IMG/VR virus record: IMGVR_UViG_3300032288_004964
Coordinates: 248,001 to 312,000 of that record
Length of the DNA: 64,000 nucleotides
Reading direction: 5' to 3' (one strand)
Shown here in pieces: positions 1 through 64,000 of this stretch. Numbering within the stretch: position 1 is the first letter of the stretch; the number at the start of each line of letters is the position of its first letter. The position numbers and the translations under genes are program-made. A model generated the notes under the pieces. It worked only from the letters and a program-made list of their open reading frames with translations, did no database searches and was not told the DNA's origin.

Positions 1-3000
1 AATCCATCAACACTTACTGCTACAAGACAAGAAACTGATGATGTCATAGATGTTATAATGATATCATTAGCATGAGCCGTATATTGTCTACTTGCGGTTA
101 TGTTAGATCCTAAAATAGAAGATCCTGTCATACCATTTGTAGTATTATTACATCCACCAATTATAGAACCAAATGGTGCATTTGAAGTATTACAATAACC
201 CCCACCTATAGCAGAATAAGATGAGCAATATCCAGAAATTGTATTTTGTTGACCACCTCCTATTGTTGAAAATGATGAATTAGTACCTGATATTGTATTT
301 GCTATACCACCTCCTATTGTTGAATTAATTGAAGAATACCCAGAGATTGTATTTGAATTACCACCATTTATAGTTGAGTGATACGAATAATAACCTGAGA
401 TTGTATTTTGTTGACCACCACCTATATTTGAGTTATTTGAATATTGACCACTTATTGAGTTTAATGATCCACCATTTATAGTTGAGTTGTATGAGTTGAA
501 TCCAGATATTGTATTTTGTTGACCACCTCCTACTGTTGAACTATATGAATTAAATCCAGATATTGTATTTAATGTACCACCGCTTATAGTTGATCTATAT
601 GAATTTGTACCAGATATTACGTTTTGAACACCTCCGCTTATAGTTGAGCAATGTGAATAAGTACCACATATTTTGTTTAAGCGTCCGCCTCCTATTGTTG
701 AATCTATTGAGCAGTATCCAGATATTTCGTTTTGTCTACCACCAGATATAGTTGATTGATGAGAGAATTGACCTGAGATTGTATTTTGACATCCACCACT
801 TATAGTTGAAGAGTTACTAGTAGCTCCAGAGATAATATTACAAGAACCTCCACTTATTGTTGAATAATATGAAATATTTCCAGAGATTAAATTACAATAT
901 CCACCGCTTATAGTTGAAATAGTAGAAGTATTACCAGAGATTGTATTAAGTTTACCACCACCTATAAATGATTGATATGAGTAAAGACCAGAAACTATAT
1001 TATAATAACCACCACTTATAGTTGAAAAACATGAATTGGTACCAGAAATTGAATTAGATCTACCACCGCTTATAGTTGAATATTCCGAATTAATTCCAGA
1101 TATTATATTGGCGTTTCCTCCTCCTATTGCTGAAAAAAATGAGTTAGAACCAGAGATTGTATTACAAGAACCTCCTCCTATTGTCGAATTATCTGAATTA
1201 GGACCAGATATTGTGTTCGTCTGTCCACCGGATATAGTAGAGTAATATGAATTAATTCCAGAAATTGTATTATCACATCCACCACTTATAGTTGATTGAT
1301 ATGAATTTGTACCTGAAATTTTATTTAATTGACCACCAGATATAGTGGAATAATAAGAAGATTTACCAGAGATTGTATTAGTACTACCACCACCTATAGC
1401 TGAGTAATATGAACATTCTCCAGAGATTGTATTTGTTAGACCACCACTTATTGTAGATCTATATGAATTTGTACCTGAAATTATATTATTATAACCCCCA
1501 CCTATAGTAGAAGAATCTGAATTATATCCTGATATTGTATTAGTACCACCACCACTTATAGTTGATTGATATGAATAACAACCAGAGATTGTATTAGTAC
1601 TACCACCACTTATAGTTGATTTTTGTGAGTAAAAACCAGAGATTGTATTAGTACTACCACCACTTATAGTTGATTTTTGTGAATAATATCCAGATATTGT
1701 ATTTTGCTGACCACCTCCTATAGTTGATAAGCACGCACTGTAGTATGATGAAACTGTATTACAACATCCACCACTTATAGTTGATAAACATGAACTCTCT
1801 ATACAATTACAATAACCACCACTTATAGTTGAACAATTTGAGCTAGATATATAATTAAAATAACCACCACTTATAGTTGATCTATATGAATAAGAGCAGA
1901 TCATATTTGCTTCACCACCACTTATAGTTGATAAGCATGAGTCAGTTATACAATTATTCCAACCGCCGCCTATATTAGAGTAATTTGATGCTCTTATTGT
2001 ATTAGAGACTCCACCACTTATAGTTGATAACCATGAAGAACTACATATTGTATTAAATTGACCACCACCTATAGCAGATCTAAGAGATCCGTCACATATT
2101 GTATTACTAGAACCACCAACTATATTAGATGCTAATGAGTTTGAAATTATATTTTGGCTACCACCTGATATAGTTGAGGTGGAACCTGAACTTGTTCCGC
2201 TTATTACATTAAGTTGACCACCTGATATAGTTGATGATCCTGAATTTGTTCCAGATATTGTATTATTTCTTCCACCACCTATAGTAGACCAACAAGAACT
2301 TGTAGCTGATATTATATTATTACAACCACCACTTATAGTGGATTGACGAGAAGAACTAGATATTGTATTAGAATTACCACCACTTACCGTTGAGCAAGCA
2401 CCAGCTGCACTATTACTTAATCCACATCTTTCAGTAGATCCAAGTCCCGAACCTAAAACAATAATTGCTGATGCTGATAATCCTGGACCAGTTGGACCTT
2501 GTATACCTTGTGGACCTTGTGGACCCGGAGATCCTTGAGATGCTAAAAGTGCCCAACTTATAGTATCAATATCTGGTGATGATGTTGTTGGTCCGACTGG
2601 ACTTAAACAAAACCAAGATGCACTTGCATACCCAACTGCATCATTAATTGAATATGATGCTCCACTTGACCAAGATCCCTGCCAAGTTAAACCAGCAGGA
2701 CCTACTGGACCAGCAACACCTTGAGGTCCTATTGGACCTTGTGCACCAATTGAGCCGCTAGTTCCAGATGTGCCAGTTGTTCCAGATGTGCCAGATGTAC
2801 CTGTTGTACCGGATGTTCCACTCGTACCTGATGTTCCAGTTGTACCGGAAGTACCACTTGTTCCATTACTACCATCAGTACCATCTATACCAGATAATCC
2901 AGATGTTCCTGAAGTACCAGATGTTCCTGAAGTACCAGATGTACCGGAAGTGCCATTAGTACCATTAGTTCCAGTAGCTCCGGTTATGGTAACATAAGCA

Positions 3001-3848
3001 CCTGTTAAATTAACCCACCATTGACTATAAGTATTACCAACAGATTCTGAATAGTTAACTACTATTGCCATTGTTCCTGAAATAGGATCATAAGAATCTA
3101 CTTCACCAATCATATATCCACCATAAGTATCTACAACATAATCATCTATGTATAAACCAGGAAAATAATCAAACATAACGACTGACTGGCCATATGAATA
3201 AGCCAACCCAGGCTGAACTTGAAAATTAACAACATATCCAACACCAGGTACTTCAATAGTTGTACTTGATGTACCTCTATATCTATCACCTACTGGACCT
3301 GTTGCTCCGGTAGGACCTTGTAATCCTATTGATCCTGTAAATCCTTGAGGACCAGTAGGACCAGATATCCAATATCCAGATAGGTTTACATACCATTGAC
3401 TATAGGTGTTACCAACAGATTCAGAATAATTAACAACTAATGATATAGATCCTGTTATTTTATCATAAGAATCTACTTCACCAATAATATATCCACCGTA
3501 AGTATCTACAGTATAGTCATCTACATATAGTCCTGGGAAATAATCAAACATAACAACAGACTGACCATATGTATATGCTAAATCAGGTTGAATATTAAAG
3601 TTAATTACACTACCAACTAAAGGAACTTCTATTGTATTACTTGATGTGCCTCTATATCTATCACCAAATCCAGTTGCTCCCGTGGGACCAATACCACCAC
3701 TAGTAGCAGTTGATCCAATTGGGGTAATAACTCCAAATTGGTCTTTTTGTTTTAAAATATTATCTACATCATATGCAACTAAATAACCAGTTGAAGGTGT
3801 AGCTGCTGTAGTTAAAGACATTGTATTCCCAAAAAGTATAGAACTCAT
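1..3848 (-). CDS. Large tail-fibre/adhesin-like protein, 3'-truncated by the window edge; duplicated ~95-aa domain, collagen-like GxY and GTS repeats, ~18-aa STISGGxxNTISG repeats
   Basis: ATG at 3848 (MSSILFGNTMSL...); frame read as open to the window start, so it is absent from the ORF track; AATATATA motif upstream. Confidence 0.8.
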   Translation of the reverse strand, partial: MSSILFGNTMSLTTAATPSTGYLVAYDVDNILKQKDQFGVITPIGSTATSGGIGPTGATGFGDRYRGTSSNTIEVPLVGSVINFNIQPDLAYTYGQSVVMFDYFPGLYVDDYTVDTYGGYIIGEVDSYDKITGSISLVVNYSESVGNTYSQWYVNLSGYWISGPTGPQGFTGSIGLQGPTGATGPVGDRYRGTSSTTIEVPGVGYVVNFQVQPGLAYSYGQSVVMFDYFPGLYIDDYVVDTYGGYMIGEVDSYDPISGTMAIVVNYSESVGNTYSQWWVNLTGAYVTITGATGTNGTNGTSGTSGTSGTSGTSGTSGLSGIDGTDGSNGTSGTSGTTGTSGTSGTSGTTGTSGTSGTTGTSGTSGSIGAQGPIGPQGVAGPVGPAGLTWQGSWSSGASYSINDAVGYASASWFCLSPVGPTTSSPDIDTISWALLASQGSPGPQGPQGIQGPTGPGLSASAIIVLGSGLGSTERCGLSNSAAGACSTVSGGNSNTISSSSRQSTISGGCNNIISATSSCWSTIGGGRNNTISGTNSGSSTISGGQLNVISGTSSGSTSTISGGSQNIISNSLASNIVGGSSNTICDGSLRSAIGGGQFNTICSSSWLSTISGGVSNTIRASNYSNIGGGWNNCITDSCLSTISGGEANMICSYSYRSTISGGYFNYISSSNCSTISGGYCNCIESSCLSTISGGCCNTVSSYYSACLSTIGGGQQNTISGYYSQKSTISGGSTNTISGFYSQKSTISGGSTNTISGCYSYQSTISGGGTNTISGYNSDSSTIGGGYNNIISGTNSYRSTISGGLTNTISGECSYYSAIGGGSTNTISGKSSYYSTISGGQLNKISGTNSYQSTISGGCDNTISGINSYYSTISGGQTNTISGPNSDNSTIGGGSCNTISGSNSFFSAIGGGNANIISGINSEYSTISGGRSNSISGTNSCFSTISGGYYNIVSGLYSYQSFIGGGKLNTISGNTSTISTISGGYCNLISGNISYYSTISGGSCNIISGATSNSSTISGGCQNTISGQFSHQSTISGGRQNEISGYCSIDSTIGGGRLNKICGTYSHCSTISGGVQNVISGTNSYRSTISGGTLNTISGFNSYSSTVGGGQQNTISGFNSYNSTINGGSLNSISGQYSNNSNIGGGQQNTISGYYSYHSTINGGNSNTISGYSSINSTIGGGIANTISGTNSSFSTIGGGQQNTISGYCSSYSAIGGGYCNTSNAPFGSIIGGCNNTTNGMTGSSILGSNITASRQYTAHANDIIITSMTSSVSCLVAVSVDG
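150..2400 (-). repeat. Degenerate ~54-bp coding tandem repeat (beta-helix/YadA-head-like motif)
   Basis: Recurrent gattgtatt...ccaccacttatagttga with ~54-nt period, e.g. near-identical units at ~1587-1695. Confidence 0.85.
2755..2980 (-). repeat. 9-bp coding repeat encoding (GTS)n
   Basis: gttccagat/gtaccagat units; the + strand VPD ORFs are its shadow. Confidence 0.85.
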
Positions 3849-3928
3849 GTATAAGATTTATTTTATTATAGTGTATATATTATTTTATTAAATCCTTTTT
3901 ATTTTTTATCTTTGTAAAAAGAAATAAA

Positions 3929-4351
3929 ATGGGACATTGTATATCAGTATATTTAATTAAAAAAGAAGATTTAAGAGATGAAAAACTATCTGAAGTATTA
4001 GATGGTAAAAAACAAACAAAGATTGTCTGGACAGAGTTAAAAGAAGGAATTTTAGCTACTCCATTCATACCAGATATTAGAGAATTCGGTAGAGATAAAA
4101 CAATTGCTAAAATTGAAACCGACTATTTTGGAGGACCCGGTTATCAGGAAGCTAAACTATTTGTAAATAATAAGAAAGAATATAATAAGTCTAGTGAGTT
4201 TGACCATTTAGTAAGTCCTATTAATGATGTACTAAAACTAATGGGTATTATTAAAAGGGAAGGTATGGATGAATTTGATACTATTGGGTTAGGAAACTAT
4301 AGATCTAATAGAGATTTTAACCACCAAGAAGCAGAAATTGGAGAATTATAA
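3929..4351 (+). CDS. Hypothetical protein
   Basis: ORF track; TATCTTTG promoter element just upstream. Confidence 0.7.
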   Translation: MGHCISVYLIKKEDLRDEKLSEVLDGKKQTKIVWTELKEGILATPFIPDIREFGRDKTIAKIETDYFGGPGYQEAKLFVNNKKEYNKSSEFDHLVSPINDVLKLMGIIKREGMDEFDTIGLGNYRSNRDFNHQEAEIGEL

Positions 4352-4917
4352 TGAAAAAAGAAGAAATACTAAGTAGTAGAAAAAAATCAATTTATATTTA
4401 TAAAAACACATTTACTACAGGTATAGTAGATGGTCAGTTTATTTTAGATAGAGATTTATTTGATAAACATTGTAGAAAATATGACTTTATACATGGTGAC
4501 ATTAAATCTCCAAATATAATGGGTCAATATTTTTTATATGAGTCTTTAATAGATGGTAGGTTTAAGTCAAATATGTTACACGATCTTGAGTTACATTATC
4601 CAAAATTAGGAGTCTATTTAAACTCTCTTCCATGTGATCAAACAATTGAAGTTGAATGGGTTGATTACAGGAGAACTTGGGAATGGAATATTGAATATGA
4701 TTACAATTACCAGGAAAAGGTATATCAAAATTATATGGCTGAAATTCCAACCGAGATCCAAAGACTACCTCTTTGGTCTGACTCTTTATTAGTTTATGGT
4801 GTTTGGGATTCTAAACCAAATTGGAAACAACTAAAACAAGCTTATGAAAAAACTTGGTGGTTTCATAGAAGTGTAGAAGACCTGAGAGACCTACAATTAG
4901 AAAGATTATTAAAATGA
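4351..4917 (+). CDS. Hypothetical protein (C-terminal RDxxLxxLL motif)
   Basis: ORF track, coupled starts and stops. Confidence 0.7.
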   Translation: MKKEEILSSRKKSIYIYKNTFTTGIVDGQFILDRDLFDKHCRKYDFIHGDIKSPNIMGQYFLYESLIDGRFKSNMLHDLELHYPKLGVYLNSLPCDQTIEVEWVDYRRTWEWNIEYDYNYQEKVYQNYMAEIPTEIQRLPLWSDSLLVYGVWDSKPNWKQLKQAYEKTWWFHRSVEDLRDLQLERLLK

Positions 4918-5207
4918 TTAAAGACTTCAATTACATAAAATATCCAGAAGATAGATTATATCTAAGGGTTGGTAATTTATGTCAAGTTATGAAAGACAAT
5001 CTCCAAGCAAAGAGCTTTACAATATCTTGGGTGTATTTGGCTGAGATTCAAAGAAGAATAAAGTCTGATGTCGATCCCGAAGAAATTAAGAGAATTGAAT
5101 CACATCTTCTTTCACCTGAATTTATTAATCAAAAGTGTTTTAGTGATTCGGATAAACAAAACCTCAAATCAATTATTAGAGAATATAAACTAAAGCAAAT
5201 TCTATGA
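4914..5207 (+). CDS. Hypothetical protein (C-terminal REYKLKQIL)
   Basis: ORF track, ATGA overlap. Confidence 0.7.
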   Translation: MIKDFNYIKYPEDRLYLRVGNLCQVMKDNLQAKSFTISWVYLAEIQRRIKSDVDPEEIKRIESHLLSPEFINQKCFSDSDKQNLKSIIREYKLKQIL

Positions 5208-5479
5208 GTTGGGATGGAATATACGCAAAAGATAGAGTTTATCCACAATTTGAGCCTGGTGATGAAGTATTTACAACTAAAAGTAGTTGGAGAGCAATTA
5301 GTGCCAATAAACCATATCAAGTTGTTAAATGTCACAAGAAACCAGGTATGACCGTTGATATTTGGGTCATTACTTTAATAACCGATGGTGGATATGAAAG
5401 TGATTATGCTTCCTATCAGTTTCAGAAAACAAAAAGACAAATAAGAGAAGATAAAATTAAATCTATACTTAATATCTAG
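5204..5479 (+). CDS. Hypothetical protein (C-terminal REDKIKSIL)
   Basis: ORF track, ATGA overlap. Confidence 0.7.
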   Translation: MSWDGIYAKDRVYPQFEPGDEVFTTKSSWRAISANKPYQVVKCHKKPGMTVDIWVITLITDGGYESDYASYQFQKTKRQIREDKIKSILNI

Positions 5480-5834
5480 GAATTTTCATATCCGTAGTAA
5501 TCTCTATCTTAAATCCAAATCCTGTATCTTCATCTGAACTATATTTAACTTCAGAATCATATCCGTTTCTACCATCAAATGTAGTTGGTCTTGGACCATA
5601 CATTCTTTGTTGTCTTCTCATTTCTTCTTCTTTTAACTTAGCTTCATGTTGGGCAACCATTTCTTCAAATGTTAATCCTTGTTGTTCAACCTGTTGCGGC
5701 TCTTGATGTGTAGAAAATTGTTGAGGTTGATGTCCATATTTTCTTAATAATTGTTCAGCTTCCCAACTATTAATATTAGCTGGTTGAGTATGTTCTTCTT
5801 GACTTTGGACTATTCTTACTTGAGGTCTTTCCAT
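5469..5834 (-). CDS. Hypothetical Q/E-rich protein
   Basis: ORF track. Confidence 0.65.
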   Translation of the reverse strand: MERPQVRIVQSQEEHTQPANINSWEAEQLLRKYGHQPQQFSTHQEPQQVEQQGLTFEEMVAQHEAKLKEEEMRRQQRMYGPRPTTFDGRNGYDSEVKYSSDEDTGFGFKIEITTDMKIPRY

Positions 5835-5843
5835 AATATTAAA

Positions 5844-6320
5844 TTAAGTTTTTATCAAATTAATTCTATTTCCACCAAAGTATTCTAATTTGTAACCAGG
5901 TATAGGATTTCTTTGTAAGTATCTTAAATAAACTTTTGTTCTTTGTGATATATATTCTTTTTCTTGTTCCTTTGGAAGACCAACCATTGTTATTTTTTTA
6001 ACCCAAGATTTTCTTTTTATAAAATCTTTTAATATACCACCAAATATAGTTTCTACCGTTCTATATAAATTAACATTTACAATTTTAGAAACTTCATAGT
6101 ATTCTTTTTCTGGATCATATACAAAATATGACAATTCATATTCTGTTCCTAAATTATTTGATTTAAGTATAGGTATATTTTTAAATTCAACTAGATACCA
6201 ATTATCAATAGTATCTTGAAATCTATATCTTACTTTTTTATCATTATCGGAAGCCAATTCCCAAGAATAAGATTCAACAGATTCTAATAATAAATCATAT
6301 ATAGAATTAATATATTTCAT
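5844..6320 (-). CDS. Hypothetical protein, putative late gene
   Basis: ORF track; TAATATATA motif immediately upstream. Confidence 0.7.
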   Translation of the reverse strand: MKYINSIYDLLLESVESYSWELASDNDKKVRYRFQDTIDNWYLVEFKNIPILKSNNLGTEYELSYFVYDPEKEYYEVSKIVNVNLYRTVETIFGGILKDFIKRKSWVKKITMVGLPKEQEKEYISQRTKVYLRYLQRNPIPGYKLEYFGGNRINLIKT

Positions 6321-6406
6321 AGTATTATATATTAAATTTGAAAATATTTAAATTATTTTTAAAAAATAACAAAACAAAGAATAAATATTTAATATATAGT
6401 ATATAT

Positions 6407-6502
6407 TGCGGGGTAGAGAAGTGGTCAACTCGCTAGGCTCATTTTAGACTATCTAATGAAGAAATAACCTAGAGATCACAGGTTCGAATCCTGTCCCCGC
6501 TA
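6407..6502 (+). tRNA. Initiator-type tRNA-Met(CAT) with 23-nt insertion in the anticodon loop
   Basis: TGCGGGG/CCCCGCT acceptor with 1:72 mismatch; CTAGG-CTCAT[23 nt]AA-CCTAG; GGTTCGAATCC. Confidence 0.8.
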
Positions 6503-6590
6503 CAAAAAGGAAGATTTGAAACCCAACAAAAAAAGATTATATAAACGGGGTTCTTTTGAAATTCATTTCTTCTGAAGAATTAAAAAAATA

Positions 6591-6623
6591 TTTGGTGATT
6601 AATAAAAATCACCTTATATTTGT
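6591..6623 (+). promoter_or_regulatory. Bacteroidota-type sigma promoter (-33 TTTG, -7 TATATTTG) driving leader 1 and tRNA cluster 1
   Basis: tttggtgattaataaaaatcaccttatatttgta. Confidence 0.75.
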
Positions 6624-6656
6624 AAAAGAAAATTAAAACATATTAAAAATTAAAAA

Positions 6657-6737
6657 ATGAACACAACTACTAACATATTGTCTTATTATTATGAGGAGAA
6701 AAACCCTTCTATCAGACAAGTATTGTTTGTGTTGTAA
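6657..6737 (+). CDS. Attenuator leader peptide 1 (Tyr/Glu sensor) MNTTTNILSYYYEEKNPSIRQVLFVL
   Basis: TAT TAT TAT GAG GAG run; followed by a terminator and Tyr/Glu tRNAs. Confidence 0.85.
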   Translation: MNTTTNILSYYYEEKNPSIRQVLFVL

Positions 6738-6758
6738 TTATTATTATAATATTAAATG

Positions 6759-6795
6759 AAACCCAGTCTGATTATCAGACTGGGTTTTTTGTTTT
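6759..6795 (+). terminator. Attenuator terminator 1
   Basis: aaacccagtctga-tta-tcagactgggttt plus U tract; ATCAGAC at 6711-6717 in the leader is complementary to the 5' arm. Confidence 0.85.
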
Positions 6796-6815
6796 ATATA
6801 TGTTCTTTGAAAATT

Positions 6816-6906
6816 GGGAGTATAACGTCAGCGGAATGTAAGCCGCCCCTCGTAAATATATGGCGTATGGCTTGAGGTAACTAGTGTTCGAATCCTGGTA
6901 CTCCCA
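6816..6906 (+). tRNA. Atypical tRNA-Tyr-like gene (irregular anticodon arm containing GTA)
   Basis: GGGAGTA/TACTCCC acceptor identical to tRNA-Tyr at 7660; TTCGAATCC T-loop. Confidence 0.5.
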
Positions 6907-6911
6907 CAAAT

Positions 6912-6983
6912 GGTCTTGTCGACTAATGGTTAGGTCAACACCCTTTCAAGGTGTAGATGCGGGTTCGATCCCCGTCAAGACTA
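6912..6983 (+). tRNA. tRNA-Glu(TTC)
   Basis: Cloverleaf; acacc-CTTTCAA-ggtgt. Confidence 0.9.
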
Positions 6984-6992
6984 CAAATAAAT

Positions 6993-7078
6993 GCTACGGT
7001 ATGCAAACCGGAATAAGCGACCAGACTTTCAATCTGGACATCGAAAGATGTGTGCGGGTTCGAGCCCCGTCCGTAGTA
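6993..7078 (+). tRNA. tRNA with TTC (Glu) anticodon and long variable arm
   Basis: ccaga-CTTTCAA-tctgg; acatc-gaaa-gatgt V-arm; A73. Confidence 0.8.
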
Positions 7079-7081
7079 CAA

Positions 7082-7223
7082 AAATATCAGGAGTACCTGT
7101 CGTAGAAAGTTAATCACTTTCCCTGATATTTATAAAACTCAATGAAGTAAGTGACTTTAGGTAGTACCGACAGGAGGGTGAATTTGATTAAGTTCTTTGG
7201 GGTTCGAATCCCACCATTGAGTT
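7082..7223 (+). ncRNA. Hairpin plus tRNA-like element (acceptor stem and T-arm) with potential mutual pairing
   Basis: actcaatg/cattgagt stem; GGTTCGAATCC; cctgtcg(7096)/cgacagg(7168) complementarity. Confidence 0.45.
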
Positions 7224-7228
7224 GTTTT

Positions 7229-7312
7229 GGGAATGCGCCAACGTTGGAGAGTTGGGCTAGTCTGTAAAACTAGTGGCTTATGCCTGAGTGAGTTCGATTC
7301 TCACCATTCCCA
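7229..7312 (+). tRNA. tRNA-Tyr(GTA)
   Basis: ctagt-CTGTAAA-actag; long V-arm. Confidence 0.85.
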
Positions 7313-7316
7313 CAAG

Positions 7317-7541
7317 ATGAAGATAATAGATTTTTTAATACAAGTAGGTACCTTCAAAAGTAAAGGTGAGGCAATTAGAGCTGTAAAAAACAAAATGACT
7401 TTGAAGATAAGAGGTACTGATGAAAGTAATGTTCAATATAAAGATATCATAATAGATGAAAGTAATATAAATGGTTATATCTATATTGAAAATGAAAAGG
7501 TTTATGTAACAAATTTTGATATAAAAGATTTGGTAGATTGA
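7317..7541 (+). CDS. Small S4-like RNA-binding-domain protein
   Basis: True start likely ATG 7317 after the tRNA; IIDFLIQVGTFKSKGEAIRAV resembles the S4 motif of the TyrRS C-terminus. Confidence 0.55.
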   Translation: MKIIDFLIQVGTFKSKGEAIRAVKNKMTLKIRGTDESNVQYKDIIIDESNINGYIYIENEKVYVTNFDIKDLVD

Positions 7542-7578
7542 ACTTTTTTATTTATCTTTGTAAAACAAATATAAAAAT

Positions 7579-7651
7579 GCACCGTTAGTGAAGCGGCTAA
7601 CACGTCTCCCTTTCACGGAGAAGATCATCGGTTCGAACCCGATACGGTGTA
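7579..7651 (+). tRNA. tRNA-Glu(TTC)
   Basis: tctcc-CTTTCAC-ggaga; own TTTG...TATCTTTG promoter at ~7529-7562. Confidence 0.9.
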
Positions 7652-7659
7652 CAAATTTT

Positions 7660-7739
7660 GGGAGTATCGCATAGCGGCAATTGCAGTAGACTGTAAATCT
7701 ACCCTTTCGAGTTCGAAGGTTCGAGTCCTTCTACTCCCA
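7660..7739 (+). tRNA. tRNA-Tyr(GTA)
   Basis: gtaga-CTGTAAA-tctac. Confidence 0.9.
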
Positions 7740-7743
7740 CAAA

Positions 7744-8373
7744 TTATATATCAGAGTCACTCCTAAGTAATCCACACTTTTGACACTCTTCAAATCCATC
7801 ACCATCTTTATCTCCCCAAATGTGTTCACAATTTCTGTGTTCAAAATATTCATCAATATCCCCATCACCATCAGTATCATATCCGTCATTAACACCATCA
7901 CCATCTTCATCAACTTCAACCTTTTCAAAAACAGGTTTTGACTCGACTGGAATATTAACTACTTCAGTTTTTCTTTTCATTGATGATGTATAGTCAGGCA
8001 TAACTGTTTCTTTCTTTGGTTCATCCGGAAACTCACCTGCTTTTGAAAGTGACATTCCATCCTCTTCATCAACTTTTTGAATTAACATTTTATCTCTATC
8101 TTCTGAATTAAATCAATAATCAATAACTTTATTTAAATTACCAACAAAAGCACCTAATAAAATTAATAACATTTCTTTCCAGTCCTCTCCAATTGATATT
8201 CCAAAAAATACCGCTGAATTAATACCAACAATTATAAGTATAAATATACCTAATACTATGGCGGTTATTCTCCATCTATTTGCCTGCATTTGCTGAAGCA
8301 TATAATAAAATCTATTTTTATCTTCAACTTTTATATAATCTGTTTTACTACTAAAGAATTTTCCCAATCCCAT
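7744..8373 (-). CDS. Two-TM membrane protein with acidic DxDGDG C-terminus, interrupted by an in-frame TGA at 8113-8115
   Basis: ORFs 8113..8373 and 7744..8088 share a frame and are joined by TGA-TTT-AAT-TCA-GAA-GAT-AGA-GAT-AAA. Confidence 0.6.
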
Positions 8374-8476
8374 AATTAATTTTTATTTTTATATATTAAT
8401 TTAAAAATAAAAAAAATAAAAAAATTATTAGGGGGAGTGAAACTTTTTATATATATTTGTATAAGAGATTAAAACT

Positions 8477-8560
8477 ATGAAAAATTTACATAACATATCA
8501 ATAGCGATTATAGCGGGCGGCGCGGGGAGCGACTGTCATTGGCTGAGTTATGTGTTGTAA
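8477..8560 (+). CDS. Attenuator leader peptide 2 (Ile/Ala/Gly sensor) MKNLHNISIAIIAGGAGSDCHWLSYVL
   Basis: ATA/GCG/GGC/GGG codon run; followed by a terminator and Ile/Gly/Ala tRNAs. Confidence 0.85.
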   Translation: MKNLHNISIAIIAGGAGSDCHWLSYVL

Positions 8561-8587
8561 ATAATAAATATATTTATAATAATATTG

Positions 8588-8618
8588 AAACCCAGTCACA
8601 AAATGACTGGGTTTTTTT
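8588..8618 (+). terminator. Attenuator terminator 2
   Basis: aaacccagtca-caaaa-tgactgggttt plus U tract; tggctgagtt (8540-8549) can pair with the 5' arm. Confidence 0.85.
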
Positions 8619-8627
8619 AATTTATAT

Positions 8628-8701
8628 AGGTGAGTAGCTTAGATGGTAAAAGCATGTGTCTTATACACACAAGATAGTGGGATCGTTACCCACCTCACCT
8701 A
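8628..8701 (+). tRNA. tRNA-Ile(TAT)
   Basis: tgtgt-CTTATAC-acaca; T-loop ATCGTTA. Confidence 0.85.
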
Positions 8702-8929
8702 CTGAAAAAAATAAAAATGAAAGGAAAAATGAAAAGTTGAAATTGAATTGTTGGTTTATTTATAGATGTGTTAATAGTAATATCTATTTTCACCGTGTTA
8801 AATAAGAATATTAAATGTCGTATTTATGAAAATGAATATGAGACATGGGTACCTGACTTAAACGGTAACATACAACGTAAAGAAACTAAAACAATTGTTA
8901 TTAACTTCTTAAGAAGATTAGGATAACAA

Positions 8930-9003
8930 GCAATAGTGGTGTTAATGGTTTAGCACATCTGACTTCCAATCAGAAGGTGTCGGTTCGAATCCGGTCTAAT
9001 GCA
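8930..9003 (+). tRNA. tRNA-Gly(TCC)
   Basis: tctga-CTTCCAA-tcaga. Confidence 0.85.
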
Positions 9004-9050
9004 CAAAGTGAGAAAACACTTAAAAACCATCCCACCAGGATGTAAAAATC

Positions 9051-9133
9051 GCGGGTGTAGTATAGTGGAGGCGAAAGCCGTATTATATCGGTCTTCCAAA
9101 CCGAAGATGTGAGTTCGATTCTCATCACCCGCT
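9051..9133 (+). tRNA. tRNA-Gly(TCC) with D-loop hairpin insertion
   Basis: tcggt-CTTCCAA-accga; ggc-gaaa-gcc in the D-loop. Confidence 0.85.
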
Positions 9134-9146
9134 CAAATAATGTAAT

Positions 9147-9222
9147 GGGGTTACATGTACCAAGGCTTAGGCGAGACTGCTTTGCAAGCAATCTGTGGTG
9201 GGTTCGATTCCCACTAGCTCCA
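9147..9222 (+). tRNA. tRNA-Ala(TGC)
   Basis: TTTGCAA loop; G3.U70 pair; atypical D arm. Confidence 0.75.
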
Positions 9223-9234
9223 CAAAAAAAACAA

Positions 9235-9307
9235 GCGAAAGTAGCTCAGTTGGTAGAGCGTAACCTTGCCAAGGTTAAGGTCGCGGGTTCGAGACCCGTC
9301 TTTCTCT
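9235..9307 (+). tRNA. tRNA-Gly(GCC)
   Basis: taacc-TTGCCAA-ggtta. Confidence 0.85.
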
Positions 9308-9308
9308 C

Positions 9309-9452
9309 AAGATAGTAGCAATGTAAGAGTGTTACTTCGTATTTCAAACGACTAGTTCAGGTTCGAATCCTGGGTTCCGCTCAAAATAATATAAGCGGAA
9401 TTAGTGTAACGGCAGCACAGTAAAAACACACTCAGCAAATTTTCTCTATCTT
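9309..9452 (+). ncRNA. YrlA/Y-RNA-like permuted tRNA mimic
   Basis: Long closing stem (agatag/ctatct, gagtgt/acactc, ttact/agtaa) enclosing T-arm, loop-closed acceptor stem, then D-arm. Confidence 0.6.
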
Positions 9453-9456
9453 ATTA

Positions 9457-9529
9457 GGGCCAGATGCCAACGGCAGGTCAACTCGCTTGCACCGAGATTG
9501 TTTGGGTTCGATTCCCACTGTGTCCACCA
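9457..9529 (+). tRNA. Atypical tRNA-Ala(TGC), encoded CCA
   Basis: ctcg-CTTGCAC-cgag; G3.U70; bulged acceptor stem. Confidence 0.65.
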
Positions 9530-9559
9530 ATGTATTTGGACAAGAACCTAAATTAAAAT

Positions 9560-9590
9560 AAAAAAAGCCTCATTTGATGAGGCTTTTTTT
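9560..9590. terminator. Bidirectional intrinsic terminator
   Basis: aaaaaaagcctcat-ttg-atgaggcttttttt between convergent units. Confidence 0.8.
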
Positions 9591-9592
9591 AT

Positions 9593-11056
9593 TTAAGATA
9601 TTTTAATTTTCATTTTTGTTCCGGTGTCTATTTTATCACAGGATAAATCAAATTTGTGTTCTTTTAATATGGCAAAACAGATATTTAGTCCAAGCCCGGA
9701 TTCACTTTCTTTCTCTACTGAATAAGAAGATAATATTTTATCAAATTTATTTTGAGTCAATCCTATACCATTGTCTTCAATAATTAAATATTCATTCTCC
9801 ATGTATATTTTAACTTTTTTACTTTCGCTTTTATTATATTTTAAACCATTTTTTATTAGATTATCAATAGCGTTCCAGAAAAGTGTCTCATTTACTATAG
9901 CATTTGGTAAATCTTCGACTTCTACTTGTGTAGAATATGATGTTGTGAGAATACATCTATTTAATAAATCTTTTAAATTTACATCAGTTTTATCTAACAC
10001 TACATTTTGTTTAACAAGATTGGTAAACTCATATACCGACTTATAAACTTTTTGAGTATGATTAAGTCCTTCTTTAATCATTTTAACTGGTCCATCAATT
10101 TTTAATTTTTGTAATTCTTCTGGAGTAACTCTTTTCTCTAAAGAGTTTATACCTCGAGGAATATAAGTATTTATACCAGAGTGCATATCATGTCTAATAA
10201 TTCTAGCGGCATGTTCTAAATAAGTATTCTTTTTATTAATATCTCTTAGTTGTTTTTCAATTTCTTTATCTTGTACTTTAATTGTTTTTCTTTGTAAAAG
10301 AGCAAGTATAGAAAGCCCCATAATTGAAGCACATATAATTGCCCATATTAAATAAGTTCTTAATTTTGATTTTTGAACTTCTAAATCTTTATTTTCTACT
10401 TGTAACTCTCCTTTAACAACAGTAAGATCTATTATGTCTTTTTCTTTAGATAATGTTTTAATTGTACCTGTCTTAGAATCTATTACTTGTTGATTAGCAT
10501 TAGCCTTTTGTAGTGAATCTTTTTCAAATATTAATTTTTTAATTTTGTTATCAATTTCTTCAGCTACCTTTTTTAAGTCTTCTTTTGATAAATTATCATA
10601 AGATTGTGGAAGATTTTTAATAAAATTTTGGTCATTCTTAACTTGATTAGCTTCATTTTCATCTAATTCTGCAGGAGTAGGTGCGGGTACCATTATCTCT
10701 TTGATAAGATAAATATACTCTTTAGAAGCAGATATTTGTGATTCAATAGGACGTATTTTTGAGTTAATAGACTTGTTGAACCACCAATTAGCTCCCTCAA
10801 ATTCTTTTCTCGAATAAAGAGCCAATCCTATTTCTAAACTAATTGATTTTTCTTCAGGTGATAATTCCGAATTTTCGCTATCTCTGATTTTATAGATATC
10901 AATTTTATCCATAAGATTATTAATGTAATTATCATCTGGGCAAATAGGAACTCCTTGGTCCCAAACAGATTCAACACTTTCTGTTGTATCTATCTTAGTT
11001 TGTGAATAAGAGGCCAAACAGATAAGGCTAAATAATATTAAGAAATATTTTTTCAT
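9593..11056 (-). CDS. Membrane sensor histidine kinase
   Basis: Signal peptide, TM helix, H-box RHDMHSG, N-box NLIKNGLKY, G1 DNGIG, G2 GLGL. Confidence 0.85.
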   Translation of the reverse strand: MKKYFLILFSLICLASYSQTKIDTTESVESVWDQGVPICPDDNYINNLMDKIDIYKIRDSENSELSPEEKSISLEIGLALYSRKEFEGANWWFNKSINSKIRPIESQISASKEYIYLIKEIMVPAPTPAELDENEANQVKNDQNFIKNLPQSYDNLSKEDLKKVAEEIDNKIKKLIFEKDSLQKANANQQVIDSKTGTIKTLSKEKDIIDLTVVKGELQVENKDLEVQKSKLRTYLIWAIICASIMGLSILALLQRKTIKVQDKEIEKQLRDINKKNTYLEHAARIIRHDMHSGINTYIPRGINSLEKRVTPEELQKLKIDGPVKMIKEGLNHTQKVYKSVYEFTNLVKQNVVLDKTDVNLKDLLNRCILTTSYSTQVEVEDLPNAIVNETLFWNAIDNLIKNGLKYNKSESKKVKIYMENEYLIIEDNGIGLTQNKFDKILSSYSVEKESESGLGLNICFAILKEHKFDLSCDKIDTGTKMKIKIS

Positions 11057-11153
11057 AGTGGTTGTATAATTTATTTTTAAAAAACTTCTTCAATCACTAT
11101 ATATATTATTTCAGGATTGAAAAACCTTTATAATATTATAATATATAATTTAT

Positions 11154-11291
11154 ATGAATGAGGAAATTGAAAAAATACTAAAAGAGATTGCTGAGAAAAA
11201 TATAGAAAAATTTGGACCACTTCATGAAGAATGTGGGATGTATCAATATTTCTGTAGATGTAAAACTAATGAAAAAAATCCACTTATATAA
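11154..11291 (+). CDS. Small hypothetical protein (45 aa)
   Basis: MNEEIEKILKEIAEK...; TAATATATA motif upstream, terminator downstream. Confidence 0.5.
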   Translation: MNEEIEKILKEIAEKNIEKFGPLHEECGMYQYFCRCKTNEKNPLI

Positions 11292-11303
11292 GTGGATTTT
11301 TTA

Positions 11304-11690
11304 TTAAAAATCAATAGTGTATTTAACACTAAACTGTTTTACTCCTGGATTATAGTTAAATTTTAATCCATTTATAAATATTGGTTTTAAAACAATTGTC
11401 TTATCTGGTAATATTTCTACATAATCATTTATAAACTTTTCAGGTTCATTAACCTTACCCTTTAAATCTATTTTTAATTCACTAACCGGATCTAAAGTTA
11501 GATTATTTGATTTAACCTTTTTATTAAATTTATAACAAGTATCTACTATTGATAACTTAGGCTGATTAAATTTTATAGATTGTGCTTGCATCTTACTAAG
11601 ACCTAAACTCAAAAATGCAGCTATAGATAATATAATATTTTTGAAGAATCCTTCTTCTTCATTTATAAACTCATCATACTTTTTAATCAT
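11304..11690 (-). CDS. Hypothetical protein with MIKKYDEFINE N-terminus
   Basis: ORF track; late-type motif upstream. Confidence 0.7.
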   Translation of the reverse strand: MIKKYDEFINEEEGFFKNIILSIAAFLSLGLSKMQAQSIKFNQPKLSIVDTCYKFNKKVKSNNLTLDPVSELKIDLKGKVNEPEKFINDYVEILPDKTIVLKPIFINGLKFNYNPGVKQFSVKYTIDF

Positions 11691-11729
11691 AATTGTATAT
11701 ATTATTTTTTTTACATATATTTGTAGACT

Positions 11730-12317
11730 ATGATTAAAATTTTAGGTAAAATCCCAAAAGGTGAGTTTGGTTTAGCATGTTCCGGTGGAGTTGATTCTAT
11801 GGCTATTCTTGATTTCCTTATTACCGGGAATCATATTCCACATATTTTATACTTTAATCACAATACAAAACATGGTGATGATGCTGAAAAGTTTATTACT
11901 GATTATTGTAAAGAAAAAAATCTTAAATTAACAATCGGTAGAACATATCTTAAACCAACTTCAAATAAGGAAAAGATTTGGAGTAATGCTCGTTATGAAT
12001 TCTTTTCAAAATTTGATTTTCCTATCATGACTTGTCACCACTTAGATGATTGTGTAGAAACATATATCTTCTCTTGTCTGAGAGGATTTCAATCTGTTAT
12101 CCCATACTCTAAAGGTAATGTGATTAGACCGTTCTTATTGAATGAAAAATCGGTATTTACTAAATGGTGCATTGATAAGGAAGTTCCATTTATTCAAGAT
12201 GATTCAAATGATTGCTTAGACTATTCAAGAAATAGAATTAGACATCAAATTGTACCTGAGTCTTTATTAGTGAACCCAGGATTGAAAACAGTTGTTAAGA
12301 AAATGGTATCAAAATAA
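11730..12317 (+). CDS. tilS: tRNA(Ile)-lysidine synthetase (short form)
   Basis: PP-loop SGGVDS, HHLDD, IRPFL, DDSN...SRNRIRH motifs. Confidence 0.85.
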   Translation: MIKILGKIPKGEFGLACSGGVDSMAILDFLITGNHIPHILYFNHNTKHGDDAEKFITDYCKEKNLKLTIGRTYLKPTSNKEKIWSNARYEFFSKFDFPIMTCHHLDDCVETYIFSCLRGFQSVIPYSKGNVIRPFLLNEKSVFTKWCIDKEVPFIQDDSNDCLDYSRNRIRHQIVPESLLVNPGLKTVVKKMVSK

Positions 12318-12377
12318 ATTTGATACTTTAATTTATCTTTCTTATATTTGTATAATTAACCACTTAAAAATATTACT

Positions 12378-12494
12378 ATGTCTAAGATGAAAGAAATTTA
12401 TATGGAAATTCAAGAACAATTTCCTAATGGTGAAATCCCTGCAGATTTTAATTTTGATGAGTATATTACTCAAAAAGTCTCTAAAATTAAATAA
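12378..12494 (+). CDS. Small hypothetical protein (38 aa)
   Basis: MSKMKEIYMEIQEQF...; host-type promoter upstream. Confidence 0.5.
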   Translation: MSKMKEIYMEIQEQFPNGEIPADFNFDEYITQKVSKIK

Positions 12495-12590
12495 TGTTAA
12501 TAACTAAGAGAAGGTGTTAATATCTTCTCTTCAACTATGCTTAAAAACTCCGTATATTTGTATAAACAATTAAAAAAAATAATAAACACT

Positions 12591-12923
12591 ATGAAAAATT
12601 TCTATCTATCACTAACTATTATGATTATTGTATTATGTGGTCTCTTCTTTATTACCAATGTCTTATTCGGTAATGGAAGTACATTGAGTCATAAATACAC
12701 TAAATCATATGACAGTCTTCAAGTCGGTAAAACCTATCAAATTTCTACTAAATTGGATAAAGACAATCCTTATGAGAAACCATTGATTGATACAGTTATT
12801 GTAGTTTCTAAAACTAATACTGAGAATGGCGCTTATGTAATGTATGTTCCTTCTGATGATACAACAAGTCATCGATCTGGTAAAGAAGAATTTCTGACTA
12901 CTATAATGAAAAAGATTAACTAA
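12591..12923 (+). CDS. Hypothetical membrane-anchored protein
   Basis: Start moved to 12591 because a promoter motif lies at ~12553; N-terminal TM. Confidence 0.65.
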   Translation: MKNFYLSLTIMIIVLCGLFFITNVLFGNGSTLSHKYTKSYDSLQVGKTYQISTKLDKDNPYEKPLIDTVIVVSKTNTENGAYVMYVPSDDTTSHRSGKEEFLTTIMKKIN

Positions 12924-12972
12924 AATTCTAAACCCACTTAAAAGAGTGGGTTTTTTATTTTATATATATTCT

Positions 12973-13344
12973 ATGTTAAAGATAGACTGGTATTTAGAGC
13001 ATCCAATTGACTTTGAGTATAAAAATTATATTCTACTTGACTATATTTTATCAATAGATAAAAGTTATCAAATTCATAAATTAAGCCCTTATCTTCTTTG
13101 GACAGAAAATCTTGTAAATGAGTTAAAATATTTTGAACTAAAAAGAAGTCAATTTTTAGAAAACACTAAACAAAATAAAATAATATTTACAGATGGTTCT
13201 ATAAGATTAATAAAAAAGACAATAGATGAGCCAGAAAGTATTAAAATAATAAAAGAGATAATTGACTACTCTACACCAATATTAGAATCAAAGATAAAAA
13301 CAGGGTATAAACTATTAGAAAAGTATCCACAAATTTTATTTTAG
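12973..13344 (+). CDS. Hypothetical protein
   Basis: ORF track; ATG at 12973 after a terminator. Confidence 0.65.
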   Translation: MLKIDWYLEHPIDFEYKNYILLDYILSIDKSYQIHKLSPYLLWTENLVNELKYFELKRSQFLENTKQNKIIFTDGSIRLIKKTIDEPESIKIIKEIIDYSTPILESKIKTGYKLLEKYPQILF

Positions 13345-13387
13345 AACATAGATTTACTAATATATACAAGTAAATAAATGTATTACA

Positions 13388-13552
13388 ATGCCAGCTAAAG
13401 ATAAAATGTTTTCTCTTAGAGTACCTGAGAAATTACTTGAAGATTATAAAAAATTCTGTGATGAAAATTCTATCAATATTTCAAAAAGACTAAGAAAGTT
13501 TATGGAAAGAGATATTGAAATTTGGAAATCTAAACAAAAAAATAAAGAGTGA
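13388..13552 (+). CDS. Ribbon-helix-helix-like small DNA-binding protein
   Basis: MPAKDKMFSLRVPEKLLEDYKKFCDENSINISKRLRKFMERDI fits the RHH pattern. Confidence 0.6.
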   Translation: MPAKDKMFSLRVPEKLLEDYKKFCDENSINISKRLRKFMERDIEIWKSKQKNKE

Positions 13553-13800
13553 GTGATAAAATTTGTTATATTTGTTTAAGTGATGATATCTATTATGATG
13601 TTGATGAACCACTTATTTGCGATATGTGTGATGAGTATTACTGTTATGAATGTTCATATACCTACTCAATTCATTATCAACATGAAGGATCAAGATGTTA
13701 TCAATGTGCTGACCAGAGTAGGAGAAAACCTTTAAACAGAAGAGACTATAAAATAGATTACATTTTAAGAAATGAAAAAATTAAAAATATTTTAAAATAA
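13549..13800 (+). CDS. Cys-rich zinc-finger-like protein
   Basis: Four CxxC pairs. Confidence 0.65.
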   Translation: MSDKICYICLSDDIYYDVDEPLICDMCDEYYCYECSYTYSIHYQHEGSRCYQCADQSRRKPLNRRDYKIDYILRNEKIKNILK

Positions 13801-13890
13801 ATTAGGCAGATATAAAACTTTTATCTATATTTGTATAAAATAATGACAAAATAAACAAAAGGGACAAAAACTTTTTAATATATATACACA

Positions 13891-14001
13891 ATGACAACAA
13901 TTAATTTAAATATGAACATGAATACACTGACAGTGGTGAATAATACGTTATGTATTAGACCTTGTGAGGGTTTTGATCTATTTAAAGGATTTGTCAATTA
14001 A
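13891..14001 (+). CDS. Attenuator leader peptide 3 MTTINLNMNMNTLTVVNNTLCIRPCEGFDLFKGFVN
   Basis: First 23 codons use only M,T,I,N,L,V,C,R, the amino acids of the downstream tRNA cluster. Confidence 0.85.
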   Translation: MTTINLNMNMNTLTVVNNTLCIRPCEGFDLFKGFVN

Positions 14002-14029
14002 TGTAACAAATTTTTAATAAAAGATACTC

Positions 14030-14062
14030 AAAACCCTCAGTCAAAAACTGAGGGTTTTTTTA
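14030..14062 (+). terminator. Attenuator terminator 3
   Basis: aaaaccctcagt-caaaa-actgagggtttt; perfect 12-bp antiterminator tgagggttttga(13965)/tcaaaaccctca(14028). Confidence 0.9.
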
Positions 14063-14075
14063 TTATAAGAAATTT

Positions 14076-14148
14076 GGACTGGAAGCTAGTATGGTACAGC
14101 TGCGGCCTGTTAAGCCGAGGATAGTGGGATCGTTACCCACCCAGTCCG
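14076..14148 (+). tRNA. tRNA-Asn(GTT)
   Basis: cggc-CTGTTAA-gccg; T-loop ATCGTTA. Confidence 0.8.
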
Positions 14149-14164
14149 CAAAAAGAAATAAAAA

Positions 14165-14243
14165 CGGTGCGTACCGAGCCACACTGATAATGTGGATATT
14201 CGTAATGGTGTTGCAAATGTAGGTTCAAATCCTATCGTACCGA
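14165..14243 (+). tRNA. D-armless tRNA-like gene with GAT (Ile) anticodon and long variable region
   Basis: cggtgcg/cgtaccg; ccaca-CTGATAA-tgtgg; GGTTCAAATCC. Confidence 0.55.
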
Positions 14244-14249
14244 CAAAAT

Positions 14250-14322
14250 GGTTCCTTCGTTCAACTGGACAGGACATCGGTCTTCTAAACCGAGGATATG
14301 GGTTCGAATCCCGTAGGGACTA
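14250..14322 (+). tRNA. tRNA-Arg(TCT)
   Basis: tcggt-CTTCTAA-accga. Confidence 0.9.
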
Positions 14323-14384
14323 CTGAGAGAGACCGTTTATAGTTTTTAACAGGACACAAGAGTGGAAGCGTAGAAAACTAAAAT

Positions 14385-14468
14385 GCCGGAGTGGCGAAAT
14401 GGTTAATACGCGCTAGCCTTAGAAGCTAGTGTCTATATGACGTGTGGGTTCGAGTCCCACCTCCGGTA
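14385..14468 (+). tRNA. tRNA-Leu(TAG)
   Basis: ctagc-CTTAGAA-gctag; long V-arm. Confidence 0.9.
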
Positions 14469-14500
14469 CTGAAGTGAAACTAAAGTTCACTACTAAAAAT

Positions 14501-14586
14501 TACTGTGTTGCCGTAGTGGCCGAACGGTCCAGACTGTTAATCTGGTGACGAATAGTCCAACGTAGGTTCGAATCCTACCACAGTAG
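14501..14586 (+). tRNA. tRNA-Asn(GTT) with long variable arm
   Basis: ccaga-CTGTTAA-tctgg; G73. Confidence 0.8.
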
Positions 14587-14591
14587 CAAAA

Positions 14592-14664
14592 GCCCCCGTA
14601 GCTTAATCGGGAAAGCACTTGTTTTACATACAAGATAGAGTCGGATCGTAACCGGCCGGGGGTA
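14592..14664 (+). tRNA. tRNA-Val(TAC)
   Basis: cttgt-TTTACAT-acaag; T-loop ATCGTAA. Confidence 0.85.
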
Positions 14665-14671
14665 CAAATAT

Positions 14672-14744
14672 TGTCAGTTAGCTCATTTGGTAGAGCACTT
14701 GTCTGATACACAAGAGGTGGTGGGATCGTAACCCGCACTGACAA
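14672..14744 (+). tRNA. tRNA-Ile(GAT)
   Basis: cttgt-CTGATAC-acaag; T-loop ATCGTAA. Confidence 0.85.
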
Positions 14745-14750
14745 CAAAAT

Positions 14751-14833
14751 GGTACTGTGGCCGAGCGGTGTCGAAAGACGAGAGGCAGTAGTCTGCAAAA
14801 CTACTCACACTGGTTCGAATCCAGTCAGTACCT
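14751..14833 (+). tRNA. tRNA-Cys(GCA) with D-loop hairpin insertion
   Basis: gtagt-CTGCAAA-actac; U73; gtc-gaaa-gac in the D-loop. Confidence 0.85.
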
Positions 14834-14845
14834 CAAAAAGAGTTC

Positions 14846-14917
14846 GCTCTCTAAGCATTAATGGTGATGCGCTAGTCTTGTAAACTAGATAAATCGGATC
14901 GTTACCGGTAGAGAGCT
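14846..14917 (+). tRNA. tRNA-Thr(TGT)
   Basis: ctagt-CTTGTAA-actag; T-loop ATCGTTA. Confidence 0.85.
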
Positions 14918-14922
14918 CAAAT

Positions 14923-15068
14923 CGGTAGGACCCTATATTCTGTGGTAACTTCTAGAGAAGCCACAAGATGAATCGGTCTGGGTTAAAAACCAAACTTGGT
15001 TATTTGATATTCTAGAAATCATCATTTAATTAAGATTGGGAAGGTAGGTTCGAATCCTACCCTACTGT
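14923..15068 (+). ncRNA. 146-nt tRNA-like RNA (acceptor stem and T-arm enclosing a multi-hairpin core)
   Basis: cggtagg/cctactg; gtagg-TTCGAAT-cctac; no recognisable anticodon arm. Confidence 0.5.
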
Positions 15069-15075
15069 CAAATAT

Positions 15076-15147
15076 TGTTCTGTAGCTCAATGGGAGAGCA
15101 CTTCCTTGACATGGAAGAGGTAGTCGGATCGTTACCGACCAGAACAA
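15076..15147 (+). tRNA. tRNA-Val(GAC)
   Basis: cttcc-TTGACAT-ggaag; T-loop ATCGTTA. Confidence 0.85.
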
Positions 15148-15148
15148 C

Positions 15149-15267
15149 TTAATGGATGGTGATTGAAAGAGTTACTTCGTTTAATGGAAAAACAATTGAC
15201 TTCTAATCAGTGCACGGTGGTTCGATTCCACCAGTATAAAACCTCTTTCTACCTTTTCCTCCATTAA
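15149..15267 (+). ncRNA. Y-RNA-like element carrying D, anticodon (TCT, Arg) and T arms on a long closing stem
   Basis: ttaatgga/tccattaa and gaaagag/ctctttc stems; shares GTTACTTCG...AGTA(T)AAAAC with the 9309 element. Confidence 0.55.
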
Positions 15268-15269
15268 AT

Positions 15270-15349
15270 GCTGATGTGGCACAGTGGCGACTGCACCAAC
15301 CTTGTAAGTTGGAACACAAACATCGGGGGTTCGAGTCCCTCCATCAGCT
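15270..15349 (+). tRNA. tRNA-Thr(TGT) with extended variable region
   Basis: ccaac-CTTGTAA-gttgg. Confidence 0.8.
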
Positions 15350-15356
15350 CAAAAAT

Positions 15357-15443
15357 GCTTCTGTGGCGAAATTGGCAGCACGCGAGGGACTTAAAATCCC
15401 TTGGACCGGAAAGTCCGTATCGGTTCGAGTCCGATCAGAAGTA
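15357..15443 (+). tRNA. tRNA-Leu(TAA)
   Basis: aggga-CTTAAAA-tccct. Confidence 0.9.
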
Positions 15444-15449
15444 CTAAAA

Positions 15450-15521
15450 TGCGATATAGCTTAATGGAAGAGCGGCTCCAGACATAGGGAGTTAGTCTTG
15501 GTTCGATTCCAGGTATCGCGA
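15450..15521 (+). tRNA. tRNA-Met-like with 8-nt anticodon loop (AGA-CAT-AG)
   Basis: gctcc-AGACATAG-ggagt; normal D and T arms. Confidence 0.6.
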
Positions 15522-15526
15522 CAAAT

Positions 15527-15596
15527 GGCGTGGCTTAGTGGAAAAGAGCAGTCTCTCATAAGGACTGATAAGTGGGTTCGAACCCCATACACGCTA
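15527..15596 (+). tRNA. Atypical tRNA with CAT anticodon (Met or Ile2)
   Basis: agtct-CTCATAA-ggact; short acceptor/D connector. Confidence 0.6.
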
Positions 15597-16247
15597 CTAA
15601 TTAATTTTATTAGGATATCCTAACTTAGCCTTATTAACTATGTTTATATGTTCAACATTTTTTGGGAATAATCTTGGATGATAATTATCATATTGGTCTA
15701 AAAACTTAAAATCTTCTTTTTTAAGTTTCATTCCATCAAATCTATTTAAGAAGTTTATAAATGATTGTAAAGATTCATCTACTAAACCAAATACAGTATT
15801 ACTTCTATCAAAATTAGAACCATAAGAAGTATATTGAATTACTTTTATTTTATTCGGTTCTTCAATACTAAATTCACAGGTCATGGCATCACCATATGTT
15901 ATATCAATAGTTAATGTTATATTACCATCTTTGTCATCTTTAGCAAAATAAATATCAAATTCTAAAGTATCGGGTGTTCCCCATATCTCTCCTGATTCTT
16001 TACTACCAAGTGGTGTAGAAGCATAAGTTATCTGAACCATGTCAGAGTGTAACATTATATTATCTTTCTTAAATTTATAAAGATTATTGTGATAATTTAT
16101 TGTAATGAATTCTGATAGTTCGTTTTCCCATCTCTTATCATAGATAGTATTTAAAGTATTAGTCTTACTATCTATATTAGGTTTTATATTACCATTAGCT
16201 TTAATTGTAGCTTCAATATCTTCATTAAATCTTCTTAAATATTTCAT
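15597..16247 (-). CDS. Hypothetical protein, paralog of 22092..22820
   Basis: Shared PDxLxFDI...IDxTYGDxMxxEFxIxxPNK motif; MKYLRRFNE start. Confidence 0.75.
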   Translation of the reverse strand: MKYLRRFNEDIEATIKANGNIKPNIDSKTNTLNTIYDKRWENELSEFITINYHNNLYKFKKDNIMLHSDMVQITYASTPLGSKESGEIWGTPDTLEFDIYFAKDDKDGNITLTIDITYGDAMTCEFSIEEPNKIKVIQYTSYGSNFDRSNTVFGLVDESLQSFINFLNRFDGMKLKKEDFKFLDQYDNYHPRLFPKNVEHINIVNKAKLGYPNKIN

Positions 16248-16302
16248 ATTGTATATATTTGTTTTTTAGAATTCTTTTCTTATATTTGTATAAAATAAAA
16301 AT

Positions 16303-16443
16303 ATGTTAGGACTTTGTAAAAAACTGCAAGATAAAACTGGAATTGACCGTTTTTGGTTTAGATTACTTTTTATAATTTGGTTCATCGGTATTGGTGGATG
16401 GGCTATTATTTGGTATATTCTACTCTCGTTTATTATTGATTAA
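16303..16443 (+). CDS. PspC-domain small membrane protein
   Basis: MLGLCKKLQDKTGIDRFWFRLLFIIW...IIWYILL resembles the PspC GVCxGL...GID...RL pattern. Confidence 0.65.
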   Translation: MLGLCKKLQDKTGIDRFWFRLLFIIWFIGIGGWAIIWYILLSFIID

Positions 16444-16464
16444 AAACTTATAAAAAATTATAAA

Positions 16465-17922
16465 ATGAAAAATATTGTAACAAGAATTGCTCCTTCTCCA
16501 ACTGGTAAGTTTGTCCATTTAGGAAACTTAAGAACTTTACTTTATAATTACTTCCTTGCTAAAAGACACGGTGGTAAATTCCTTGTGCGTTTAGAAGATA
16601 CTGACCGTGACCGTTATACTCCAGAATTTCTACAATATTTTAAAGATACTTGTGATTGGTTAGGAATTGTACCTGATAATTCTTTTTGGAATCCAGATCC
16701 ATCAATTGGTTCATTTATTCAATCAGAAAGAGATTATTCTGACAAAGTTAAATTTCTATTAGATAATGGATTGGCTTATTATGCTTTTGATACAAAAGAT
16801 GATTTAGATATTTTAAAGTCTAAAGGTCTTAAATATGATGCAACCACTCGTATGTCTATGAATAACTCATTGACAAGACCTGATACTGATATTAATTCTG
16901 TTCCTTATGTTATTCGTTTTGCTGTTACACCAGATGTAGATATTACTTTTACAGATGCAATCTTAGGTGATATTACTATTAACACAAATACTTTAGATGA
17001 TAAGGTTTTAATTAAATCCAATGGTATTGGTTCTTATCATCTTTGTAATGTTTGTGATGATCATGATATGAAAGTTACTCATGTTCTTCGTGGACAAGAA
17101 TGGGTAAATTCTACTCCTTTTCATATTCTTATGTATAAAGCATTTGGTTGGGATATTCCTACTTTTGCTCACTTACCTCTAATTATGAATCCTGATGGTA
17201 AAGGTAAACTAGCAAAAAGAACGGCTGCTAAATATGGTATTCCTATTGCGCCACTTGGTTATACTGATGATAATGGAGTCTATATCCCAGGTTGGAAAGA
17301 TTTAGGTTATGATCCTAAGGCATTTATCAATTCACTTGCTTTAATTGGTTGGAATCCTGGTAATGATGTTGAAGTTATGTCCTTAGATGATATGATTAAT
17401 TCATTTTCATTAGACAGAGTTCATAAATCAGGTGCTCGTTTTGATATTGATAAAGCAAAATGGATTAACTCACACTATTTAAAGGCTACTGATAATAAAG
17501 ATTTAATTCCTTTTGTTAATATTGTGGATAATAGATATTCTAATGATAAATTAGATAAGATTATTACTTTAGCAAAAGATAGAGCTACTTTTAAGACAGA
17601 CTTAAATAATATTGTTGATTTGTTTTTTGATACACCTGTTATTACAGACTATTCAAAAATTGATGATAACTATATAAAAGTAATGTCTAGTTTTGTTGAT
17701 AATATTGACTCTGTTGATTTCAATGATACTGATAGTATTAAATTAACAATTTCTTCTATCTGTGATGGGTTTGGAATTAAGATTGGTAAAGTAATGCCTG
17801 GTTTGAGAATTGCTTTAGTTGGTGGAATAAGTGGACCAGATTTAATGACCACGATGTCAATTCTTGGTAAAGACCAAGTAAAATTGAGAATTCTTAACTC
17901 TACAAAAACAGTTACTGTATAA
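16465..17922 (+). CDS. gltX: Glutamyl-tRNA synthetase
   Basis: RIAPSPTG, HLGN (HIGH), RLEDTD, DDHDM-VTHVLRG, KLAKR. Confidence 0.92.
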   Translation: MKNIVTRIAPSPTGKFVHLGNLRTLLYNYFLAKRHGGKFLVRLEDTDRDRYTPEFLQYFKDTCDWLGIVPDNSFWNPDPSIGSFIQSERDYSDKVKFLLDNGLAYYAFDTKDDLDILKSKGLKYDATTRMSMNNSLTRPDTDINSVPYVIRFAVTPDVDITFTDAILGDITINTNTLDDKVLIKSNGIGSYHLCNVCDDHDMKVTHVLRGQEWVNSTPFHILMYKAFGWDIPTFAHLPLIMNPDGKGKLAKRTAAKYGIPIAPLGYTDDNGVYIPGWKDLGYDPKAFINSLALIGWNPGNDVEVMSLDDMINSFSLDRVHKSGARFDIDKAKWINSHYLKATDNKDLIPFVNIVDNRYSNDKLDKIITLAKDRATFKTDLNNIVDLFFDTPVITDYSKIDDNYIKVMSSFVDNIDSVDFNDTDSIKLTISSICDGFGIKIGKVMPGLRIALVGGISGPDLMTTMSILGKDQVKLRILNSTKTVTV

Positions 17923-18039
17923 AATTAAAAACCTCTGAATTCTCAGAGGTTTTTAATTTTATAGTAATTTGATTTATATACCCATTTATATCCTTTGTAC
18001 ATAATATTAAAATAGAATAGTCACTTTTTAGCATTATCA

Positions 18040-20271
18040 TTAATTTATTGGATAAGAAGGTAAAAATAATCTTGTGTTAGCATTATCTGCAAAAACTAAG
18101 TATTTAGATGCTTCTCCAATAATAGCCTGATTTAACATCTTATTATGTTCTTCTTTAGGAATAATATCAGTAAATAATCTAATATTAGTCATTTTCATAT
18201 CAGAAGCAAATATTTCAGCATATACACCTTCTAATTGGAATTCAACCGGTGTCATATCTTGAGTATTTTCGTAAACTAATCTAAGTAAAGTATTTGGTAA
18301 GTTTTGAGCATCATCTTCATCATCAACATTTCTCTTATAAATATATTGAGTTATAGTTCTTAGTCTTTGGTCTATATTTAATAAGTAACAATACCAAGTA
18401 TCTTCATCAAAAGCAACTGTATTTGATAAGGTAGCCCCGGTTATATTATAACTATAAGTAGATCCACTTATATTAACTATTAATTCATCATTAATTAAAT
18501 TTGATTTCCATCCTAAATTATTTGTAGAATCATATAAATTAAATAAGTTATAAACATCATCTACAACATAGTTATGTATATTAAACCAAGCCATATATCC
18601 AATATTATCTCCTTTTTTAATATAAGTGTCCATATTTTTGTATCTAACTGCAACTGACCCTAAATCAATTGTTGCTAAATCATAATTTGATTTAGAAATA
18701 ATATTACTTGAATTTTCAATTAATTCTTTATCTATTTGAGCAAAGTAATCCATTCTAATTGGATCCTTTGTTAATGTTGTATATTGTTCTTTGTTAGCTA
18801 CTGCATCTTTATCTTGTTTAACTTCAACACCAAATAATTCTTCAATAGTTGTATTTTTAGTAAGTTCAGCAAGTTTATTTTTAATCTCAGGTGTACCAGG
18901 TTTGACATTTGCTTTCTGAGTGTATTTTTTCAATATCAATTTATAATAGATTGCTGAATTATTAAAATTTCTAAATTGTTGAGCATGTTCTACTTGATAC
19001 ATTCTGTTTAGATCACAGAAGTATAAAAAGTCTTCTTTACTCGGTCTTCTTTGTGGTCCAAATATTTCCTTAAATTGTTGTTTAGTAATATGAGCTTCCA
19101 TTGTTTCAAATAAATTTAAATCAAATTGATTCATAACTATTTGAGAATCAGGGAAATTATTACCTTCTATTGAAACTTTAAGATCACCATTACAAACAAC
19201 ATTATATAATTGATATTCATTTAAAGTATGATCTTGACCCTGTTTATCAGCATCAGTAACAAAATAAGTAACTCTATGACCAAATATTTGTTGAGCATCA
19301 GTGCTTAATTTATTTAATAAATTAATAGCTGTATTTTGTTGATAAGGATTATATAATTGTGATTTATCATTTGATGTTAGACTATATAAAGTATTTGTTG
19401 TGTCACATTGTCCTCCTGAATTTGAAACTCCAGTAGATGATGTATTTGGTATAAAATTACCATTAGCATCATAATAACCAGAAACATTAGATTTACAACA
19501 CTCTCTAATACCATATAAATTAGTTTTGAAATAATCTTTACTAACATTTTGAAAATCACCAATTAAATTAACATCTTGAATTGTTATATTAGATGTTGAA
19601 TTATTCTCTATTGAATATTCAATTTGAAAAAATCTAATAGGGTTTATTCTTAAAGAGGTGATATTCTCTTTAGTAAAGGGTTCCCATCCAGACCAAGTTC
19701 TACTACTATCTTGTGAAAATCTATACTTAATATTAACACCAGTTAGATTAGATGATGAAATAATTTCAATGTCATCTACTTTGAATACTTTATAAATATA
19801 AGGAGCTTTTAATATAGTTGACTCTCCTGCCTTTAGTTTTATAGGCTGATCTCCAGTTTCAATATTTCTTTCAAGTAGTCCACCTAATTTATATTCTAAT
19901 AATCTAATAATACCGATTGTTGATGATCCTTCTCTGGTCCATTTAATATCTATAAATAAAGGATCTTTTGGATCAAATGGTGGAAAATTATCAATATCAT
20001 TTTTTAATTCTTGCCAATCACTCCAAGATGTTGAATTTCTAGATAATCTATAAGTAGTTGTTAAAAATCTTGTATCAGTTGACCCTAAAGTATCATATGA
20101 GAATGTTGTAAGTTTATTAACATCCATTATATCTACAAAACTTATTGTATATTCATCACCTGGTTTAGAAAAAACAGGAGTTGCTTCAGAAGATGAAGTA
20201 GCAGCTGTTATACTAAATTGGTCTGATATAGATAAAGTTCCATTTAGTGTATCTGATATTATTTGTTGCAT
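18040..20271 (-). CDS. Virion protein containing a T4 gp14-like neck/head-closure domain
   Basis: QIFGHRVTYF...QFDLNLFETMEAHITKQQF...RPSKEDFLYF resembles the gp14 family; late motif upstream. Confidence 0.55.
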   Translation of the reverse strand: MQQIISDTLNGTLSISDQFSITAATSSSEATPVFSKPGDEYTISFVDIMDVNKLTTFSYDTLGSTDTRFLTTTYRLSRNSTSWSDWQELKNDIDNFPPFDPKDPLFIDIKWTREGSSTIGIIRLLEYKLGGLLERNIETGDQPIKLKAGESTILKAPYIYKVFKVDDIEIISSSNLTGVNIKYRFSQDSSRTWSGWEPFTKENITSLRINPIRFFQIEYSIENNSTSNITIQDVNLIGDFQNVSKDYFKTNLYGIRECCKSNVSGYYDANGNFIPNTSSTGVSNSGGQCDTTNTLYSLTSNDKSQLYNPYQQNTAINLLNKLSTDAQQIFGHRVTYFVTDADKQGQDHTLNEYQLYNVVCNGDLKVSIEGNNFPDSQIVMNQFDLNLFETMEAHITKQQFKEIFGPQRRPSKEDFLYFCDLNRMYQVEHAQQFRNFNNSAIYYKLILKKYTQKANVKPGTPEIKNKLAELTKNTTIEELFGVEVKQDKDAVANKEQYTTLTKDPIRMDYFAQIDKELIENSSNIISKSNYDLATIDLGSVAVRYKNMDTYIKKGDNIGYMAWFNIHNYVVDDVYNLFNLYDSTNNLGWKSNLINDELIVNISGSTYSYNITGATLSNTVAFDEDTWYCYLLNIDQRLRTITQYIYKRNVDDEDDAQNLPNTLLRLVYENTQDMTPVEFQLEGVYAEIFASDMKMTNIRLFTDIIPKEEHNKMLNQAIIGEASKYLVFADNANTRLFLPSYPIN

Positions 20272-20369
20272 AATCTATATATTAAATTTACCTTTCTATT
20301 TAAATTCCTTCTAAATATTTTTTTATTAACAAAACTGTCCGTATATTTGTAGTATATAATTATAAAGAT

Positions 20370-21617
20370 ATGAACATTAAAGAGAAATTCTTAGAACTAA
20401 CAAGTAGAACTTATCCTCACGGAACTGAAAAGGATATTTTCCCATTACTGAATCCTGAACTAAAAGAGGATGAGTTTGGTAACTTGTTTATTAAAATTGG
20501 TGAAAGTGATGTAATGTTTACTTCTCACTTAGACACTGCTACATCTGCACTTAGTGAAGTTGTACATGTTATTGATGGTGTGAATATCAAAACTGATGGT
20601 AAATCTATTCTCGGTGCTGATGATAAAGCCGGTGTAACTATTATGTTACATATGATTGAAAACAATATCCCTGGTCTTTACTACTTTTTCTTAGGTGAGG
20701 AAGTTGGTTGTGTTGGTTCTAGAAAAGTTGCTTCTAAATATAAAGAAGAAAAAATTGAAGGCATCAACAAAGTAATATCATTTGACCGTAGAGGAACTAC
20801 TTCGATTATTACATTCCAGAGTGGAAGTAGATGTTGTTCAGATAAATTTGGTGATGAACTATCAAAACAATTAAATTCAGCAAATGAGACATTTTCTTAT
20901 AAAAATGACACTACTGGACTTTTAACTGACTCTATTCAGTTTGTTAGATTGTATCCTGAGTGTACTAACATTTCTGTTGGTTATCAAAATGAACACACAT
21001 TTTCAGAGGTTCAAAATATTGAACACTTAGAAAAATTGGCAGAAGCTTGTTTGAAAGTTGATTGGAATAACTTACCTGTTGAGAGAGATCCTTCTAAAAC
21101 TGAATACAGTTATGGTTCTTACGGTGGAGCATGGGGAAGTGAGTATGATTATGACTATGATTATGGTTATAGATCTTGGACTAAACCAAGTGTTCCAGTT
21201 GATAGAACTGAAAAAACTTGGTTTCATGATGCTAAGTTTAACTATGTTTCAAGTGTTGAAATTAACACCTTAACTAAAAAAGTTGTTTCTGTAGACCTTT
21301 GTAAAGAAAGAATTGCTCTTGAGCAAGAAATGATTGATAAATTACTCACTCAACTTGAACTACACTATATTAAATCTGAATGGGATGGATTCAAATTAAA
21401 AGTTTATTATGAATTTGATCATTCATCTGACTGTGATAGAAATGACTTAATTGAATATCTACCAGTTTTAGATTATAAAGAAATTGAGGAGTTAAAGGAT
21501 TATGGAACTGAAGTGTTTTCTAAAGTAGAATCAAAATTAAAACCAACTAATAAACCAACATATAGACCTGTTGATAATGATTCAATGAGTGGATATAGTG
21601 AAGACTTATATGACTAA
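20370..21617 (+). CDS. M20/M28-family metallopeptidase
   Basis: SHLDT, GADDKAG, GEEVG, NEHT metal-ligand motifs. Confidence 0.8.
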   Translation: MNIKEKFLELTSRTYPHGTEKDIFPLLNPELKEDEFGNLFIKIGESDVMFTSHLDTATSALSEVVHVIDGVNIKTDGKSILGADDKAGVTIMLHMIENNIPGLYYFFLGEEVGCVGSRKVASKYKEEKIEGINKVISFDRRGTTSIITFQSGSRCCSDKFGDELSKQLNSANETFSYKNDTTGLLTDSIQFVRLYPECTNISVGYQNEHTFSEVQNIEHLEKLAEACLKVDWNNLPVERDPSKTEYSYGSYGGAWGSEYDYDYDYGYRSWTKPSVPVDRTEKTWFHDAKFNYVSSVEINTLTKKVVSVDLCKERIALEQEMIDKLLTQLELHYIKSEWDGFKLKVYYEFDHSSDCDRNDLIEYLPVLDYKEIEELKDYGTEVFSKVESKLKPTNKPTYRPVDNDSMSGYSEDLYD

Positions 21618-22044
21618 AGAAGTTGAAATATTAAAAATTGGAAGTATCATACCACCAGTAAGAATTAATGGTATGTATGATACTTCCATCAAACCTACCG
21701 CTATGGTAGTTTTTGATGCTGGATCAATATATGATCACTATGTCTCTATTCTTAGAGAAGAATGTAAAAATGATTATAGATTTCTAAAAACAGAAAAGTC
21801 TATTATTTCAGATAGATTCTCAAATAGGGTTGCTGGTAGAATAGGAGAAGGACATTCTTATGTTGGTAAGTTTGATGATGAACCACAAGTTGGTAAATCA
21901 TTTACTCTTGGTAATGGATCTTGGTCTACAACTACAGTTATTAATATAATTGATGAGAATATAATTATCACAAAGAATTCTATATATGCTATTCATGATG
22001 TCTCGAAAATGAGAGATAAAAAATTGAAAGATTTAGGAATATAA
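21610..22044 (+). CDS. Hypothetical protein (C-terminal RDKKLKDLGI)
   Basis: ORF track; ATG at 21610 overlapping the upstream stop is the likely start. Confidence 0.65.
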   Translation: MTKEVEILKIGSIIPPVRINGMYDTSIKPTAMVVFDAGSIYDHYVSILREECKNDYRFLKTEKSIISDRFSNRVAGRIGEGHSYVGKFDDEPQVGKSFTLGNGSWSTTTVINIIDENIIITKNSIYAIHDVSKMRDKKLKDLGI

Positions 22045-22091
22045 ACCCACTTTTGTGGGTTTTTTTATGATACATTTTTAATATATAGAAT

Positions 22092-22820
22092 ATGAAACAT
22101 ATTAAAAAATTCAATGAAAATAAAGTATCAATTTTTGATTCTTCTGAATGGCTAAAACTTCTACCTAAAAAATTAACTATTATTAATCAAAATGGTGAGT
22201 TTACACTAGATGTTAGAGGTTTAGATCCAGAAGATGGTTATTCTGGTGTGTATAATTTGATGAATTCTATTTCTATTTCTTATTCTCAAAATACTATTGA
22301 GAAAGAAGATGATGATCCAACGGCTGATGGTGAACCAGATAGTCTTCAATTTGATATTTCTATTGTTAAAGATAACAAAGGTGATGAAGCAAATCCTTCA
22401 AATTCTTTAAGATTAAATATTGACTTAACATATGGTGACTCAATGATGTATGAGTTTACAATTGATTATCCAAATAAAGTAAATGTTCATCATTATAATG
22501 GTAAAGATTCTTTATATGATCCTGAAACATACTTTGGATTTTCTGATGAGTCATTAAAGGAATTAGTTAATTTTTTCAATAGATTTGGATTCAATACTAC
22601 TACAGATGATTTTAAATTTATAGATAGTGATATAGATAGTTATGATTATAAACATCCTACTGAAAAGTATTTAAAAGACCCTCAAACAATCGGTAATAAA
22701 TTAATACCTATGATTATGGATGATGAGATGAAATCAGAGATTGATACTCTAAAAGGTGGTGATAAGATCAAAAGATATCATGAATTTGATTTTAAAAAGA
22801 AAAATAATTTGGCGGATTAA
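22092..22820 (+). CDS. Hypothetical protein, paralog of 15597..16247
   Basis: MKHIKKFNE start; TAATATATA upstream. Confidence 0.75.
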   Translation: MKHIKKFNENKVSIFDSSEWLKLLPKKLTIINQNGEFTLDVRGLDPEDGYSGVYNLMNSISISYSQNTIEKEDDDPTADGEPDSLQFDISIVKDNKGDEANPSNSLRLNIDLTYGDSMMYEFTIDYPNKVNVHHYNGKDSLYDPETYFGFSDESLKELVNFFNRFGFNTTTDDFKFIDSDIDSYDYKHPTEKYLKDPQTIGNKLIPMIMDDEMKSEIDTLKGGDKIKRYHEFDFKKKNNLAD

Positions 22821-22987
22821 AAAATCTACCTTATATTTGTGAAACAATTGGGATGGGAAACGATTCAGATACAAGTCTCAATTTTTTTTTACAAAAATAA
22901 TTTGGCAGATATAAAACTTTTTTCTATATTTGTATAAAATAAGAACAAATAACAAAAAGAGAGAATAACTTTATAATATATACTGAA

Positions 22988-23086
22988 ATGAAAAACTTAA
23001 ACTTAAATATCGTTAACCCGCAACCTCAAGTTGTAATCGATCAGGATCCTGATACGATAGGGGCTAACTATGTGGTTTTAAGTTAA
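22988..23086 (+). CDS. Attenuator leader peptide 4 (Pro/Gln/Asp sensor) MKNLNLNIVNPQPQVVIDQDPDTIGANYVVLS
   Basis: PQPQ..DQDPD run; followed by a terminator and Asp/Pro/Gln tRNAs. Confidence 0.85.
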   Translation: MKNLNLNIVNPQPQVVIDQDPDTIGANYVVLS

Positions 23087-23110
23087 AGAATAATATTAAC
23101 TATGAAACGT

Positions 23111-23150
23111 AACCCAGTTAGTCGAAAGATTAACTGGGTTTTTTGTTTTT
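23111..23150 (+). terminator. Attenuator terminator 4
   Basis: aacccagttagtc-gaaa-gattaactgggtt plus U tract; ggctaact (23062-23069) pairs with agttagtc. Confidence 0.85.
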
Positions 23151-23223
23151 TATAAATTATAGAAATGAGTATATAAAAATAAAAAGTACTCTTTAGAGAA
23201 TAGAGTAAAAGAATTCTCAAATT

Positions 23224-23297
23224 GGTTCGTTAGTAGAGTTGGTTACAATATCGCACTGTCACTGCGAAGGTCACGGGTTCGAATCCCGTACGAACCG
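23224..23297 (+). tRNA. tRNA-Asp(GTC)
   Basis: tcgca-CTGTCAC-tgcga. Confidence 0.9.
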
Positions 23298-23302
23298 CAA
23301 AA

Positions 23303-23374
23303 GGTCTTGTCGTCCAATGGTAGGATAACCCGTTGTCTGCGGGAAGGTTGTGGGTTCGAATCCCATCAGGACCG
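23303..23374 (+). tRNA. tRNA-Asp(GTC)
   Basis: cccg-TTGTCTG-cggg; G73. Confidence 0.8.
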
Positions 23375-23383
23375 CTAAAATTT

Positions 23384-23456
23384 CGGGGTGTAGCGCAGTT
23401 GGTAGCGCGCCTGGTTTGGGACCAGGAGGTCGTCAGTTCGAGCCTGGCCACTCCGA
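23384..23456 (+). tRNA. tRNA-Pro(TGG)
   Basis: cctgg-TTTGGGA-ccagg. Confidence 0.9.
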
Positions 23457-23469
23457 CAAAAAATTAAAA

Positions 23470-23554
23470 CGAGATGTAGCCTAGAGGTTTCCGTATGGAT
23501 AAAGGCACTTGGTTTGGGACCAAGACGACGCAGGTTCGAATCCTGCCATCTCGA
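23470..23554 (+). tRNA. tRNA-Pro(TGG) with D-loop hairpin insertion
   Basis: cttgg-TTTGGGA-ccaag; tcc-gtat-gga in the D-loop. Confidence 0.85.
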
Positions 23555-23585
23555 CAAAGAAAAAAAATATTAATAAATAGAAATT

Positions 23586-23639
23586 ATGAGAACAACAACA
23601 CAATACCAACAACAACAACAAATTAATCCAACAGATTGA
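23586..23639 (+). CDS. Attenuator leader peptide 5 (Gln sensor) MRTTTQYQQQQQINPTD
   Basis: Six CAA codons; followed by a terminator, two tRNA-Gln and glnS. Confidence 0.9.
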   Translation: MRTTTQYQQQQQINPTD

Positions 23640-23667
23640 TAATGGTATCGTATTGTTTAAACTTTAC

Positions 23668-23702
23668 AAACCCTACTCAATCTGATTGAGTAGGGTTTTT
23701 TT
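23668..23702 (+). terminator. Attenuator terminator 5
   Basis: aaaccctactcaat-ctg-attgagtagggttt plus U tract; cagattga(23632)/tcaatctg(23677) antiterminator. Confidence 0.9.
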
Positions 23703-23704
23703 AT

Positions 23705-23778
23705 TGTCCGGTGGCGAAATTGGTAGACGCACTAAGCTTTGACCTTAGTTTTTGTAGGTTCGAACCCTACCCGGACAG
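23705..23778 (+). tRNA. tRNA-Gln(TTG)
   Basis: ctaag-CTTTGAC-cttag. Confidence 0.85.
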
Positions 23779-23785
23779 CAACAAT

Positions 23786-23857
23786 TGGAAAATAGTATAA
23801 TGGTTATTATTTCTGACTTTGAATCAGAAGATACAGGTTCGATCCCTGTTTTTCCAA
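23786..23857 (+). tRNA. tRNA-Gln(TTG)
   Basis: tctga-CTTTGAA-tcaga. Confidence 0.85.
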
Positions 23858-23876
23858 CTAAAAAAATATAAAAATT

Positions 23877-25511
23877 ATGAATTTCATAGAAGAAAAAATA
23901 TTAGAAAAAGGAAATCTCGATAAGTTAAAACTTCGTTTTCCACCAGAACCAAATGGGGCTATACTAAACGATGGTAGAGTTGTCGGTGGTCTTCACTTAG
24001 GACATGCTAAATCCATTATACTAAATTTTGGATTAGCAGAAAAGTATAATGCTACATGTGTGTTAAGGTTTGATGATACAAATCCAACTACTGAAAGAAA
24101 AGAGTTTGTAGATTCAATGATTGAGGATATCAAATGGCTTGGTTATACTCCAAGTGAAATCAGATACACATCTGATTATTTTGATTTTCTTTATGAATGT
24201 GCTGTTACTTTAATTAAGAAAGGATTAGCTTATGTTGATGATTCAACATCTGAAGAAATTGCTAACTTAAAAGGAACTCCAACTTCAGTTGGTAAAGACT
24301 CACCTTATAAATCTAGAAGTATAGAAGAAAACTTAGACTTATTTAATAGAATGAGATTAGGTGAATTCTATGAAGGTTCTAAAATCTTGAGAGCCAATAT
24401 TGATATGACTTCTCCTAATATGATTTTAAGAGATCCGGTTCTTTACAGAATAATATCTAAGTCACATCACAGAACTGGTGATACTTGGAAGATTTATCCA
24501 ATGTATGACTTTGCTCATCCACTTTCAGATTATAAAGAAGGTATCACTGATTCCCTTTGTACTTTAGAATTTGAAGTTCATAGACCTTTATATATGTGGG
24601 TCTTAGAAAATTGTGATTTAGAAAATTCTTTACCAGAAGAAACTGAGTTTGCTCGTTTGAACATTGACTATACGGTTATGTCAAAGAGAAAACTAAAAAG
24701 ATTAGTTGAAGAAGGATTTGTTGATGGGTGGAATGATCCAAGAATGCCAACTATTTCTGGTTTAAGAAGAAGAGGTTTTACTCCAAACGCTATTAAAGAT
24801 TTCTGCGATAGAATTTCTGTTACCAGAAAAGAATCAGTTGTTTCTTATTTGCTTTTAGAAGAATGTTTAAGAACTGATTTGAATATAGTTACCAATAGAT
24901 TAATGGGTGTTATGGATCCAGTTAAGTTAGTTATTACTAATTGGGATAGCGGAACTGAAATGGTTGAAGTTGAAAATAATCCTGGCGATGAAAGTGCTGG
25001 AGTGAGAATGATTCCTTTTAGTGGTGAATTATTTATTGAAAGAGAAGATTTCAGAGAAGAAGCCAATAAAAAATTTCATAGATTGAAATTAGGTGGAGAA
25101 GTAAGACTAAAAGGAGCTTATGTTATTATGGCTAACGAAGTTATCAAAGATGAATTTGGGGAAATCACTGAGATCAGATGTACTTATGATCCTTTAACAA
25201 GATCGGGTATGACTTTTGAAAGAAAGATTAAAGGAACTATTCACTGGGTATCTGCTGAACACGGAGTTAGAATGGATGTAAATGAATATGATAGATTGTT
25301 CAATGATGAATCACCAGATAAAAATGAAGATGATTTTATCAATTATATCAACCCAGATTCACTTATAATTAATGATAAGGCAATCTTTGAACCTCACGTT
25401 TTAAACGTCAAGGCACCAGTTCAAATGATGAGAAAGGGGTATTATATTTTAGATACTGACGGTAAAAGTTTCAATAAAACGGTAAGTTTGAAAGAAGGTT
25501 GGGTAGGTTAA
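23877..25511 (+). CDS. glnS: Glutaminyl-tRNA synthetase
   Basis: RFPPEPNG, HLGH, RFDDTNP, YPMYDFAH, MSKRK, GWNDPRMPT. Confidence 0.95.
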   Translation: MNFIEEKILEKGNLDKLKLRFPPEPNGAILNDGRVVGGLHLGHAKSIILNFGLAEKYNATCVLRFDDTNPTTERKEFVDSMIEDIKWLGYTPSEIRYTSDYFDFLYECAVTLIKKGLAYVDDSTSEEIANLKGTPTSVGKDSPYKSRSIEENLDLFNRMRLGEFYEGSKILRANIDMTSPNMILRDPVLYRIISKSHHRTGDTWKIYPMYDFAHPLSDYKEGITDSLCTLEFEVHRPLYMWVLENCDLENSLPEETEFARLNIDYTVMSKRKLKRLVEEGFVDGWNDPRMPTISGLRRRGFTPNAIKDFCDRISVTRKESVVSYLLLEECLRTDLNIVTNRLMGVMDPVKLVITNWDSGTEMVEVENNPGDESAGVRMIPFSGELFIEREDFREEANKKFHRLKLGGEVRLKGAYVIMANEVIKDEFGEITEIRCTYDPLTRSGMTFERKIKGTIHWVSAEHGVRMDVNEYDRLFNDESPDKNEDDFINYINPDSLIINDKAIFEPHVLNVKAPVQMMRKGYYILDTDGKSFNKTVSLKEGWVG

Positions 25512-25882
25512 ACTACCTCCCATCTTCCGTCTGATAAAAATTTATAAGAGCCGACAAACTCAAATTTTTTCCATTGGTCTGGAGATATTAAAGAAAGGAA
25601 TTCTTCATTGGATTCCTTTTTATAAAGGTTATATATTTCACCTGTTACTGGTTCAAAATTATGATTAGATTTATATAATCTTTCATTAATTTGAATATCT
25701 TTCATCAGTAGTTCATATTGATTAGCAATTTCTTCAAATTTAGTAGAATAGTATTTCTTTACTTTAGTATTTTTCTCCATTTTAAACAAAGATATATCAT
25801 CTGGTTTAAAATTCTGAGATCCAATTTCGGTTGGATAAGATTTAATTATTTTATCTTCTACAAAGTTATCTGGTCTTTTCAT
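25508..25882 (-). CDS. Hypothetical protein (DUF2452-like)
   Basis: FEPVTGEIYNLY...FLSLISPDQW pattern. Confidence 0.55.
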   Translation of the reverse strand: MKRPDNFVEDKIIKSYPTEIGSQNFKPDDISLFKMEKNTKVKKYYSTKFEEIANQYELLMKDIQINERLYKSNHNFEPVTGEIYNLYKKESNEEFLSLISPDQWKKFEFVGSYKFLSDGRWEVV

Positions 25883-25992
25883 ATTAATTATATAATATAG
25901 TATTTATTAGTTTAAAGTATATCATGATGATACATGAATTTGCTTTTATTAGTTAAATTTTTTTCTTATATTTGTAAATAATATATAATTTA

Positions 25993-26448
25993 ATGACCTC
26001 GGTATTCAAAATAAAATTCGATAAAAATTCTGACTTCTTAAATGATGATTATGAAAGATTGGCAGAGTATGAAAAAGAAGTTATTTCTAATATTGAAGTT
26101 GAATCATTTTTTGATTATGATGATGATGATGATAAATACAACTGTATTTTAATCACAACACACATTGAAATTGAAAAATATATTAGTATATTAAACAATA
26201 ATTTAATTAAATATGAACTAAAAGATTTATCTAAAAGTATATTAAAAGGTAAAATTGATATAGAAGATTTACTAAAAGATAAATATTTACCAACAAGTCA
26301 GATAAAATTTAATATCTTTATGGAAGGTATTAATTACTGGACAATGGAAAATATAGATATTGATACTATACTTGATAGAATATCAGAAGTAGGAATGAAC
26401 AATTTAAAAGAAGTAGAAAAAGATTTTCTCAAAAACTATAAAATATGA
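25993..26448 (+). CDS. Hypothetical protein
   Basis: ORF track; C-terminal IDTILDRISEVGMNNL. Confidence 0.65.
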   Translation: MTSVFKIKFDKNSDFLNDDYERLAEYEKEVISNIEVESFFDYDDDDDKYNCILITTHIEIEKYISILNNNLIKYELKDLSKSILKGKIDIEDLLKDKYLPTSQIKFNIFMEGINYWTMENIDIDTILDRISEVGMNNLKEVEKDFLKNYKI

Positions 26449-26601
26449 AAAATATAATCACTAAAATTTGCCAATCTTTGGCTGATAAAATTATTAAAAA
26501 CATTAAAGAATCTCAGACAGATTTTGAGTATGAGTTTTGGATTTCACAAGGATTAAACCTTGATGATTTCTGTATTAGAAGAGGTATTTATTTAAATTAA
26601 A

Positions 26602-27015
26602 ATGAACTTATTTTTAGACGACATCCGCACTCCGGATATGTCACATAAACCCGGTAAAGGTTTAGGCACAGATTATTCTGATAAAAACAAATGGGTTATT
26701 GCCAGAGATTACTTCCAATTTGTTGATATCATTAATAATCATTTTGATGAAATTGAATTAGTTTCATTTGACCATGACCTTGCTTGTGTTAAAGATGGTA
26801 AAGAATATACTGGTAAAACAGCTGCTGACTACTTAATTAATTACTGTTTAGACAATGATAAAAAGTTTCCAAGTTGGTATGCACATACTGATAATACATC
26901 TGGTCGTCAAAATATAATTGGAGGTATTACTTCTTATTTGAAGAATGTTGAAGGAGTTGATATGTCTAATTTTAGATATTTTCATAATGGAATTTTAAAT
27001 GGTAAAATGGTATGA
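26602..27015 (+). CDS. Cyclic-phosphate-processing receiver-like domain protein
   Basis: LFLDDIR, SFDHDL, TG, HTDN motifs. Confidence 0.65.
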   Translation: MNLFLDDIRTPDMSHKPGKGLGTDYSDKNKWVIARDYFQFVDIINNHFDEIELVSFDHDLACVKDGKEYTGKTAADYLINYCLDNDKKFPSWYAHTDNTSGRQNIIGGITSYLKNVEGVDMSNFRYFHNGILNGKMV

Positions 27016-27326
27016 GTAATTTTATAGCAAGACATATAATAAGTAAAATAGAATCAGAGATAAAAAAGAAACAAGCTATTTTAAAGCATGAAAGTTTCTA
27101 TTACTTTGATGTTCCTGTTAGTAACGGTGTTAAAAAAATTAATAGATTTAATAGATGGAACCCTTATATGACAGAAGAAATATTACCTTATAGTTGGTAT
27201 ACTTTACAAGGTAGTACTCTTATGGAGATTTTAGATAAAATTAAAAACAATAAATTCTACATTTATAAAAAAGTAAATGGTAAAGATTGTAAAACAAGAA
27301 TAAGAAATGAGCAAATTAAAAGATAA
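27012..27326 (+). CDS. Hypothetical protein
   Basis: ORF track. Confidence 0.6.
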   Translation: MSNFIARHIISKIESEIKKKQAILKHESFYYFDVPVSNGVKKINRFNRWNPYMTEEILPYSWYTLQGSTLMEILDKIKNNKFYIYKKVNGKDCKTRIRNEQIKR

Positions 27327-28026
27327 GGATTTTAAAGGATATGGTTTACAATATGAGTATAATACTCAAAGTAATTGTTATGAACATGCTTGTGATGATG
27401 AAGGAATTTGTCGTTGTTCTACAATAGAAAATGCTCGTGTTGAAAATGTTGATGTTAAAATAATTGTAGATAAGATTTATGCTTTATATTTTGATAATTC
27501 AAAATCTACTAAAAGACATAATACTATCAATTCTATTTTATATGGAATGGATAAAGAAATTGACATCTATACTATAGATAGAATTGTTAGAGCTCATAAA
27601 ATTTGGAAAAATGATAATTGGGATATTTCAATTGAAGGTGGTTATTATGGAGAAGAATTAGGAGATATTAAAATAATTGAGTCACTTGCTAAAAGAATTG
27701 AGAGTGATTTAGAATTGGCTTTTGATATTGATGATTTGGATAAAAGAATTGAATTCATTCTAAATGTTGAATATGGATATATTTTACCAGAATTAGTAAA
27801 TTCTAAATATGAAATAGTGGATATTAAAAAATCAGATATTATATTTGGAAGCGATGATCATTATAAAAAAATACAAACAGAAAATTTAGAACATTATTCT
27901 AATAAGAATTATACTGGTATCAGGGGTATTGTTAAGGAAAAAGATAGTAAGTTTAGACTAATAGATGGATATCACCGTGTCTATAAATTTGATGGTGATT
28001 TAATTAAAGTTTTAAAAGCAAAATGA
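27307..28026 (+). CDS. Hypothetical protein with C-terminal ParB-like motif
   Basis: LIDGYHR. Confidence 0.6.
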   Translation: MSKLKDKDFKGYGLQYEYNTQSNCYEHACDDEGICRCSTIENARVENVDVKIIVDKIYALYFDNSKSTKRHNTINSILYGMDKEIDIYTIDRIVRAHKIWKNDNWDISIEGGYYGEELGDIKIIESLAKRIESDLELAFDIDDLDKRIEFILNVEYGYILPELVNSKYEIVDIKKSDIIFGSDDHYKKIQTENLEHYSNKNYTGIRGIVKEKDSKFRLIDGYHRVYKFDGDLIKVLKAK

Positions 28027-28448
28027 TTAATTTTTTTCATCATGGAAATAATATCGGATTCTCCTTTAATGGAGTTTCCGGTTTTATTTTGCTATTTTTT
28101 TTAATATATGAAGTAGGATTTTTTCTTTTTACAAGAACATTTACTATTCATAAAATATACCTTTACATTGTAGTTAGAAGACAATTAAAACAAATGATAC
28201 CTAAATGGTGGGAAATAAACAGTATGAGTTTTGTTTATATTCATAAAAAAAATAAATACTATGAGGTTTATATTAAACTTCGTAGAAAATTTAATGAAGG
28301 ATGGGCAAATGATTTTATTAAAGTAAATTCTATCGGTAAAATAATTAACTCAGATTTTATGAACTATATTAATGAATATGATCAAAAATATCAAAATGAA
28401 ATTAAACAATGGATGAGAAATAAGGCTTTAGAAGATATTGGAATTTAA
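28023..28448 (+). CDS. Hypothetical membrane protein
   Basis: N-terminal TM; C-terminal RNKALEDIGI. Confidence 0.6.
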   Translation: MINFFHHGNNIGFSFNGVSGFILLFFLIYEVGFFLFTRTFTIHKIYLYIVVRRQLKQMIPKWWEINSMSFVYIHKKNKYYEVYIKLRRKFNEGWANDFIKVNSIGKIINSDFMNYINEYDQKYQNEIKQWMRNKALEDIGI

Positions 28449-30319
28449 GACCAAGATTCATTTTCTAACTCTTCAAACCTTTCTGATAATTTATTTAATC
28501 TTTTTCTTACTTTATCTCTGTATTCTTCTTCATTTTCAAATTCTAATTCTAATTTTAATTGACCTGTATAAGATAAAATATCATTTAATCTTTTAATTTC
28601 ATATTTATATCTTGATGTTAATGTCTTTATAACTGGTGCTAAATTTAATTGATATGAAAATTTATCAATATTTATATGAACATCATCTTCTATATCATAA
28701 CCTAAAATATCAGCATCTGACTTAGATAAATATTCAATACCCATTATATCAACAGAATCATCTTTATTTGGCCCAGTTACCAAATATACAGTAGTTGATA
28801 TAGCCTTAGGAATCCAATTGCTCTTACTGTCTTTAGTCATTATTGATTTTAAAATATAAGAATAATCATTCCATTCATTCCATCTATCAGATAATTTTTC
28901 AAACCAATAAGAACTTTCATCTATTCCAACAATATTTGGATCTCCATCATAGTACCAATCCGCCTCATCCCAATCTTCAATACTACCATCTGAATAAACT
29001 TTACTAATTGCTTTTTGAGCATTCTCTTTGTATATATGGTAACCTTTAGCTTCTGAATAAACACAATCATTAACATGTAAATATTCATCAATAGATTCAT
29101 CAAATACTATCTCTTCATAATCATCAGGATACCAACCTCTGTATCTTCTACTTCCCATAGTAACTTGAACTGATTGGTCTCTTAGAAGAAAATCACCAAG
29201 TGGATCAGAATAAACAGATTCATCTTCGGGTATTCTTCTATCATACCATTCAGAATAAACACCACCTTCTATTTCATTATATCCACCAGATGTTGAATCT
29301 AAGATATATTGGCCTTCATTTTCATCTGTATCATCATCATTATAAAAATAACCATCATTTGGATTATATCTTCTGAAAGTATCCATATAAGGATATTTAA
29401 GATAATCATAATCTCCATCTTTAAATGGTTTAACCTTTACAGTCATTCCAACATTTTTGTCTACACCTTCTATATTAACTGTTCCATAGCTGTGGTGATT
29501 GTTATATGACTTATAACACCAACCTTGTTCTTTAGCATAATTTCTAAACTTTTGAACATCAGAATCTTTTATAGTATATTGTCTATCCATAAAATATTCA
29601 ATACCTTCTACTGGTTTACCTAAACTTCTGATAGATGTTAATTTCCAAACAAGAGCTCTTCCTAAAATCTTATCATCTTCTTTTAAGATAACCATTTTAC
29701 ATACTTCAGGATTCATTTCATATATTCTAAATATAGAACTATTTTTCTCAGCCATACAAGAACTACCAAGTGTTCCAGATACTTCAGCATAGTTTTTAGA
29801 ATTATACCAAAATCCAATATCAACACCTTCAACAACTTCAAATTTCTCAGTGGATTTTTCTAAAGCAGCTTTAAATGAATTAACAAAATCTTCTCTTTGT
29901 TTATCATTATATTTACCAGGAAATAATTTATTAATGAATTTGCCTATTGTAATTTGACTTCTTGATTTGGTTGAAACACCACTAGCTCTTGATGATCCTC
30001 TTTTATCTAAATCAAAAAGTTCATCTGCTAAAGCTCTATCAACTTTAGTATCAATATCATCTATATGTGGGAATTTCTCAATAATATTCTTTTTAGCATT
30101 TCTCATAGTTGAGAAACTTAAATACCCTTCTTTGTCTAAATCAACAAAAGTAATATCTGGTTTAATATCAGTAGTTTCTGATCTTCTTAAATCTAAAGCA
30201 ATATCAGAATCTATTTTACCAATAATCTTTCTTAAATCAGGAGAATAATAAAGTATAGACTCATTTATTGCCTTCTCAAGTAATAACTCAGATAAAAAAC
30301 TATTATATTTGCTAATCAT
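28445..30319 (-). CDS. Large acidic hypothetical protein
   Basis: ORF track; MISKYNSFLSE start; late motif upstream. Confidence 0.7.
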   Translation of the reverse strand: MISKYNSFLSELLLEKAINESILYYSPDLRKIIGKIDSDIALDLRRSETTDIKPDITFVDLDKEGYLSFSTMRNAKKNIIEKFPHIDDIDTKVDRALADELFDLDKRGSSRASGVSTKSRSQITIGKFINKLFPGKYNDKQREDFVNSFKAALEKSTEKFEVVEGVDIGFWYNSKNYAEVSGTLGSSCMAEKNSSIFRIYEMNPEVCKMVILKEDDKILGRALVWKLTSIRSLGKPVEGIEYFMDRQYTIKDSDVQKFRNYAKEQGWCYKSYNNHHSYGTVNIEGVDKNVGMTVKVKPFKDGDYDYLKYPYMDTFRRYNPNDGYFYNDDDTDENEGQYILDSTSGGYNEIEGGVYSEWYDRRIPEDESVYSDPLGDFLLRDQSVQVTMGSRRYRGWYPDDYEEIVFDESIDEYLHVNDCVYSEAKGYHIYKENAQKAISKVYSDGSIEDWDEADWYYDGDPNIVGIDESSYWFEKLSDRWNEWNDYSYILKSIMTKDSKSNWIPKAISTTVYLVTGPNKDDSVDIMGIEYLSKSDADILGYDIEDDVHINIDKFSYQLNLAPVIKTLTSRYKYEIKRLNDILSYTGQLKLELEFENEEEYRDKVRKRLNKLSERFEELENESWS

Positions 30320-30395
30320 ATAACTCTATATATTAAAATTTAGTTTTTAATAAATAGATTTAGTATATTTGTATATCAAAAAATAATTTACATTA

Positions 30396-31478
30396 ATGAA
30401 AATAAAAAAGTTTAATCAGTTTAATACATCTGAATGGATTGGTCCTCTTGAAATATTGGATATAAAAGATAATATTGTCTTTACTAACTTTGGTAATTTC
30501 TCTAATAAATCAGGAAATAAACTTACTATTGGTTATTCTTATATTTTAAGAGTTGTTGGTAATGAAATAATTGATACGGGAATGAGTTGTGTGGATTTAG
30601 TTGTTCTAGTTAAATCTACAAAAGGTTATAAAGTTCTTTCTATTAAAAGAGGTAGACCGCCATTTGTAGGTATGTGGGCTAATCCAGGTGGGAATATTGA
30701 TGAAGGTGAGAAACCTTTAGATGCTGCTGTTAGAGAATTAGAAGAAGAAACTGGATTGGTTATACCTGGTAAAAGTTTTAATTATGTTGGATCATTTGAT
30801 AAAGAGTTTAGAGATCCTCGTAATAAAAATTGTGTAAGTCACGCTTTTAGTATTGTTCTTGATGAACAACCTTCTGTTAAAGCAGGTGATGATGCTACAG
30901 AGTGTACTTGGAATGATGTAGATGAAAATGGTAATGTAAAAGTAGATATGGCTTTTGACCATTCTGAAATAATTAAAAAATCTGTAAATATGTTAAATTT
31001 AAAAAATGTTAAAGAACCATTTGTTATTGTCTTGGTTGGACCACCATTATCTGGTAAAACAACTTGGATTAAAAATAATTATCCAACAACTGAGGTGATT
31101 AGTCGTGATGAGATTGTTATGGAAGTTTATGGTTCTAAAAACTATACAGAGGCATTTAAAAATGTTGACCAAAAAGAAGTAGATAAAGTTTTACATGAAA
31201 GACTTGTTGATGCTAACTTGAAAAAGAAAAATGTTATTATTGACATGACTCATATGGCTTCTAAACGCAGAAAACATAATCTAAATTACTTTTCTGATGA
31301 TTATTACAAGATGGCTGTTATTTTCCCTATTCTTTCAGATGATGAATATGAAAGAAGAAATAAAAAAAGAATTGAAGAAGAGAATAAAGATCTTCCAATG
31401 AATATTGTAAAAAGTATGATTTCATCATATCAACCTATCAGTCCAGAGGAAGGCTTTGATAAAGTTATCTCAATTTAA
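30396..31478 (+). CDS. NUDIX hydrolase fused to a P-loop (polynucleotide-kinase-like) domain
   Basis: GGNIDEGE...AAVRELEEETG NUDIX box; GPPLSGKT Walker A followed by ISRD. Confidence 0.8.
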   Translation: MKIKKFNQFNTSEWIGPLEILDIKDNIVFTNFGNFSNKSGNKLTIGYSYILRVVGNEIIDTGMSCVDLVVLVKSTKGYKVLSIKRGRPPFVGMWANPGGNIDEGEKPLDAAVRELEEETGLVIPGKSFNYVGSFDKEFRDPRNKNCVSHAFSIVLDEQPSVKAGDDATECTWNDVDENGNVKVDMAFDHSEIIKKSVNMLNLKNVKEPFVIVLVGPPLSGKTTWIKNNYPTTEVISRDEIVMEVYGSKNYTEAFKNVDQKEVDKVLHERLVDANLKKKNVIIDMTHMASKRRKHNLNYFSDDYYKMAVIFPILSDDEYERRNKKRIEEENKDLPMNIVKSMISSYQPISPEEGFDKVISI

Positions 31479-31558
31479 TAAAAAAATCCAAGATTAATCT
31501 TGGATTTTTTGGTATTTAAGAACATTTATATTATATTTGTCTTAAATATAAGATATAT

Positions 31559-31915
31559 ATGAACAATTTAGATACAACATACTCTTTGAAGCTAAATAAT
31601 CTTAAATTACAAGATGGTGACTATGTAAAATCAAGTAATTGGGATGAAAAGATTTATGAGTCTGGTGGATTCTCAAGAGATGATCAGTTTATGGTTTTTA
31701 ATTGTGATGGTATCGAAGTTGTTGTTGATTTTGAACTTACTGTTGCTGGTAGAGTTAGTTATGATCCAGGTGATTATTGGACTCCACCATATACTGACAT
31801 AGATTTTACCGATATTGAAGTAAAAGTAAAGTCTTTAGTTGTTGATGAATGGGAAGTTGAATTGACCAAGGAAATTGAAGATTTCCTTGTAAAAGAAATA
31901 AAAAATTATTTATAA
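31559..31915 (+). CDS. Hypothetical protein
   Basis: ORF track; GDYWTPP motif. Confidence 0.65.
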   Translation: MNNLDTTYSLKLNNLKLQDGDYVKSSNWDEKIYESGGFSRDDQFMVFNCDGIEVVVDFELTVAGRVSYDPGDYWTPPYTDIDFTDIEVKVKSLVVDEWEVELTKEIEDFLVKEIKNYL

Positions 31916-31916
31916 A

Positions 31917-32255
31917 ATGAATAAAGTCTATTTTGACAAAGAGTTTTATGGATGTTGGGTGGTAAAAGAACTTGATGATATTTACACCTTTAAATACATT
32001 AACATAAAAACAAATGAGGAATTCAATGGAATTCTTACTTGGAAAAAATCAGTTAATAATGAAGATTATGGATTAGATGATAATTGTCGTCTTTATTCAT
32101 TAGATTTAATGGATGAAGAATTTCTATTTTATGGTAAATACATTAATGATAGATTTTTTATCTATTCAATTGATAAAGATAAATTAGAAAAACTTTTTAC
32201 AGAAAAAGATATTGCATTTGTTGGTAGTGAACTAGTAGAAGATGTTAGTAACTAA
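31917..32255 (+). CDS. Hypothetical protein
   Basis: ORF track. Confidence 0.6.
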   Translation: MNKVYFDKEFYGCWVVKELDDIYTFKYINIKTNEEFNGILTWKKSVNNEDYGLDDNCRLYSLDLMDEEFLFYGKYINDRFFIYSIDKDKLEKLFTEKDIAFVGSELVEDVSN

Positions 32256-32529
32256 GGAAGAAGTAATTGAATATACTAAGAATCATCTAAAAATGAGTAG
32301 TGACTTTGGCCCATTTTATAAGATCAAAGATATCAAAATTTTAGAAGTTACTATAAATGATCCATTTGCAGTAGCATATGTTCAATATAAAACAGAAGTC
32401 TATAAAATACATGATGGATTTATTCCAAATGTTGGTAAGTTTGTAGATGGTACTTTAACAATTGATTTAACTGAACCCGAATTTAAAAGAGATATAAAAA
32501 TAAATAGAATATTAAACCCAGATAATTAG
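32242..32529 (+). CDS. Hypothetical protein (C-terminal RDIKINRIL)
   Basis: ORF track. Confidence 0.6.
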   Translation: MLVTKEEVIEYTKNHLKMSSDFGPFYKIKDIKILEVTINDPFAVAYVQYKTEVYKIHDGFIPNVGKFVDGTLTIDLTEPEFKRDIKINRILNPDN

Positions 32530-32559
32530 TCTGGGTTTTTTATTTTAATATATACTCTT

Positions 32560-33411
32560 ATGAAAGTAAGAAAATTAGGAGATAAAAAGCCAAAAGTTTT
32601 AATATTTCAAGGTTCACCAAGAGATAAAGATACTTGTCCTAATATGGATTCTAAAACACATGGTGTTGTAGATCATATGGTTGATAAATGGTCTCCATTT
32701 GTTAATTTCAAAGTTATAGATCTTGCTGTTAATCAATCTAAAAGACCTACAATTCAACCTTGTAAAGGATGTGTATCAACTGCTGGTGGATATCACTGTC
32801 ACTTTCAGTGTTCTTGTTACTATAAAGGTGATAAACAAAAGCCAGATTTGTTAAAAGAATTAGATGTTTATAATTTATTACAAGAGTGTGATGCTTTTAT
32901 TATAGTTTCACCGATTCATTGGCATTCACTTTCCTCACAAATAAAATTATTATTTGACCGTTTAGTTTGTGTTAATCAAACATTGACTATTGAAGATGCT
33001 AGAAAGATAATGGGTGATGGTAATATTAAAAATTCTGAAATAACTGGTAAGTTTGCCCGTTCTGGAAAACATGATGATATGTTAAGAAATCATTTAGAAG
33101 GAAAAGTTGCGGCTTTTTATACACATGGTGATGATGGTGCTGATGATTATGAAGGTAAGGAAATGCCTGAATCATATAATGATGTAATGCATGACCCTTT
33201 CTCTATTGACCCAAAAAGTGTTTTAACACCTTTTATATTACAATTAAAATACTCTGGTATTTTTGTTCCTGATAATTTAGTAGAAGCTTTTTATACTAAT
33301 AAGGGAATGAATTATTATGATGCTAATAAAACATTTAATAAGAATAAAGAGTTCTTTGATAGAGCTGATAACTTATTAGAAAATTTATTAGATTATTTAG
33401 ATACTCTTTAA
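32560..33411 (+). CDS. Flavodoxin-like / iron-sulfur flavoprotein (FMN reductase family)
   Basis: GSPR, PCKGC...CHFQCSC, SPIHW...IKLLFDRL. Confidence 0.75.
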   Translation: MKVRKLGDKKPKVLIFQGSPRDKDTCPNMDSKTHGVVDHMVDKWSPFVNFKVIDLAVNQSKRPTIQPCKGCVSTAGGYHCHFQCSCYYKGDKQKPDLLKELDVYNLLQECDAFIIVSPIHWHSLSSQIKLLFDRLVCVNQTLTIEDARKIMGDGNIKNSEITGKFARSGKHDDMLRNHLEGKVAAFYTHGDDGADDYEGKEMPESYNDVMHDPFSIDPKSVLTPFILQLKYSGIFVPDNLVEAFYTNKGMNYYDANKTFNKNKEFFDRADNLLENLLDYLDTL

Positions 33412-33610
33412 AACTTCCTTTAATTTTTTTATAGAAATTTTACAAAAAATTTGGTGAGATTAAAAATCCTCCTTATCTTTGTATAAGAAATCAGAAATGA
33501 TTTTAGTTCATTGAAATAGTTTATTGAAAATATACCAAAACGGTGAGAGATATTAAAAGTAGTACACTAAGTACGAGCTCATATGGGAGGCTGTCACCGT
33601 CCGCAAATTT

Positions 33611-33695
33611 GAGGAAGTTCCAGAGTGGTCAAATGGGGCTGTGTAGTAACACGGCTGACTTTTAGTCTTCAGAGGTTCAAATCCTTTCTTTCTCA
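33611..33695 (+). tRNA. tRNA-Tyr-like with 8-nt anticodon loop
   Basis: gctgt-GTAGTAAC-acggc; long V-arm; A73. Confidence 0.6.
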
Positions 33696-33785
33696 CAAAA
33701 AATATTTTGAAAAACATTTGGTAGAATAAAAAAAAGTTTCTATCTTTGTAAAACAAAATTAAAAGGTATTATATAAAAAACATAT

Positions 33786-33861
33786 TGCGGGAGGGTGAAA
33801 CGGAAAATCATTCCAGGCTCATAACCTGACGAGATACTTGGTTCGACTCCAAGTCCCGCTA
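33786..33861 (+). tRNA. Initiator-type tRNA-Met(CAT)
   Basis: cagg-CTCATAA-cctg; 1:72 mismatch. Confidence 0.75.
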
Positions 33862-33895
33862 CTAAAAAAAGTTTTTATAAATTTTTTACAAAAGA

Positions 33896-33976
33896 TTTGG
33901 ATAATTAAAAAAAAGTTTCTATCTTTGTAAAACAAAATTAAAAACAAAACTATAAAAATAGTTCTTTAACATATTG
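33896..33976 (+). promoter_or_regulatory. Host-type promoter followed by a boxA-like element
   Basis: tttggataatt...tatctttgta, then gttctttaacatattg; the promoter is nearly duplicated at ~33717. Confidence 0.65.
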
Positions 33977-33979
33977 AAA

Positions 33980-34840
33980 TTACAGAAATAATGACTTCGG
34001 TCATTAAAGTAAGTAGGGCGGCTTATAGTCCATAAATAATCTCTGAAAGGAGGATAAAGTGATCACAAATGCTAAATGTGATTGCGGCTTGACCGAAAGG
34101 TTGAGCTCGGGTAAGCGAGTGGAATACCATTATTCCTGAGTAGCCGAGGGTAACACTGTAGGCGAAATGGTTTAGTGATTAGGCGATGTAGATCGTCTGA
34201 TTGACTTCGGAAGAAGAATAGGAATAATCCATAGGAATCTTTGCAAGAAGTGGTGACCCACCAGTTATCATCATTGCGAATTCCAACTTGAGAGGTATCT
34301 CAAAGTCGAAAGACAATTTAGTGTACAGGTGGTGCTGTTACTAAACACTAAACTGACTACCAAGTCGGTGACCTTGCTAAGGTGAGGTCTGGTGAAGATA
34401 TCTTAAAGAGTTGTGATGGAGGCATCACACGGAGTAGTCTAGTATTCTTGAGGCCAAAAGCTTTGGGAACTAAGAGATAACCACTACTTCGACAAAATCT
34501 ACAGCACTAAAATTTACTTTTTGACGTAAAAATTAAAACTTAAATCGAAAGTGTTATCTAGTTACTGATAGAAAGGTACCTACTTAGTTATGGGTTGTCC
34601 ATAGCCACATAAGTCCGAAAGACTGGTGTGATTTTACCGAAAAGCTTATAGGGGGTCGAATCCCGAACTAGCCTGCGAGGGTTGGATAAGTAGAGTAAGT
34701 AGAGAGTATTCAGTGACTCAAGGGGTGGTTAGTCTAACTAACCGGTACTGACAAGATACCATTCAAAAGATGGTGGATAGATTTGGGAATACATAATCCA
34801 AACAAAGACTTGTCATATTAAGATGTAATCTCAGTCTTTT
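33980..34840 (+). ncRNA. Large structured ncRNA, GOLLD-like
   Basis: ~850 nt with no ORF in the track, higher GC than flanks, many GNRA/UUCG-capped hairpins, flanked by tRNAs; family name is from size and context only. Confidence 0.6.
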
Positions 34841-34844
34841 ATTT

Positions 34845-34920
34845 GGTCAGTTCGTCTAGCGGCATTCAGGACGGATATCTATTCAGATATCAAACATTGG
34901 TTCGAATCCAATACTGACTA
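34845..34920 (+). tRNA. tRNA-Glu-like with 8-nt anticodon loop
   Basis: gatat-CTATTCAG-atatc; normal D and T arms. Confidence 0.6.
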
Positions 34921-34999
34921 CTAAGTTTTCGTAGTGGTTAACTTACTCCGAAAGGGGGGTCTGTCAATGACAGTGTGACTACCTCAAAGTCACACATAT

Positions 35000-35099
35000 G
35001 GCCCGTTAGTCTACAGGACTCGCAAGAGAATCAGATTTATCTGATTAGGACGGTCAACTTTTCGGTTGATAGATATTGGTTCGAATCCAATACGGGCTA
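35000..35099 (+). tRNA. tRNA-Glu-like with 8-nt anticodon loop and two hairpins in the D-loop
   Basis: gtcaa-CTTTTCGG-ttgat; nested in a 10-bp stem 34925/35124. Confidence 0.55.
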
Positions 35100-35133
35100 C
35101 AGAAATCACGGTCTTTTGACCGTCTACGAAAAC

Positions 35134-35162
35134 ACCCACTAATTATTTTAGTGGGTTTTTTG
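35134..35162 (+). terminator. Intrinsic terminator ending the ncRNA operon
   Basis: acccactaa...ttagtgggt plus U tract. Confidence 0.75.
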
Positions 35163-35211
35163 TTTTAAATAAACTTTTTGCTTATATTTGTATATTAAAA
35201 ATAATTAAAAT

Positions 35212-35676
35212 ATGAAAGAGTTATTTGAACTAACACAGGAACTAGAAGTTCTAAAATACATTTTTCCAAAAATTATTGTCGCAACAATCTGTGGTTCTAT
35301 CATCGGATGGGAAAGAGAGCGTAAAAATAAAGTCGCTGGTTTAAGAACCAATGTCTTAATCTGTGTAGGATCTGCGATATTTACCATTGTTTCCTTCTTA
35401 TGTTCTAAATACTACAACATATCTGACCCAACAAGAATTCTATCAACTATAGTTACCGGTATTGGTTTCTTAGGTGGTGGGGTTATTATGAAACATGATG
35501 ATAGAATTGTTGGTATGACATCAGCAGCATTTATTTGGACCATTTCAGCAATTGGTATACTTTGTGGTATGGGTTTTATCATATCACCTATTCTCCTAAC
35601 TATTGGTTTACTAACCGTATCACTTTATTTTGAAAAAGTAGAAAAATATATTAAAAAAGATATAAACAAGAAATGA
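35212..35676 (+). CDS. MgtC/SapB family membrane protein
   Basis: IGWERE...AGLRTN, DPTRI, GIGFLGGG motifs. Confidence 0.85.
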   Translation: MKELFELTQELEVLKYIFPKIIVATICGSIIGWERERKNKVAGLRTNVLICVGSAIFTIVSFLCSKYYNISDPTRILSTIVTGIGFLGGGVIMKHDDRIVGMTSAAFIWTISAIGILCGMGFIISPILLTIGLLTVSLYFEKVEKYIKKDINKK

Positions 35677-36161
35677 AATTAGAAATCGAACGCAAATTCT
35701 TACTAAAGGCTATGCCTGATAAGACACCATCTGAAATTGTTAAAATTGACCAATGGTATTGGAAAAACTCAAAGGGTGTCTGGGAAAGAGCCAGGTCTTG
35801 GGATTCCAATATTAATGGTGTGTCTTGGATACATACTATTAAGAAGTCTGTATCAAAAGGTATTAATATAGAAGATGAGCACAATATTGATAAGGAAGAG
35901 TATGACTTCTTTATTAAAAGATGTAAGACTCCTGGTGAAGATGCTAAATTCATTTCTAAAGAAAGATGGATTTATCCTGATGGTGATCTTAAATGGGAAG
36001 TTGATATATTTAATAGTGGGCATCATTTGATAGTCGCTGAAATTGAAATTCCTAAAAAATCATTTAAGGTTAATATACCTGATTTTATTAAGGATAAACT
36101 TCTTATGGAAGTTACTGAAATTAAACAATTCAGTAATAGAAACTTATCCAACAAAATTTAA
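35673..36161 (+). CDS. CYTH-domain protein
   Basis: EIERKFL...WEVDIF...AEIE. Confidence 0.8.
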   Translation: MKLEIERKFLLKAMPDKTPSEIVKIDQWYWKNSKGVWERARSWDSNINGVSWIHTIKKSVSKGINIEDEHNIDKEEYDFFIKRCKTPGEDAKFISKERWIYPDGDLKWEVDIFNSGHHLIVAEIEIPKKSFKVNIPDFIKDKLLMEVTEIKQFSNRNLSNKI

Positions 36162-36168
36162 ATAAAAA

Positions 36169-36756
36169 ATGAAAAATAAATTAGAGCTTAGGATGATGGG
36201 TTTAGTCCCATATAATATCTCACCAATTCAACAAGCAATCCAATTTGGACATGCTGTTGTTGAATATGGTCAGAATGTAAAATCATATGATGTAATAAAT
36301 AATATTGAATTAAAAAAGTATAATGATTGGGCTGATAGTTGGAAAACATTTATTATACTAAATGGTGGTACATCTAACCACTCTATAAACAGATATCATC
36401 AATCAGATGAACCATTTGTTGGAACAATGGAATCAAATTTAGTTTTATTAGAACAAAATGATATTGAGTTGGCTACTTTTTATGAGCCAGATTTAAATGA
36501 TATGTTATCGGCTATTGTTTTTATTGTGGATGAAAGAGTATTTAATAGAAAAAAATATCCTGACTTTGAAGACTGGGTTATTGATAACTATGGTGATTTA
36601 ATTAGTAGTAGTGGTGATGTTTATCAAATTGCTAAAAGAATAAAAGAATCAACTTCAAAAGAGGATCAAAAAGTTTATCAATCTTGGACTAAATTAGTTG
36701 GTGGTGAAAAGAATATTTTCTTGAGAGATTTCTTAAAAAACTTTAGATTGGCATAA
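36169..36756 (+). CDS. Peptidyl-tRNA hydrolase 2-like phage protein
   Basis: IQFGHA...KTFIIL...FYEPDL pattern. Confidence 0.5.
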   Translation: MKNKLELRMMGLVPYNISPIQQAIQFGHAVVEYGQNVKSYDVINNIELKKYNDWADSWKTFIILNGGTSNHSINRYHQSDEPFVGTMESNLVLLEQNDIELATFYEPDLNDMLSAIVFIVDERVFNRKKYPDFEDWVIDNYGDLISSSGDVYQIAKRIKESTSKEDQKVYQSWTKLVGGEKNIFLRDFLKNFRLA

Positions 36757-37133
36757 TGGGATATATAGCACCACATAAAGAAAATGTTAATTGGATTAAA
36801 ATAGATAATGACCCATTTGATGTTATTGATGTAACGGTTCAATTTTCTATTGGGTCACACACAACAACTTATATAAGTTTTGATTTAAATAAATATCCTA
36901 AATATTTAAATTATATTACTTCATTGTATGAGAATCATCAAAGATTTGAATTAAGTAGTAATAGATTTATAGCTCCTGGATCATATATTAAATCTATTGA
37001 TGTTGACTTTGATACAAAAATGAATGTAACTGTTAAATCAGATATTTTTAATGCTGTTGATACTCAACAAAGGCGGGATGAAATTATAGATGAGTTGTTA
37101 AATAATAAAACTTCTGAAAATAAAACAATATAA
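36756..37133 (+). CDS. Hypothetical protein
   Basis: ORF track. Confidence 0.6.
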   Translation: MGYIAPHKENVNWIKIDNDPFDVIDVTVQFSIGSHTTTYISFDLNKYPKYLNYITSLYENHQRFELSSNRFIAPGSYIKSIDVDFDTKMNVTVKSDIFNAVDTQQRRDEIIDELLNNKTSENKTI

Positions 37134-37156
37134 AATAAATAAACCTAATTGTAACT

Positions 37157-39292
37157 ATGATAAATGAAAAATTAGATGGTAGTGAATACCTAAAAAATCT
37201 TCCTGATGTTAAAGCATCATTAGAAGATGATGAGGACGAAGATAAGTCTTTTAGTTCTAAAAAACCAGACAGTAAGTCTAAGACTCCCGTTTTAGATACT
37301 TATAGCCGTGATTTAACCAAAATGGCTGAAGAAGGAAAACTAGACCCTATTGTTGGTAGAGAAAAAGAAATTGAAAGAGTTTCTCAAATTCTTTCACGTA
37401 GAAAGAAAAACAACCCAATTTTAATTGGTGAACCAGGTGTTGGTAAATCTTCAATTGCTGAAGGATTAGCACTTCGTATTATCCAAAGAAAAGTAAGTAG
37501 AATTCTTTTTAACAAAAGAGTTGTAATGTTAGACTTGGCTTCAATGGTTGCTGGTACTAAATACCGTGGTCAATTTGAAGAAAGAGTTAAGGCTTTAATG
37601 GGAGAACTTGAAAAAGAACCAAATGTAATTCTTTTCATTGATGAGATTCATACTATGATTGGTGCTGGTGGAGCATCAGGATCATTAGATGCCTCTAATA
37701 TGTTCAAACCCGCTTTAGCAAGAGGTGAAATCCAAATCATTGGTGCTACTACTTTGGATGAATACCGTAAACACATTGAGAAAGATGGAGCTTTAGAAAG
37801 AAGATTTCAGAAAGTTATGGTTGAGCCAGCTTCTCCGGAAGAAACTTTACAAATCATTTCTAACATCAAAGACAAGTATGAGTCGCATCACAATGTTACT
37901 TATACTGAAGAAGCTATCAAAGCTTGTGTTGATTTAACTTCTCGTTATATGAATGATAGATTCCTTCCAGATAAAGCTATTGATGCTTTAGATGAGGCTG
38001 GGTCTCGTGTTCATATCTCAAACATTGTAGTTCCTAAAGAAATCACTGATATTGAAAAGAAAATTGTAGATATCAAGGATAAAAAGAATGAAGTAATTCG
38101 TTCTCAAAAGTATGAAGAAGCTGCTAAGTTAAGAGATGTTGAAAGACAATTAAATGAATCTTTAGAATCAGCTAGAAAAGCTTGGGAAGAAGACTCTTCT
38201 AAAAACAGACAAACTGTTACAGAAGATAATGTTGCTGAAGTTGTTTCAATGATGACTGGAATTCCTTTACAAAAAGTAACTCTTAATGAAACTAACAAGT
38301 TAGGTAAAATGCAAGAGTCTATTATTGGTAAGGTAATTGGTCAAGATGATGCTGTTAAAAAGATTGTTAAAGCAATTCAAAGAGGTCGTGTTGGTCTTAA
38401 AGATCCAAACAAACCAATTGGTTCATTTATGTTCTTAGGACCAACTGGTGTAGGTAAAACACAATTAGCTAAGGTATTGGCTAAGTATCTATTTGATTCA
38501 GAAGATTCTTTAATTAGAATTGATATGTCTGAATATATGGAGAAATTCGCAGTATCTCGTTTGATTGGAGCTCCTCCAGGATATGTTGGACATGATGAAG
38601 GTGGTCAATTAACTGAAAAAGTTAGACGCAAACCTTATTCAGTTGTTCTTCTTGATGAGATTGAGAAGGCTCATCCTGAAGTGTTCAACTTATTACTTCA
38701 AGTTTTAGATGATGGTCAATTAACTGATTCATTGGGTAGAAAAGTTAATTTCAAAAACACTATCATTATTATGACTTCTAATACAGGTTCACGTCAATTA
38801 AAAGACTTTGGAACTGGAGTTGGTTTCTCCACTAAGAACAGAGAAAGTAAAGGACAAGAAGAATCAAATGCTGTTATTGATAAGGAATTAAAAAAGAAAT
38901 TCGCACCAGAATTCTTAAACCGTATTGATGATGTGGTTATGTTTAACTCTCTTGTAAAAGAAGATATTAACAAGATTATCTCTATTGAGTTAGAAAAGTT
39001 AGTAGGCCGTGTCCAAGAAATGGAATACAACTTAGATATCACATCAGAAGCTGTTGATTATATTGCATCTGAAGGATTTGACCCAGAGTATGGAGCAAGA
39101 CCTTTGAAGAGAGCAATTCAAAGATTAGTTGAAGATGTTCTAACCGAAGAGATTATTCAAAGTAATCCGGATAAAGGATCTAAACTTTCTTTAAGTTATA
39201 ACAAAGAAGAAGAAAAGATGGTTGTTCAAATTACCCCACCTGAATCTAAAGTTGCTAAGAAAAGAGCACCTAAGAAAAAAGATGATAAGTAA
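37157..39292 (+). CDS. clpC: ClpC-type AAA+ chaperone lacking the N-terminal Clp-repeat domain
   Basis: Two Walker A motifs ([16 protein letters not shown]); UVR middle domain YEEAAKLRD; GVGF ClpP-docking loop. Confidence 0.85.
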
Positions 39293-39388
39293 TCAAATCA
39301 ATGTGAAAAGAGAAAGTTTATACTTTCTCTTTTTTATTTTTAAACTATTAGTATTGTATAAACTATAAGATAAAAAGTATTTTATTAA

Positions 39389-40090
39389 ATGATACATATA
39401 CTATGGTGCACTCTAAGACCAGCACAATTCAAATTCGCTCATTCTGAGTGGATTAAAAGAGCTGACAATCCTCAAAATATTCAAACTTATGTAGCTGTTA
39501 ATTGGCAACAACAAGCAGATGAATTAAGAGAATATTTAAAATCAAATTTCTTAATAACACTTAATACAAATAAGATTGGAGTTTGTTATCCATCTTACCA
39601 ACTAAGTTCTAATTTAGGTATTAAAATGGGTCAATGTAAAGATGATGATATTGTTGTTTTTGCTTCTGATGATTTTATGACTCCTCAAGGTTGGGACACT
39701 TATCTAATTAATAAGATAAATGGTAAAGGAGATGTTGGTTTAATGGTTAGAGATGGTTATCAACTTCCAGATTCTTCTAATATGTTATATCCTGCTATTA
39801 CAATTCCTATTATGACTTATGGTTGTTTGAAGAAATTGAATATGACTATTTATCATCCTGCTTATAATCATATGTTTTCAGATTGTGAGTTATATAATAA
39901 TTTAAAAGACTTAGGATTATTATATGATGATAGAAAAAATGATACTACAGTTTTTGAGCACTTACATCATGCTGCTGGTAAAAGAAATGCTGATGGTGCG
40001 GATCAAGCTTATAATGCTAAATGGAAAGATGATGAAATAACTTGGAATAAAAGAAAGTTATTACCATTAGAAGAAAGAATTAAAGTATGA
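39389..40090 (+). CDS. GT2-like glycosyltransferase
   Basis: ASDD motif; HMFSDCEL; EHLH. Confidence 0.6.
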   Translation: MIHILWCTLRPAQFKFAHSEWIKRADNPQNIQTYVAVNWQQQADELREYLKSNFLITLNTNKIGVCYPSYQLSSNLGIKMGQCKDDDIVVFASDDFMTPQGWDTYLINKINGKGDVGLMVRDGYQLPDSSNMLYPAITIPIMTYGCLKKLNMTIYHPAYNHMFSDCELYNNLKDLGLLYDDRKNDTTVFEHLHHAAGKRNADGADQAYNAKWKDDEITWNKRKLLPLEERIKV

Positions 40091-40914
40091 GAAAAAAGAT
40101 AAAAATTAACTTTACTGATTTTTGGGGAGGTTTTGATAAAACAAATAACTATTTCTATAACTTATTGAAAGATGAGTTTGATATTGAGATATCAAATAAT
40201 CCAGAATATTTATTCTTTTCTTTGTTTGGAAATCAACATCAACAATTTAAATGTAAAAAGATATTTTACACAGGTGAAAATGTTGCTCCACCATTACAAT
40301 ATTGTGATTGGTCATTTTCATTTGACTATTTAGATGATGAAAGGAATTACAGATTACCACATTATTTATTATATGATGGTTACTATGAATTACAAAGAGA
40401 AAAGATAATAGATGAATCTTTTGCTAAAAGAAAGTTCTGCAATTTTGTAGCATCTAATGGTAATTGTAATGATAGAAATCGGTTTTTTACAGAGCTATCA
40501 AAATATAAAAAAGTAGATTCTGGTGGTAGATTTATGAATAACATAGGTCAACCTGTTTCTGATAAAAGAAAATTTCAGTCTGAGTATAAATTTTCAATTG
40601 CTTTTGAAAATAATGCTTATAGACCTCAACAACCTGGTTATACAACTGAAAAGATTATGGAACCAATGACTGTGAATTCTATTCCTTTGTATTGGGGTAA
40701 TCCTTTAATCAATAAAGAATTTAATACTAAATCATTTGTTAACTTTTATGACTTTAATTCTGAAAAAGATATGATTGATTACATAGTAGAGTTAGACAAA
40801 GATGATACTAAATACTTAGAAGTATTAAAACAACCCTGGTTTGAGGAGTATAATATACCAGATAATAATAAGATTGAGAATATAAAATCATTCTTATATA
40901 AAATATTTAATTAA
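40087..40914 (+). CDS. GT10 alpha-1,3-fucosyltransferase-like
   Basis: KFCNFVASN, YKFSIAFEN, YTTEKI, IPLYWG. Confidence 0.85.
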   Translation: MRKKIKINFTDFWGGFDKTNNYFYNLLKDEFDIEISNNPEYLFFSLFGNQHQQFKCKKIFYTGENVAPPLQYCDWSFSFDYLDDERNYRLPHYLLYDGYYELQREKIIDESFAKRKFCNFVASNGNCNDRNRFFTELSKYKKVDSGGRFMNNIGQPVSDKRKFQSEYKFSIAFENNAYRPQQPGYTTEKIMEPMTVNSIPLYWGNPLINKEFNTKSFVNFYDFNSEKDMIDYIVELDKDDTKYLEVLKQPWFEEYNIPDNNKIENIKSFLYKIFN

Positions 40915-40915
40915 T

Positions 40916-41707
40916 ATGGGTAAAAAATGTGCTTTAGTTTTAATAACTGGTGATAGAGTTGATTACATAGACAGTTCTATTAAATCTTGTCTTAATCTTA
41001 TCAATAAGTATAATAGTGAGATTGAAACTGATATATACTTGGTGTCATTTAATGATGTTAAATTAGTATCAAATAATAACATTAAAACTTTATCTTTTAA
41101 TAGACCATCTATAGATTCTGATATTGTTTTAAATTTCCCAAGAAGTGTTCAACAAGTAAATAACTATTCAAATGATATTGAGTTGACTAAAAGAATATCA
41201 TTAGGTCATTTAATTCTATTTGGTCTTGTTCCTGATACAATTTTTAAAAATAAAGACATATTTAGTCAATATGATTATATTTTAAAGTCTAGAGCTGATT
41301 TAGTTTTTGATTTTAATGAAAATGATATATCTAAATTTAATTCAATCAATCAACTATTAACATTTGAATGTTTTTGGGGAGGTTGTAGATATAATCCAAA
41401 CTTTACTAATGACCATTTTGTTTTTGGTGAAAGTTCTGATGTATTAAAATTAATATCATTTCCTATTAGTGAGTGTATTATTAATAAATTCTGGAATCCT
41501 GAGCAATATATGACATATCTTTTCACAAAATCTAATAAAAGTAAAGTTCAAATGAGCACCGATAAATATTATCTTTTATCTAAAGATAGAGATAGTAGAA
41601 AGTGGATTGGATTTCCTTTAGAAAAAATAAATAAAAATGATATTATATTTTTAGAAAATATGAATATAGATATCACAAAAATTAAATTTACAAATGAATA
41701 TGAATGA
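40916..41707 (+). CDS. Putative glycan-modification protein
   Basis: YDYILKSRADL motif; context. Confidence 0.5.
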   Translation: MGKKCALVLITGDRVDYIDSSIKSCLNLINKYNSEIETDIYLVSFNDVKLVSNNNIKTLSFNRPSIDSDIVLNFPRSVQQVNNYSNDIELTKRISLGHLILFGLVPDTIFKNKDIFSQYDYILKSRADLVFDFNENDISKFNSINQLLTFECFWGGCRYNPNFTNDHFVFGESSDVLKLISFPISECIINKFWNPEQYMTYLFTKSNKSKVQMSTDKYYLLSKDRDSRKWIGFPLEKINKNDIIFLENMNIDITKIKFTNEYE

Positions 41708-42335
41708 AAAATTAGAAAGAGTTGAAAAAAAATATAATCAGTTATGTTTAACAAGATCAGATATCAATGAACATTTACCTACATTATTTAAATATGCTAA
41801 GGAATGCGAAAGTATTTTAGAAACCGGTGTTAGGGGAGTTGTATCTTCTTGGGCACTATCATATGGTTTACTTTGTAATAATTCTGAAAATAAAAGAATA
41901 TTATTTAATGATATATCTGAATGTAATATTGGTGAAATCTTAGATTGTTTAAAAGACTTAAATGTTAATACATCTTTTGAGTGGATTAACAATCTAAACC
42001 TTAATCTAAATGAAAGATTTGATATGGTATTTATAGATACATGGCATATCTATGGTCAGTTAAAAAGAGAGTTAAATAAATTTGCTCCTATTACAAATAA
42101 ATATATCATAATGCATGATACTACGGTTGATGAGATTTATGGCGAAACTATAAGATGGATGGGTGGTGAAGGAGTAGCAACTCAACAGTCGCTATCAACT
42201 GGAATTCCTGTTGATGAAATATTAAAAGGATTAGGACCAGCTATCCATGAATTTTTAAATACTAATACTGATTGGGTATTAAAAGAGAAATTCACTAATA
42301 ATAATGGATTAACAATTTTAGAAAAAATATCTTAA
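41694..42335 (+). CDS. Class I SAM-dependent methyltransferase-like
   Basis: LETGVRG, FIDTWH, MHDT. Confidence 0.7.
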   Translation: MNMNEKLERVEKKYNQLCLTRSDINEHLPTLFKYAKECESILETGVRGVVSSWALSYGLLCNNSENKRILFNDISECNIGEILDCLKDLNVNTSFEWINNLNLNLNERFDMVFIDTWHIYGQLKRELNKFAPITNKYIIMHDTTVDEIYGETIRWMGGEGVATQQSLSTGIPVDEILKGLGPAIHEFLNTNTDWVLKEKFTNNNGLTILEKIS

Positions 42336-42338
42336 CTA

Positions 42339-43064
42339 GTGAAGAATATAATAGCATATAGTTTGTGGGGAGATAAACCTATTTACTGGATAGGAGCAAT
42401 TGCTAATATAAATTTAGCAAAGCAATATTTTCCAAATTTTATCTGTAGATTTTATATAGATGAAAATTGCGATTCAAAATTAATTGAAACTATAAAAGGA
42501 GATAATGTTGAAGTTGTTCTTGTTGGTAAAGAAAAAGAATACCAAGGAATGTATTGGAGGTTTGAGGCATCTCAAGATAATGATGTTAATGTGTTTTTAT
42601 CTAGAGACTGTGATTCTAGACTCTCTGAGAGAGAAAGTAAAGCAGTTAGTGAGTGGATTTTATCAAATAAAGATTTTCATATAATGAGGGATCATCCATA
42701 TCATACAGTTCCAATTTTAGGAGGAATGTGGGGATCTAAAAATGGATTAATGCGAAAAATTAACTTATTACAACTAATAGAAGATTGGAGAATAAAAAGA
42801 AATCAAGATATTGTAAGGATATCGGGTCATAGACAACATTCTATTAATGCTTATGGTGATGACCAAGACTTTTTAAGACAAGTTGTTTATCCATTAGTAA
42901 AAGATAATACCATAGAACATTCTGAATTTAATTTAAGATTTGGTGGTGAAATAAAAAATTTTCCATCTATTAGACAAAATTATGAGTTTGTTGGTGATGT
43001 TTTTGATGAAAATGATGTAAGACATCCAGAATATTGGAAAATAATAAAAAATGTAATAGGATAA
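42339..43064 (+). CDS. Putative glycosyltransferase-like protein
   Basis: SRDCDSR, MRDHPYH, LGGMWG, DQDFL. Confidence 0.55.
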   Translation: MKNIIAYSLWGDKPIYWIGAIANINLAKQYFPNFICRFYIDENCDSKLIETIKGDNVEVVLVGKEKEYQGMYWRFEASQDNDVNVFLSRDCDSRLSERESKAVSEWILSNKDFHIMRDHPYHTVPILGGMWGSKNGLMRKINLLQLIEDWRIKRNQDIVRISGHRQHSINAYGDDQDFLRQVVYPLVKDNTIEHSEFNLRFGGEIKNFPSIRQNYEFVGDVFDENDVRHPEYWKIIKNVIG

Positions 43065-43065
43065 A

Positions 43066-43935
43066 ATGAAAATAGTTATTATACAGGAAGCTGGTAGACA
43101 TGAAAAAAATAAAAACTTTAGAGAATCTCTAAATCTACACAGAGCTTTATCCAAAATTGAAGGAGTTGAATCTAAAGTTTGGGGTCTAAATTATCCAGAT
43201 TATTTAATTCCATTTTCTGAAATAGAAAGTTGGGCTGATGTTATATTTATAATTGAGAATTATACATCTGGTTGGTTACCTATTAATGAAATTTCAAATA
43301 GTAAAAAATTAAAAATATTTTGGAGTATAGATAGTCATTGTGTATTAGAACAACACAAAACTCTTTGTAAAATTTTAAATATTGATATATTGTTAAACTC
43401 AACAGAATCATATATACCAAACTTTAATGGTTTGGTTAAAAAATCATATTGGTTTCCTAATTCCTATCCTGATGAGTTAATGTTTCCAAAACAAATAGAA
43501 AAAAATATAGATATTGGATTTTGTGGCAATGTTTTAAATAGAGGTCAGGTAATTAACTCACTTGATAAATATGGTATAAAAAAGGACATTTTTGTTATTG
43601 GTGATGATATGGTAAATGCAATAAACACATATAAAATACACCTAAATTGTAACATATCAAATGATATTAATTATAGAACATTTGAAACAACAGGATGTGG
43701 AACTTTCTTACTTACCAATTATACTCCCGGTCTTGAAAAACTATTTGATATTGGAAAAGAAATTGTTGTTTACAATGATTTAAATGATTTAGATAATAAA
43801 GTAAAATATTATTTAGAGAATGAAGAAGAAAGAGAAGGAATAGCAAAAGCTGGATATGAAAGATCAAAAAAAGATCATACTTACTACGAACGTGCTAAAA
43901 CATTATTAGATATTATAAATAATAATAAAATATGA
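43066..43935 (+). CDS. CgeB/YkvP-like glycosyltransferase
   Basis: NYRTFETTGCG...LFDIGKEIVVY...HTY. Confidence 0.75.
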   Translation: MKIVIIQEAGRHEKNKNFRESLNLHRALSKIEGVESKVWGLNYPDYLIPFSEIESWADVIFIIENYTSGWLPINEISNSKKLKIFWSIDSHCVLEQHKTLCKILNIDILLNSTESYIPNFNGLVKKSYWFPNSYPDELMFPKQIEKNIDIGFCGNVLNRGQVINSLDKYGIKKDIFVIGDDMVNAINTYKIHLNCNISNDINYRTFETTGCGTFLLTNYTPGLEKLFDIGKEIVVYNDLNDLDNKVKYYLENEEEREGIAKAGYERSKKDHTYYERAKTLLDIINNNKI

Positions 43936-45788
43936 AAGTTTTATTTTTTTTCACATCACATCGTCAATCATTTGAATTCTACTATCAATCTAAAATAATA
44001 AATAATTATAAATTATTTAAACCAGATATTTTAGTTTATAATAACAATATTGAAATAGAATATAAGGATTTAGTAAATAAATTCTATCTAAATAATAATA
44101 TTAAATTAGAGATTTATCAAGATTCTGAAAATACTGGTTATGTCACTGGTTTATTTACTGGATTAGTTAAATGCTTTGATAAGTTTGCTAATTATGATTA
44201 TGTGGTGCATCTACATCCTGACGTTTTTTTAATAAATGAGAATAAAATATTTGAAATTTTAAAACAAAATTTGTTTAGTGATGTTGAAATGTTAATTTCA
44301 AAATTTCCAGAAGAATATCCACAAAAATCTTTTTATACTGACTTTTTTATATTTAAGCCTAAGAAAAACTTTTTTATAAATTATAACAAATATAGTCATA
44401 TTGGAGCTGCGGAGCAAATTCTATTTAATTTATGTAAGAGAGAAAATATTACTTTTTTTGAAAGATATAAAGATTCAAATGATTTTAATATTCTTCAAAG
44501 AAGAATTGATAGATTTAATATTTTACACACTCATGATTTAAGAATTTTTCAAAATAACTTGATTCATTGGGATAGAAGTATCAATGATTTAGACTCTATA
44601 GTAAAAAAATTAATCTTTTTAACAAAAGATGAGAATGGAAGAGAGATTGGTATTTACAATTTAAAAGATGTTAAAGTAACTGGTCATAATTTATTCTATC
44701 CAAATGTTTTACTTTATTCGCAAAATAAATTATATAATCCAATCAAAGAACAAACCATGTCTCTAAAATTGGCTGATGTCAATAATGTGTTTGATTACAA
44801 ATATGAAAATGTATTAAATACCGAATATAATCCTGTTTTTTATTTTATTTATAACACTGATAACTATTATCACTTTGTTTATGATACTTTACCATATCTT
44901 ATATCATTTCTTGACATAAGAAGTCAAATTCCAAATATAAAAATTCTTATGAATTATTCAAATCCAACCATGAGTGATTTTTATAAATTTGTTTCCGAGT
45001 TTTTAGATTTACTAGATATTAAAGAAAGTGATATTTTAATAGTTGATAAAAATACTGAGTATAAAAATGTTTTCATATCATCATCTTACACACATGGACA
45101 TGATTCAAATTTACCACCAAGAAAAGAAATATACTCTTTTTATAAAAATATAGTTGATATAGTTAAAAGTAAATATAAATTAGATACACCTAAGAAGATT
45201 TATATTTCTAGAAGAACTTGGTTACATAATAATTTCTCCAATATAGGGACAAATTATACAACTAGAAGAAAACTAAACAATGAAGATGAATTAGTTGACT
45301 TATTAATTAAAAATGGATATGAGGAAATATTTACTGAGAATCTATCAACAATTGAAAAGATTATTACTTTTGCTAATGCTGATGTTATTGTTGGTGCTAT
45401 AGGAGGTGGTATATCAAATGTTTTATTTTCTAAAAAAGAAGCTAAATTAGTAGCTCTTATTTCACCTACCTTTTTAGATATTAATAATAGATTCAGATAT
45501 AGTTTAGATTGTGTTAATACTATTTATTTTAATAAATCATCACATGTTGAAACTGAATATTGGAAAAAATATATGAGAATTAAATCTAATGATATAATTG
45601 GTGAAATAGAAGAAGTTAAAGAAAGGACATTAATAATATCCTATACTGATGAGATGGTAGCTGGGTGGAATAGTAAAATAGAATTTAAAAAAATAGAAAT
45701 AGAAAAGTCTAATTGTAAAGCTTTAGATAACGGATTAAATTCTGCTTGGATAATTGACATAGAAGATTTGAAAAAATATATAAATTAA
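43932..45788 (+). CDS. Fusion protein with GT61-like domain
   Basis: NYYHF, KIYISRR, RKLNNEDE, F.NADVIVG. Confidence 0.7.
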   Translation: MKVLFFFTSHRQSFEFYYQSKIINNYKLFKPDILVYNNNIEIEYKDLVNKFYLNNNIKLEIYQDSENTGYVTGLFTGLVKCFDKFANYDYVVHLHPDVFLINENKIFEILKQNLFSDVEMLISKFPEEYPQKSFYTDFFIFKPKKNFFINYNKYSHIGAAEQILFNLCKRENITFFERYKDSNDFNILQRRIDRFNILHTHDLRIFQNNLIHWDRSINDLDSIVKKLIFLTKDENGREIGIYNLKDVKVTGHNLFYPNVLLYSQNKLYNPIKEQTMSLKLADVNNVFDYKYENVLNTEYNPVFYFIYNTDNYYHFVYDTLPYLISFLDIRSQIPNIKILMNYSNPTMSDFYKFVSEFLDLLDIKESDILIVDKNTEYKNVFISSSYTHGHDSNLPPRKEIYSFYKNIVDIVKSKYKLDTPKKIYISRRTWLHNNFSNIGTNYTTRRKLNNEDELVDLLIKNGYEEIFTENLSTIEKIITFANADVIVGAIGGGISNVLFSKKEAKLVALISPTFLDINNRFRYSLDCVNTIYFNKSSHVETEYWKKYMRIKSNDIIGEIEEVKERTLIISYTDEMVAGWNSKIEFKKIEIEKSNCKALDNGLNSAWIIDIEDLKKYIN

Positions 45789-46567
45789 TGGAAAATGGAT
45801 TATTATACTTTCATCAGGGATATTCTGATATAATTAATTGTTTATCTCTCGTAAATTATTATGCTGAAAAATATACTTCATTAAAAGTTTTAATGAGAGA
45901 TGATTTTAGAGAAACTTTTGATTTTTATATAAAAGGCTTAAACAATGTAGAAGGTTTGTATCTTCCAAAATCACAATTAGATAGGAATAATTTTTCATCT
46001 ATTTCTAATTTATCAATAGACCATGATATTTTATTTCATGGGTATAGTGACTTTTATAGAAGAGATAAATTCAGAGGTTCATTTCATAGTAATATTTTTA
46101 ATGTTAAAGGATTCTATACAATATATGGCATAGACTATATAAATAAAATAAACTATTTTTCATTTGAAAGAAATTTAGAATCAGAGGATGAGTTTTATAA
46201 AAAAATTATTGGAGAAGAAAAGGATTATATAGTTTATCATGAAAATGATGACAATAAAGTAAATATAGATAAAATTAATTATAAGTGTGTAGATTTAAAT
46301 GGCATTTCTAATAATATATTTGAAACTATTAAAGTTCTAGAGATGTCTAAAGAAATACACATAGTTGATTCAATTTGGGCAGCATTTTGTTATTTACTTG
46401 ATTGTAAATATCAAATTTTTCAAAATAAAAAAATATACTTATATCCATTTTATAATAGAAGCGGGTCTTGTTTAGCGGGACCTGATTGTGAAAGATTTAC
46501 TAATAGTAAATATTCGCAAAGTTTAGATCCTATTCATCCAGAAAATTGGACAATAATAAAGTATTAA
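45788..46567 (+). CDS. Putative glycosyltransferase
   Basis: HQGYSD...EIHIVDS; context. Confidence 0.5.
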   Translation: MENGLLYFHQGYSDIINCLSLVNYYAEKYTSLKVLMRDDFRETFDFYIKGLNNVEGLYLPKSQLDRNNFSSISNLSIDHDILFHGYSDFYRRDKFRGSFHSNIFNVKGFYTIYGIDYINKINYFSFERNLESEDEFYKKIIGEEKDYIVYHENDDNKVNIDKINYKCVDLNGISNNIFETIKVLEMSKEIHIVDSIWAAFCYLLDCKYQIFQNKKIYLYPFYNRSGSCLAGPDCERFTNSKYSQSLDPIHPENWTIIKY

Positions 46568-46568
46568 T

Positions 46569-48032
46569 ATGAAAGTAGCATTGCTAATATCAGGATATTT
46601 AAGAACTTTTAAATTAAATATACCGCTTATAAAATCAAAAATTTTAGACCAATTTGATGATGTTGATGTTTATATACACATAACAAAAAATGAATCTAAA
46701 GATGATAGATACTTCAATCTTACAAATGAAATTGAAGATATTACTTATATAAATAATATACTTAACCCTACATCTCTTATATTTGAAGATAATATTGATA
46801 TATCTAAAAATAAAAAGAAGAATGATGTTAGCAATCTTTGGATTAAATATTATAAGTTAAATGAACTTAAAAAAATAAATGAATCTATATCTGGTAAATA
46901 TGATTTGGTTATTAAGTATAGACCAGATTTAAACTTAATATCAGATAATTTATTTACTAATGATATAAATAAGGATATTGTTTATATACCAAAAGATAGT
47001 GTAATTGATAAATCCAAATTAGCTAATATAAATGATAGATACATATGTGATATATTTGCTTATGGTAATACTAATGTGATGAATGAGTATTTCAATGTTT
47101 ATAATAATATTGAAGAAATTGGTGATAAATATGGGTATGTATCTGAAACATTATTATACAACCATTTAACTAAAAATAATATTCAATATGAATTAGTTGA
47201 TATAGAATATAATGTTATTTTATCTATGTGTAATGTTTTTGCTATATGTGGTGACTCCGGTTCAGGTAAAACAACATTAGGTAACATATTAAAAAAATAT
47301 TTTAACAATTCTTTTATGTTAGAATGTGATAGATATCATAAATGGGAAAGAGGAGATGAAAACTGGAAAAAATTTACACATCTAAATCCAGATGCTAATT
47401 ATATAACAAAAATGAATGATGATATTTTTGATTTAAAAATAGGTAAATCAATATATCAAGTTGATTATAATCATAGTAATGGTAAGTTCACAGAAAAAGA
47501 ACAAATAGATAAATCGGATAATATTATTGTTTGTGGGTTACATAGTTTATATTCTAAAAATGATAATGTTTACAACTTAAAAATATTTATAGACACAGAT
47601 GTTAATTTAAAGAAGAAGTGGAAAATAAAAAGAGATATTACCAAAAGAGGATATACAATTGATCAAATATTGAATCAAATTAATAGTAGAGAAGAAGATT
47701 TTCAAAAGTTTATTTATCCTCAAAGAGAAAAATCTGATATAATTATTAATTTTTTCACAAATGTTGAATTTGTTTTAGATGATATAGATAAAGAATCTGA
47801 TATTTACCTAAGGATATTTATTAATAAAAAATACCCACTTATTGATATTTTAAGTAATTTATCAAAAAAAGAAATTGAATTTCAAATAGATTCTGAATCA
47901 GATGAAAATTTTAACAAAATTACTTTTTATAAATATAAAGAATGTGATATATTAGGTGATTATTATCATTTAAATAATTACTATGATTATATAATGTTTT
48001 TTATTCTATCTTTACGACAAACAAATAATTAA
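46569..48032 (+). CDS. Glycan-related domain fused to a phosphoribulokinase/uridine-kinase-like domain
   Basis: ISGYLR and RPDL N-domain; GDSGSGKTT, DRYHKWER, VCGLH. Confidence 0.7.
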   Translation: MKVALLISGYLRTFKLNIPLIKSKILDQFDDVDVYIHITKNESKDDRYFNLTNEIEDITYINNILNPTSLIFEDNIDISKNKKKNDVSNLWIKYYKLNELKKINESISGKYDLVIKYRPDLNLISDNLFTNDINKDIVYIPKDSVIDKSKLANINDRYICDIFAYGNTNVMNEYFNVYNNIEEIGDKYGYVSETLLYNHLTKNNIQYELVDIEYNVILSMCNVFAICGDSGSGKTTLGNILKKYFNNSFMLECDRYHKWERGDENWKKFTHLNPDANYITKMNDDIFDLKIGKSIYQVDYNHSNGKFTEKEQIDKSDNIIVCGLHSLYSKNDNVYNLKIFIDTDVNLKKKWKIKRDITKRGYTIDQILNQINSREEDFQKFIYPQREKSDIIINFFTNVEFVLDDIDKESDIYLRIFINKKYPLIDILSNLSKKEIEFQIDSESDENFNKITFYKYKECDILGDYYHLNNYYDYIMFFILSLRQTNN

Positions 48033-48066
48033 AATATTAGTATAATAGTAAATTACTAATATTTTT

Positions 48067-49125
48067 ATGATAAAGATTGCTTTTTATTCACATGAAATTG
48101 ATTTTGCTGGAACATGGAGATCTCATGAAAGAATAATAGAAGAATTACAAAATTATGATGAGTTCAAAACATATGTCTTATATAGTCCAGATGTGACTAA
48201 TAATCGTCTTGATATTTGTAAAAAAATACTAAATAAAACAGAATTTATTCCATTTAACAGAAGTAAACAAAAAACTGGACCAAATGAGGGATGGACTCCA
48301 ATAGAAACTAACTTTTCAGAAGTTTGTCTAAAATTAGACTTAGATATATTACACTTTGCAAGATCTGGATATTTTGAATGGCCATTTAATAATAGAAACG
48401 CCAAACTACAAATAGAAACAAATATATTTGGATATGATGATAACTCTCCATATTTAGATAGATCAATAGCTATAGCTAATGTTATTCAAAATTTGAAGAA
48501 AAAGAAATCAGATATAATTATCCCAAATCCAATACCATCAGAAACAAATCAATATGAAAGTTTAATTGATATGAGAGATGATTTTGGATTTTTAAAAAGT
48601 GATATAATTCTTGGAAGAATAGGAAGAGCTGCTAATTTTAATCCAATCGCATTAAATGGATACGCAATTGCAAAATCTAAATTTCCAAATTTAAAATATT
48701 TAATTATATCTCCTTGTGATGATACAATAAATTTTGTTAACTCTAACAATATAAAAGATGTTTTTTATATAAATCCTACAAATGATGATACTATTATAGA
48801 AAGATTTCATAAAACAATAGATATTTTTGCACATTATAGATCGGATGGTGAGATACATAGTACCGCAATTGCACAAGCTATGATTTATGGTATTCCAGTT
48901 ATATCGCACTATGCTGGTCTAAATGGTCAAGTAGAAACAATAGGTTTAGGTGGATTTTGTGTATCAAATCCTAATGAATATGCAGAAGCTATAGTAAAGT
49001 TAACAGATATTGACGAGAGAAATAGAATCGGAGAATTAGGTAAAAACTTTACAAAAGAAAGATCAGAACAAAAAAATATTGGATTGATATTATCCAAAAA
49101 ATATAAAGAATGGTTGAATTATTAA
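48067..49125 (+). CDS. GT4-like glycosyltransferase
   Basis: GRIGR, GEIHSTAIAQAMIYGIPVI. Confidence 0.75.
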   Translation: MIKIAFYSHEIDFAGTWRSHERIIEELQNYDEFKTYVLYSPDVTNNRLDICKKILNKTEFIPFNRSKQKTGPNEGWTPIETNFSEVCLKLDLDILHFARSGYFEWPFNNRNAKLQIETNIFGYDDNSPYLDRSIAIANVIQNLKKKKSDIIIPNPIPSETNQYESLIDMRDDFGFLKSDIILGRIGRAANFNPIALNGYAIAKSKFPNLKYLIISPCDDTINFVNSNNIKDVFYINPTNDDTIIERFHKTIDIFAHYRSDGEIHSTAIAQAMIYGIPVISHYAGLNGQVETIGLGGFCVSNPNEYAEAIVKLTDIDERNRIGELGKNFTKERSEQKNIGLILSKKYKEWLNY

Positions 49126-49760
49126 AAATGTCACATTTATTAAGTCCCTATGTTATAGGAGCTGAAGGAAATGTTTCTTGTAAAGTGAATGATGCTTTTT
49201 ATATTAAAGGCAGTGGTAAATCTCTTTCTTCTCTTACTATAGAAGATTTAGTTTTATGTGATATGAGTGGTAATGCACATTCATCTTCAAAAAATAGACC
49301 GAGTATAGAAACTGGATTTCATGCATGGTTACTAAGTAATTTAGATATAAACTTTGTAGCTCATACACATCCAATAAATACATTAAAAATATTATGTAGT
49401 AAAGAAATATATAATTTTTCAAAATTTAGATTATTTCCAGACCAAGTTGTTTTTAATGGACCCGAATCCTGTGTAGTTGACTATTATCACCCAGGTGATG
49501 AGTTATTAGATGGTATCAAAATATCAGTAAATGAATACTTATTAAAATATGGATACCCACCAAAAATTATTTTACTTAAAAATCATGGAGTAATAACTTT
49601 TGGTAAGAGTATAAATGAGTGTATTTTATCAACACAAATGTGTGAAAAATCAGCTGAGATATTTTTAGGATCTTTATTTAATCCTGACTATCTATCAAAT
49701 GATGATATTAATAAAATTATAAATGATAATAAAGAAAAATATAGACAATCGCTATTATGA
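49110..49760 (+). CDS. Class II aldolase/adducin family protein
   Basis: EGNVS, PSIETGFH, HTH, LLKNHG. Confidence 0.85.
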   Translation: MVELLKMSHLLSPYVIGAEGNVSCKVNDAFYIKGSGKSLSSLTIEDLVLCDMSGNAHSSSKNRPSIETGFHAWLLSNLDINFVAHTHPINTLKILCSKEIYNFSKFRLFPDQVVFNGPESCVVDYYHPGDELLDGIKISVNEYLLKYGYPPKIILLKNHGVITFGKSINECILSTQMCEKSAEIFLGSLFNPDYLSNDDINKIINDNKEKYRQSLL

Positions 49761-50050
49761 AAGTTATTTATGTAGACATTGACGAGACAATCTGTGAAAC
49801 TCCTAACCCAAGGAATTATTTTAATGCTAAACCAATAAAAGAAAATATTGAAAAGATTAATAAGCTATATGATGAGGGTAATACAATAGTATATTGGACA
49901 GCCCGTGGTAGTAGAACTCAAATTAATTGGTATGAGTTAACTAAAAAACAACTTATAGAATGGGGAGCAAAACATCATGAATTAAATGTTACTAAACCAT
50001 ATTATGATTTGTTTATAGATGATAAAACATTAAGAATTGAAGAAATATGA
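49757..50050 (+). CDS. Small HAD-family phosphatase
   Basis: VDIDET, WTARG, KP..D.FIDDK. Confidence 0.8.
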   Translation: MKVIYVDIDETICETPNPRNYFNAKPIKENIEKINKLYDEGNTIVYWTARGSRTQINWYELTKKQLIEWGAKHHELNVTKPYYDLFIDDKTLRIEEI

Positions 50051-50535
50051 AACTAATATCACATAGAGGAAATATAATAGGTCCAAATCCAAGTAGAGAA
50101 AACTCACCATCTTATATTGATACCGCTATATCAGCTGGTTATGAAGTTGAGGTTGATATAAACTATAATAATGGTGTTTTCTATTTAGGCCATGATACAC
50201 CTGACTTTGAAATAAGTGAGAAATGGATAACTAAAAGAATAAATAATATCTGGTTTCATTGTAAGAATTTAGAAGCAGCTACTCAGCTTTCTAAGTTGTC
50301 AGATAAATTTGGTGAAGTTAAATTTTTTTGTCATTCTTCAGACTCATATGTTTTAACCAGTACTAATCATATTTGGGTACATGATTTAAGTATGAGACTA
50401 AGTGATAGATGTATAATTCCATTATTAAATGATACTGATATTTTAAAATATGAGGGCAATGTAGTATATGCTGTTTGTACTGACTATATCACACTAGCTG
50501 AATTTAACTTAAAACAAAAAGGACTTTTTAAATAA
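50047..50535 (+). CDS. GDPD-like phosphodiesterase domain protein
   Basis: ISHRGN, EVEVD, LGHD, HCKN, VCTD. Confidence 0.7.
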   Translation: MKLISHRGNIIGPNPSRENSPSYIDTAISAGYEVEVDINYNNGVFYLGHDTPDFEISEKWITKRINNIWFHCKNLEAATQLSKLSDKFGEVKFFCHSSDSYVLTSTNHIWVHDLSMRLSDRCIIPLLNDTDILKYEGNVVYAVCTDYITLAEFNLKQKGLFK

Positions 50536-52109
50536 TGAGAAATATTAAATTAATAATACCAATGTCTGGTATAGGCAAAAGGTTTGTAGATGCGGGTTAT
50601 AAAGATCCTAAACCTTTAATAGAAGTTGATGGTTATCCTGTAATCAAACATGTTGTTGATTTATTTCCTGGTATTACAGATGTTACTTTTATATGTAATG
50701 AATTACATATGAAAGAAACTAATATGAGAGATATTCTTAATAAAATTTGTCCTAATTGTAAAATATTAGAAGTTTCTAATGAGAACAGAAGAGGACCGGT
50801 AGATGCTGTTTTACAAATAAAGGATTATATTAGTGATGAATGTGAGGTAATAGTTAGTTACTGTGACTATGGAACTGTTTGGGACTTTGATAAGTTTTTA
50901 GACAAAACATCATCTGGTGAGTTTGATGGTATGATTCCATGTTATACCGGATTTCATCCACATATGTTAGGAAGTGATAATTATGCTTTTTGTAAAGAAG
51001 ATAATATGAAACTTATTCAGATAAAGGAAAAAGAACCTTTTACTGATAATAAAATGAGTGAGTTTGCTTCTAATGGAACATATTATTTCAAATCTGGAAA
51101 AAATCTTAAAAAGTATTTTCAAGAATTAATGGACCTAGATATAAATCTAAAAGGTGAATTCTATATTAGTTTAGTTTATAATTTGCTTGTTAGAGATGGT
51201 CTAAATGTTGGAATATTTGAAATTGAGAAAATGTTACAATGGGGTACACCTTATGATTTAGAAATCTATAAAGGATGGTCAAGTTATTTTTCAAATATTA
51301 AAAATGTCCAATCAGATATAACAAATCCAAAAAATACAACTCTTATTTTACCAATGGCTGGCAAAGGAAGTAGATTTACTGAAAAGGGATATGAACTACC
51401 AAAGCCACTTTTAGATGTTGATGGATTACCTATGATTATTCAAGCTGTTAATTGTCTACCAAAATCGGATGAAAATATATTTATATGTTTAGAAGAACAT
51501 ATTAAAAATTATAATCTTGTTAGTGAACTTAGTTTTAATTATCCAGGTTGTAAAATTAAAACTATTAGCGAAACAACTCAAGGTCAGGCTTGTACTTGTG
51601 AGATAGGAATAAATGAATTTGATGTGAATTTAGAAAACCCTATAATGATTTCAGCCTGTGATAATGGTGTTTATTATGATAAAGAAGAATATTTAAAATT
51701 AGTAAATGATGAATCTATAGATATAATAGTATGGTCTTTTAGAAATAATCAAACAAGTAAAGTTAATCCAAATATGTATGCTTGGTTAGATGTTGATGAT
51801 GAGAATTTTATAAAGCATGTTTCTTGTAAAAAATTCATCTATGATGATCCTTTAACAACACATGCTATTATAGGAACTATGTTTTTTAGAAAGGCTAAAT
51901 ATTTTATAGATGGATTAAACAAAAACTATACAGAAAATATAAAAACTAATGGTGAGTTTTATGTTGACGATGTTTTAAATCAAAACATAAAAGATGATTT
52001 GAGAGTAAAAGTGTTTGAGGTAAAAAACTATATCTGTTGGGGAACACCAGATGACTACAAAACATATAACTATTGGAAGGAATATTTTAAAAATAAAAAT
52101 ATAAAATGA
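50535..52109 (+). CDS. Tandem two-domain nucleotidyltransferase
   Basis: Two copies of PMxGxGxRF...PKPL...GEFY...WGTP. Confidence 0.8.
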   Translation: MRNIKLIIPMSGIGKRFVDAGYKDPKPLIEVDGYPVIKHVVDLFPGITDVTFICNELHMKETNMRDILNKICPNCKILEVSNENRRGPVDAVLQIKDYISDECEVIVSYCDYGTVWDFDKFLDKTSSGEFDGMIPCYTGFHPHMLGSDNYAFCKEDNMKLIQIKEKEPFTDNKMSEFASNGTYYFKSGKNLKKYFQELMDLDINLKGEFYISLVYNLLVRDGLNVGIFEIEKMLQWGTPYDLEIYKGWSSYFSNIKNVQSDITNPKNTTLILPMAGKGSRFTEKGYELPKPLLDVDGLPMIIQAVNCLPKSDENIFICLEEHIKNYNLVSELSFNYPGCKIKTISETTQGQACTCEIGINEFDVNLENPIMISACDNGVYYDKEEYLKLVNDESIDIIVWSFRNNQTSKVNPNMYAWLDVDDENFIKHVSCKKFIYDDPLTTHAIIGTMFFRKAKYFIDGLNKNYTENIKTNGEFYVDDVLNQNIKDDLRVKVFEVKNYICWGTPDDYKTYNYWKEYFKNKNIK

Positions 52110-52744
52110 GTATAATTACAATATCAGAGCATTCAATATTGCCTGAATTAATAAAAAAAGATGGATGGATATTAGATTTAGGATGTGTGAATTTTACATT
52201 CTCTGTGGAAATGAAAAAATATTGCAATAATATTATTTGCTTAGATCCAAATGATAATATAACTAATATTCCTGATGGGTTAATATATGAAAAAAAAGCA
52301 TTAGTAGATAATAATGATAAAGAAGTAACATTTTATATTTATAATGATATTCAAGGATATTCTACTCTAAATCCAAAAAAAGATTGGTGTAAATTAAATG
52401 AGGTTATAAAAGTCGAAGCTTGTAACTTACAAGATATCATGAATAAATATAACATTAAACAATTTGAATTGATTAAATTTGATATAGAAGGTGCTGAATA
52501 CTCTATTTTAGAAAATATTGATTGGACAATATCAAAGCAGTTTTCTATAGAATTTCATGATTTTAGATTTATGAATCCTTTCTTTCCTAATAATGAAGAA
52601 TATTACAATAATTTGAAAATTAAAATGGAAAAATATTGCGACATTTATCAACATGAATGTACCGACCATGATGGTTTTCCAAAAGGAATGGGTAAAAATT
52701 ATTGGGATAGTCTATTTATTTTGAAAAAAAAATACTGGAAATGA
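52106..52744 (+). CDS. FkbM-family methyltransferase
   Basis: LDLG, KFDIEGAE, IEFH. Confidence 0.8.
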   Translation: MSIITISEHSILPELIKKDGWILDLGCVNFTFSVEMKKYCNNIICLDPNDNITNIPDGLIYEKKALVDNNDKEVTFYIYNDIQGYSTLNPKKDWCKLNEVIKVEACNLQDIMNKYNIKQFELIKFDIEGAEYSILENIDWTISKQFSIEFHDFRFMNPFFPNNEEYYNNLKIKMEKYCDIYQHECTDHDGFPKGMGKNYWDSLFILKKKYWK

Positions 52745-53397
52745 TTATTGGAAATGGATTGATAGCATCTGCATTTTCCAATTTTGAAAATGATGACTAT
52801 ATAATATTTGCATCAGGTGTTTCTTTTTCCTTAGAAAACAGAAAAGAAGAATTTTACCGTGAGGAAAAATTATTAAAAAGTCTGTTTAATACTGATAAAA
52901 AAATAGTTTATTTTAGCACAGTAAACCTATTTGATAATAATAATCCCTATTTTAGTCATAAAAAGAAAATGGAAAAAATAATATGTGATAATTTCAAAAA
53001 CTATCTCATTTTTAGACTTCCACAGGTTATCGGTAAAGGAGGAAATAGTAATAATCTATTTAATTACTTTAAAAATAAAATTATTAATGATGAGTTTATT
53101 TATGTTGAAAAAAATTCCACCAGATCACTCATAGATATTGAAGATGTTAGAGATATATGTTTGTTCTGCTTCAAGTATAACAATAAAATTTTAAACATTT
53201 CAAATATAAATACCATAAAGGTTTATGATATGGTAAATATTATGTATAAATATCTAAATAAAATTAGTAAAATTATACAAATAGATTCTTTACCAAATAA
53301 AATAATTGAAAATTCTTATGAAATTGAAGAATGTATATTATTACTTAATCTGAAAAAAGAAAACTACACTGAAAAAATTATACAAAAATATATATGA
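52741..53397 (+). CDS. NAD-dependent epimerase/dehydratase-like protein
   Basis: IIGNGLIA, FASGVS, YFSHK. Confidence 0.7.
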   Translation: MIIGNGLIASAFSNFENDDYIIFASGVSFSLENRKEEFYREEKLLKSLFNTDKKIVYFSTVNLFDNNNPYFSHKKKMEKIICDNFKNYLIFRLPQVIGKGGNSNNLFNYFKNKIINDEFIYVEKNSTRSLIDIEDVRDICLFCFKYNNKILNISNINTIKVYDMVNIMYKYLNKISKIIQIDSLPNKIIENSYEIEECILLLNLKKENYTEKIIQKYI

Positions 53398-54299
53398 TAA
53401 ATATCTCAGAATTAACACACTCAAATTTATACAGTTATCCTATTGATGATTGTATAGAATACATTAATAAAATACCTGAGGTTAAATATGAAGGTAATGA
53501 AAAAATAAAATTTCATGCTTATTGGTTTATTGGAAAAGAATTTGGTAGAAAACAAACTCTTTTGCTAAAATCATATTTAGCAACACAAAATTTAGAAAAA
53601 ACTGAATTTATTTTGTGGTGTAATGTAGATATAACAGATAATGATTTTCTTAGACCATTTCTACCATATATAACTTTTAAAATTTATAATCCAATTAAAG
53701 AGAGTATAGATACACCAATAGAAGATAGAATTGATATTCTTAGTTTAAATGATGAAAAGAACTGGTCTGGTGGTGACTTGTTTAGACTATTAGTTCTTCA
53801 TAATTATGGTGGTATCTATTTAGATATGGATATGGTTTTACTGAGAGATTTTTCACCACTCTTTTACCAAGAGTTTATGTATAAATGGGGTTGTCTACCA
53901 TTTGATACATCTAGTGATATAAATGGAGCTTGTATGGGTATTTTTAAAAAAAGTAAACTTAGTTTCGATCTTTTACAAACAATCAAATCCTTACCACTTT
54001 CACCTTTAACAACAATGTGGAGTAGTAATTTATATAAAATGGTTAGAAAAAATAATAGTAATTGGTCAGTATTACCAGCAGCCTTTTTTAATCCTGAGTG
54101 GCAAGATGATCCTAATAGAAATTGGGGATCTAATGATAATAATGCGTTTGCTGACAATCCATATAAATTATATGAAGGTGTTTTTTCTTGGCATTGGCAC
54201 AACAGATGGGATAATGATATACATCCAAATTCTAAGTGGAAAAAAATAGAAGATATAATTGAAAATAAATTAAAAAAATTAAATATACCAAATGAATAA
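53394..54299 (+). CDS. GT32-like (DXD) glycosyltransferase
   Basis: DLFRLLVLHNYGGIYLDMD. Confidence 0.8.
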   Translation: MINISELTHSNLYSYPIDDCIEYINKIPEVKYEGNEKIKFHAYWFIGKEFGRKQTLLLKSYLATQNLEKTEFILWCNVDITDNDFLRPFLPYITFKIYNPIKESIDTPIEDRIDILSLNDEKNWSGGDLFRLLVLHNYGGIYLDMDMVLLRDFSPLFYQEFMYKWGCLPFDTSSDINGACMGIFKKSKLSFDLLQTIKSLPLSPLTTMWSSNLYKMVRKNNSNWSVLPAAFFNPEWQDDPNRNWGSNDNNAFADNPYKLYEGVFSWHWHNRWDNDIHPNSKWKKIEDIIENKLKKLNIPNE

Positions 54300-55083
54300 T
54301 GTTATTATAACACAACTAAGAAATCAATCAGGAAGAATTTTAGATTGGATTTTATACCACTACGAAGAAGGATTTGATACATTTATAATATATGACGACT
54401 ATTCTGAAGATAGTACAGTCTCTGAAATAAATAATATTATGTCAAAATATAATATTAGTATTATACTAAAAAATACGGATGGTTTAGGTAAAAAATATAA
54501 TATACTAGATTGTTCTAATTCAGAGTCATATGTTTTTGATAATTCATTAAATAGAAGAATCAAGAGGTCCTATTCAGCTGGTAATTCTATTGTTAAATCT
54601 ATTAATCCAGATGCAATTTGTGCAATTATTGATATTGATGAATTTCTTGTTTCAAATAGTGATAAAAAACTAACAGATATTATTAGAGAAAATCTAATAC
54701 TAAAGAATGTTGATCAGTTAGTAATAAACTCATTCGATGTATATAACAATTATAAATTAGGTGACTGGTACACTACATCTGATGATACATCTAATAGATG
54801 GGACTTTAATGATACTTTTAGAACTCATTTTAAAAATAGATATAAATCTGTGATAATATCAAAGTCTCTTGATGTGTGTAACTCACCACACATACTGAGA
54901 TGGGAAAATGATCCAATAGTTGATAATAAAAATCTAATAGATTCATTTAGAATTTTGGATTTTAATTTATTAAGAATTCATCACTTTAGAAAACCAAATT
55001 TAAAAATTAATATAAATTTTACAAATGACTCTACTTTAATTAATAAAATGAGAATTATTAAAAATAAATATGAAAAATTATAA
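54292..55083 (+). CDS. GT2/GT92-like glycosyltransferase
   Basis: WILYH...YDDYSED, IDIDEF. Confidence 0.7.
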   Translation: MNNVIITQLRNQSGRILDWILYHYEEGFDTFIIYDDYSEDSTVSEINNIMSKYNISIILKNTDGLGKKYNILDCSNSESYVFDNSLNRRIKRSYSAGNSIVKSINPDAICAIIDIDEFLVSNSDKKLTDIIRENLILKNVDQLVINSFDVYNNYKLGDWYTTSDDTSNRWDFNDTFRTHFKNRYKSVIISKSLDVCNSPHILRWENDPIVDNKNLIDSFRILDFNLLRIHHFRKPNLKININFTNDSTLINKMRIIKNKYEKL

Positions 55084-56173
55084 TTATTTAATAGTTGGAT
55101 CAGGTCTTTTTGGATCAGTTTTTGCACATGAGATGACAAAGGCTGGTAAAAAATGCCTTATAATTGAAAAAAGAAATCACATAGGTGGAAATTGCTATAC
55201 TGAAAATAAAGATGATATAAATATACACACTTATGGTCCTCATATTTTCCACACCAATGATAGGGGAATTTGGGAATGGATAAATCAATTTACTGAATTT
55301 CACAATTATAAACACTCTCCTAAAGTTTTTTATGATGGTAATATGTATTCTTTTCCAATTAATTTAATGACTCTACACCAACTATGGGGAGTTAAGACAC
55401 CAAAAGAAGCCGAAGATAAATTAAAAGAAGTTTCTATTCAAAATAGCAATCCCCAAAATTTAGAAGAGTGGATTCTATCTCAAGTAGGTGAAGATATTTA
55501 TAATACTTTTATTAAAGGATATACTCAAAAACAATGGAATAAAGATCCTAAAGATCTACCAACATCTATTATCAAAAGACTTCCTATTAGAACAAATTTT
55601 GATGATAACTATTTTTTTGATAAATATCAAGGAATACCTGTAGGTGGATACACTCAAATATTTGAAAAAATGTTAGAAGGTATAGAAGTTAGAACAGGTA
55701 TAGATTATTTTTCTGATAAAGAATATTATAATTCACTTGCTGAAAAAATAGTATTTACCGGTAAGGTAGATGAATTTTTTGATTATAGATTCGGTGAATT
55801 AGAATATAGATCTTTAAAATTTGTAAATCAAAAGATTGATATAGAAGATTATCAAGGATGTTCAATAGTTAATTATACAGATTATGAAATACCATACACT
55901 AGAATAACAGAACATAAACATTTTGAGGGGTCTAAATCAGATGTAACTTGGATTACCAAAGAATATCCTTTAGATTATAAAAGAGGTGAAACACCTTATT
56001 ATCCAATTAATGATGAAAAGAATAATACTATCTATAATAAGTATAAAGAATTATCTAAAGATTCTAATGTTATATTTGGTGGTAGATTATCCGAATATAA
56101 ATATTATGACATGCATCAAATAATTGGATCGGCTCTTACTAAAGCAAAAAAAGAATTATCAAATGAAAAATAA
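55070..56173 (+). CDS. glf: UDP-galactopyranose mutase
   Basis: VGSGLFG, HIGGNCY, YGPHIFHT, YQGIP, GRLSEYKYYDM. Confidence 0.95.
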   Translation: MKNYNYLIVGSGLFGSVFAHEMTKAGKKCLIIEKRNHIGGNCYTENKDDINIHTYGPHIFHTNDRGIWEWINQFTEFHNYKHSPKVFYDGNMYSFPINLMTLHQLWGVKTPKEAEDKLKEVSIQNSNPQNLEEWILSQVGEDIYNTFIKGYTQKQWNKDPKDLPTSIIKRLPIRTNFDDNYFFDKYQGIPVGGYTQIFEKMLEGIEVRTGIDYFSDKEYYNSLAEKIVFTGKVDEFFDYRFGELEYRSLKFVNQKIDIEDYQGCSIVNYTDYEIPYTRITEHKHFEGSKSDVTWITKEYPLDYKRGETPYYPINDEKNNTIYNKYKELSKDSNVIFGGRLSEYKYYDMHQIIGSALTKAKKELSNEK

Positions 56174-56384
56174 AACAGGAGCTGGTGGTGAAATTTATTC
56201 AAATAAAACCGCCGATAGATTAAGTAAAGATTATGGAATTGATGCAGCTGATGAGTTGAGTAAAATGTTATCTGAGCAAATTGCAAAAGAAATTGATAAA
56301 GAAATTCTAAAAAGTATGGGTATTTATAATAGAAATATAAGAAGAATGAATTCTATTAATAAGATATTTAAATCTTCTGAATAA
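56163..56384 (+). CDS. Small protein resembling a helix of the T4-like major capsid protein
   Basis: YGIDAADELSKMLSEQIAKEIDKEIL. Confidence 0.55.
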   Translation: MKNKTGAGGEIYSNKTADRLSKDYGIDAADELSKMLSEQIAKEIDKEILKSMGIYNRNIRRMNSINKIFKSSE

Positions 56385-56967
56385 TTGTAGGTAGTGATCC
56401 TAATTCTAAAACTTTTCTATTATCTAATAAGAACTCAATATCATAGAAGTTAAACATAAATGTCATTGTAAATTCTTTAGCATTTACTCTCATTTGTGAA
56501 TAGTTAAATGTATTATCAGATAAACCTTTAATTATTAATTGTTTGAAATTAAGTCTATAAATACCATCTCTATGTATATCAACACAAGTTATAGAAAATG
56601 GATGAACATAAAGTTCTTCAACATCTAAGTAGTGTTTTGTAACAATATCAAACATTAGCCAGTAGTTCAAATCAGAATCAACAGATCTAAATGTAACCGT
56701 TAGTTCTCTTGTTGTTATAATATCTTGAACATTCTTTGCTGGCTTGTAGTATTTTTCCTTACCTCTTGGATAAATTTGCTTAACAGATTCAAATCCAATT
56801 CCTGGAAAGTTAACAGACTTTATAGTAGAGTTAAGATAATCAATAATATTTTCATATTGAATATGATTCTTTTCTAAAATAGGAGCATATTGTGGTATAA
56901 TCTCCGCTGGTAAAAAATCTGAAGGAAGATTAAACACAAATTGACTATTCTGACTACTTAATCTCAT
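56368..56967 (-). CDS. Putative tail tube/tail-completion-like protein
   Basis: IKSVNFPGI...LTVTF...NY pattern of T4 gp19/gp3-like folds. Confidence 0.5.
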   Translation of the reverse strand: MRLSSQNSQFVFNLPSDFLPAEIIPQYAPILEKNHIQYENIIDYLNSTIKSVNFPGIGFESVKQIYPRGKEKYYKPAKNVQDIITTRELTVTFRSVDSDLNYWLMFDIVTKHYLDVEELYVHPFSITCVDIHRDGIYRLNFKQLIIKGLSDNTFNYSQMRVNAKEFTMTFMFNFYDIEFLLDNRKVLELGSLPTIIQKI

Positions 56968-56971
56968 TTAT

Positions 56972-58807
56972 TTATCCGCCATTATTTTTTGTGTTAGGAT
57001 TAGCTGTAGTTGTACTTAATACTTTCTTTCTTGTTACAATTGCAGTTTCCTGTTTAGTATTTGGATCATCAATAATTCTAGGATTATCAGATATAGTTGA
57101 TATAGTTGGTATATTTTGATTTAAATCATTAACATTGCTATTAGAATCATACATTTTATATAATCCAGTATAGATAACGGTAGTTACATCATCAGTTGTT
57201 GTTGTAATATAAAATACATTAATTCCACTTTCATATATTTTTCTAATATCTGGAATTTTATTTTTAGCTATTTTGAATACAACTTGGCCAAGTGCTAAAT
57301 TATTTTCAGCATCTCTATAAATAGGAACACTAACATCAATTGTTGGATTTTTAAATTCCATCTTAATATCATTCATATTACTCATATCTAAATACTGAAT
57401 TTGAGATGTTGTGTCAGAAGTTCCTGTAAAGTCAATAGCGATTACAAAATTGATTATATTATCAAATGGAAATACATTTATTAATAACTTACCTATTCCG
57501 TAATATTTATTTTTTTGAAATACTACATTATCTGATTTTCCAATAATATATGTTCTATCTATCATAACTGGGAAAGGAACTTTAATTGTAGACACATTTA
57601 TATTGTTTCCATTGCCCATACCCATACCATTACCCATTCCAAGTCCCGAATTAGCATCTCCGAATCCTGAACCAGATCTAGTATTATAGATTTTAGGCTT
57701 ATTAGCATTTCTTAAATTAATTTTAGAAAGGTTTAAACTATATTTTGATACTTCATCTTGTAACATACCATATGAAGCCATTCTAACTATATAAGAGTCA
57801 TCTACAGCGTCTATCAAACGCATTTCAACATCTATTATAGCTGTAGTTGTTGAATACTTTATAATAGGTCTATATTCTATTTTTTCATTAAAGTCATCAC
57901 TTACTATAACCTTCATTGATTTACCTTTAATATTTTGCTCATATAAAGTAATTGTATATTCTAAATAATATCTATTACCAAGAGCTACCGAATTATCTAA
58001 AAATAGTTTTAATTCAGCAATTGTATCATTATATGTTCCATAAATTTCAAAAAAGTCACCATTTACAGAATGGTCAATTCTTAGACCTAATTGCTCAAAT
58101 TCTGGTGTTTGAGGTACAGTAACAGTTACTTTACTAGATAGTAGATAAGTTGTAACACTATTTAATGTTTGTGATTTATTAATAAAGTAAAAATCAATAA
58201 ATATAGGAGATGTTTGACTTAAACCTATACCACCTGTTAAGTTAGAGTTTATACTATTATTTTTTACAACACCATTAACTCTTTGATTTGCAATTTGATT
58301 AACTGCTGGTATTTCAATAGTTAAATTTTTACCCCATAGTTTTTCTTGAAAGAAAAGTGGTGGAGATGTATAGTTTAATAAGTAGGATTGATTAACATCT
58401 GATATGTCAAAATAAAAATTTGATAATTCATATAATTTTTTATTATCATATCCATATGTATAAACTTTAATATAAGCACCAATGTGTTCACCAAAAGTGT
58501 AATTAATAGGTAAATGTAACTTTATGGTATCATATCTAACTGGAATACCTGCTGAATAATCAGCATCTTTTAGAAATGAATAATAAGATGTGTCAACTTT
58601 TCCAAATTTATTGGTAACTGCATCAATTTTAAATAATTGATTTGTTTTAATATTACCAGTGGCACTTGCATCTCCTGATAGAAAAGAAGATATACTATCC
58701 TTTACATTAGATAGAATTTTATATTTCTCACTTATTAAATTACCATCATTATAAACATATTCTAATAGAACATCTCTATCTACCTTTGCAAATTTTGAAA
58801 TTTTCAT
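56972..58807 (-). CDS. Putative virion structural protein
   Basis: ORF track; beta-rich composition; context. Confidence 0.55.
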   Translation of the reverse strand: MKISKFAKVDRDVLLEYVYNDGNLISEKYKILSNVKDSISSFLSGDASATGNIKTNQLFKIDAVTNKFGKVDTSYYSFLKDADYSAGIPVRYDTIKLHLPINYTFGEHIGAYIKVYTYGYDNKKLYELSNFYFDISDVNQSYLLNYTSPPLFFQEKLWGKNLTIEIPAVNQIANQRVNGVVKNNSINSNLTGGIGLSQTSPIFIDFYFINKSQTLNSVTTYLLSSKVTVTVPQTPEFEQLGLRIDHSVNGDFFEIYGTYNDTIAELKLFLDNSVALGNRYYLEYTITLYEQNIKGKSMKVIVSDDFNEKIEYRPIIKYSTTTAIIDVEMRLIDAVDDSYIVRMASYGMLQDEVSKYSLNLSKINLRNANKPKIYNTRSGSGFGDANSGLGMGNGMGMGNGNNINVSTIKVPFPVMIDRTYIIGKSDNVVFQKNKYYGIGKLLINVFPFDNIINFVIAIDFTGTSDTTSQIQYLDMSNMNDIKMEFKNPTIDVSVPIYRDAENNLALGQVVFKIAKNKIPDIRKIYESGINVFYITTTTDDVTTVIYTGLYKMYDSNSNVNDLNQNIPTISTISDNPRIIDDPNTKQETAIVTRKKVLSTTTANPNTKNNGG

Positions 58808-58855
58808 TAAAGTGTATTCCTTTTGTAGTATATATAAAAAAGAAAAACCTTTCTA

Positions 58856-59245
58856 TTATGAAAGGTTTCTTTTTTTCAACTCATTTTGAATTATTGTTAG
58901 AATTTCTTCATTACTTAATTCAATATAGTTTAACTTTATTTGGTCATATAAAGATTGCTCTTCTTTAACCAACTGCTGTATCTTATCATTAATTGGATCC
59001 ACCATTTTTTGAATCTTTTGAGTTTCTTCTTCTAATTCAAAAATAAATTTTAGAGATTTCTGCTTTGTCTCATCTTCTGTTAGATTGTCAATATTCTTAA
59101 TAATATCCTCTAACCCACCAATTGTGTCTTCAACTTTATTTTTTAGATTCTCAATTAACTTTTTATAGTTATTTGCGTCTCTGTTCAGAGAAAGATATTC
59201 TTTTCTAATGCCTACTGCTCTATCTATGAAAATTTGTGATATCAT
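58856..59245 (-). CDS. Coiled-coil hypothetical protein
   Basis: ORF track. Confidence 0.65.
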   Translation of the reverse strand: MISQIFIDRAVGIRKEYLSLNRDANNYKKLIENLKNKVEDTIGGLEDIIKNIDNLTEDETKQKSLKFIFELEEETQKIQKMVDPINDKIQQLVKEEQSLYDQIKLNYIELSNEEILTIIQNELKKRNLS

Positions 59246-60141
59246 TATCCTATTTCTTTTTTAGTTCTAACCTTTTTAGTTGTTTTTTTACCACCTTCAT
59301 TTATCATCTGTGGTTCCGAAATAATGACTTTAGCTGGATCAATCTGAATAGATTCTTTTTGTTCTACTTTAGTTTTAACTTCAGCACCGTAAACTAACTC
59401 TTTAATCTTTTGCTTAATCATATCTTCTATGATTTGTGGATTTTTAAGTAAGTTATCAGTAAATTCGGATGCCAAGAAATCAATAATACTTGTATTATAT
59501 GAATCTTCCATCATTTCAATAAAGTCAAGTCTAGGAATTTTATTTTTAATCTCAAGAGATATAGAAAATTCTTTAACTCTTTTAACATTTTTAAACATTG
59601 TAATAATAGGATCTTCAACTTTTGGTTGAACATATTGTTGAGGCTCATCTCTTCTAACTTCAACTCTTTGAACTTCTTCTTTAGGTTGAACTGGTAACTC
59701 ATTATCATCTCCTAAAATTTTAGCAAAAGCCTCATTTTGTTTATTGATAGAATTATTATTAGTATTAACTCCGTATTTTCTGGCCAATTCTGCTTTTTCA
59801 TCTTCTTCAGATGTCATAAATACAACTGGTTCATTCATAGCGGGTTTAAATGGATTGTTTAGACTACTACCATCTATACTAATAGATACTTCACCTGATA
59901 CATCATCTCTGATTTTATCAGCTGGTATGCTTTTAATTTTTTCTGCTAAGTTATTATAAGCACCTTGATTGTTGAAAAAATTACTTGGATCTATTTGTTC
60001 TGTATAGAAGTTTATATCCATTAACTTTTTAACATCAACTTTTTGTTTATTCTCAAGAATGGCAATATTTTCAAAAGATCCAATGACCTTTACTATTTCA
60101 CCTGTTTTATTATCCTTGAATGATTTATTTGATAAGTCCAT
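59245..60141 (-). CDS. Hypothetical protein
   Basis: ORF track. Confidence 0.65.
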   Translation of the reverse strand: MDLSNKSFKDNKTGEIVKVIGSFENIAILENKQKVDVKKLMDINFYTEQIDPSNFFNNQGAYNNLAEKIKSIPADKIRDDVSGEVSISIDGSSLNNPFKPAMNEPVVFMTSEEDEKAELARKYGVNTNNNSINKQNEAFAKILGDDNELPVQPKEEVQRVEVRRDEPQQYVQPKVEDPIITMFKNVKRVKEFSISLEIKNKIPRLDFIEMMEDSYNTSIIDFLASEFTDNLLKNPQIIEDMIKQKIKELVYGAEVKTKVEQKESIQIDPAKVIISEPQMINEGGKKTTKKVRTKKEIG

Positions 60142-60191
60142 ATTATTAAAAGTTTTTTATAATGGTTTATACTATAAAAAGTTATATTTGT

Positions 60192-60881
60192 TTAAGTATT
60201 ACCAGAATAAAAATTTACCTTACCTCGTTTAATATTTCTATTAATAATTGAATCCAGTGGTTGTAAATTTAAATAGTGATTTAGTCTAATTACATCCTCC
60301 TCACTAATCGCTGTGCATAATGGAATAATATGGTCTATATCCCAAACATACCCATGATTAGACCAATTCATGTTGTCTGTAAATTTACTCTCAAGGTGAT
60401 TTTTAAATTCTTCAATAGAACATCCAAGTATTTCAATAGTCTTATTACTTTTTAATAATCCTTTCTTCTTAAAAGATTGTCTAATTAGTTTTGATATTGA
60501 TGATTTTAGTTTGAATATAGGATCCGTTTTTCTACGGTTCCTTTGATATGTTGTCTTATACTTTGTTATCTTATCTTTATTCTTTTTTGTATGTTCGGAT
60601 TTATATTTTGCTACTTTTTCCTTATTATTAATGGAGTATTGTCTTTGATATTCTATTTTTTGATCACTATTAGACTCATAGTGTTCTTTTCTTTTCTTTA
60701 GTATATCTTCTCTATTTAAATAGTAATAATCAATTCCTGACTTTCTTAACTTTTCTATATTTTTTATTCTATAGTTTTTCTTATACTCTTTCATACATTC
60801 CTTACAAGAGTTTGTATTAGATACAAATAGAAGACTATCCTTTTCTATATTACACTTTATACATAATTTTTTTGTTATCAT
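60192..60881 (-). CDS. HNH-type homing endonuclease-like protein
   Basis: N-terminal CxxC pairs; WDIDHIIPL...LNHYLNLQPL. Confidence 0.75.
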   Translation of the reverse strand: MITKKLCIKCNIEKDSLLFVSNTNSCKECMKEYKKNYRIKNIEKLRKSGIDYYYLNREDILKKRKEHYESNSDQKIEYQRQYSINNKEKVAKYKSEHTKKNKDKITKYKTTYQRNRRKTDPIFKLKSSISKLIRQSFKKKGLLKSNKTIEILGCSIEEFKNHLESKFTDNMNWSNHGYVWDIDHIIPLCTAISEEDVIRLNHYLNLQPLDSIINRNIKRGKVNFYSGNT

Positions 60882-60958
60882 AAATTATATATTAAATAAA
60901 AATCCCTGAAAAATGACTTCTTCAGGGATTTATAAAATAAATATTTAAAAATATTCAA

Positions 60959-61930
60959 TTAAATATCTTTAAAAAAATCATCTTCTTCTTCAATAGCTGA
61001 TGATTTAGTTGTAGTTTTTTCTGCGAAGTTATCATCAAAATCAAAGTCATCAGATGATGGTTTTGTTTCAGCTTTAGCTCCTGAGAAAGAAGAAGAAGAC
61101 TTACCAGTTAAGAAATTTGTAATTTCTGTAATCTTAGATTGTTGTTCTTCTGTTAACTTCTTAGGTGAAAACTCTTCTAAATCGTGTTCACGATCCATTA
61201 AGAATTCTTTTACTTTACCTTGAACAGATGGGTCAATTTTACCTTCTACAAGTGGTGCATTTTTGAAAACACCTTTCTCTTTGAAATAAATCGGAAGAGA
61301 TGTAGCTTCTGGTTTGAACATACTCATCTTGTAATCAGGATAAGTTTCATCACCGGTTTGGATTTCTTTTACTACTAATACGAAGTCTTTACCTGAATCT
61401 AAAGAGAAAACATTACAACTTACTCCAGAGATTTCTCCGTTTCTTTCAGCTTGAATTTTATCTTTAATAGTTTTACCATATTGCATGATAAGGATTTTAC
61501 CAACTAATTCTGGTTGTTGTTCGTCTTCAATAACTAATACATAAGAGTAGTATTTCTTAGAATATTTTAATTGTTTTGACTTCTCAATTAAAATTGCATT
61601 TTTTGAATTTTGCATTGTGTAGTATAAGTCAGTCAAAGGACACTTCTCATTGAAGTTCTTTGGTGAATCAAACCATCCGCTTAATTCTTTTGGTTGTTTG
61701 ATATCAACATAGTGAGTAATTTTCTCAATAGCTGATTGTCCTACTTTACCATCTTTTGTTAAGTTAGGTAAAAATCTTACTACAGATCTCCAACCTCTTT
61801 TTTTGTCTTTCACTTTAGAAAGATCTACACGGTAGATACCGTCATTGTTTGTTGCCTTTTGTTCATTTAAGAAGTCCATTTTAGTGTCTAAACTGCCATT
61901 AAATAAATCATCGATTTCATTTGCTGCCAT
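60959..61930 (-). CDS. T4 gp32-like single-stranded DNA-binding protein
   Basis: VRFLP, KCP, YSYVLVIED...GK...YGKTIKDKI, GKDF, YPDY; acidic tail EEEDDFFKDI. Confidence 0.8.
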   Translation of the reverse strand: MAANEIDDLFNGSLDTKMDFLNEQKATNNDGIYRVDLSKVKDKKRGWRSVVRFLPNLTKDGKVGQSAIEKITHYVDIKQPKELSGWFDSPKNFNEKCPLTDLYYTMQNSKNAILIEKSKQLKYSKKYYSYVLVIEDEQQPELVGKILIMQYGKTIKDKIQAERNGEISGVSCNVFSLDSGKDFVLVVKEIQTGDETYPDYKMSMFKPEATSLPIYFKEKGVFKNAPLVEGKIDPSVQGKVKEFLMDREHDLEEFSPKKLTEEQQSKITEITNFLTGKSSSSFSGAKAETKPSSDDFDFDDNFAEKTTTKSSAIEEEDDFFKDI

Positions 61931-62046
61931 AATTGCTTTTTATTTTTTTGTTATATCAAATACTTTGTGTATCTGATTATTAGTTATATTAATTGTTTGT
62001 GAAAAAGTTTTAAGATTTGTTGTGTTATTTAAGAAATAATAGTATA

Positions 62047-62748
62047 TTATAAAAAATAATTAATCATTTCAGATGTTTTACCACCATTATTAAAAATCTT
62101 ACAAAGATTCTTATATTCTATATCATTTACTTTATAAAGTTGTAAATCAGCACCATATAAAGTATTAATATCACCTGTATTTTCGTCTAAATAATCTTCT
62201 GACCACATTGATGAGGTTGGTCTAAATCCAGTTACTTCATATAATCTTTTTAGACAATCTATAACTACTGGAAATTTATCTGGATTAAAAAGACCTAAAT
62301 TTAGATAGATAACTGAGTAACCAGGAATGGTATTATTTAATATATTCTCTTGTAGTCTTTCAAGATAACTCTTACCAGATCTATTTTTTGATTCTTCAAC
62401 CTCCGAAAAATAAACATCATTGTAGTTCTTACTAGCCAATTTAATCATATCATTTGATAAAGGTTTAGATAAATCAATAAACATATTTTTCCAAGTATCT
62501 TGAGTGGATTCACATTCTTTATTAATCCAATTCTCTTCAAAACTCATATCATAAAATAATTGATGTCTAATAGGTCTTGTTATATTATCAGTTGTAAAAA
62601 ATTGATATCCAGACTCATATAATTTACACTTAGATAGAGACTCCTCATCTGTTAAATCATAGAATAGTTCTTGAATATCCAATTCAGTCGGAAATTCAGA
62701 TTCGGTAATAACTGATTCAAATAACTTATATGTTTTTAAATATTTCAT
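62047..62748 (-). CDS. Hypothetical protein, MKYLKTYKLFES family
   Basis: ORF track. Confidence 0.7.
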   Translation of the reverse strand: MKYLKTYKLFESVITESEFPTELDIQELFYDLTDEESLSKCKLYESGYQFFTTDNITRPIRHQLFYDMSFEENWINKECESTQDTWKNMFIDLSKPLSNDMIKLASKNYNDVYFSEVEESKNRSGKSYLERLQENILNNTIPGYSVIYLNLGLFNPDKFPVVIDCLKRLYEVTGFRPTSSMWSEDYLDENTGDINTLYGADLQLYKVNDIEYKNLCKIFNNGGKTSEMINYFL

Positions 62749-62751
62749 AAT

Positions 62752-63198
62752 TTAATTTTTAAATTCAGCTCCAAATCCACATTCTACTCCAAAAACTCTA
62801 ACTTTAATTTCCACATATGATATTTTATAGTCTATCATATTGTATTCATCATCCATTAAATTTTCATTATTTATGACAACTTTTTCTTTTTGATTTACAT
62901 GATGTTTTCTTGGAATATAAATCTCCCAACTACATCTACTATCTTTTAAGTAATTATCAACTCTAAGAATAAATTCCTTAATTTCATTTATATCAAAGAG
63001 CTCTTTATATCCTCTAAACTTGTCTATTGTAATTCTAAACTCAGGATAATATCCAAAACTTTTATAATATGTATCTTCGGTATCTTCTACTTTTACTCTG
63101 AATCCAGTATCTTGAAATTCAAGAGACATATCTATAATATCATTTTTAATATTATCTCCTCTAGATTCAAATAACTTATATGTTTTTAAATGTTTCAT
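62752..63198 (-). CDS. Hypothetical protein, MKHLKTYKLFES family
   Basis: ORF track. Confidence 0.7.
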   Translation of the reverse strand: MKHLKTYKLFESRGDNIKNDIIDMSLEFQDTGFRVKVEDTEDTYYKSFGYYPEFRITIDKFRGYKELFDINEIKEFILRVDNYLKDSRCSWEIYIPRKHHVNQKEKVVINNENLMDDEYNMIDYKISYVEIKVRVFGVECGFGAEFKN

Positions 63199-63704
63199 AA
63201 TTTTATCATTAATCTAAAGTTTGTAAAAGAAATATAATCACCAATACCATCAAAATCTTCTTCTTTACTACAACCAGTTAAAAACTCTACGCCACTAGCA
63301 AAAAATCTTAAAGGTGATTTATCTTTATCGGTTCTATATTTAGTTTCTTTATCTATTGGGTCATAAATTGAATATGTTGAATAATACCATTCGGTTAAAC
63401 TAATAATACTATCTTTTATTTCATACCAAAAGAAAAGATTACCTGGATAACCACCTTGTGGATTAACAACTCCTGGTATTTCTCTATTTCCAGCACCCCA
63501 AGGTTTACTAATATAAACTTCTAAATAAATATCAGTTCTTGTCTTATTAAAGTATCTTTCTGGGTCAATCTCTACATCCTTTCTAATTCTACTAATGTTA
63601 ACTTGTAGACCGTTATCTTCCAATTCAAGAAGAATATCATTAACATAATTTTCAAGATCATCAATACTAGATTCAAATATTTTATATGTTTTTAAATATC
63701 TCAT
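63195..63704 (-). CDS. Hypothetical protein, MRYLKTYKIFES family
   Basis: ORF track. Confidence 0.7.
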   Translation of the reverse strand: MRYLKTYKIFESSIDDLENYVNDILLELEDNGLQVNISRIRKDVEIDPERYFNKTRTDIYLEVYISKPWGAGNREIPGVVNPQGGYPGNLFFWYEIKDSIISLTEWYYSTYSIYDPIDKETKYRTDKDKSPLRFFASGVEFLTGCSKEEDFDGIGDYISFTNFRLMIKL

Positions 63705-63705
63705 T

Positions 63706-64000
63706 TTACATTTTATATATTTTTATCATAATAAGACTAGCTTGTCTACCAATCAATTCTATATCTTTATGATCATCAAGATCAATCCATCTGCCATTCT
63801 CATAGAATAATTCAATGTATTCAGGGCCTGAAAATGATATGCTAATACCATATTCTTTTTCAGATATGTATTCTGATATTCTTTCTAATGTGTTTTTAAT
63901 ATTATCTGTTATATCAAATAAATGTGGCCATTTACCATGATCCGATTCTATATCAAAGTATCCTTCACCCCAATGTTTACAAGTTAGCCCTTCATCTTGG
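63706..64000 (-). CDS. Partial CDS entering from the right edge, probable paralog of the adjacent family
   Basis: Open frame QDEGLTCKHW...IKNTLERISEYI...KM* ending at TAA 63706-63708. Confidence 0.55.
   Translation of the reverse strand, partial: QDEGLTCKHWGEGYFDIESDHGKWPHLFDITDNIKNTLERISEYISEKEYGISISFSGPEYIELFYENGRWIDLDDHKDIELIGRQASLIMIKIYKM

Follow-up and report, generated by a model that had tools for sequence, protein, structure and literature searches.

The closest described relatives of the element reported here are the leader-peptide attenuators of bacteria. The enterobacterial ilvGMEDA, ilvBN and thr leaders sense two to three amino acids and control biosynthetic enzymes; in each, the stall position of the ribosome on a multi-amino-acid leader ORF sets terminator against antiterminator, and any one of several shortages induces read-through. 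In E. coli trpL, a 2:3 antiterminator competes with a 3:4 terminator. The pheST leader (pheM) and related attenuators of aminoacyl-tRNA synthetase (aaRS) genes regulate a component of the translation apparatus by stalling at cognate codons, and what they produce is the synthetase of a single amino acid. T-box riboswitches sense the state of a specific tRNA through an antiterminator/terminator switch upstream of translation-related genes, binding the uncharged tRNA via a specifier loop and the T-box sequence. In Bacteroidetes, the Bacteroid-trp leader motif suggests the use of leader-peptide attenuation within that phylum. Among phages, T4, T5, KVP40 and the mycobacteriophages carry tRNA clusters thought to supplement the host pool; to our knowledge, none of these arrays has a leader ORF and a terminator in front of it. 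What phages gain from their tRNAs, and how they use them, has long been debated; the roles usually proposed are codon-usage compensation, making up for host tRNAs that have been degraded, and evasion of anticodon nucleases.

The DNA analysed here (the window) is a stretch of 64,000 nucleotides that presumably belongs to a huge phage of a Bacteroidota host. It contains a leader, L3, which is very probably a ribosome-mediated (leader-peptide) transcription attenuator controlling a phage tRNA operon, a reading derived from in silico evidence. L3 shares with the ilv and thr leaders a multi-amino-acid ORF, the dependence of the RNA switch on stall position and, in our model, induction by any one of several shortages. 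It differs from them in its eight amino-acid types and nine anticodon species, in regulating tRNA genes, in residing in a phage and in having no clear 1:2 hairpin, and eight amino-acid types compared with two to three agree with the original prediction that it would be broader than these classical leaders. The 2:3 versus 3:4 logic is that of trpL, to which one of the sister leaders described below, L4b, adds a 1:2 hairpin. L3 departs from trpL in its regulated genes, in an ORF that extends 25 nt beyond region 2, and in the read-through predicted when it is untranslated. Unlike pheST, L3 would govern tRNAs directly, a large number of them together; compared with T-boxes, an ORF and a ribosome would do the reading. 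The regulated genes are tRNAs and not genes for amino-acid biosynthesis, transport or aaRS. Amino-acid and aaRS targets are a feature of the known attenuator examples, not of the mechanism, and the tRNA targets are the novelty. We found no published precedent for leader-peptide attenuation of tRNA genes in the literature searched, a search with most subscription-journal work outside its reach. The elements of the L3 locus are as follows.

13802-13833, plus strand: promoter-like site of the Bacteroidota type (TTAG/TTTG ... TAnnTTTG), located by motif scan upstream of leader and array
13891-14001, plus strand: leader ORF (L3), 36 codons and TAA
13894-13959, plus strand: sensing stretch, L3 codons 2-23, defined by decodability by the downstream tRNAs
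13965-13976, plus strand: antiterminator 5′ strand (region 2), sequence tgagggttttga, within the ORF at codons 25-29
14028-14039, plus strand: antiterminator 3′ strand (region 3), overlapping the terminator 5′ arm
14030-14061, plus strand: intrinsic terminator, 12-bp stem 14030-14041/14047-14058, 5-nt loop, T7 run 14055-14061
14076-15599, plus strand: tRNA array of 16 members, from ARAGORN and Rfam tRNA matches

The leader ORF starts 58 nt downstream of the promoter motif, which lies 220 nt upstream of the terminator. This motif spans 32 nt, has a consensus that we take to be the one established in Bacteroides and Flavobacterium promoter studies, and is present in about 15 copies across the window, ahead of genes and of the other leaders. 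The motif scan of the plus strand returned no copy between 13834 and 15599, neither in the gap between terminator and tRNAs nor in the array interior, and an internal promoter that would bypass the terminator was rejected on this result. The terminator (ΔG about −16 kcal/mol) stands between the leader ORF and the tRNAs without an intervening promoter motif, and only 14 nt before the first tRNA. Five terminators on the plus strand of the window are located directly before promoterless genes, and all five belong to the five leaders.

Regions 2 and 3 form an exact 12-nt reverse complement, as read from the sequence and recovered by folding, in agreement with the perfect 12-bp antiterminator that had been proposed. 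They are part of a long hairpin (13958-14042) with a total ΔG of −33 kcal/mol as long as the terminator 3′ arm has yet to be transcribed, and folding shows that antiterminator and terminator are mutually exclusive. The ORF continues past region 2 to the apex of this hairpin and ends 28 nt short of the terminator 5′ arm (14001 versus 14030). The corresponding gap measures 20-28 nt in all five leaders. These distances led us to reject coupling of the pyrBI type, where a leader ORF running through the terminator lets a closely following ribosome block the hairpin. Another hairpin of L3 (13930-13964) abuts region 2 without covering it.

The array reads Asn-GTT, an Ile-like tRNA (14165-14243), Arg-TCT, Leu-TAG, Asn-GTT (type II), Val-TAC, Ile-GAT and Cys-GCA in its first half, and Thr-TGT, a tRNA-like element (14919-15075), Val-GAC, an Arg-TCT core, Thr-TGT, Leu-TAA, a CAT tRNA with an 8-nt loop and Met-CAT in its second. 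ARAGORN accounts for 12 of these (Asn, Arg, Leu, Asn, Val, Ile, Thr, Val, Thr, Leu, CAT with the 8-nt loop, and Met), and Rfam adds three more, namely Cys-GCA (14751-14833), the Arg-TCT core (15173-15236) and the tRNA at 14165-14243, for which Ile is the best reading. The tRNA-like element of 157 nt has no confident assignment; relaxed ARAGORN settings return Leu-TAA with a 62-nt insert. Four of the 16 members are non-canonical (14165-14243, 14919-15075, 15149-15269 and 15450-15522) and one is without assignment. The expectation that the anticodons would be Asn, Ile, Arg, Leu, Val, Cys, Thr and Met and nothing else hence stands for every assignable anticodon, but does not extend to the element at 14919-15075. 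Genes for a phage GluRS and a TilS-like PP-loop enzyme, both with tRNA-supply functions, lie near the array.

Conceptual translation of L3 yields a 36-aa peptide whose residues 1-23 are confined to M, T, I, N, L, V, C and R, exactly as had been claimed for the first 23 codons. The sensing stretch comprises six Asn, five Thr, three Leu, two Met, two Val, two Ile, one Cys and one Arg codon. All of these 22 post-start codons are decodable by the array's own tRNAs under strict wobble rules, and nine of the ten distinct array anticodons are represented among them; the AGA codon, for instance, matches the downstream Arg(TCT). The eight amino acids make up 42.4% of the residues in the long ORFs of the window, a frequency at which 22 consecutive residues from this set have a probability of P = 6e-9. 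The longest such run in the 14,037 aa of long ORFs is 9, and among 616 short ATG ORFs in the six frames of the window, L3 alone has a prefix run of at least 15. Chance is excluded as the source of the codon match. Some synonymous codons of the sensing stretch are very rare (CTG, GTG and ACG represent 1%, 5% and 2% of their families), and rare codons ending in G or C are enriched among the sensing codons (GC3 33% versus 15%, P = 4e-4). Classical leaders are likewise enriched in rare codons.

The same layout, in which a promoter is followed by a short ORF, an antiterminator/terminator and promoterless tRNAs, is present in four more cases in the window; the exception as regards the promoter is L4b, which has none of its own and is located inside a tRNA transcript.

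6657-6790, plus strand: L1, ORF 6657-6737 (contains YYYEE), terminator 6758-6790, then Glu, Glu and Tyr tRNAs
8477-8618, plus strand: L2, ORF 8477-8560 (ISIAIIAGGAG), terminator 8587-8618, then Ile-TAT, Gly, Gly, Ala and Gly tRNAs
22988-23144, plus strand: L4a, ORF 22988-23086 (PQPQVVIDQDPD), terminator 23111-23144, then Asp, Asp, Pro and Ser tRNAs, L4b, and Gln and Gln tRNAs
23586-23702, plus strand: L4b, ORF 23586-23639 (QYQQQQQ), terminator 23668-23702, then Gln and Gln tRNAs

All five sensing codons of L1 can be read by its own array and by no other array in the window, and nine of the 11 in L2 are decodable, with ATA codons preceding tRNA-Ile(TAT). L4b has five Gln codons in a row and six among seven overall, and its stop codon lies within region 2. 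The codon match is weakest in L4a. When the five leaders were permuted against the five arrays, a check of leader composition against the tRNA set that had been suggested for L3, the true pairing ranked 1 of 120 at both the amino-acid and the codon level. The leaders have no common peptide motif, each mirroring its own array instead. The cassettes are modular, as L3 and L4a have the same promoter and 5′ UTR but different sensing codons. An anti-antiterminator (region 1:2) hairpin is present in L4b and plausible in L4a.

The design recurs independently in the cultured Cellulophaga phage phi4:1. Its leader P1 contains an 11-codon run (QRLHLQELEQP) before exactly Pro, Glu, Gln, His, Leu, Leu and Arg(ACG) tRNAs, with the Arg codon CGT matching the anticodon ACG, and two more leaders match their own sub-arrays. 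The true pairing of the three leaders with their arrays ranks 1 of 6. Codons related to the regulated genes are thus enriched in L3, its four sisters and all three phi4:1 leaders. Phage phi17:2 is 98.9% identical to phi4:1 and for that reason does not constitute an independent data point. The tRNA region of a T5-like coliphage, used as a negative control, has no such terminators among its 28 tRNAs.

To relate ribosome position to RNA switching, we folded the leaders under a ribosome mask, with the 3′ edge of the ribosome placed at A-site +11 to +16 nt. The criterion was the co-transcriptional state, with the terminator 3′ arm still to be synthesised. It was chosen, and equilibrium folding dropped as the sole criterion, because the latter lets the terminator prevail almost throughout in every leader but L3: for four of the five, nearly every state is predicted to end in the terminator at equilibrium (about 0.95), and antitermination must therefore be kinetic. 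With the ribosome up to codons 19-21 of L3, sequestration of the terminator 5′ arm is at least 0.8. It drops to 0.03-0.50 at codon 23 and 0.01-0.19 at codon 24. The antiterminator persists for stalls through codons 20-21, about half of it is lost by codons 22-23, and none remains at codons 24-25, which coincides with the end of the matching codons. In the four sister leaders and in P1 and P2 of phi4:1, the collapse occurs 1-2 codons past the last matching codon. In silico, the regulatory codons are hence placed such that a stalled ribosome spares region 2, whereas an advancing one destroys it.

A test independent of any choice of sensing codons considered the 10 codons directly upstream of the boundary defined by RNA structure. 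These stretches contain 10/10, 9/10, 10/10, 10/10, 6/10, 5/10 and 4/10 matches, with a Fisher combined P = 4e-21, in which phi4:1 P3 was entered as P = 1, the minimum-energy fold having picked another partner. The folding model also bears on the notion of a multivalent OR-gate. The codon match supports sensing of multiple tRNAs, but the inputs of the gate are unequal: Asn (six codons) and Thr (five) dominate, while Cys and Arg have one codon each (21 and 23), so near the limit of the effective range that stalling there works only in part in the model. For the ribosome-free state the model gives read-through (0.57-0.94), and since 1:2 hairpins are scarce as well, the default state would be unlike that of the trp paradigm. 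For leaders deprived of their start codon, the folding predicts L3 to be constitutively on and L4b off. With a ribosome on the L3 stop codon (13999), region 2 is no longer physically covered, and termination is then predicted to rely on disruption of the inner stems and on timing.

Homologs of the L3 leader (n = 7) come from phages with 48-94% identity in the neighbouring GluRS. They retain start codon, frame and stop, and despite many substitutions the sensing part stays within the alphabet, with Lys at codon 2 in two homologs as the sole exception. Indels in the first ~25 codons are multiples of 3, whereas the 3′ part of the ORF accommodates an indel of 1 nt; towards the C terminus the sequence drifts, and its last third is frameshifted in LR756502. 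Codons 12-23 are unusually conserved at both nucleotide and peptide level. For the antiterminator, 90.6% of the cells are paired and four pairs have changed on both sides, values reached by 3-10 of 500 shuffles. This covariation support is modest because the set comprises eight sequences, from about four independent lineages. The Gln leader L4b is conserved at loci L003, L017 and L018, but it carries no covariation information because region 2 and its partner are invariant in the four homologs. No arrays adjoin GluRS at loci L006-L016, LR756504 and LR756501, which therefore contributed nothing to the comparison.

The attenuator reading, with codons mirroring the tRNA array, agrees with every computational test that was run. 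We propose that transcription begins at 13802-13833, with a ribosome following the polymerase through the 36-codon leader. Sequence and computation establish the ORF, its codon/anticodon match, the alternative structures, their geometry, the conservation and the recurrence; that the leader is translated, that the host couples transcription to translation, and which way and how strongly the circuit responds are what we infer. With all cognate charged tRNAs in ample supply (Asn, Thr, Leu, Met, Val, Ile, Cys, Arg), the ribosome would pass codon ~23 and melt the 5′ half of the antiterminator hairpin, region 2. Region 3, thus freed, would pair with 14047-14058 to form the terminator, and transcription would stop at the T run ahead of the first tRNA. 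When any cognate tRNA is scarce, the ribosome would dwell within codons 2 to ~22, leaving region 2 free to pair with nascent region 3; no terminator would form, and the 16-member array would be transcribed. The sister circuits would act alike for Glu/Tyr, Ile(ATA)/Gly/Ala, Asp/Pro/Ser (plus Gln) and Gln. A leader ORF can sense the availability of charged tRNA at the ribosome, and because the output is the very tRNA set that the leader needs, the circuit would constitute a negative feedback on tRNA supply. The shortage itself could arise from an AT-rich phage codon demand above the host supply, or from host tRNAs degraded or cleaved by defence nucleases.

The same attenuator might instead respond to amino-acid starvation, that is to uncharged tRNA, as in biosynthetic operons and as the original prediction was worded. 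The leader ORF cannot distinguish too little tRNA from uncharged tRNA, and the structural evidence fits both readings equally. Since the output consists of tRNA genes, however, the controlled variable is logically tRNA supply rather than amino-acid supply: extra tRNA does not relieve an amino-acid shortage, and the feedback loop would not close under starvation. The bookkeeping of codons and anticodons likewise points to tRNA species (ATA and Ile(TAT) in L2, CGT and Arg(ACG) in phi4:1 P1, AGA and Arg(TCT) in L3), as do the neighbouring GluRS and TilS-like enzyme that serve tRNA supply, and we regard starvation as an unlikely signal. It is far less probable still that there is no regulation at all, the ORF having arisen by chance or going untranslated and the hairpin simply setting the tRNA dose, either as a constitutive terminator that leaks or as the closing element of the operon before it. 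The terminator is indeed also downstream of an operon ending at 13800, read-through is predicted without translation, and translation of the leader is itself a conjecture. Such a scheme would nevertheless leave the codon match (P = 6e-9), its repetition in five window and three phi4:1 leaders, the correct pairings at rank 1 of 120 and 1 of 6, the dedicated promoter, the frame-preserving conservation and the antiterminator covariation to coincidence.

Two readings that dispense with codon-by-codon sensing by a ribosome fare worst. One is direct sensing in the manner of T-boxes, where tRNA anticodons would pair with a codon-like stretch and stabilise the antiterminator. Output and presumed ligand would both be tRNAs, and the antiterminator/terminator architecture is similar, yet no leader, T-box or riboswitch family of Rfam reached the gathering threshold on any leader. 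At E ≤ 1, only sub-threshold terminator matches were returned, with Phe_leader as the sole leader family (24.8 bits against a threshold of 55, covering the terminator only), and no T-box match was present in 13800-15700 or 6300-9600. Conservation of start, frame and stop, indels of 3n in the sensing part only, and a sensing stretch whose position relative to region 2 suits a ribosome footprint all argue for a translated element, and we know of no T-box that places eight specificities on one unstructured stretch of 66 nt; direct sensing is thus barely credible. Hardly more plausible is a function of the peptide itself, be it as a small hydrophobic protein or as a nascent-chain arrest peptide of the TnaC/SecM kind in which sequence and not codons would matter. 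The unusual conservation of codons 12-23 would be in keeping with it, but the window leaders each mirror their own array without a common motif, substitutions and insertions in the homologs keep the alphabet and not the sequence, and the C-terminal third can shift frame.

We consider it likely that codon-matched leader-peptide attenuators are an unrecognised class of regulators in Bacteroidota phages, in which tRNA arrays are split into groups under independent control, each switched on only when its own decoders are short. Leader-peptide attenuation, known from textbooks for amino-acid operons and a few synthetases, would thereby be extended to tRNA genes, to phages and to Bacteroidota, and non-coding RNA genes would for the first time be placed under ribosome-mediated attenuation. 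Because the design is present in a cultured pair, Cellulophaga baltica and phage phi4:1, direct testing is possible, and leader-reporter fusions could read out tRNA shortage during infection. Annotation would benefit too, as such short ORFs are now missed or called 'hypothetical protein', the latter being the case for gp075 of phi4:1. If the attenuator reading is true, the circuit would reveal which tRNAs the phage treats as co-limiting, and the phage would measure tRNA sufficiency in real time, codon by codon.

The leader ORF ahead of the largest tRNA array (L3) is real, and the perfect 12-bp antiterminator of the original prediction is confirmed. The locus comprises the following features:

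13891-14001, + strand: L3 leader ORF, first 23 residues M, T, I, N, L, V, C and R only
13965-13976 and 14028-14039, + strand: antiterminator strands, exact reverse complements; the 5' strand is region 2
14030-14041 and 14047-14058, + strand: stem of the intrinsic terminator, with a T7 run and a ΔG of about -16 kcal/mol
14076-15599, + strand: tRNA array, 12 tRNAs by ARAGORN and three more by Rfam

The antiterminator 3' strand overlaps the 5' arm of the terminator, and a gap of 14 nt separates the T run from the first tRNA. Rfam contributes a Cys-GCA tRNA whose D loop carries an insert, the core of an Arg-TCT tRNA, and a tRNA that is Ile-like. All assignable anticodons lie within Asn, Ile, Arg, Leu, Val, Cys, Thr and Met; the earlier statement that the array holds nothing else stands for every assignable tRNA, with one 157-nt tRNA-like element outside that count. 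The array lies between a TilS/lysidine-synthase-like PP-loop ATPase gene (11730-12317, E = 5e-28) and a gene for a full-length glutamyl-tRNA synthetase (GluRS; 16465-17922), in a phage that also encodes tRNA-Ile(TAT) and several CAT tRNAs.

The other arrays of the window share a common order of promoter motif, short ORF, intrinsic terminator (-16 to -20 kcal/mol) and tRNAs, and carry the sister leaders:

6657-6737, + strand: L1 leader ORF, contains YYYEE, ahead of Glu, Glu, Tyr
8477-8560, + strand: L2 leader ORF, ISIAIIAGGAG with three ATA codons, ahead of Ile-TAT, Gly, Gly, Ala, Gly
22988-23086, + strand: L4a leader ORF, contains PQPQVVIDQDPD, ahead of Asp, Asp, Pro, Ser
23586-23639, + strand: L4b leader ORF, QYQQQQQ, ahead of Gln, Gln

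L4b lacks its own promoter and lies within the tRNA transcript; as L4a and L4b are nested, two attenuators must be read through before the Gln tRNAs are made, and Gln codons are present in both leaders. The Bacteroidota-type promoter motif TT[TA]G-N-TAnnTTTG has about 15 occurrences in the window, each upstream of genes or leaders, and a scan of the window found none between any leader terminator and its tRNAs. Five of the 12 + strand terminators lie directly ahead of genes, and these are exactly the five leader terminators. The promoter and 5' UTR of L3 (13802-13890) and L4a (22901-22987) form near-identical paralogous cassettes that differ only in sensing codons and terminator stems, a likeness that suggests cassette duplication followed by codon retuning.

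In the 44 long ORFs of the window, the eight L3 amino acids account for 42.4% of residues, which puts the chance of 22 consecutive residues within this set at P = 6e-9. The longest such run in the long ORFs (14,037 residues) is 9, and of the 616 short ATG ORFs over all six frames, L3 alone opens with a run of at least 15. Under strict wobble, 22/22 sensing codons (the early codons matching downstream tRNAs) are decodable by tRNAs of the leader's own array, nine of whose ten distinct anticodons are represented, Val-GAC being the sole exception. The stretch uses very rare synonymous codons (CTG, 1% of Leu; GTG, 5% of Val; ACG, 2% of Thr), and GC3 across the sensing codons of the five leaders is 33% versus 15% in genes (P = 4e-4). 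When leader composition was permuted against the tRNA sets, the check proposed originally, the true leader-to-array pairing ranked best of 120 at both amino-acid and codon level. A further test took the ten codons preceding a boundary set by RNA structure alone, and is therefore independent of the choice of stretch by eye, on which separate per-stretch P values do rest; these latter values are descriptive only. Matches were 10/10 for L3, 9/10, 6/10, 5/10 and 4/10 for the other window leaders, and 10/10 and 10/10 in Cellulophaga phage phi4:1 (combined Fisher P = 4e-21).

Stall geometry was modelled by ribosome-mask folding, with RNA up to the A-site + 11-16 nt set unavailable; the readout was sequestration of the terminator 5' arm by upstream RNA before the 3' arm is transcribed. 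Stalls up to codon 19-21 of L3 give a sequestration of 0.8-0.98; the values for codons 22 and 23 are 0.27-0.75 and 0.03-0.50, and from codon 24 onward they stay at ≤0.19. The antitermination window therefore ends where the matching codons end. In L1 it begins to drop one codon past Glu-14 (0.24 by codon 16), in L2 past Gly-17 (0.10 by codon 19), in L4a across codons 21-22 (0.07 past Asp-22) and in L4b gradually past Gln-12 (0.13 by codon 16). In these four leaders, 13-16 nt separate the first base of the last matching codon from the start of region 2, and each window leader ORF ends at or just ahead of the antiterminator hairpin apex. The proposed eight-amino-acid OR gate is supported in silico, with unequal weights: Cys and Arg each have only one codon (Cys-21, Arg-23), both at the edge of the effective stall window, so the gate is weighted to Asn, Thr, Leu, Val, Met and Ile.

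Equilibrium folding favours the terminator in most states, and control must therefore be kinetic. A 1:2 hairpin is present only in L4b and probably also in L4a, and read-through is predicted for untranslated L3. A ribosome waiting on the L3 stop codon leaves region 2 uncovered; in the model, termination would then hinge on timing and on the inner stems of the -33 kcal/mol antiterminator hairpin being lost.

The window is AT-rich phage sequence (~27% GC), and its closest GenBank relatives are the 'huge phages' LR756502, LR745206, LR756504 and LR756501 (634-735 kb), for which the authors predicted Bacteroidetes hosts (PMC7162821). L3-type leaders recur in LR756502, LR745206 and five IMG/VR contigs, the latter with neighbouring GluRS proteins of 94% down to 48% amino-acid identity. 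Their sensing part carries several substitutions and insertions of one or two codons, its indels being multiples of three, and keeps the eight-letter alphabet in all homologues except for Lys at codon 2 in two. The 3' third drifts in amino acids and tolerates a 1-nt deletion in LR756502. This pattern would be expected if only early-codon identity matters. The arrays behind these leaders, of up to 19 tRNAs, hold the same eight amino-acid classes only, and homologues of the Glu/Tyr, Gly/Ala, Asp/Pro/Gln and Gln leaders lie in the same contigs. Across homologues, 90.6% of antiterminator cells are paired, and 4/12 pairs show two-sided changes (two positions, for instance, switch from U-A to C-G); the observed values were reached by just 3-10 of 500 shuffles, and slid registers gave ≤58%. 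With about four independent lineages, this covariation offers real but modest support. In LR756502, a ~67-codon ORF (4559-4760 of its locus) lies between the L3-type terminator and the array, which there places a protein gene under the attenuator together with the tRNAs.

Independently, the design also occurs in phi4:1 (NC_021788), a cultured phage of Cellulophaga baltica, whose 23-tRNA region is split by three promoter / short ORF / terminator units:

P1 leader: run QRLHLQELEQP, ahead of exactly Pro, Glu, Gln, His, Leu-TAG, Leu-TAA, Arg-ACG
P2 leader: annotated gp075, TKTGITVIDKTKGARA, ahead of Ala, Lys, Ile, Gly, Met, Asp, Thr, Val, Arg, Met
P3 leader: NYCTYNNSNWSFSY, ahead of Tyr, Ser, Asn (type II), Trp, Phe

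In P1, 11/11 codons are decodable, 7/7 tRNAs are represented and the Arg codon CGT matches anticodon ACG. Mask folding places the stall boundary at the last matching codon in P1 and P2, and less cleanly in P3. As a control, the same detector found zero terminators in a T5-like coliphage region with 28 tRNAs. The 'hypothetical protein' gp075 (3598-3717 of the phi4:1 tRNA locus) is the second leader ORF; it lacks an ATG where the paralogous cassette has one, and GTG at 3634 is its likely start. An Asn-anticodon (GTT) tRNA with a long variable arm and type II body lies at 14501-14587 in the window (compare 6006-6094 of the phi4:1 locus) and is 85% identical to a 'tRNA-OTHER/pseudo' of phi4:1. Asn codons are abundant in both the L3 and P3 leaders, which suggests that this tRNA is functional.

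Other unusual elements were observed in the window. GOLLD RNA (Rfam RF02032, 270 bits, E = 7e-76) lies at 34430-34837 (+) inside a fifth tRNA cluster (33611-35100) that lacks leader ORFs and whose tRNAs carry promoters of their own; the structured-looking 470 nt upstream (33960-34430) may be its variable 5' half. Three tRNAs have 8-nt anticodon loops by ARAGORN (15450-15522, 33611-33696 and 34845-34921; 4-base 'anticodons' acat, agta and attc), which may reflect unusual decoding, frameshift-type tRNAs or mis-modelling of the loops. In several tRNA-like elements missed by standard tRNA finders (14919-15075, 15149-15269, 14165-14243, 14751-14833, 6815-6907 and 7090-7225), the acceptor and T arms are good; the departures are large insertions, an expanded D arm or none at all, or a further flanking stem of ~20 bp. 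A T arm and 3' acceptor strand at 9316-9450 run directly into the complementary 5' strand of the acceptor and a segment resembling a D arm, an arrangement that may represent a circularly permuted or split tRNA gene. The ARAGORN intron mode places a 23-nt insertion after the anticodon of tRNA-Met(CAT) (6407-6503) and a 14-nt insertion in tRNA-Gln(CTG) (35000-35100). Directly 3' of tRNA-Tyr, a 74-aa ORF (7317-7538, +) shows a weak match (E = 0.006, under the Pfam threshold) to the S4-like domain at the C terminus of tyrosyl-tRNA synthetase.

Classical ribosome-mediated attenuation, rewired to tRNA genes, is the best-supported reading of these leaders and a probable one. With sufficient cognate charged tRNAs, the ribosome would run through region 2 to the hairpin apex, the terminator would form and the array would be off; with any of them short, it would dwell in the sensing stretch, allowing the antiterminator to form and the array to be transcribed. 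The analysis itself shows the sequence features, their statistics, the alternative structures, the geometry, the conservation and the recurrence; that the leaders are translated, that transcription and translation are coupled in the host, and that the antiterminator dominates kinetically is inferred. Amino-acid starvation would trigger the attenuator too, but such a shortage cannot be relieved by tRNA output. The original leader-peptide attenuator reading is supported in silico and refined: tRNA supply rather than amino-acid supply is likely the controlled variable, as bookkeeping at isoacceptor level also indicates.

The multivalent ilv/thr leaders and trpL work in the same way as the L3-type element, and pheST attenuation shares the idea of controlling a translation component. 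An Rfam search gave no membership in its leader families; T-box identity was rejected for want of an Rfam T-box match. A pyrBI-type attenuator was also rejected. Leader-peptide attenuation ahead of tRNA genes was not found reported for phages or bacteria in the full-text literature, in which subscription journals are incompletely covered, nor in a genome-wide attenuator survey (PMC2965389) or the huge-phage paper (PMC7162821). The mechanism class is textbook; what is new is tRNA genes as the target, eight amino-acid classes in one leader, the phage/Bacteroidota setting and the feedback logic, a circuit that would be homeostatic because its output replenishes the species it senses.

Follow-up and report, generated by a model that had tools for sequence, protein, structure and literature searches.

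Our analysis indicates that a 119-base element inside a phage tRNA cluster, at positions 15149-15267 (+) of the window, is probably a Y RNA (a Yrl-type noncoding RNA) and the putative RNA partner of the phage's own Ro60/Rsr protein. By the window we mean the whole stretch of 64,000 nt that was analyzed (G000:C1:248001-312000 of the source record). The Y RNA reading follows from the co-occurrence of the element's family with TROVE genes, the adjacency of related RNAs to rsr, a covarying fold, a YrlA-type sibling, and the precedents of Yrn1 and phage phiLo. The structure is conserved, the family tracks TROVE genes, and the stem module recurs next to rsr; expression, binding to Rsr, and the identity of the effector are inferred. 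Counted against the reading are the distance of ~150 kb from rsr, the absence of the strict Rsr motif, and the lack of a match to the Rfam model of YrlA. The joining of a YrlA-type stem and UA kink to an unpermuted, nearly complete tRNA body appears to be new; no description of this layout was found in Rfam 15 or in the literature searched.

The source record is an IMG/VR virus of 385,333 bp with an estimated completeness of 95%; among public sequences, two uncultured phages of 634-642 kb, LR745206 and LR756502, are closest to it. DNA of the locus was also seen in metagenomes of freshwater, groundwater, and plankton (11 studies), and a run search returned 0 RNA runs containing it. The window is a translation island of a very large phage. 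It holds ~30 tRNA genes and one GOLLD RNA (ARAGORN; Rfam), and a search of the window with Rfam at gathering thresholds gave nothing beyond the tRNAs and the GOLLD RNA. Genes for tRNA-related proteins are found in the window and elsewhere in the record:

Window 11730-12317: TilS-like PP-loop protein
Window 16465-17922: GluRS
Window 23877-25511: GlnRS
G000:C1:330848-331450: T4 Rnl1-type ligase
G000:C1:154209-154673: Rnl2-type RNA ligase
G000:C1:383124-383492: CCA-adding-type nucleotidyltransferase

The two ligases and the CCA-adding-type enzyme fit a genome invested in tRNA maintenance. Some genes of the tRNA cluster are unusual. The GOLLD RNA (window 34430-34837, 270 bits, full length) is directly followed by a tRNA-like gene at 34845-34921 for which ARAGORN reads a 4-base anticodon (attc), and 8-nt anticodon loops (ARAGORN "acat" and "agta") were seen in the tRNA genes at 15450-15522 and 33611-33696. 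Long tRNAs of 81-87 nt, e.g., Glu, Asn, and Thr at 6993-7079, 14501-14587, and 15270-15350, may contain insertions.

Anatomy and conservation of the element

The element's paired ends lie within 1-2 nt of tRNA-Val(GAC), whose last base is 15148, and of tRNA-Thr(UGU), whose first base is 15270. Between these two genes, the following parts can be distinguished (window coordinates, with the evidence in parentheses):

15149-15156, +: distal terminal stem, 5' strand UUAAUGGA, beginning at 15149, one base after the end of tRNA-Val(GAC) (sequence and fold; compensatory changes in 10 orthologs)
15157-15164, +: internal loop, 5' side, with a GGUGAU block at 15158-15163 (positional profile common to both classes)
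15165-15171, +: proximal stem, 5' strand GAAAGAG (fold; covariation in orthologs)
15171-15179, +: junction motif GUUACUUCG (Rfam alignment; motif scan)
15179-15193, +: D arm, GUUU/AAUGGAA/AAAC (Rfam alignment; D-stem pairs 2 and 3 covary)
15195-15211, +: anticodon arm, AUUGA/CUUCUAA/UCAGU, with the triplet UCU at 15202-15204 (Rfam alignment)
15216-15232, +: T arm, GGUGG/UUCGAUU/CCACC (Rfam alignment; family parse)
15233-15242, +: AGUA, which pairs with UACU, followed by the 3' bulge UAAAAC (subfamily feature, 16 of 32 members)
15243-15259, +: proximal stem, 3' strand CUCUUUC, and then the internal loop's 3' side, rich in pyrimidines, UACCUUUUCC (fold and orthologs)
15260-15267, +: distal terminal stem, 3' strand UCCAUUAA, ending two bases before tRNA-Thr(UGU)

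The initial annotation had described a tRNA mimic mounted on a stem, with D, Arg(UCU) anticodon, and T arms in normal order, and both coordinates and anatomy were confirmed. The Rfam tRNA model (RF00005) aligned to 15173-15236 with 45.1 bits (E = 2.2e-6 in a search of the whole window), covering model positions 4-67 only, and ARAGORN called no tRNA at the element. The element folds with a minimum free energy of −26.5 kcal/mol (z = −2.27), and the internal loop between the proximal and distal helices is asymmetric. Within the junction motif, UACU provides the four leftover acceptor-like pairs, and the U, C, and G that follow correspond to tRNA positions 8, 9, and 10. The acceptor remnant is UACU/AGUA only (15173-15176/15233-15236), i.e., pairs 4-7/66-69, and positions 1-3/70-72 are occupied by U·U, G·A, and A·A. 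Since these positions are unpairable, the element has nothing to aminoacylate, and the claim that the acceptor is replaced by the stem and that the molecule is not chargeable held up: there are only 4 acceptor pairs and no free 3' end. At the border of stem and module, a YUAY sequence (UA kink) is present as UUAC (15172-15175). The GGUGAU block in the internal loop, which resembles a relaxed version of the motif GNCGAA known from bacterial Y RNAs, is a candidate contact site of Rsr.

The window has exactly two copies of the 9-mer GTTACTTCG (9331 and 15171), both located at a stem/cargo junction, in agreement with the earlier proposal that the element shares a scaffold with the RNA at 9309. Two copies are not significant by themselves; the significance comes from the family. 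Thirty-two distinct sequences with the layout of the element were collected from phage contigs by pattern scans of IMG/VR and BLAST against GenBank phages, and their stems were parsed with a structure-aware script; the motif is present at other loci, and in the genome itself four stem-junction sites were found. The search patterns fix the junction motif and the T loop, and therefore, the conservation of these two is partly circular and the number of members is a lower bound. A first scan with GTTACTTCG...AGTAWAAAAC had returned mostly chance matches in coding DNA, and only L007 and L008 were real.

The three arms are held by covariation. Across the 32 members, 3-5 pair types occur at each position of the D, anticodon, and T stems, and two-sided changes are numerous. 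G10-C25 of the D stem is invariant and the next two positions have 4-5 pair types each; the anticodon stem has 5 bp, every one with 3-5 pair types and 7-16 two-sided changes; and the inner pairs of the T stem covary as well. The outer stem behaves likewise. Cognate 5' and 3' flanks pair with a mean of −19.6 kcal/mol versus −11.4 kcal/mol (standard deviation, 3.5) for noncognate flanks, and RNAalifold recovered both outer helices from 10 close orthologs, with a two-sided change in 13 pairs. The proximal stem, for instance, is GAAAGAG/CUCUUUC in the element and AAAAGUG/CACUUUU in L036.

The anticodon loop of 7 nt keeps a pyrimidine at position 32 (29/32), U33 (28/32), a purine at position 37 (31/32), and A38 (25/32), and the triplet itself is unconserved. 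The assertion that the anticodon matches the surrounding cluster was not borne out, as 21 different triplets occur among the 32 members and close orthologs have UAA, CAA, or UAU where the element has UCU.

With regard to the junction, the initial annotation was right in part. The 5' half, GUUACUUCG, stood as a family feature, and the 3' half (AGUA and the A-rich bulge) is confined to a subfamily, the four UACU/AGUA pairs being kept in 16 of the 32 members. In LR745206 and LR756502, the closest GenBank relatives, ACU/ACA is found at this place instead, and the 5' GUUACUUCG is intact; hence, the motif is not kept merely for that pairing. All members of the collected family have UUAC, in part because of the search patterns; L086, which came from the tRNA model and not from a pattern, has it too. 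The least biased views of the motif are only this sequence and a AUACUUCG variant in LR745206. Further conserved features are a R-U-G-G-Y-G-A block at −16 to −10 from the junction, common to the unpermuted and the YrlA-like class, and a UUUUCY-like block seen repeatedly in 3' strands across the family. None of the 32 members has the strict Rsr motif GNCGAAN0-1G; the relaxed GGYGAW block is present at a fixed distance instead.

Link to Rsr and other cargoes on the same stem

The phage encodes an Rsr of its own: an ORF of 483 aa at G000:C1:112966-114417 has a TROVE domain (62.4 bits) and a vWA domain, and its closest relative, with 81% identity, is from the 634-kb phage LR745206. The element is on the rsr strand but ~150 kb away. 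Bacterial YrlA RNAs typically lie less than 4 kb from rsr, and the element is outside such a neighborhood. The family as a whole, however distant this one member, tracks TROVE genes. A TROVE ORF on the same strand was present in five of the first seven contigs found with the layout, the two without being fragments (9% and 25% complete), and a TROVE gene was present in 10 of 19 further layout contigs. These 10 comprise every contig with a completeness of 90% or more (five) as well as one with 84%; absence from fragmentary contigs is uninformative. None of 15 control contigs, which contained chance matches to the same search patterns, had a TROVE gene, and the base rate among phage records is ~0.2% (99 of 50,697; tblastn). 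For the YrlA-like sibling class, TROVE was found in 36 of 43 contigs and in 24 of the 26 near-complete ones. Furthermore, some family members are close to rsr:

L225: ~50 nt upstream of rsr, same strand
L242, L212, and L196: 0.7-1 kb from rsr, same strand
G003, G006, and G007: 5.6 kb from rsr, same strand

In bacterial genomes, TROVE was found within the 8-kb locus for 17 of 49 pattern matches, and isolates of Mucilaginibacter and Hymenobacter have a stem RNA with a GGUUACUUCG junction ~100 nt from rsr. Several Bacteroidota loci (L231, L248, L205, L221, and others) have an rsr-adjacent RNA with the same 5' strand, GAUGCCGUAGA...GGUUACUUCG, whose module consists of a D-loop-like segment, a long hairpin ending in a GNRA tetraloop, and a T arm; it adds one more unpermuted cargo, and cultured strains have it. 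Vibrio phage Va1 and crAss001 encode TROVE proteins and have no exact junction motif near rsr; the matches to the motif in these two phages lie in coding DNA and look like chance. RtcB and PNPase (RNase PH domain) were not found in the genome of the present phage, so that neither a repair-operon partner nor a RYPER partner of these types is encoded by it.

The stem module is not restricted to the element. The genome has 8 TTACTTCG sites, 4 of which are at the junction of the same stem type; besides the element, the junction 9-mer is found in siblings at window 9331, G000:C1:245683, and G000:C1:112550. The cargo differs from site to site:

G000:C1:~112530-112597: minimal, bare hairpin that has the GUUACUUCG junction and lies upstream of rsr at a distance of ~370 nt
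Window 9309-9452, +: YrlA layout (permuted tRNA), z = −3.32, with an ortholog in LR745206
Window 15149-15267, +: acceptor-less tRNA body (the element)
G000:C1:245608-245737: tRNA into which the stem is inserted, 2.3 kb upstream of where the window begins

The bare hairpin is kept in LR745206 with compensatory changes. The sibling at 9309 starts with the stem module, GUUAC, an anticodon-like hairpin (loop AUUUCAA), and a T arm, which are followed by a closed acceptor hairpin, a D arm, GUA, an AAAAC bulge, and the stem; its class comprises at least 119 viral contigs. The RNA at 245608-245737 has a full acceptor stem and D, anticodon, and T arms, with a closed hairpin of ~50 nt of the Y type between the D and anticodon arms, and ARAGORN made no call there. 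The same layout recurs in L114, L078, L043, L132, and L143, with CCA encoded in some copies. This layout is YrlA circularly permuted so that the acceptor ends are free, and the RNA might be processed, or even charged, like a tRNA. In one and the same genome, at least four RNAs thus carry differing cargoes on one stem module, which supports the modular scaffold that the initial annotation had suggested from the pair at 9309 and 15149.

A further stretch of ~285 nt upstream of rsr (G000:C1 ~112612-112895) has ends that pair (GCAAACA...UGUUUGC), a AUAGCGAUAG block, and a AUACUUCG junction, and may be a large Y RNA. Together with the hairpin at 112530-112597 it is 82-84% conserved in LR745206 (L003:936-1300), and an intrinsic terminator lies between it and rsr.

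Known Y RNAs and rival explanations

The element shares several traits with YrlA (Rfam RF02553; PMC4201824): the genome has an Rsr, the 5' and 3' ends form a terminal stem with a purine-rich 5' block, the YUAY kink is conserved (UUAC in the element), and the tRNA-like module has D and T arms able to form an elbow. In contrast, the order of YrlA is permuted (V arm, T arm, closed acceptor hairpin, and D arm) and its Rsr stem exits at the position of the anticodon stem, whereas in the element the order is D, anticodon, T, the Rsr-type stem takes the place of the acceptor, and a closed acceptor hairpin is absent. YrlA of Salmonella has no anticodon loop, and the 5' motif of bacterial Y RNAs is GNCGAAN0-1G (PMC4201824). 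The Rfam YrlA model did not match window positions 15100-15300 even at E ≤ 10, nor did it match the sibling at 9309, and its gathering score of 69 bits was reached by 0 of 20 related loci; a member of the sibling class, L059, is nevertheless aligned end to end with 35.4 bits versus the 69 bits for gathering. The best genome-wide match to YrlA (window 9171-9289, 33.7 bits) is an artifact spanning two adjacent tRNAs: it runs from the T arm of the first through the spacer into the D arm of the second. False positive though it is, the match shows how YrlA could have arisen from a tRNA dimer, as has been proposed.

The sibling class at 9309 is the phage YrlA already described by Chen et al. 2014 (PMC4201824). 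The sibling and the YrlA of Caulobacter phage CcrColossus have exactly the same UUACUUCG junction. In CcrColossus (JX100810.1, 109217-109284; L202:1631-1698), a stem strand, UUACUUCG, an anticodon-like hairpin, and a T arm lie upstream of the TROVE gene; this sequence is the 5' part of a YrlA-type RNA, and the "tRNA-Gln" entered there in GenBank is therefore an annotation error.

An unpermuted order is otherwise known only from Yrn1 of Deinococcus radiodurans, whose D-like, anticodon-like, and T arms follow each other in that order, and Yrn2 of the same organism is cotranscribed with a tRNA (PMC4201824). As in the element, the unpermuted arms of Yrn1 lie inside a terminal stem, and this stem binds Rsr; Yrn1 is a known tether of Rsr and PNPase (Chen et al. 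2013/2014). By description, which is the level at which the two were compared, Yrn1 has a partial D arm, an "anticodon loop" of 6 nt, and a metazoan-like Ro-binding helix, whereas the element has a full D arm, a 7-nt loop with U33 and purine-37, and a YrlA-type stem module. Yrn1 and YrlA were judged by the original authors to be of independent origin (PMC4201824); unlike these two, both layouts share one scaffold in one genome here. The second precedent is Thermus phage phiLo, whose Ro60 binds the phage RNAs Yrl1 and Yrl2 as well as host PNPase in a ternary complex (PMC12135203). Like phiLo, the present phage has a Ro60 and Y-like RNAs (here predicted) and no PNPase of its own. The Yrl RNAs of phiLo, however, are simple stem-bulge-stem structures beside the gene with a CGAA motif and with no tRNA-like module reported (PMC12135203), whereas the element has a tRNA body and lies 150 kb from rsr within a tRNA array. 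With canonical tRNAs, the element has in common its three arms (D, anticodon, T), U8 and G10, the D-loop GG, the T-loop UUCRA, and a variable loop that is 4-5 nt long; it differs in lacking both the 7-bp acceptor stem and a free 3' end, the stem continuing for ~25 nt per strand.

Vault RNA (RF00006) is bound by the TROVE protein TEP1. In alignments, its conserved GGUUACUUCGA block and its box B, which resembles a T arm, fall on the element's junction and T arm (15171-15229), and they align to the siblings as well. The Vault model gives 15.5 bits for the element, with a gathering score of 34, and similarly ~15 bits for L059:5693-5737, but on the whole genome the ordinary tRNA-Arg(UCU) scores higher (17.2 bits), and therefore, the likeness may reflect generic tRNA ancestry and is a lead only.

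The exposed anticodon arm invites a different reading, raised by the initial annotation, in which the RNA, either free or held by Rsr, is a bait or competitive inhibitor of anticodon nucleases that blocks a tRNA-cleaving defense of the host. The loop keeps the signature of a tRNA (U33 in 28/32, purine-37 in 31/32) while the triplet varies among close relatives, and the Rnl1-type and Rnl2-type ligases of the phage are the usual equipment for anticodon-loop repair. Furthermore, the authors of the work on the Salmonella rsr-yrlBA-rtcBA operon proposed that the domain of YrlA resembling a tRNA may act as a competitive inhibitor of an anticodon nuclease (PMC7790460). On the other hand, turnover of the triplet may be neutral drift in an unconstrained loop, neither a nuclease nor a correspondence between particular triplets and particular defenses points to a decoy, and the strongest statistical signal, TROVE, is not needed by a free decoy. 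We regard a bait as unlikely to be what the element is, and a decoy function, being compatible with a Y RNA, is rather a possible job of the Rsr ribonucleoprotein than the identity of the element.

Two further readings were weighed. As the element exactly fills the spacer between two tRNAs, and as many relatives are likewise inside tRNA arrays, it could be a processing or regulatory element of the tRNA operon, e.g., an RNase III site or a maturation spacer, with no life as a free RNA. We give this very little credence: a spacer needs neither covarying D, anticodon, and T arms nor conserved elbow nucleotides, it would not track TROVE genes, and some members adjoin rsr without any tRNA array (L225). 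A decaying tRNA gene, or a precursor that is matured in an unusual way to a working tRNA-Arg, would explain why the core scores well as a tRNA, and a CCA-adding-type enzyme is encoded by the phage. Yet positions 1-3/70-72 are unpaired, there is no discriminator or CCA context, and the outer stem is kept by compensatory change across many lineages, which is not expected from decay. In addition, a normal tRNA-Arg(UCU) is already present at 14250-14322, ~900 nt upstream of the element; the two are only ~60% alike, and a recent copy of this gene as the source of the element's body was ruled out. We give this last explanation next to no weight.

Proposed mechanism and implications

If the element is a Y RNA, it would be transcribed within the tRNA array and then released by RNase P and the 3'-end enzymes that trim the flanking tRNAs. 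As its ends abut tRNA-Val and tRNA-Thr, ordinary tRNA end processing would free a stem-closed RNA of ~119 nt. The terminal stem, the internal loop (5' GGUGAU and a 3' pyrimidine block), and the GUUAC kink would form the Rsr-binding module, and the cargo, a near-complete tRNA body with intact elbow and anticodon loop and without an acceptor end, would be the effector module. By analogy to other Ro60 ribonucleoproteins, the cargo may tether Rsr to a partner that recognizes tRNA. Candidates for this effector are host PNPase or another tRNA-binding or tRNA-cleaving enzyme; since the phage has no PNPase of its own, the effector is expected to be a host enzyme, or a protein yet to be recognized.

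These findings also bear on how Y RNAs are found. They can sit far from rsr in tRNA arrays, where searches of the rsr neighborhood miss them, and tRNA finders miss or misname them, as exemplified by the CcrColossus YrlA that is called a tRNA-Gln. What the tRNA-like module does is the central open question on bacterial Y RNAs, and four tRNA-derived modules on the same stem, sometimes in one genome, provide natural module swaps with which recruitment can be tested. Because the unpermuted version keeps a canonical anticodon loop, which YrlA of Salmonella lacks, the published idea of a nuclease inhibitor becomes directly testable. An experimental entry point is provided by cultured Bacteroidota, in which this junction lies next to rsr.

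A more far-reaching proposal, which we put forward as a speculation with the odds clearly against it, is that the GGYGAW stem and the GUUACUUCG kink form a plug-and-play scaffold for Rsr with swappable tRNA modules, the versions with an anticodon aiming the ribonucleoprotein at enzymes that read the anticodon loop. If true, the modules of this scaffold would include a bare hairpin, a permuted tRNA (YrlA), an acceptor-less tRNA with a live anticodon loop, and a whole tRNA with the stem as an insert. The scaffold would then be used by phage and bacterial Rsr alike, and the ribonucleoprotein would serve as bait, inhibitor, or repair platform in the conflict between phage and host over tRNA cleavage.

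Follow-up and report, generated by a model that had tools for sequence, protein, structure and literature searches.

A leader-peptide element that most likely attenuates transcription of tRNA genes in a huge freshwater phage

The DNA analysed here (the window, W) is a 64,000-nucleotide stretch of AT-rich phage DNA from fresh water, identical to part of IMG/VR contig 3300032288_004964 (385 kb). It carries about 30 tRNA genes, a GOLLD RNA, and genes for GlnRS, GluRS and a ClpB-like ATPase. Within it, a short ORF encoding MKNLNLNIVNPQPQVVIDQDPDTIGANYVVLS contains a run of 12 codons, nine of which specify Pro, Gln or Asp. The ORF (leader 4) is followed by a strong intrinsic terminator and then by four tRNA genes. 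The fourth of these was called Ser(gga) by ARAGORN; however, the Rfam alignment shows that it is tRNA-Pro with an insert in the D loop, and the order Asp/Asp/Pro/Pro given in the original prediction is therefore correct. Thirty bases further on, with no terminator in between, lies a second leader (leader 5, MRTTTQYQQQQQINPTD), followed by its own terminator, two tRNA-Gln genes and the GlnRS gene, identified by a Pfam match (PF00749, 3e-93). A scan for terminator-like sites found 4 in 2.5 kb, against 0.6 expected, and the hairpin after leader 4 is of the strongest kind in the region. Upstream of leader 4 are a match to the Bacteroidota-type promoter pattern TTTG-N20-TAnnTTTG (14 in the window against 4.1 expected) and a copy of the motif TAATATATA (16 against 7.65 expected). 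All of the sequence features named in the original prediction were confirmed. Their coordinates are collected in Table 1.

Table 1. Coordinates, within the 64,000-nucleotide window, of features in the two consecutive leader/terminator/tRNA units
Feature	Position	Strand	Details
Host-type (Bacteroidota-like) promoter motif	22901-22932	+	TTTG-N20-TATATTTG; expected transcription start near 22939
Phage start-site signal	22974-22982	+	TAATATATA, 5 nt before the leader 4 ATG
Leader ORF 4	22988-23086	+	32 codons plus TAA (23084-23086)
Region 1	22993-23019	+	Proposed 5' strand of the anti-antiterminator; pairs with 23061-23085 in the modelled fold
Regulatory codon cluster	23018-23053	+	P Q P Q V V I D Q D P D (CCG CAA CCT CAA ... 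GAT CAG GAT CCT GAT)
Local hairpin in the D-Q-D-P-D codons	23036-23058	+	Palindrome ATCAG-GATC-CTGAT; may be a pause hairpin
Region 2	23061-23085	+	May pair with region 1 or, through 23061-23078, with the terminator 5' arm at 23110-23124 (antiterminator, -12.7 kcal/mol)
Proposed antiterminator core	23062-23069	+	GGCTAACT; complementary (one G-U) to AGTTAGTC at 23116-23123, in the 5' arm of terminator 4
Intrinsic terminator 4	23111-23151	+	13-bp stem (23111-23140, -19.4 kcal/mol) plus T tract
Two tRNA-Asp (GUC) genes	23224-23375	+	23224-23298 and 23303-23375
Two tRNA-Pro (UGG) genes	23384-23555	+	23384-23457 and 23470-23555; the second has a 14-nt D-loop insert
Variant of the start motif	23571-23579	+	TAATAAATA, one mismatch, 6 nt before the leader 5 ATG
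Leader ORF 5	23586-23639	+	17 codons, six of them Gln (p = 1.3e-6)
Intrinsic terminator 5	23668-23705	+	14-bp stem (23668-23698) plus T tract
Two tRNA-Gln (UUG) genes	23705-23858	+	
Glutaminyl-tRNA synthetase gene	23877-25511	+	18 nt after tRNA-Gln, in the same unit

The codon cluster in leader 4 is unlikely to have arisen by chance. Nine D/P/Q codons in a window of 12 occur in 25 of 10^6 random peptides of this genome's composition (p = 2.5e-5), and leader 4 is the only one of 561 short ORFs (15-45 codons) in the window to reach this count. For Asp and Pro alone (6 of 12), the value is p = 0.0075. Enrichment of D/P over the whole peptide is weak (p = 0.12), and the signal lies in the cluster. 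Whole-peptide tests dilute the signal of short codon windows, and the first and fourth leaders of the window and the leaders designated L013c and L007a are individually not significant by this measure.

The window contains five units with the same design of short ORF, terminator and tRNA cluster. In addition to leaders 4 and 5, these comprise a leader containing YYYEE before Glu/Tyr tRNAs, one containing ISIAIIAGGAG before Ile(UAU)/Gly/Ala tRNAs, and one rich in T, I, N, L, M, V, C and R before Asn/Arg/Leu/Val/Ile/Thr/Cys/Met tRNAs; several tRNAs missed by ARAGORN were read from the Rfam hits. Related huge phages were retrieved through GlnRS, GluRS and a neighbouring ATPase. Searches anchored on GluRS and the HATPase mostly hit phages without nearby tRNAs, a near-identity search of GenBank phages found nothing useful, and a terminator-pattern scan added one lineage (L132; lineages are numbered with the prefix L). 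The Asp/Pro unit is conserved in 11 phage lineages whose GlnRS is 57-96% identical, and a TAnnTTTG box lies 50-80 nt upstream of all 11 homologous leaders. The relatives include two published but unannotated genomes of 635 and 642 kb (LR745206.1 and LR756502.1), which hold homologous units. Further types were also found, with leaders containing KHKHFSKLNKWF before Phe/His/Phe/Lys/Lys/Lys, SSRSRSSKS before Arg/Ser/Arg, and HQLSHSRRLSSLLL before Ser/His/His/Arg/Leu/Leu/Ser. By contrast, a metagenome scan with a GlnRS alignment returned 78 cellular GlnRS loci and only 2 phage loci, and no tRNA-Gln or leader lies upstream of the cellular glnS genes.

Across the family, leader codon content tracks the downstream tRNA set. 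For 11 non-homologous unit types, comparison of the amino acid content of each leader with its own ARAGORN tRNA set gave a Fisher p = 3.5e-14. None of 200,000 permutations of leaders among units reached the observed score, and the leader's own set ranked first for 8 of 11 leaders. The correspondence extends to the codon level in the Arg(acg)/Arg(tcg) unit of LR756502.1, which uses CGT, CGC and CGA, while AGA makes 86% of Arg codons in the window's ORFs. Not every tRNA in a unit has codons in its leader (Glu in L005), and some leaders carry orphan codons (Asp in L013).

Modelled folding of the leader 4 RNA gives the classical 1:2, 2:3 and 3:4 alternatives. The unconstrained fold contains a long helix between the 5' part of the ORF (region 1) and its 3' part (region 2), together with the terminator. 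A 30-nt ribosome footprint was then masked with the A site at 23018-23048, and the RNA made before the 3' arm of the terminator was folded. Under these conditions, the nascent RNA forms the helix 23062-69:23116-23, which involves the antiterminator ggctaact named in the original prediction. With the ribosome at the stop codon, the 1:2 helix persists and the terminator arm is free. The extended antiterminator is more stable than shuffled sequences (p = 0.03), and the equivalent duplex is worth -10 to -15 kcal/mol in all 11 lineages. Its core, GRCTAAC:GTTAGTC, is kept even where the terminator stem is built differently (L008 and L005). The 2:3 helix is nearly invariant, however; it shows a few one-sided, pairing-compatible changes (G-U to A-U, C-G to U-G and A-U to G-U) and no double compensatory changes. 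RNAalifold on nine Asp/Pro leaders recovered only the terminator and a small hairpin, and gave no formal covariation support for 1:2 or 2:3, in an alignment in which MAFFT misaligns L008 and L005. At the family level, the terminator 5' arm pairs with the upstream segment more than shuffles do in 33 distinct units (mean z = -2.4, 22 of 33 at p <= 0.05), although the result for W leader 4 alone is not significant (z = -0.69). Likewise, the 5' end of the ORF pairs with its 3' end in 15 of 20 units (p < 0.05), using different sequences, but not significantly in W alone (z = -1.08, p = 0.15). This pairing would explain the conserved MKNxxNI...NYVxxS ends of the leaders, since AACATA pairs with TATGTT.

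Several features suggest that the leader is read as codons. It is kept as an ORF in 11 lineages, across which Pro is preserved through CCG, CCT, CCC and CCA changes. The leader 4 ATG also has a gene-like start context, with the same spacing from TAATATATA as 9 long ORFs. Eleven of 16 exact copies of this motif lie 4-7 nt before the ATG of an ORF, often just after a terminator, and one lies 8 nt before a tRNA; one-mismatch variants are rarely placed in this way. We read the motif as either a phage promoter that gives near-leaderless RNAs or an initiation signal. Contigs of 90-95% relatives from three RNA libraries cover 22859-23156 and GlnRS but not the flanking ORFs, a pattern that cannot separate transcription from divergence or DNA carry-over.

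Taken together, and on sequence evidence alone, the region 22901-23555 is best explained as a ribosome-mediated (leader-peptide) transcription attenuator that governs four phage tRNA genes, a reading we consider likely. In the proposed mechanism, transcription starts at the host-type promoter, at the phage-type start motif, or at both, and a ribosome translates the leader. If charged tRNA-Pro, tRNA-Asp and tRNA-Gln are plentiful, the ribosome would run to the stop codon and cover region 2, or region 1 would re-pair with region 2; the terminator hairpin would then form and RNA polymerase would stop at about 23150. If one of these tRNAs is scarce, the ribosome would stall within 23018-23050, keeping regions 1 and 2 apart, and region 2 would pair with the 5' arm of the terminator, allowing polymerase to read on into the tRNA genes. 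Stalls at the last Pro/Asp codons (23048-23053) would partly cover region 2. Translation of the leader, stalling, read-through and the identity of what is limiting (tRNA rather than amino acid) are inferred.

The original prediction further proposed that two attenuators act in series and that the Gln codons of leader 4 sense Gln for the nested tRNA-Gln unit. The tandem arrangement is real: the units lie on the same strand, and there is no terminator or host-type promoter between tRNA-Pro and leader 5. The same transcript could thus run into leader 5, where a run of Gln codons would make a second, Gln-only decision about tRNA-Gln and GlnRS; terminator 4 would open on Asp, Pro or Gln shortage and terminator 5 on Gln shortage only. 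Comparative data support this reading. All 11 Asp/Pro leaders are Gln-rich (1-5 codons; 38 of 342 residues, or 11%), against 4 of 494 residues (0.8%) in 17 leaders of other families. The number and place of the Gln codons vary (PQPQ..DQD, QNPQQPQ, PQQQP, QVQRQ..DQDQ), which argues for maintenance rather than inheritance alone. In every lineage, the Asp/Pro unit lies upstream of the Gln unit and GlnRS on the same strand, with no predicted terminator between them. The two units abut in W, L002, L003, L133 and L134. Elsewhere, non-homologous ORFs are inserted between them: a DUF559 endonuclease-like gene that runs in frame into the Gln leader in L011 and L014, a class II aaRS in L005, and unknown ORFs in L006 and L008. 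Adjacency is therefore probably ancestral. Gln leaders that abut tRNA-Pro have no TAnnTTTG box, whereas three that are separated by an insert (L006, L008 and L032) have one. The series reading with Gln sensing is therefore plausible but unproven.

The strongest alternative accepts the attenuator but holds that the Gln codons of leader 4 are not sensors for the downstream unit. They would be a relic of an ancestral unit that held a tRNA-Gln, or be kept for RNA structure, and unit 5 would be driven by its own phage-type start signal. In keeping with this, L008/L016 has a tRNA-Gln as the first tRNA of the Asp/Pro unit, the CAG of D-Q-D lies in the palindrome, CAA pairs with GTT codons in a small hairpin, and the L013 leader shows that orphan Asp codons occur. 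Furthermore, TAATAAATA precedes the leader 5 ATG in W, L002, L003 and L134, so an independent promoter for leader 5 is not excluded. However, Gln content stays high (mean 3.5 codons) in 10 lineages without an in-unit tRNA-Gln, whereas a relic should decay, and other leader families are poor in Gln. One-mismatch variants of the motif are rarely start-associated (TAATAAATA: 1 of 8), and L133 lacks even the variant. We regard this alternative as possible but doubtful.

It is less likely that the element reports amino acid starvation or general translation capacity, as classical attenuators do, with the tRNA genes simply its cargo. A stalled ribosome cannot, in principle, tell a missing tRNA from an uncharged one, and GlnRS is co-regulated with tRNA-Gln. 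Against this, making more tRNA does not relieve amino acid starvation, and the tRNA-by-tRNA correspondence across 11 or more unit types, including the anticodon-box match for Arg, fits feedback on the tRNA itself. A chance ORF, or an unrelated small gene with its own terminator and tRNAs transcribed from elsewhere, is very unlikely. Short ORFs are abundant in AT-rich DNA and the W-only structure tests are weak, but this reading does not account for the codon/tRNA correspondence, the conservation of the ORF with changing codon windows, the absence of a promoter motif in the 83 nt between the terminator and the first tRNA, or the lack of the arrangement at the 78 cellular GlnRS loci. A ribosome-independent, T-box-like sensor shares the regulatory logic but is the least likely, given that cmscan of the whole window at gathering thresholds returned only GOLLD and tRNA (no T-box, RF00230), that the codons are in frame within an ATG-to-stop ORF with a gene-like start context, and that synonymous third-position changes keep the amino acid rather than the sequence.

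Leader-peptide attenuators of amino acid operons (trp, his, leu) typically combine a short leader ORF with clustered cognate codons, an intrinsic terminator and mutually exclusive 1:2, 2:3 and 3:4 pairings, and one leader may sense several amino acids, as in thr (Thr, Ile) and ilvGMEDA (Leu, Val, Ile). The element described here differs in that it lies in a phage and its regulated genes are tRNA genes rather than those of biosynthetic enzymes; region 1 lies mostly upstream of the regulatory codons, and the leaders form one modular paralogous family with a swappable codon window. No match to the curated Rfam leader families (His, Leu, Thr and Trp leaders, Bacteroid-trp) was found. In E. coli, pheST appears to be controlled by the pheM leader, rich in the cognate codon, which parallels the Gln leader before GlnRS; in pheST, however, the aaRS alone is controlled, whereas here the tRNA genes come first and unit 4 holds only tRNAs. 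T-box riboswitches likewise use the status of a specific tRNA to decide between terminator and antiterminator, but probably bind tRNA directly, without a ribosome, through a defined Stem I/T-box fold. Large phages, including T4, T5 and huge phages such as LR745206.1 and LR756502.1, carry tRNA arrays with aaRS genes, but full-text literature searches found no report of attenuators in front of phage or cellular tRNA genes.

We consider it somewhat more likely than not that huge Bacteroidota-infecting phages run a modular tRNA homeostat, in which each paralogous leader transcribes a given tRNA set (and the matching aaRS) only when ribosomes stall for lack of that tRNA, and in which units can be chained so that an upstream gate (Asp OR Pro OR Gln) feeds a downstream gate (Gln). 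To our knowledge, this would be the first case of tRNA genes under ribosome-mediated attenuation, and it could be a built-in answer to host tRNA depletion or cleavage during infection. If real, phages would measure the supply of individual tRNAs with the ribosome itself and top up only what is missing, which would give a concrete regulatory reason for the large tRNA and aaRS sets of huge phages. It would bear on whether phages carry tRNAs for codon-usage matching or to replace those lost to host shut-off or anticodon nucleases, would show that unannotated published megaphage genomes contain this layer of regulation, and would offer compact, programmable tRNA-specific sensors and chained attenuators that work as logic gates.

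We also asked whether CAG codons in the Gln leaders track the presence of tRNA-Gln(CUG). The result was 4 of 4 against 3 of 6, a difference that is not significant.

The GOLLD RNA (RF02032, 270 bits) sits among tRNA-like genes, each of which is preceded by a TTTGG..TATCTTTG host-type promoter motif and not by a leader ORF. Thus, not all tRNA genes in this window are under attenuators. Many of the phage's tRNAs carry inserts; for example, the second tRNA-Pro has a 14-nt insert in the D loop, and several of these genes were miscalled or missed by ARAGORN. The motif TAATATATA occurs at 16 sites in the window. It lies 4–7 nt before the ATG of 11 ORFs, often straight after a terminator, and 8 nt before the tRNA that starts at 6407, and is probably either a phage promoter giving leaderless RNAs or a start signal. 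Just upstream of the promoter of leader 4 (the leader ORF of the Asp/Pro unit), a second host-type promoter motif is followed by about 50 nt and a T9 run. A similar stretch is present in L008, one of the related phage lineages.

Regulatory windows within the leaders favor codons that are rare in this genome. CCG, which makes 3% of Pro codons, is present in all 11 Asp/Pro leaders, and leader 2 uses GGC, GGG, and GCG. This preference could reflect either sensitivity or RNA structure.

The same units are held by two published, unannotated phage genomes of 635–642 kb, LR745206.1 (L135) and LR756502.1 (L136), and these include new types. In one new type, a K/H/F-rich leader precedes Phe/His/Phe/Lys x3; in another, an S/R-rich leader using CGN codons precedes Arg(ACG)/Ser/Arg(UCG). 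In the related lineage L005, a class II aaRS (tRNA-synt_2b plus HGTP_anticodon, possibly ProRS) follows the two tRNA-Pro genes, which mirrors the position of GlnRS after tRNA-Gln. In two further relatives, L011 and L014, a DUF559 (endonuclease-like) ORF is inserted between the Asp/Pro and Gln units. This ORF runs in frame into the Gln leader and shares its stop codon, so its ribosomes would reach the Gln run directly. The phage under study also encodes a GluRS-like enzyme and a ClpB-like double AAA ATPase.

Coordinates of additional features in the window and in related phages
Sequence	Positions	Feature
Window	34430-34837 (context 33450-35150)	GOLLD RNA
Window	33450, 33717, 33896	Host-type promoter motifs before tRNA-like genes
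Window	23470-23554	Second tRNA-Pro
Window	6407-6502, 6993-7079, 9051-9133, 14751-14833	Other tRNAs with inserts
Window	e.g., 22079-22087, 25979-25987, 32546-32554, 6390-6398	TAATATATA motif
Window	22808-22890	Second host-type promoter motif (22808-22839) and following stretch
Window	e.g., 8504-8530 and 23018-23020	Regulatory codons
Window	16465-17922, 37157-39292	GluRS-like enzyme and ClpB-like double AAA ATPase
L136 (LR756502.1)	7931-8900 and 10421-11200	Leader units, including new types
L135 (LR745206.1)		Leader units, including new types
L005	4390-5496	Class II aaRS
L011	4759-5688	DUF559 ORF
L014	4757-5683	DUF559 ORF

Follow-up and report, generated by a model that had tools for sequence, protein, structure and literature searches.

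Overall organization of the locus

The region examined lies in a 64 kb stretch of huge-phage DNA (IMG/VR record IMGVR_UViG_3300032288_004964, positions 248,001 to 312,000; hereafter the window) and contains, on the + strand, a short glutamine-rich open reading frame, an intrinsic terminator, two tRNA-Gln(UUG) genes and an intact glnS gene (Table 1). The short ORF consists of 17 codons plus a stop codon and encodes MRTTTQYQQQQQINPTD*, with one CAA codon at 23601–03 and five consecutive CAA codons at 23607–21. Glutamine accounts for 2.4% of the codons in the long ORFs of the window, giving P(≥6 of 16) = 1.3e-6, and the run at 23607 is the only stretch of four or more consecutive CAA/CAG in either strand of the 64 kb; chance is thus excluded. 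CAA makes up 90% of the Gln codons in the long ORFs of the window and is the codon read by the downstream tRNA-Gln(UUG).

Table 1. Features of the Gln locus and of the region immediately upstream (positions in the window).
Feature	Position	Strand	Description
Promoter-like element	22901–22934	+	TTTG at 22901–04; −7 box TATATTTGTA at 22925–34
Attenuator 4	22988–23140	+	Leader ORF rich in Pro, Gln and Asp codons at 22988–23086; terminator at 23111–23140
tRNA-Asp ×2, Pro and Ser	23224–23555		Array preceded by attenuator 4
Gln leader ORF	23586–23639	+	ATG at 23586, TGA at 23637–23639
Outer 1:2 helix, 5′ strand	23594–23608		Thr/Gln/Tyr codons of the leader
Regulatory codon block	23601–23621	+	CAA, TAC, CAA ×5
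Region 1	23622–23628	+	AUUAAUC; pairs with GAUUGAU of region 2 (inner anti-antiterminator hairpin)
Region 2 (antiterminator strand)	23632–23646	+	CAGATTGAtaatGGT; contains the leader stop codon; pairs with 23670–84
Outer 1:2 helix, 3′ strand	23643–23657	+	Includes the conserved UAUUGU motif
Intrinsic terminator	23668–23702	+	14 bp stem at 23668–98 (5′ arm 23668–81, loop CTG, 3′ arm 23685–98); seven T at 23696–702
tRNA-Gln(UUG), copy 1	23705–23779	+	Starts 2 nt after the T-run
tRNA-Gln(UUG), copy 2	23786–23858	+	
glnS	23877–25511	+	Glutamine–tRNA ligase, 544 aa; starts 18 nt after the second tRNA

Both tRNA-Gln genes were identified by ARAGORN and by Rfam (59.5 and 68.4 bits). The glnS product scores 645 bits against the TIGR00440 glnS model (cutoff 425.8) and matches Pfam tRNA-synt_1c (3e-93), and the HIGH (HLGH) and KMSKS-like (VMSKR) motifs are present. 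No + strand terminator-like site was found between 23699 and 25511.

The nearest upstream promoter-like element precedes attenuator 4 and matches the Bacteroidetes sigma-ABfr consensus TAnnTTTG/−33 TTTG (PMC7366714). The box occurs 12 times exactly in the window, always on the + strand, with 65 one-mismatch hits compared with 31.6 expected. It probably drives attenuator 4, the Asp/Pro/Ser tRNAs and then the Gln unit, as the Gln leader begins only 31 nt after tRNA-Ser and no TAnnTTTG box lies between 22935 and 25482. The leader of attenuator 4 carries three Gln codons where 0.8 are expected, which fits Gln tRNAs lying further down the same transcript. The first-pass annotation, which had recognized the six CAA codons, the pairing at the stop codon and the absence of an intervening terminator, is correct in each of these sequence statements, but its description of the locus as a self-contained module does not hold in this window, where the unit has no promoter box of its own and is probably read in series behind the Asp/Pro attenuator.

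Alternative structures of the leader RNA

The leader RNA is predicted to form the three alternative hairpins of a trp-type attenuator. The terminator (3:4) folds alone at −19.0 kcal/mol (z = −7.1). The segment CAGATTGA (23632–39) at the leader stop codon is the exact reverse complement of TCAATCTG (23677–84) in the 5′ arm of the terminator, and the pairing is longer than had been noted in the first-pass annotation, with CAGATTGA plus GGT pairing with TCAATCTG plus ACC (duplex −12.5 kcal/mol). RNA lacking the terminator 3′ arm folds into this antiterminator (2:3) helix at −13.6 kcal/mol (z = −3.9). A nested 1:2 anti-antiterminator hairpin, which was not noted in that annotation, forms in the pre-terminator RNA at −11.1 kcal/mol and completes the classical three-hairpin design, whereas the full RNA folds as 1:2 plus terminator at −30.1 kcal/mol (z = −5.8). 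The 2:3 helix (8 + 3 bp, about −13 kcal/mol) is weaker than the terminator and antitermination must therefore be kinetic, as in classical attenuators.

TATTGT or a near variant lies at the same position in all of the Gln leaders. It does not match the TAnnTTTG promoter box, and any transcript starting there would run straight into the terminator. The consensus elemental pause (G−10 Y−1 G+1) fits the motif in the window and in the related contigs L001, L002 and L010, but not in L011, L013 or L016. Folding shows that it is the 3′ strand of the outer 1:2 helix. No known cis-regulatory family of Rfam was found at gathering threshold, or at E ≤ 10 on the leader; the best hits in 23556–23710 score ≤25 bits against cutoffs of 39–102 (e.g. 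Thr_leader, 16 bits against 55; PyrG_leader, 22.3 bits against 65).

Conservation and covariation in related phages

The poly-Gln ORF, terminator and tRNA-Gln array recur in 15 related huge-phage contigs (numbered with the prefix L), with GlnRS identity down to 52%. An ATG-started ORF with a run of 4–7 Gln codons, followed by a terminator and 2–4 tRNA-Gln genes, is found in L001, L002, L004, L005, L007–L010, L013, L015, L016, L018 and L113, in which the GlnRS identity is 96–52%. The start codon, frame and stop codon are kept, CAA/CAG changes are synonymous only in this frame and the terminator is present in all relatives. All 14 terminator-preceded arrays made only of tRNA-Gln have such a leader, whereas none of the leaders before other arrays has a run of four or more Gln codons; this survey was used only for the presence or absence of Gln runs, as automatic selection of the short ORF gave a wrong frame or a truncated start in four units (window units a and c, L001 at 2215 and L019).

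The constant partner of the leader is the tRNA-Gln array. glnS follows in most relatives, sometimes after an inserted homing-endonuclease-like ORF or other same-strand ORFs. In L011, the same poly-Gln leader and terminator, with their own promoter-like box, directly precede an ORF and glnS with no tRNA, which links the leader to glnS itself. Several relatives have a promoter box 43–51 nt before the Gln leader. L012 has a mixed Asn/Gln leader further upstream, L019 has glnS behind a different tRNA array and L014 has no tRNAs within 2.5 kb. Other phage contigs with tRNA-Gln near glnS (L124, L128 and L130) have no leader, and some tRNA genes in the window (7553 and 33741) have a promoter box and no leader, such that the design is not obligatory.

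Region 2 covaries with the terminator 5′ arm. As a MAFFT alignment of the leader-to-terminator region placed the divergent loci out of structural register, it was not used for pair counting, and duplexes were instead predicted for each locus and compared between cognate and non-cognate pairs. Cognate duplexes average −13.4 kcal/mol, compared with −8.5 kcal/mol for non-cognate pairs (exact permutation over seven divergent classes, p = 0.0016). Fully different but complementary pairs are present in L009, L011, L015 and L113, and single compensatory changes are also observed (C:G in the window, G:C in L008 and U:A in L013). The nested 1:2 hairpin is predicted in the window and in 13 relatives folded in the same way, and the corresponding duplex test gives p = 0.0037. 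The relatives share ancestry and these p-values are therefore not free of phylogenetic dependence. Region 2 starts 9–13 nt after the last Gln codon in all 14 loci measured, about one ribosome leading edge, although the stop codon ranges from +18 to +36.

The leader is not inherited with the gene: 0 of 78 metagenomic cellular glnS loci and 0 of 78 named genomes, mostly Bacteroidota, have a QQQ short ORF or tRNA-Gln within 1.5 kb upstream.

Related modules in the window

Four other tRNA arrays in the window (units a–d) carry the same module, each with codons matching its own tRNAs. The true leader-to-array assignment is the best of all 120 permutations (p = 0.008). In leader c, all 22 codons after the ATG are readable by anticodons of its 12-tRNA array. 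The correspondence extends to the codon–anticodon level, for example ATA ×3 with tRNA-Ile(UAU), and TTA and CTG with Leu(UAA) and Leu(UAG).

Proposed mechanism

We consider it likely that the locus is a ribosome-mediated (leader-peptide) transcription attenuator of the trp/his/pheST type that gates the two tRNA-Gln(UUG) genes and the glutaminyl-tRNA synthetase of the phage, although regulation is inferred entirely from sequence, including translation of the ORF, coupling of transcription and translation, and the direction and size of the response. Transcription most likely starts at the promoter box at 22925 and passes through attenuator 4 and the Asp/Pro/Ser tRNAs, so that the output of the Gln unit would also depend on attenuator 4. 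When Gln-tRNA(UUG) is plentiful, the ribosome would run through the five CAA codons to the UGA and sit on region 2, the terminator would form and RNA polymerase would stop two bases before the first tRNA gene. When charged tRNA-Gln(UUG) is short relative to demand, the ribosome would stall on the CAA run with its leading edge, about 9–10 nt past the A-site codon, covering region 1 but leaving region 2 free to pair with the terminator 5′ arm, and transcription would continue into tRNA-Gln ×2 and glnS. Without translation, the nested 1:2 hairpin would sequester region 2 and termination would be the default. In this model the product, charged tRNA-Gln, is the molecule that is sensed, giving a direct negative-feedback supply loop. 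The short distance from the T-run to the first tRNA and the lack of an internal promoter box suggest that the Gln genes can only be expressed by reading through this terminator. Two features fit less easily: published theory predicts higher sensitivity when the regulatory codon type is used rarely (PMC1183508), whereas CAA is the common Gln codon of the phage, and glnS mRNA would have to be released from a tRNA-containing precursor.

An alternative, which we regard as unlikely, is that the same elements respond to the glutamine (nitrogen) status of the host cell rather than to the supply of the tRNA species, with the phage raising tRNA-Gln and GlnRS to compete for scarce glutamine. Classical attenuators respond to charged tRNA, which falls when the amino acid is scarce (PMC1183508), and glnS lies in the operon. 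However, the other leaders match their arrays at the codon–anticodon level and not just at the amino-acid level, and all five relatives with a tRNA-Gln(CUG) in the array right after the terminator, plus L015 where it lies further downstream, have at least one CAG in the leader. Furthermore, making more tRNA does not relieve an amino-acid shortage.

It is very unlikely that the hairpin is simply the constitutive terminator or insulator of the upstream Asp/Pro/Ser tRNA operon, with an incidental poly-Gln ORF and with the Gln genes expressed by leaky readthrough or from an unrecognized promoter. The proximity of the leader to tRNA-Ser and the absence of its own promoter box would be consistent with this, but in L008, L010, L018 and L011 the Gln leader has its own promoter-like box and is not preceded by a tRNA operon, the only Gln-codon run in the window lies exactly here, the ORF, the run and the region 2 complementarity are conserved and covary, and the start of the tRNA 2 nt after the T-run leaves no room for a promoter. 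A translation-independent switch, in which the CAA run or the leader structure binds tRNA-Gln (T-box-like) or a protein, is similarly improbable. The CAA repeats are complementary to the UUG anticodon and T-boxes control aaRS genes in Firmicutes (PMC1262725, PMC2494555), but no T-box was detected at gathering threshold in the window or at E ≤ 10 in 23556–23710, the reading frame is conserved, the 9–13 nt offset fits a ribosome footprint and the multi-amino-acid leaders of units a–d cannot be single specifier codons. A functional micropeptide unrelated to the hairpin is the least likely reading despite conservation of the ORF in 15 relatives, since only the Gln run is conserved at the peptide level, lengths range from 15 to 28 aa, the C-termini differ, and the conserved I-N and T-D codons coincide with the RNA pairing strands AUUAAUC and GAUUGA.

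Comparison with known systems and implications

The E. coli pheST attenuator, with a Phe-rich leader before phenylalanyl-tRNA synthetase, and the candidate trpS/leuS attenuators of Streptomyces likewise combine a leader peptide rich in the cognate codons, an antiterminator/terminator choice and an aminoacyl-tRNA synthetase gene as the regulated product (PMC11802643; PMC1262725). Here, the first regulated genes would be tRNA genes, the amino acid is Gln, the element is in a phage with a predicted Bacteroidetes host and there is no sequence homology; cellular glnS genes closest to the phage enzyme lack any such leader. The trp and his biosynthetic operon attenuators (Yanofsky model) share the four-region logic with 1:2, 2:3 and 3:4 helices, a stop codon at region 2 and a run of regulatory codons just 5′ of region 1 (PMC1183508), but their output is biosynthetic enzymes rather than tRNAs plus a synthetase. 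In the window, moreover, the module is reiterated at least five times in 64 kb, with codon sets tailored to each tRNA array and with two modules arranged in series. T-box riboswitches also sense the charging state of a specific tRNA and control aaRS genes by a terminator/antiterminator choice, but bind uncharged tRNA directly and need no translation.

The nearest GenBank relatives of the window are the 634,780 bp and 642,428 bp 'uncultured phage' assemblies. The four largest curated genomes of Al-Shayeb et al. (2020) are 634, 636, 642 and 735 kb; those above 634 kb fall in the largest clade of that study and are predicted to replicate in Bacteroidetes, and its huge phages carry up to 67 tRNAs and up to 15 synthetases per genome (PMC7162821). 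That paper does not mention attenuation, and no report of leader-peptide control of tRNA genes or of attenuators in huge phages was found in a literature search that was not exhaustive.

It is somewhat more likely than not that huge phages of this clade run a modular, codon-resolved system that senses tRNA demand, in which each tRNA array is gated by its own leader ORF listing the codons read by the tRNAs of that array, with the Gln unit as the single-codon case. The phage would then express each set of tRNAs, and here GlnRS too, only when the infected cell's pool of that charged tRNA cannot keep up, which could happen because of AT-rich phage codon usage or because of host tRNA depletion or cleavage.

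Phage tRNA genes are usually treated as constitutive cargo that compensates for codon-usage mismatch or for host tRNA loss. If the present reading is right, a phage regulates its tRNA genes one codon family at a time, with the ribosome acting as the sensor and the charged tRNA as both the signal and the product. This would extend leader-peptide attenuation from amino-acid biosynthesis and a few synthetase genes to tRNA genes themselves, and would show that the mechanism operates in phages of Bacteroidetes, where post-transcriptional control is little known. The five leaders in 64 kb, each with a different codon set, would offer a compact family of natural, codon-specific sensors and would also serve as a built-in annotation of which codons are decoded by the many atypical tRNA genes of huge phages, giving a handle for assigning their function.

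Genomic context

The GlnRS region of the window is 100% identical to IMG/VR contig IMGVR_UViG_3300032288_004964, which is 385 kb in length. Its nearest GenBank relatives are two 'uncultured phage' assemblies of 634,780 and 642,428 bp, with 72-75% nucleotide identity. These sizes match two of the four largest curated genomes of Al-Shayeb et al. 2020, in which the genomes above 634 kb fall in the largest clade and are predicted to replicate in Bacteroidetes (PMC7162821). The window itself points the same way. A box TAT[AC]TTTGTA, often with TTTG about 20 nt upstream, occurs 18 times, always on the + strand and in front of ORFs, leaders or tRNAs, and matches the Bacteroidetes sigma-ABfr consensus (PMC7366714). 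Start codons are preceded by A-rich tracts rather than by Shine-Dalgarno sequences, and the closest cellular GlnRS sequences (52-57% identity) are mostly from Bacteroidota.

All of the elements described in the first-pass annotation, namely a short ORF with six CAA codons, a terminator, two tRNA-Gln(UUG) genes and glnS, are present. Their coordinates and those of the other features discussed here are summarized in the table. The synthetase is a bona fide GlnRS, with a TIGR00440 score of 645 bits against a cutoff of 426 and a Pfam E-value of 3e-93. It carries a ten-residue insertion (AILNDGRVVG) immediately before the HIGH motif, which is also present in L010 but is absent from L004, L001, L007, L016 and a cellular homologue, L020 (L numbers denote the loci compared). 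Gln accounts for 2.4% of the codons in the long ORFs of the window, 90% of them CAA, so that six Gln in 16 codons has a probability of 1.3e-6. The run in the leader is the only stretch of four or more CAA/CAG codons on either strand of the window.

Coordinates of features in the window and in related loci
Feature	Sequence	Position	Strand	Remarks
Leader ORF	window	23586-23639		18 codons, six CAA
Run of CAA/CAG codons	window	23607 (start)		
Inner 1:2 stem, 5' strand	window	23622-28		AUUAAUC, codons right after the Gln run
Inner 1:2 stem, 3' strand	window	23634-40		GAUUGAU
Outer 1:2 stem, 5' strand	window	23594-608		5' codons of the leader
Outer 1:2 stem, 3' strand	window	23643-57		carries the conserved UAUUGU motif
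2:3 helix, 5' strand	window	23632-46		CAGAUUGA..GGU
2:3 helix, 3' strand	window	23670-84		ACC..UCAAUCUG
Intrinsic terminator	window	23668-23702		
tRNA-Gln(UUG)	window	23705-79		
tRNA-Gln(UUG)	window	23786-858		
glnS	window	23877-25511		
Insertion in GlnRS	window	23955-23984		glnS codons 27-36
Promoter box, exact	window	6615, 8452, 11716, 12343, 12553, 13826, 16281, 20342, 22925, 25967, 30364, 35183	+	TAT[AC]TTTGTA
Promoter box, variants	window	3907, 7553, 18633, 33474, 33741, 33920	+	
Other units of leader ORF plus terminator	window	6657-6788, 8477-8615, 13891-14058, 22988-23140		precede tRNA arrays
Other tRNA arrays preceded by a leader	window	about 6912, 8628, 14076, 23224 (starts)		
Atypical tRNA-like genes and stretches	window	6407-6503, 6993-7079, 14501-14587, 15450-15522, 33611-33696, 34845-34921; also ~6807-6900, ~7085-7225, ~9140-9225, ~14155-14245, ~14920-15070		
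GOLLD RNA	window	34430-34837	+	RF02032
tRNA-like genes on both sides of GOLLD	window	33611-96, 33786-862, 34845-921		
Possible intron-containing tRNA-Gln(CUG)	window	35000-35100		
GIY-YIG-like ORF	L015	1433-2209		between tRNA-Gln array and glnS
HNH-like ORF	L018	1611-2486		between tRNA-Gln array and glnS
Asn/Gln leader ORF	L012	578-664		upstream of tRNA-Asn x2
Aromatic-rich leader plus terminator	L015	4450-4608		precedes tRNA-Trp(CCA)

Predicted structures of the leader RNA

Folding predictions indicate that the leader RNA can adopt three mutually exclusive helices. RNA up to the terminator folds into a nested hairpin of -11.1 kcal/mol, which consists of an inner stem that pairs the codons right after the Gln run with GAUUGAU and an outer stem that pairs the 5' codons of the leader with the segment carrying the UAUUGU motif. 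RNA that includes the 5' arm but not the 3' arm of the terminator folds instead into the 2:3 helix, with an energy of -13.6 kcal/mol (z = -3.9). The full RNA folds into the 1:2 structure plus the terminator (-30.1 kcal/mol, z = -5.8), while the terminator alone gives -19.0 kcal/mol (z = -7.1). This arrangement is the 1:2, 2:3 and 3:4 design of the classical model (PMC1183508). The 2:3 helix is thermodynamically weaker than the terminator, so the choice between them must be kinetic, as in known attenuators. The element matches no Rfam family.

Comparison with related loci

Loci were collected through GlnRS, which makes the sampling unbiased with respect to the leader. Among them, 15 phage contigs with GlnRS identity from 96% down to 52% carry an ATG-started short ORF with a run of 4-7 Gln codons, followed by a terminator and, in all but L011, by 2-4 tRNA-Gln genes. 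The peptides differ in length (15-28 aa) and in sequence outside the Gln run, whereas CAA/CAG substitutions within the run are synonymous only in the leader frame. All five relatives with a tRNA-Gln(CUG) in the array right after the terminator, plus L015, in which it lies further downstream, have at least one CAG codon in the leader. In the window, a possible intron-containing tRNA-Gln(CUG) was called by ARAGORN with introns allowed, but neither by Rfam nor by ARAGORN without introns. In L012, a leader ORF that alternates Asn and Gln codons (..QNQYNQNQNWYQNYQ..) lies upstream of two tRNA-Asn genes, with two tRNA-Gln genes further down, and may be a combined Asn/Gln attenuator replacing the separate Gln unit.

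The antiterminator strand changes together with the 5' arm of the terminator. L009, L011, L015 and L113 have unrelated but mutually complementary sequences, and closer relatives show single compensatory or wobble changes (C:G in the window, G:C in L008 and U:A in L013). Cognate duplexes average -13.4 kcal/mol compared with -8.5 kcal/mol for non-cognate combinations, and exact permutation over seven divergent classes gives p = 0.0016; the inner 1:2 stem gives p = 0.0037. As the relatives are phylogenetically related, these p-values are indicative rather than exact. Region 2, the antiterminator strand, begins 9-13 nt after the last Gln codon in every locus measured, although the stop codon lies anywhere from +18 to +36. 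This distance is likely to be about the reach of the leading edge of a ribosome beyond its A-site codon, as judged from toeprint geometry, and a ribosome stalled on the last Gln codons would therefore cover region 1 and just spare region 2.

None of 78 metagenomic glnS loci at <=56% identity has a QQQ short ORF or a tRNA-Gln within 1.5 kb upstream, and the same is true of all 78 named bacterial genomes tested. We therefore conclude that the module is an invention of the phage lineage and did not come with the gene.

Genes downstream of the terminator

The first tRNA starts two bases after the T-run. No TAnnTTTG box lies between 22935 and 25482, and no + strand terminator lies between 23699 and the end of glnS. 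Thus, in the absence of transcript data, the Gln genes appear to be expressible only by reading through this terminator. In the window, L001, L002, L004 and L005 the leader follows directly on a tRNA of the upstream Asp/Pro array. The unit is therefore probably read in series behind the attenuator of that array (attenuator 4), the leader of which also contains three Gln codons where 0.8 are expected. In L008, L010, L018 and L011 the Gln leader has its own promoter-like box 43-51 nt upstream.

glnS lies at most 34 nt after the last tRNA-Gln in eleven loci. In the other five it lies behind inserted same-strand ORFs, which are homing-endonuclease-like in L015 (GIY-YIG-like) and L018 (HNH-like), as judged from visible motifs only. 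In L011, the leader and terminator precede a 149-aa ORF and glnS with no tRNA at all, which ties the Gln leader to the synthetase gene as well.

Leaders of other tRNA arrays

Four other tRNA arrays in the window are each preceded by a promoter box, a short ORF and a terminator with the same three-state folding, and the codon content of each leader matches its own array: YYYEE before the Tyr/Glu tRNAs, ATA x3 and Gly codons before Ile(UAU)/Gly, P, Q and D codons before Asp/Pro and, before the 12-tRNA array, a leader whose first 22 codons after the ATG are all readable by the anticodons of that array. The true assignment of leaders to arrays is the best of all 120 permutations at both the amino-acid and the codon-anticodon level (p = 0.008). 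The leaders share N-terminal patterns (MKNL.., M.TT..), which suggests that the modules are paralogous. An unbiased scan of all clade loci found a short ORF before every terminator that precedes a tRNA array. At the end of the L015 locus, a leader rich in aromatic codons (..FNCFWFPYYPF..) plus a terminator precedes tRNA-Trp(CCA). In contrast, the promoter boxes at 7553 and 33741 sit directly before tRNA genes with no leader, so some tRNA copies look unattenuated.

Many tRNA-like genes in the arrays are atypical. Some are called with 4-nt anticodons, some have long inserts or intron-like segments, and two 87-nt genes are called 'Glu' and 'Asn'. Additionally, several tRNA-like stretches ending in GGTTCGAATCC-type T-arms are called by neither ARAGORN nor Rfam. 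The leader codon lists might help to assign them. A full-length GOLLD RNA (270 bits, E = 7e-76) is flanked on both sides by tRNA-like genes.

Discussion

Attenuators before synthetase genes are known, as in pheST (PMC11802643) and in the candidate trpS/leuS elements of Streptomyces (PMC1262725). In the full-text literature searched, we found no report of leader-peptide attenuation of tRNA genes or of attenuators in huge phages; the element described here differs from these precedents in preceding tRNA genes and in being carried by a phage. Although its function is inferred entirely without transcript or ribosome data, the best explanation is a classical ribosome-mediated attenuator that senses charged tRNA-Gln(UUG) and feeds back on the genes for that tRNA and its synthetase.
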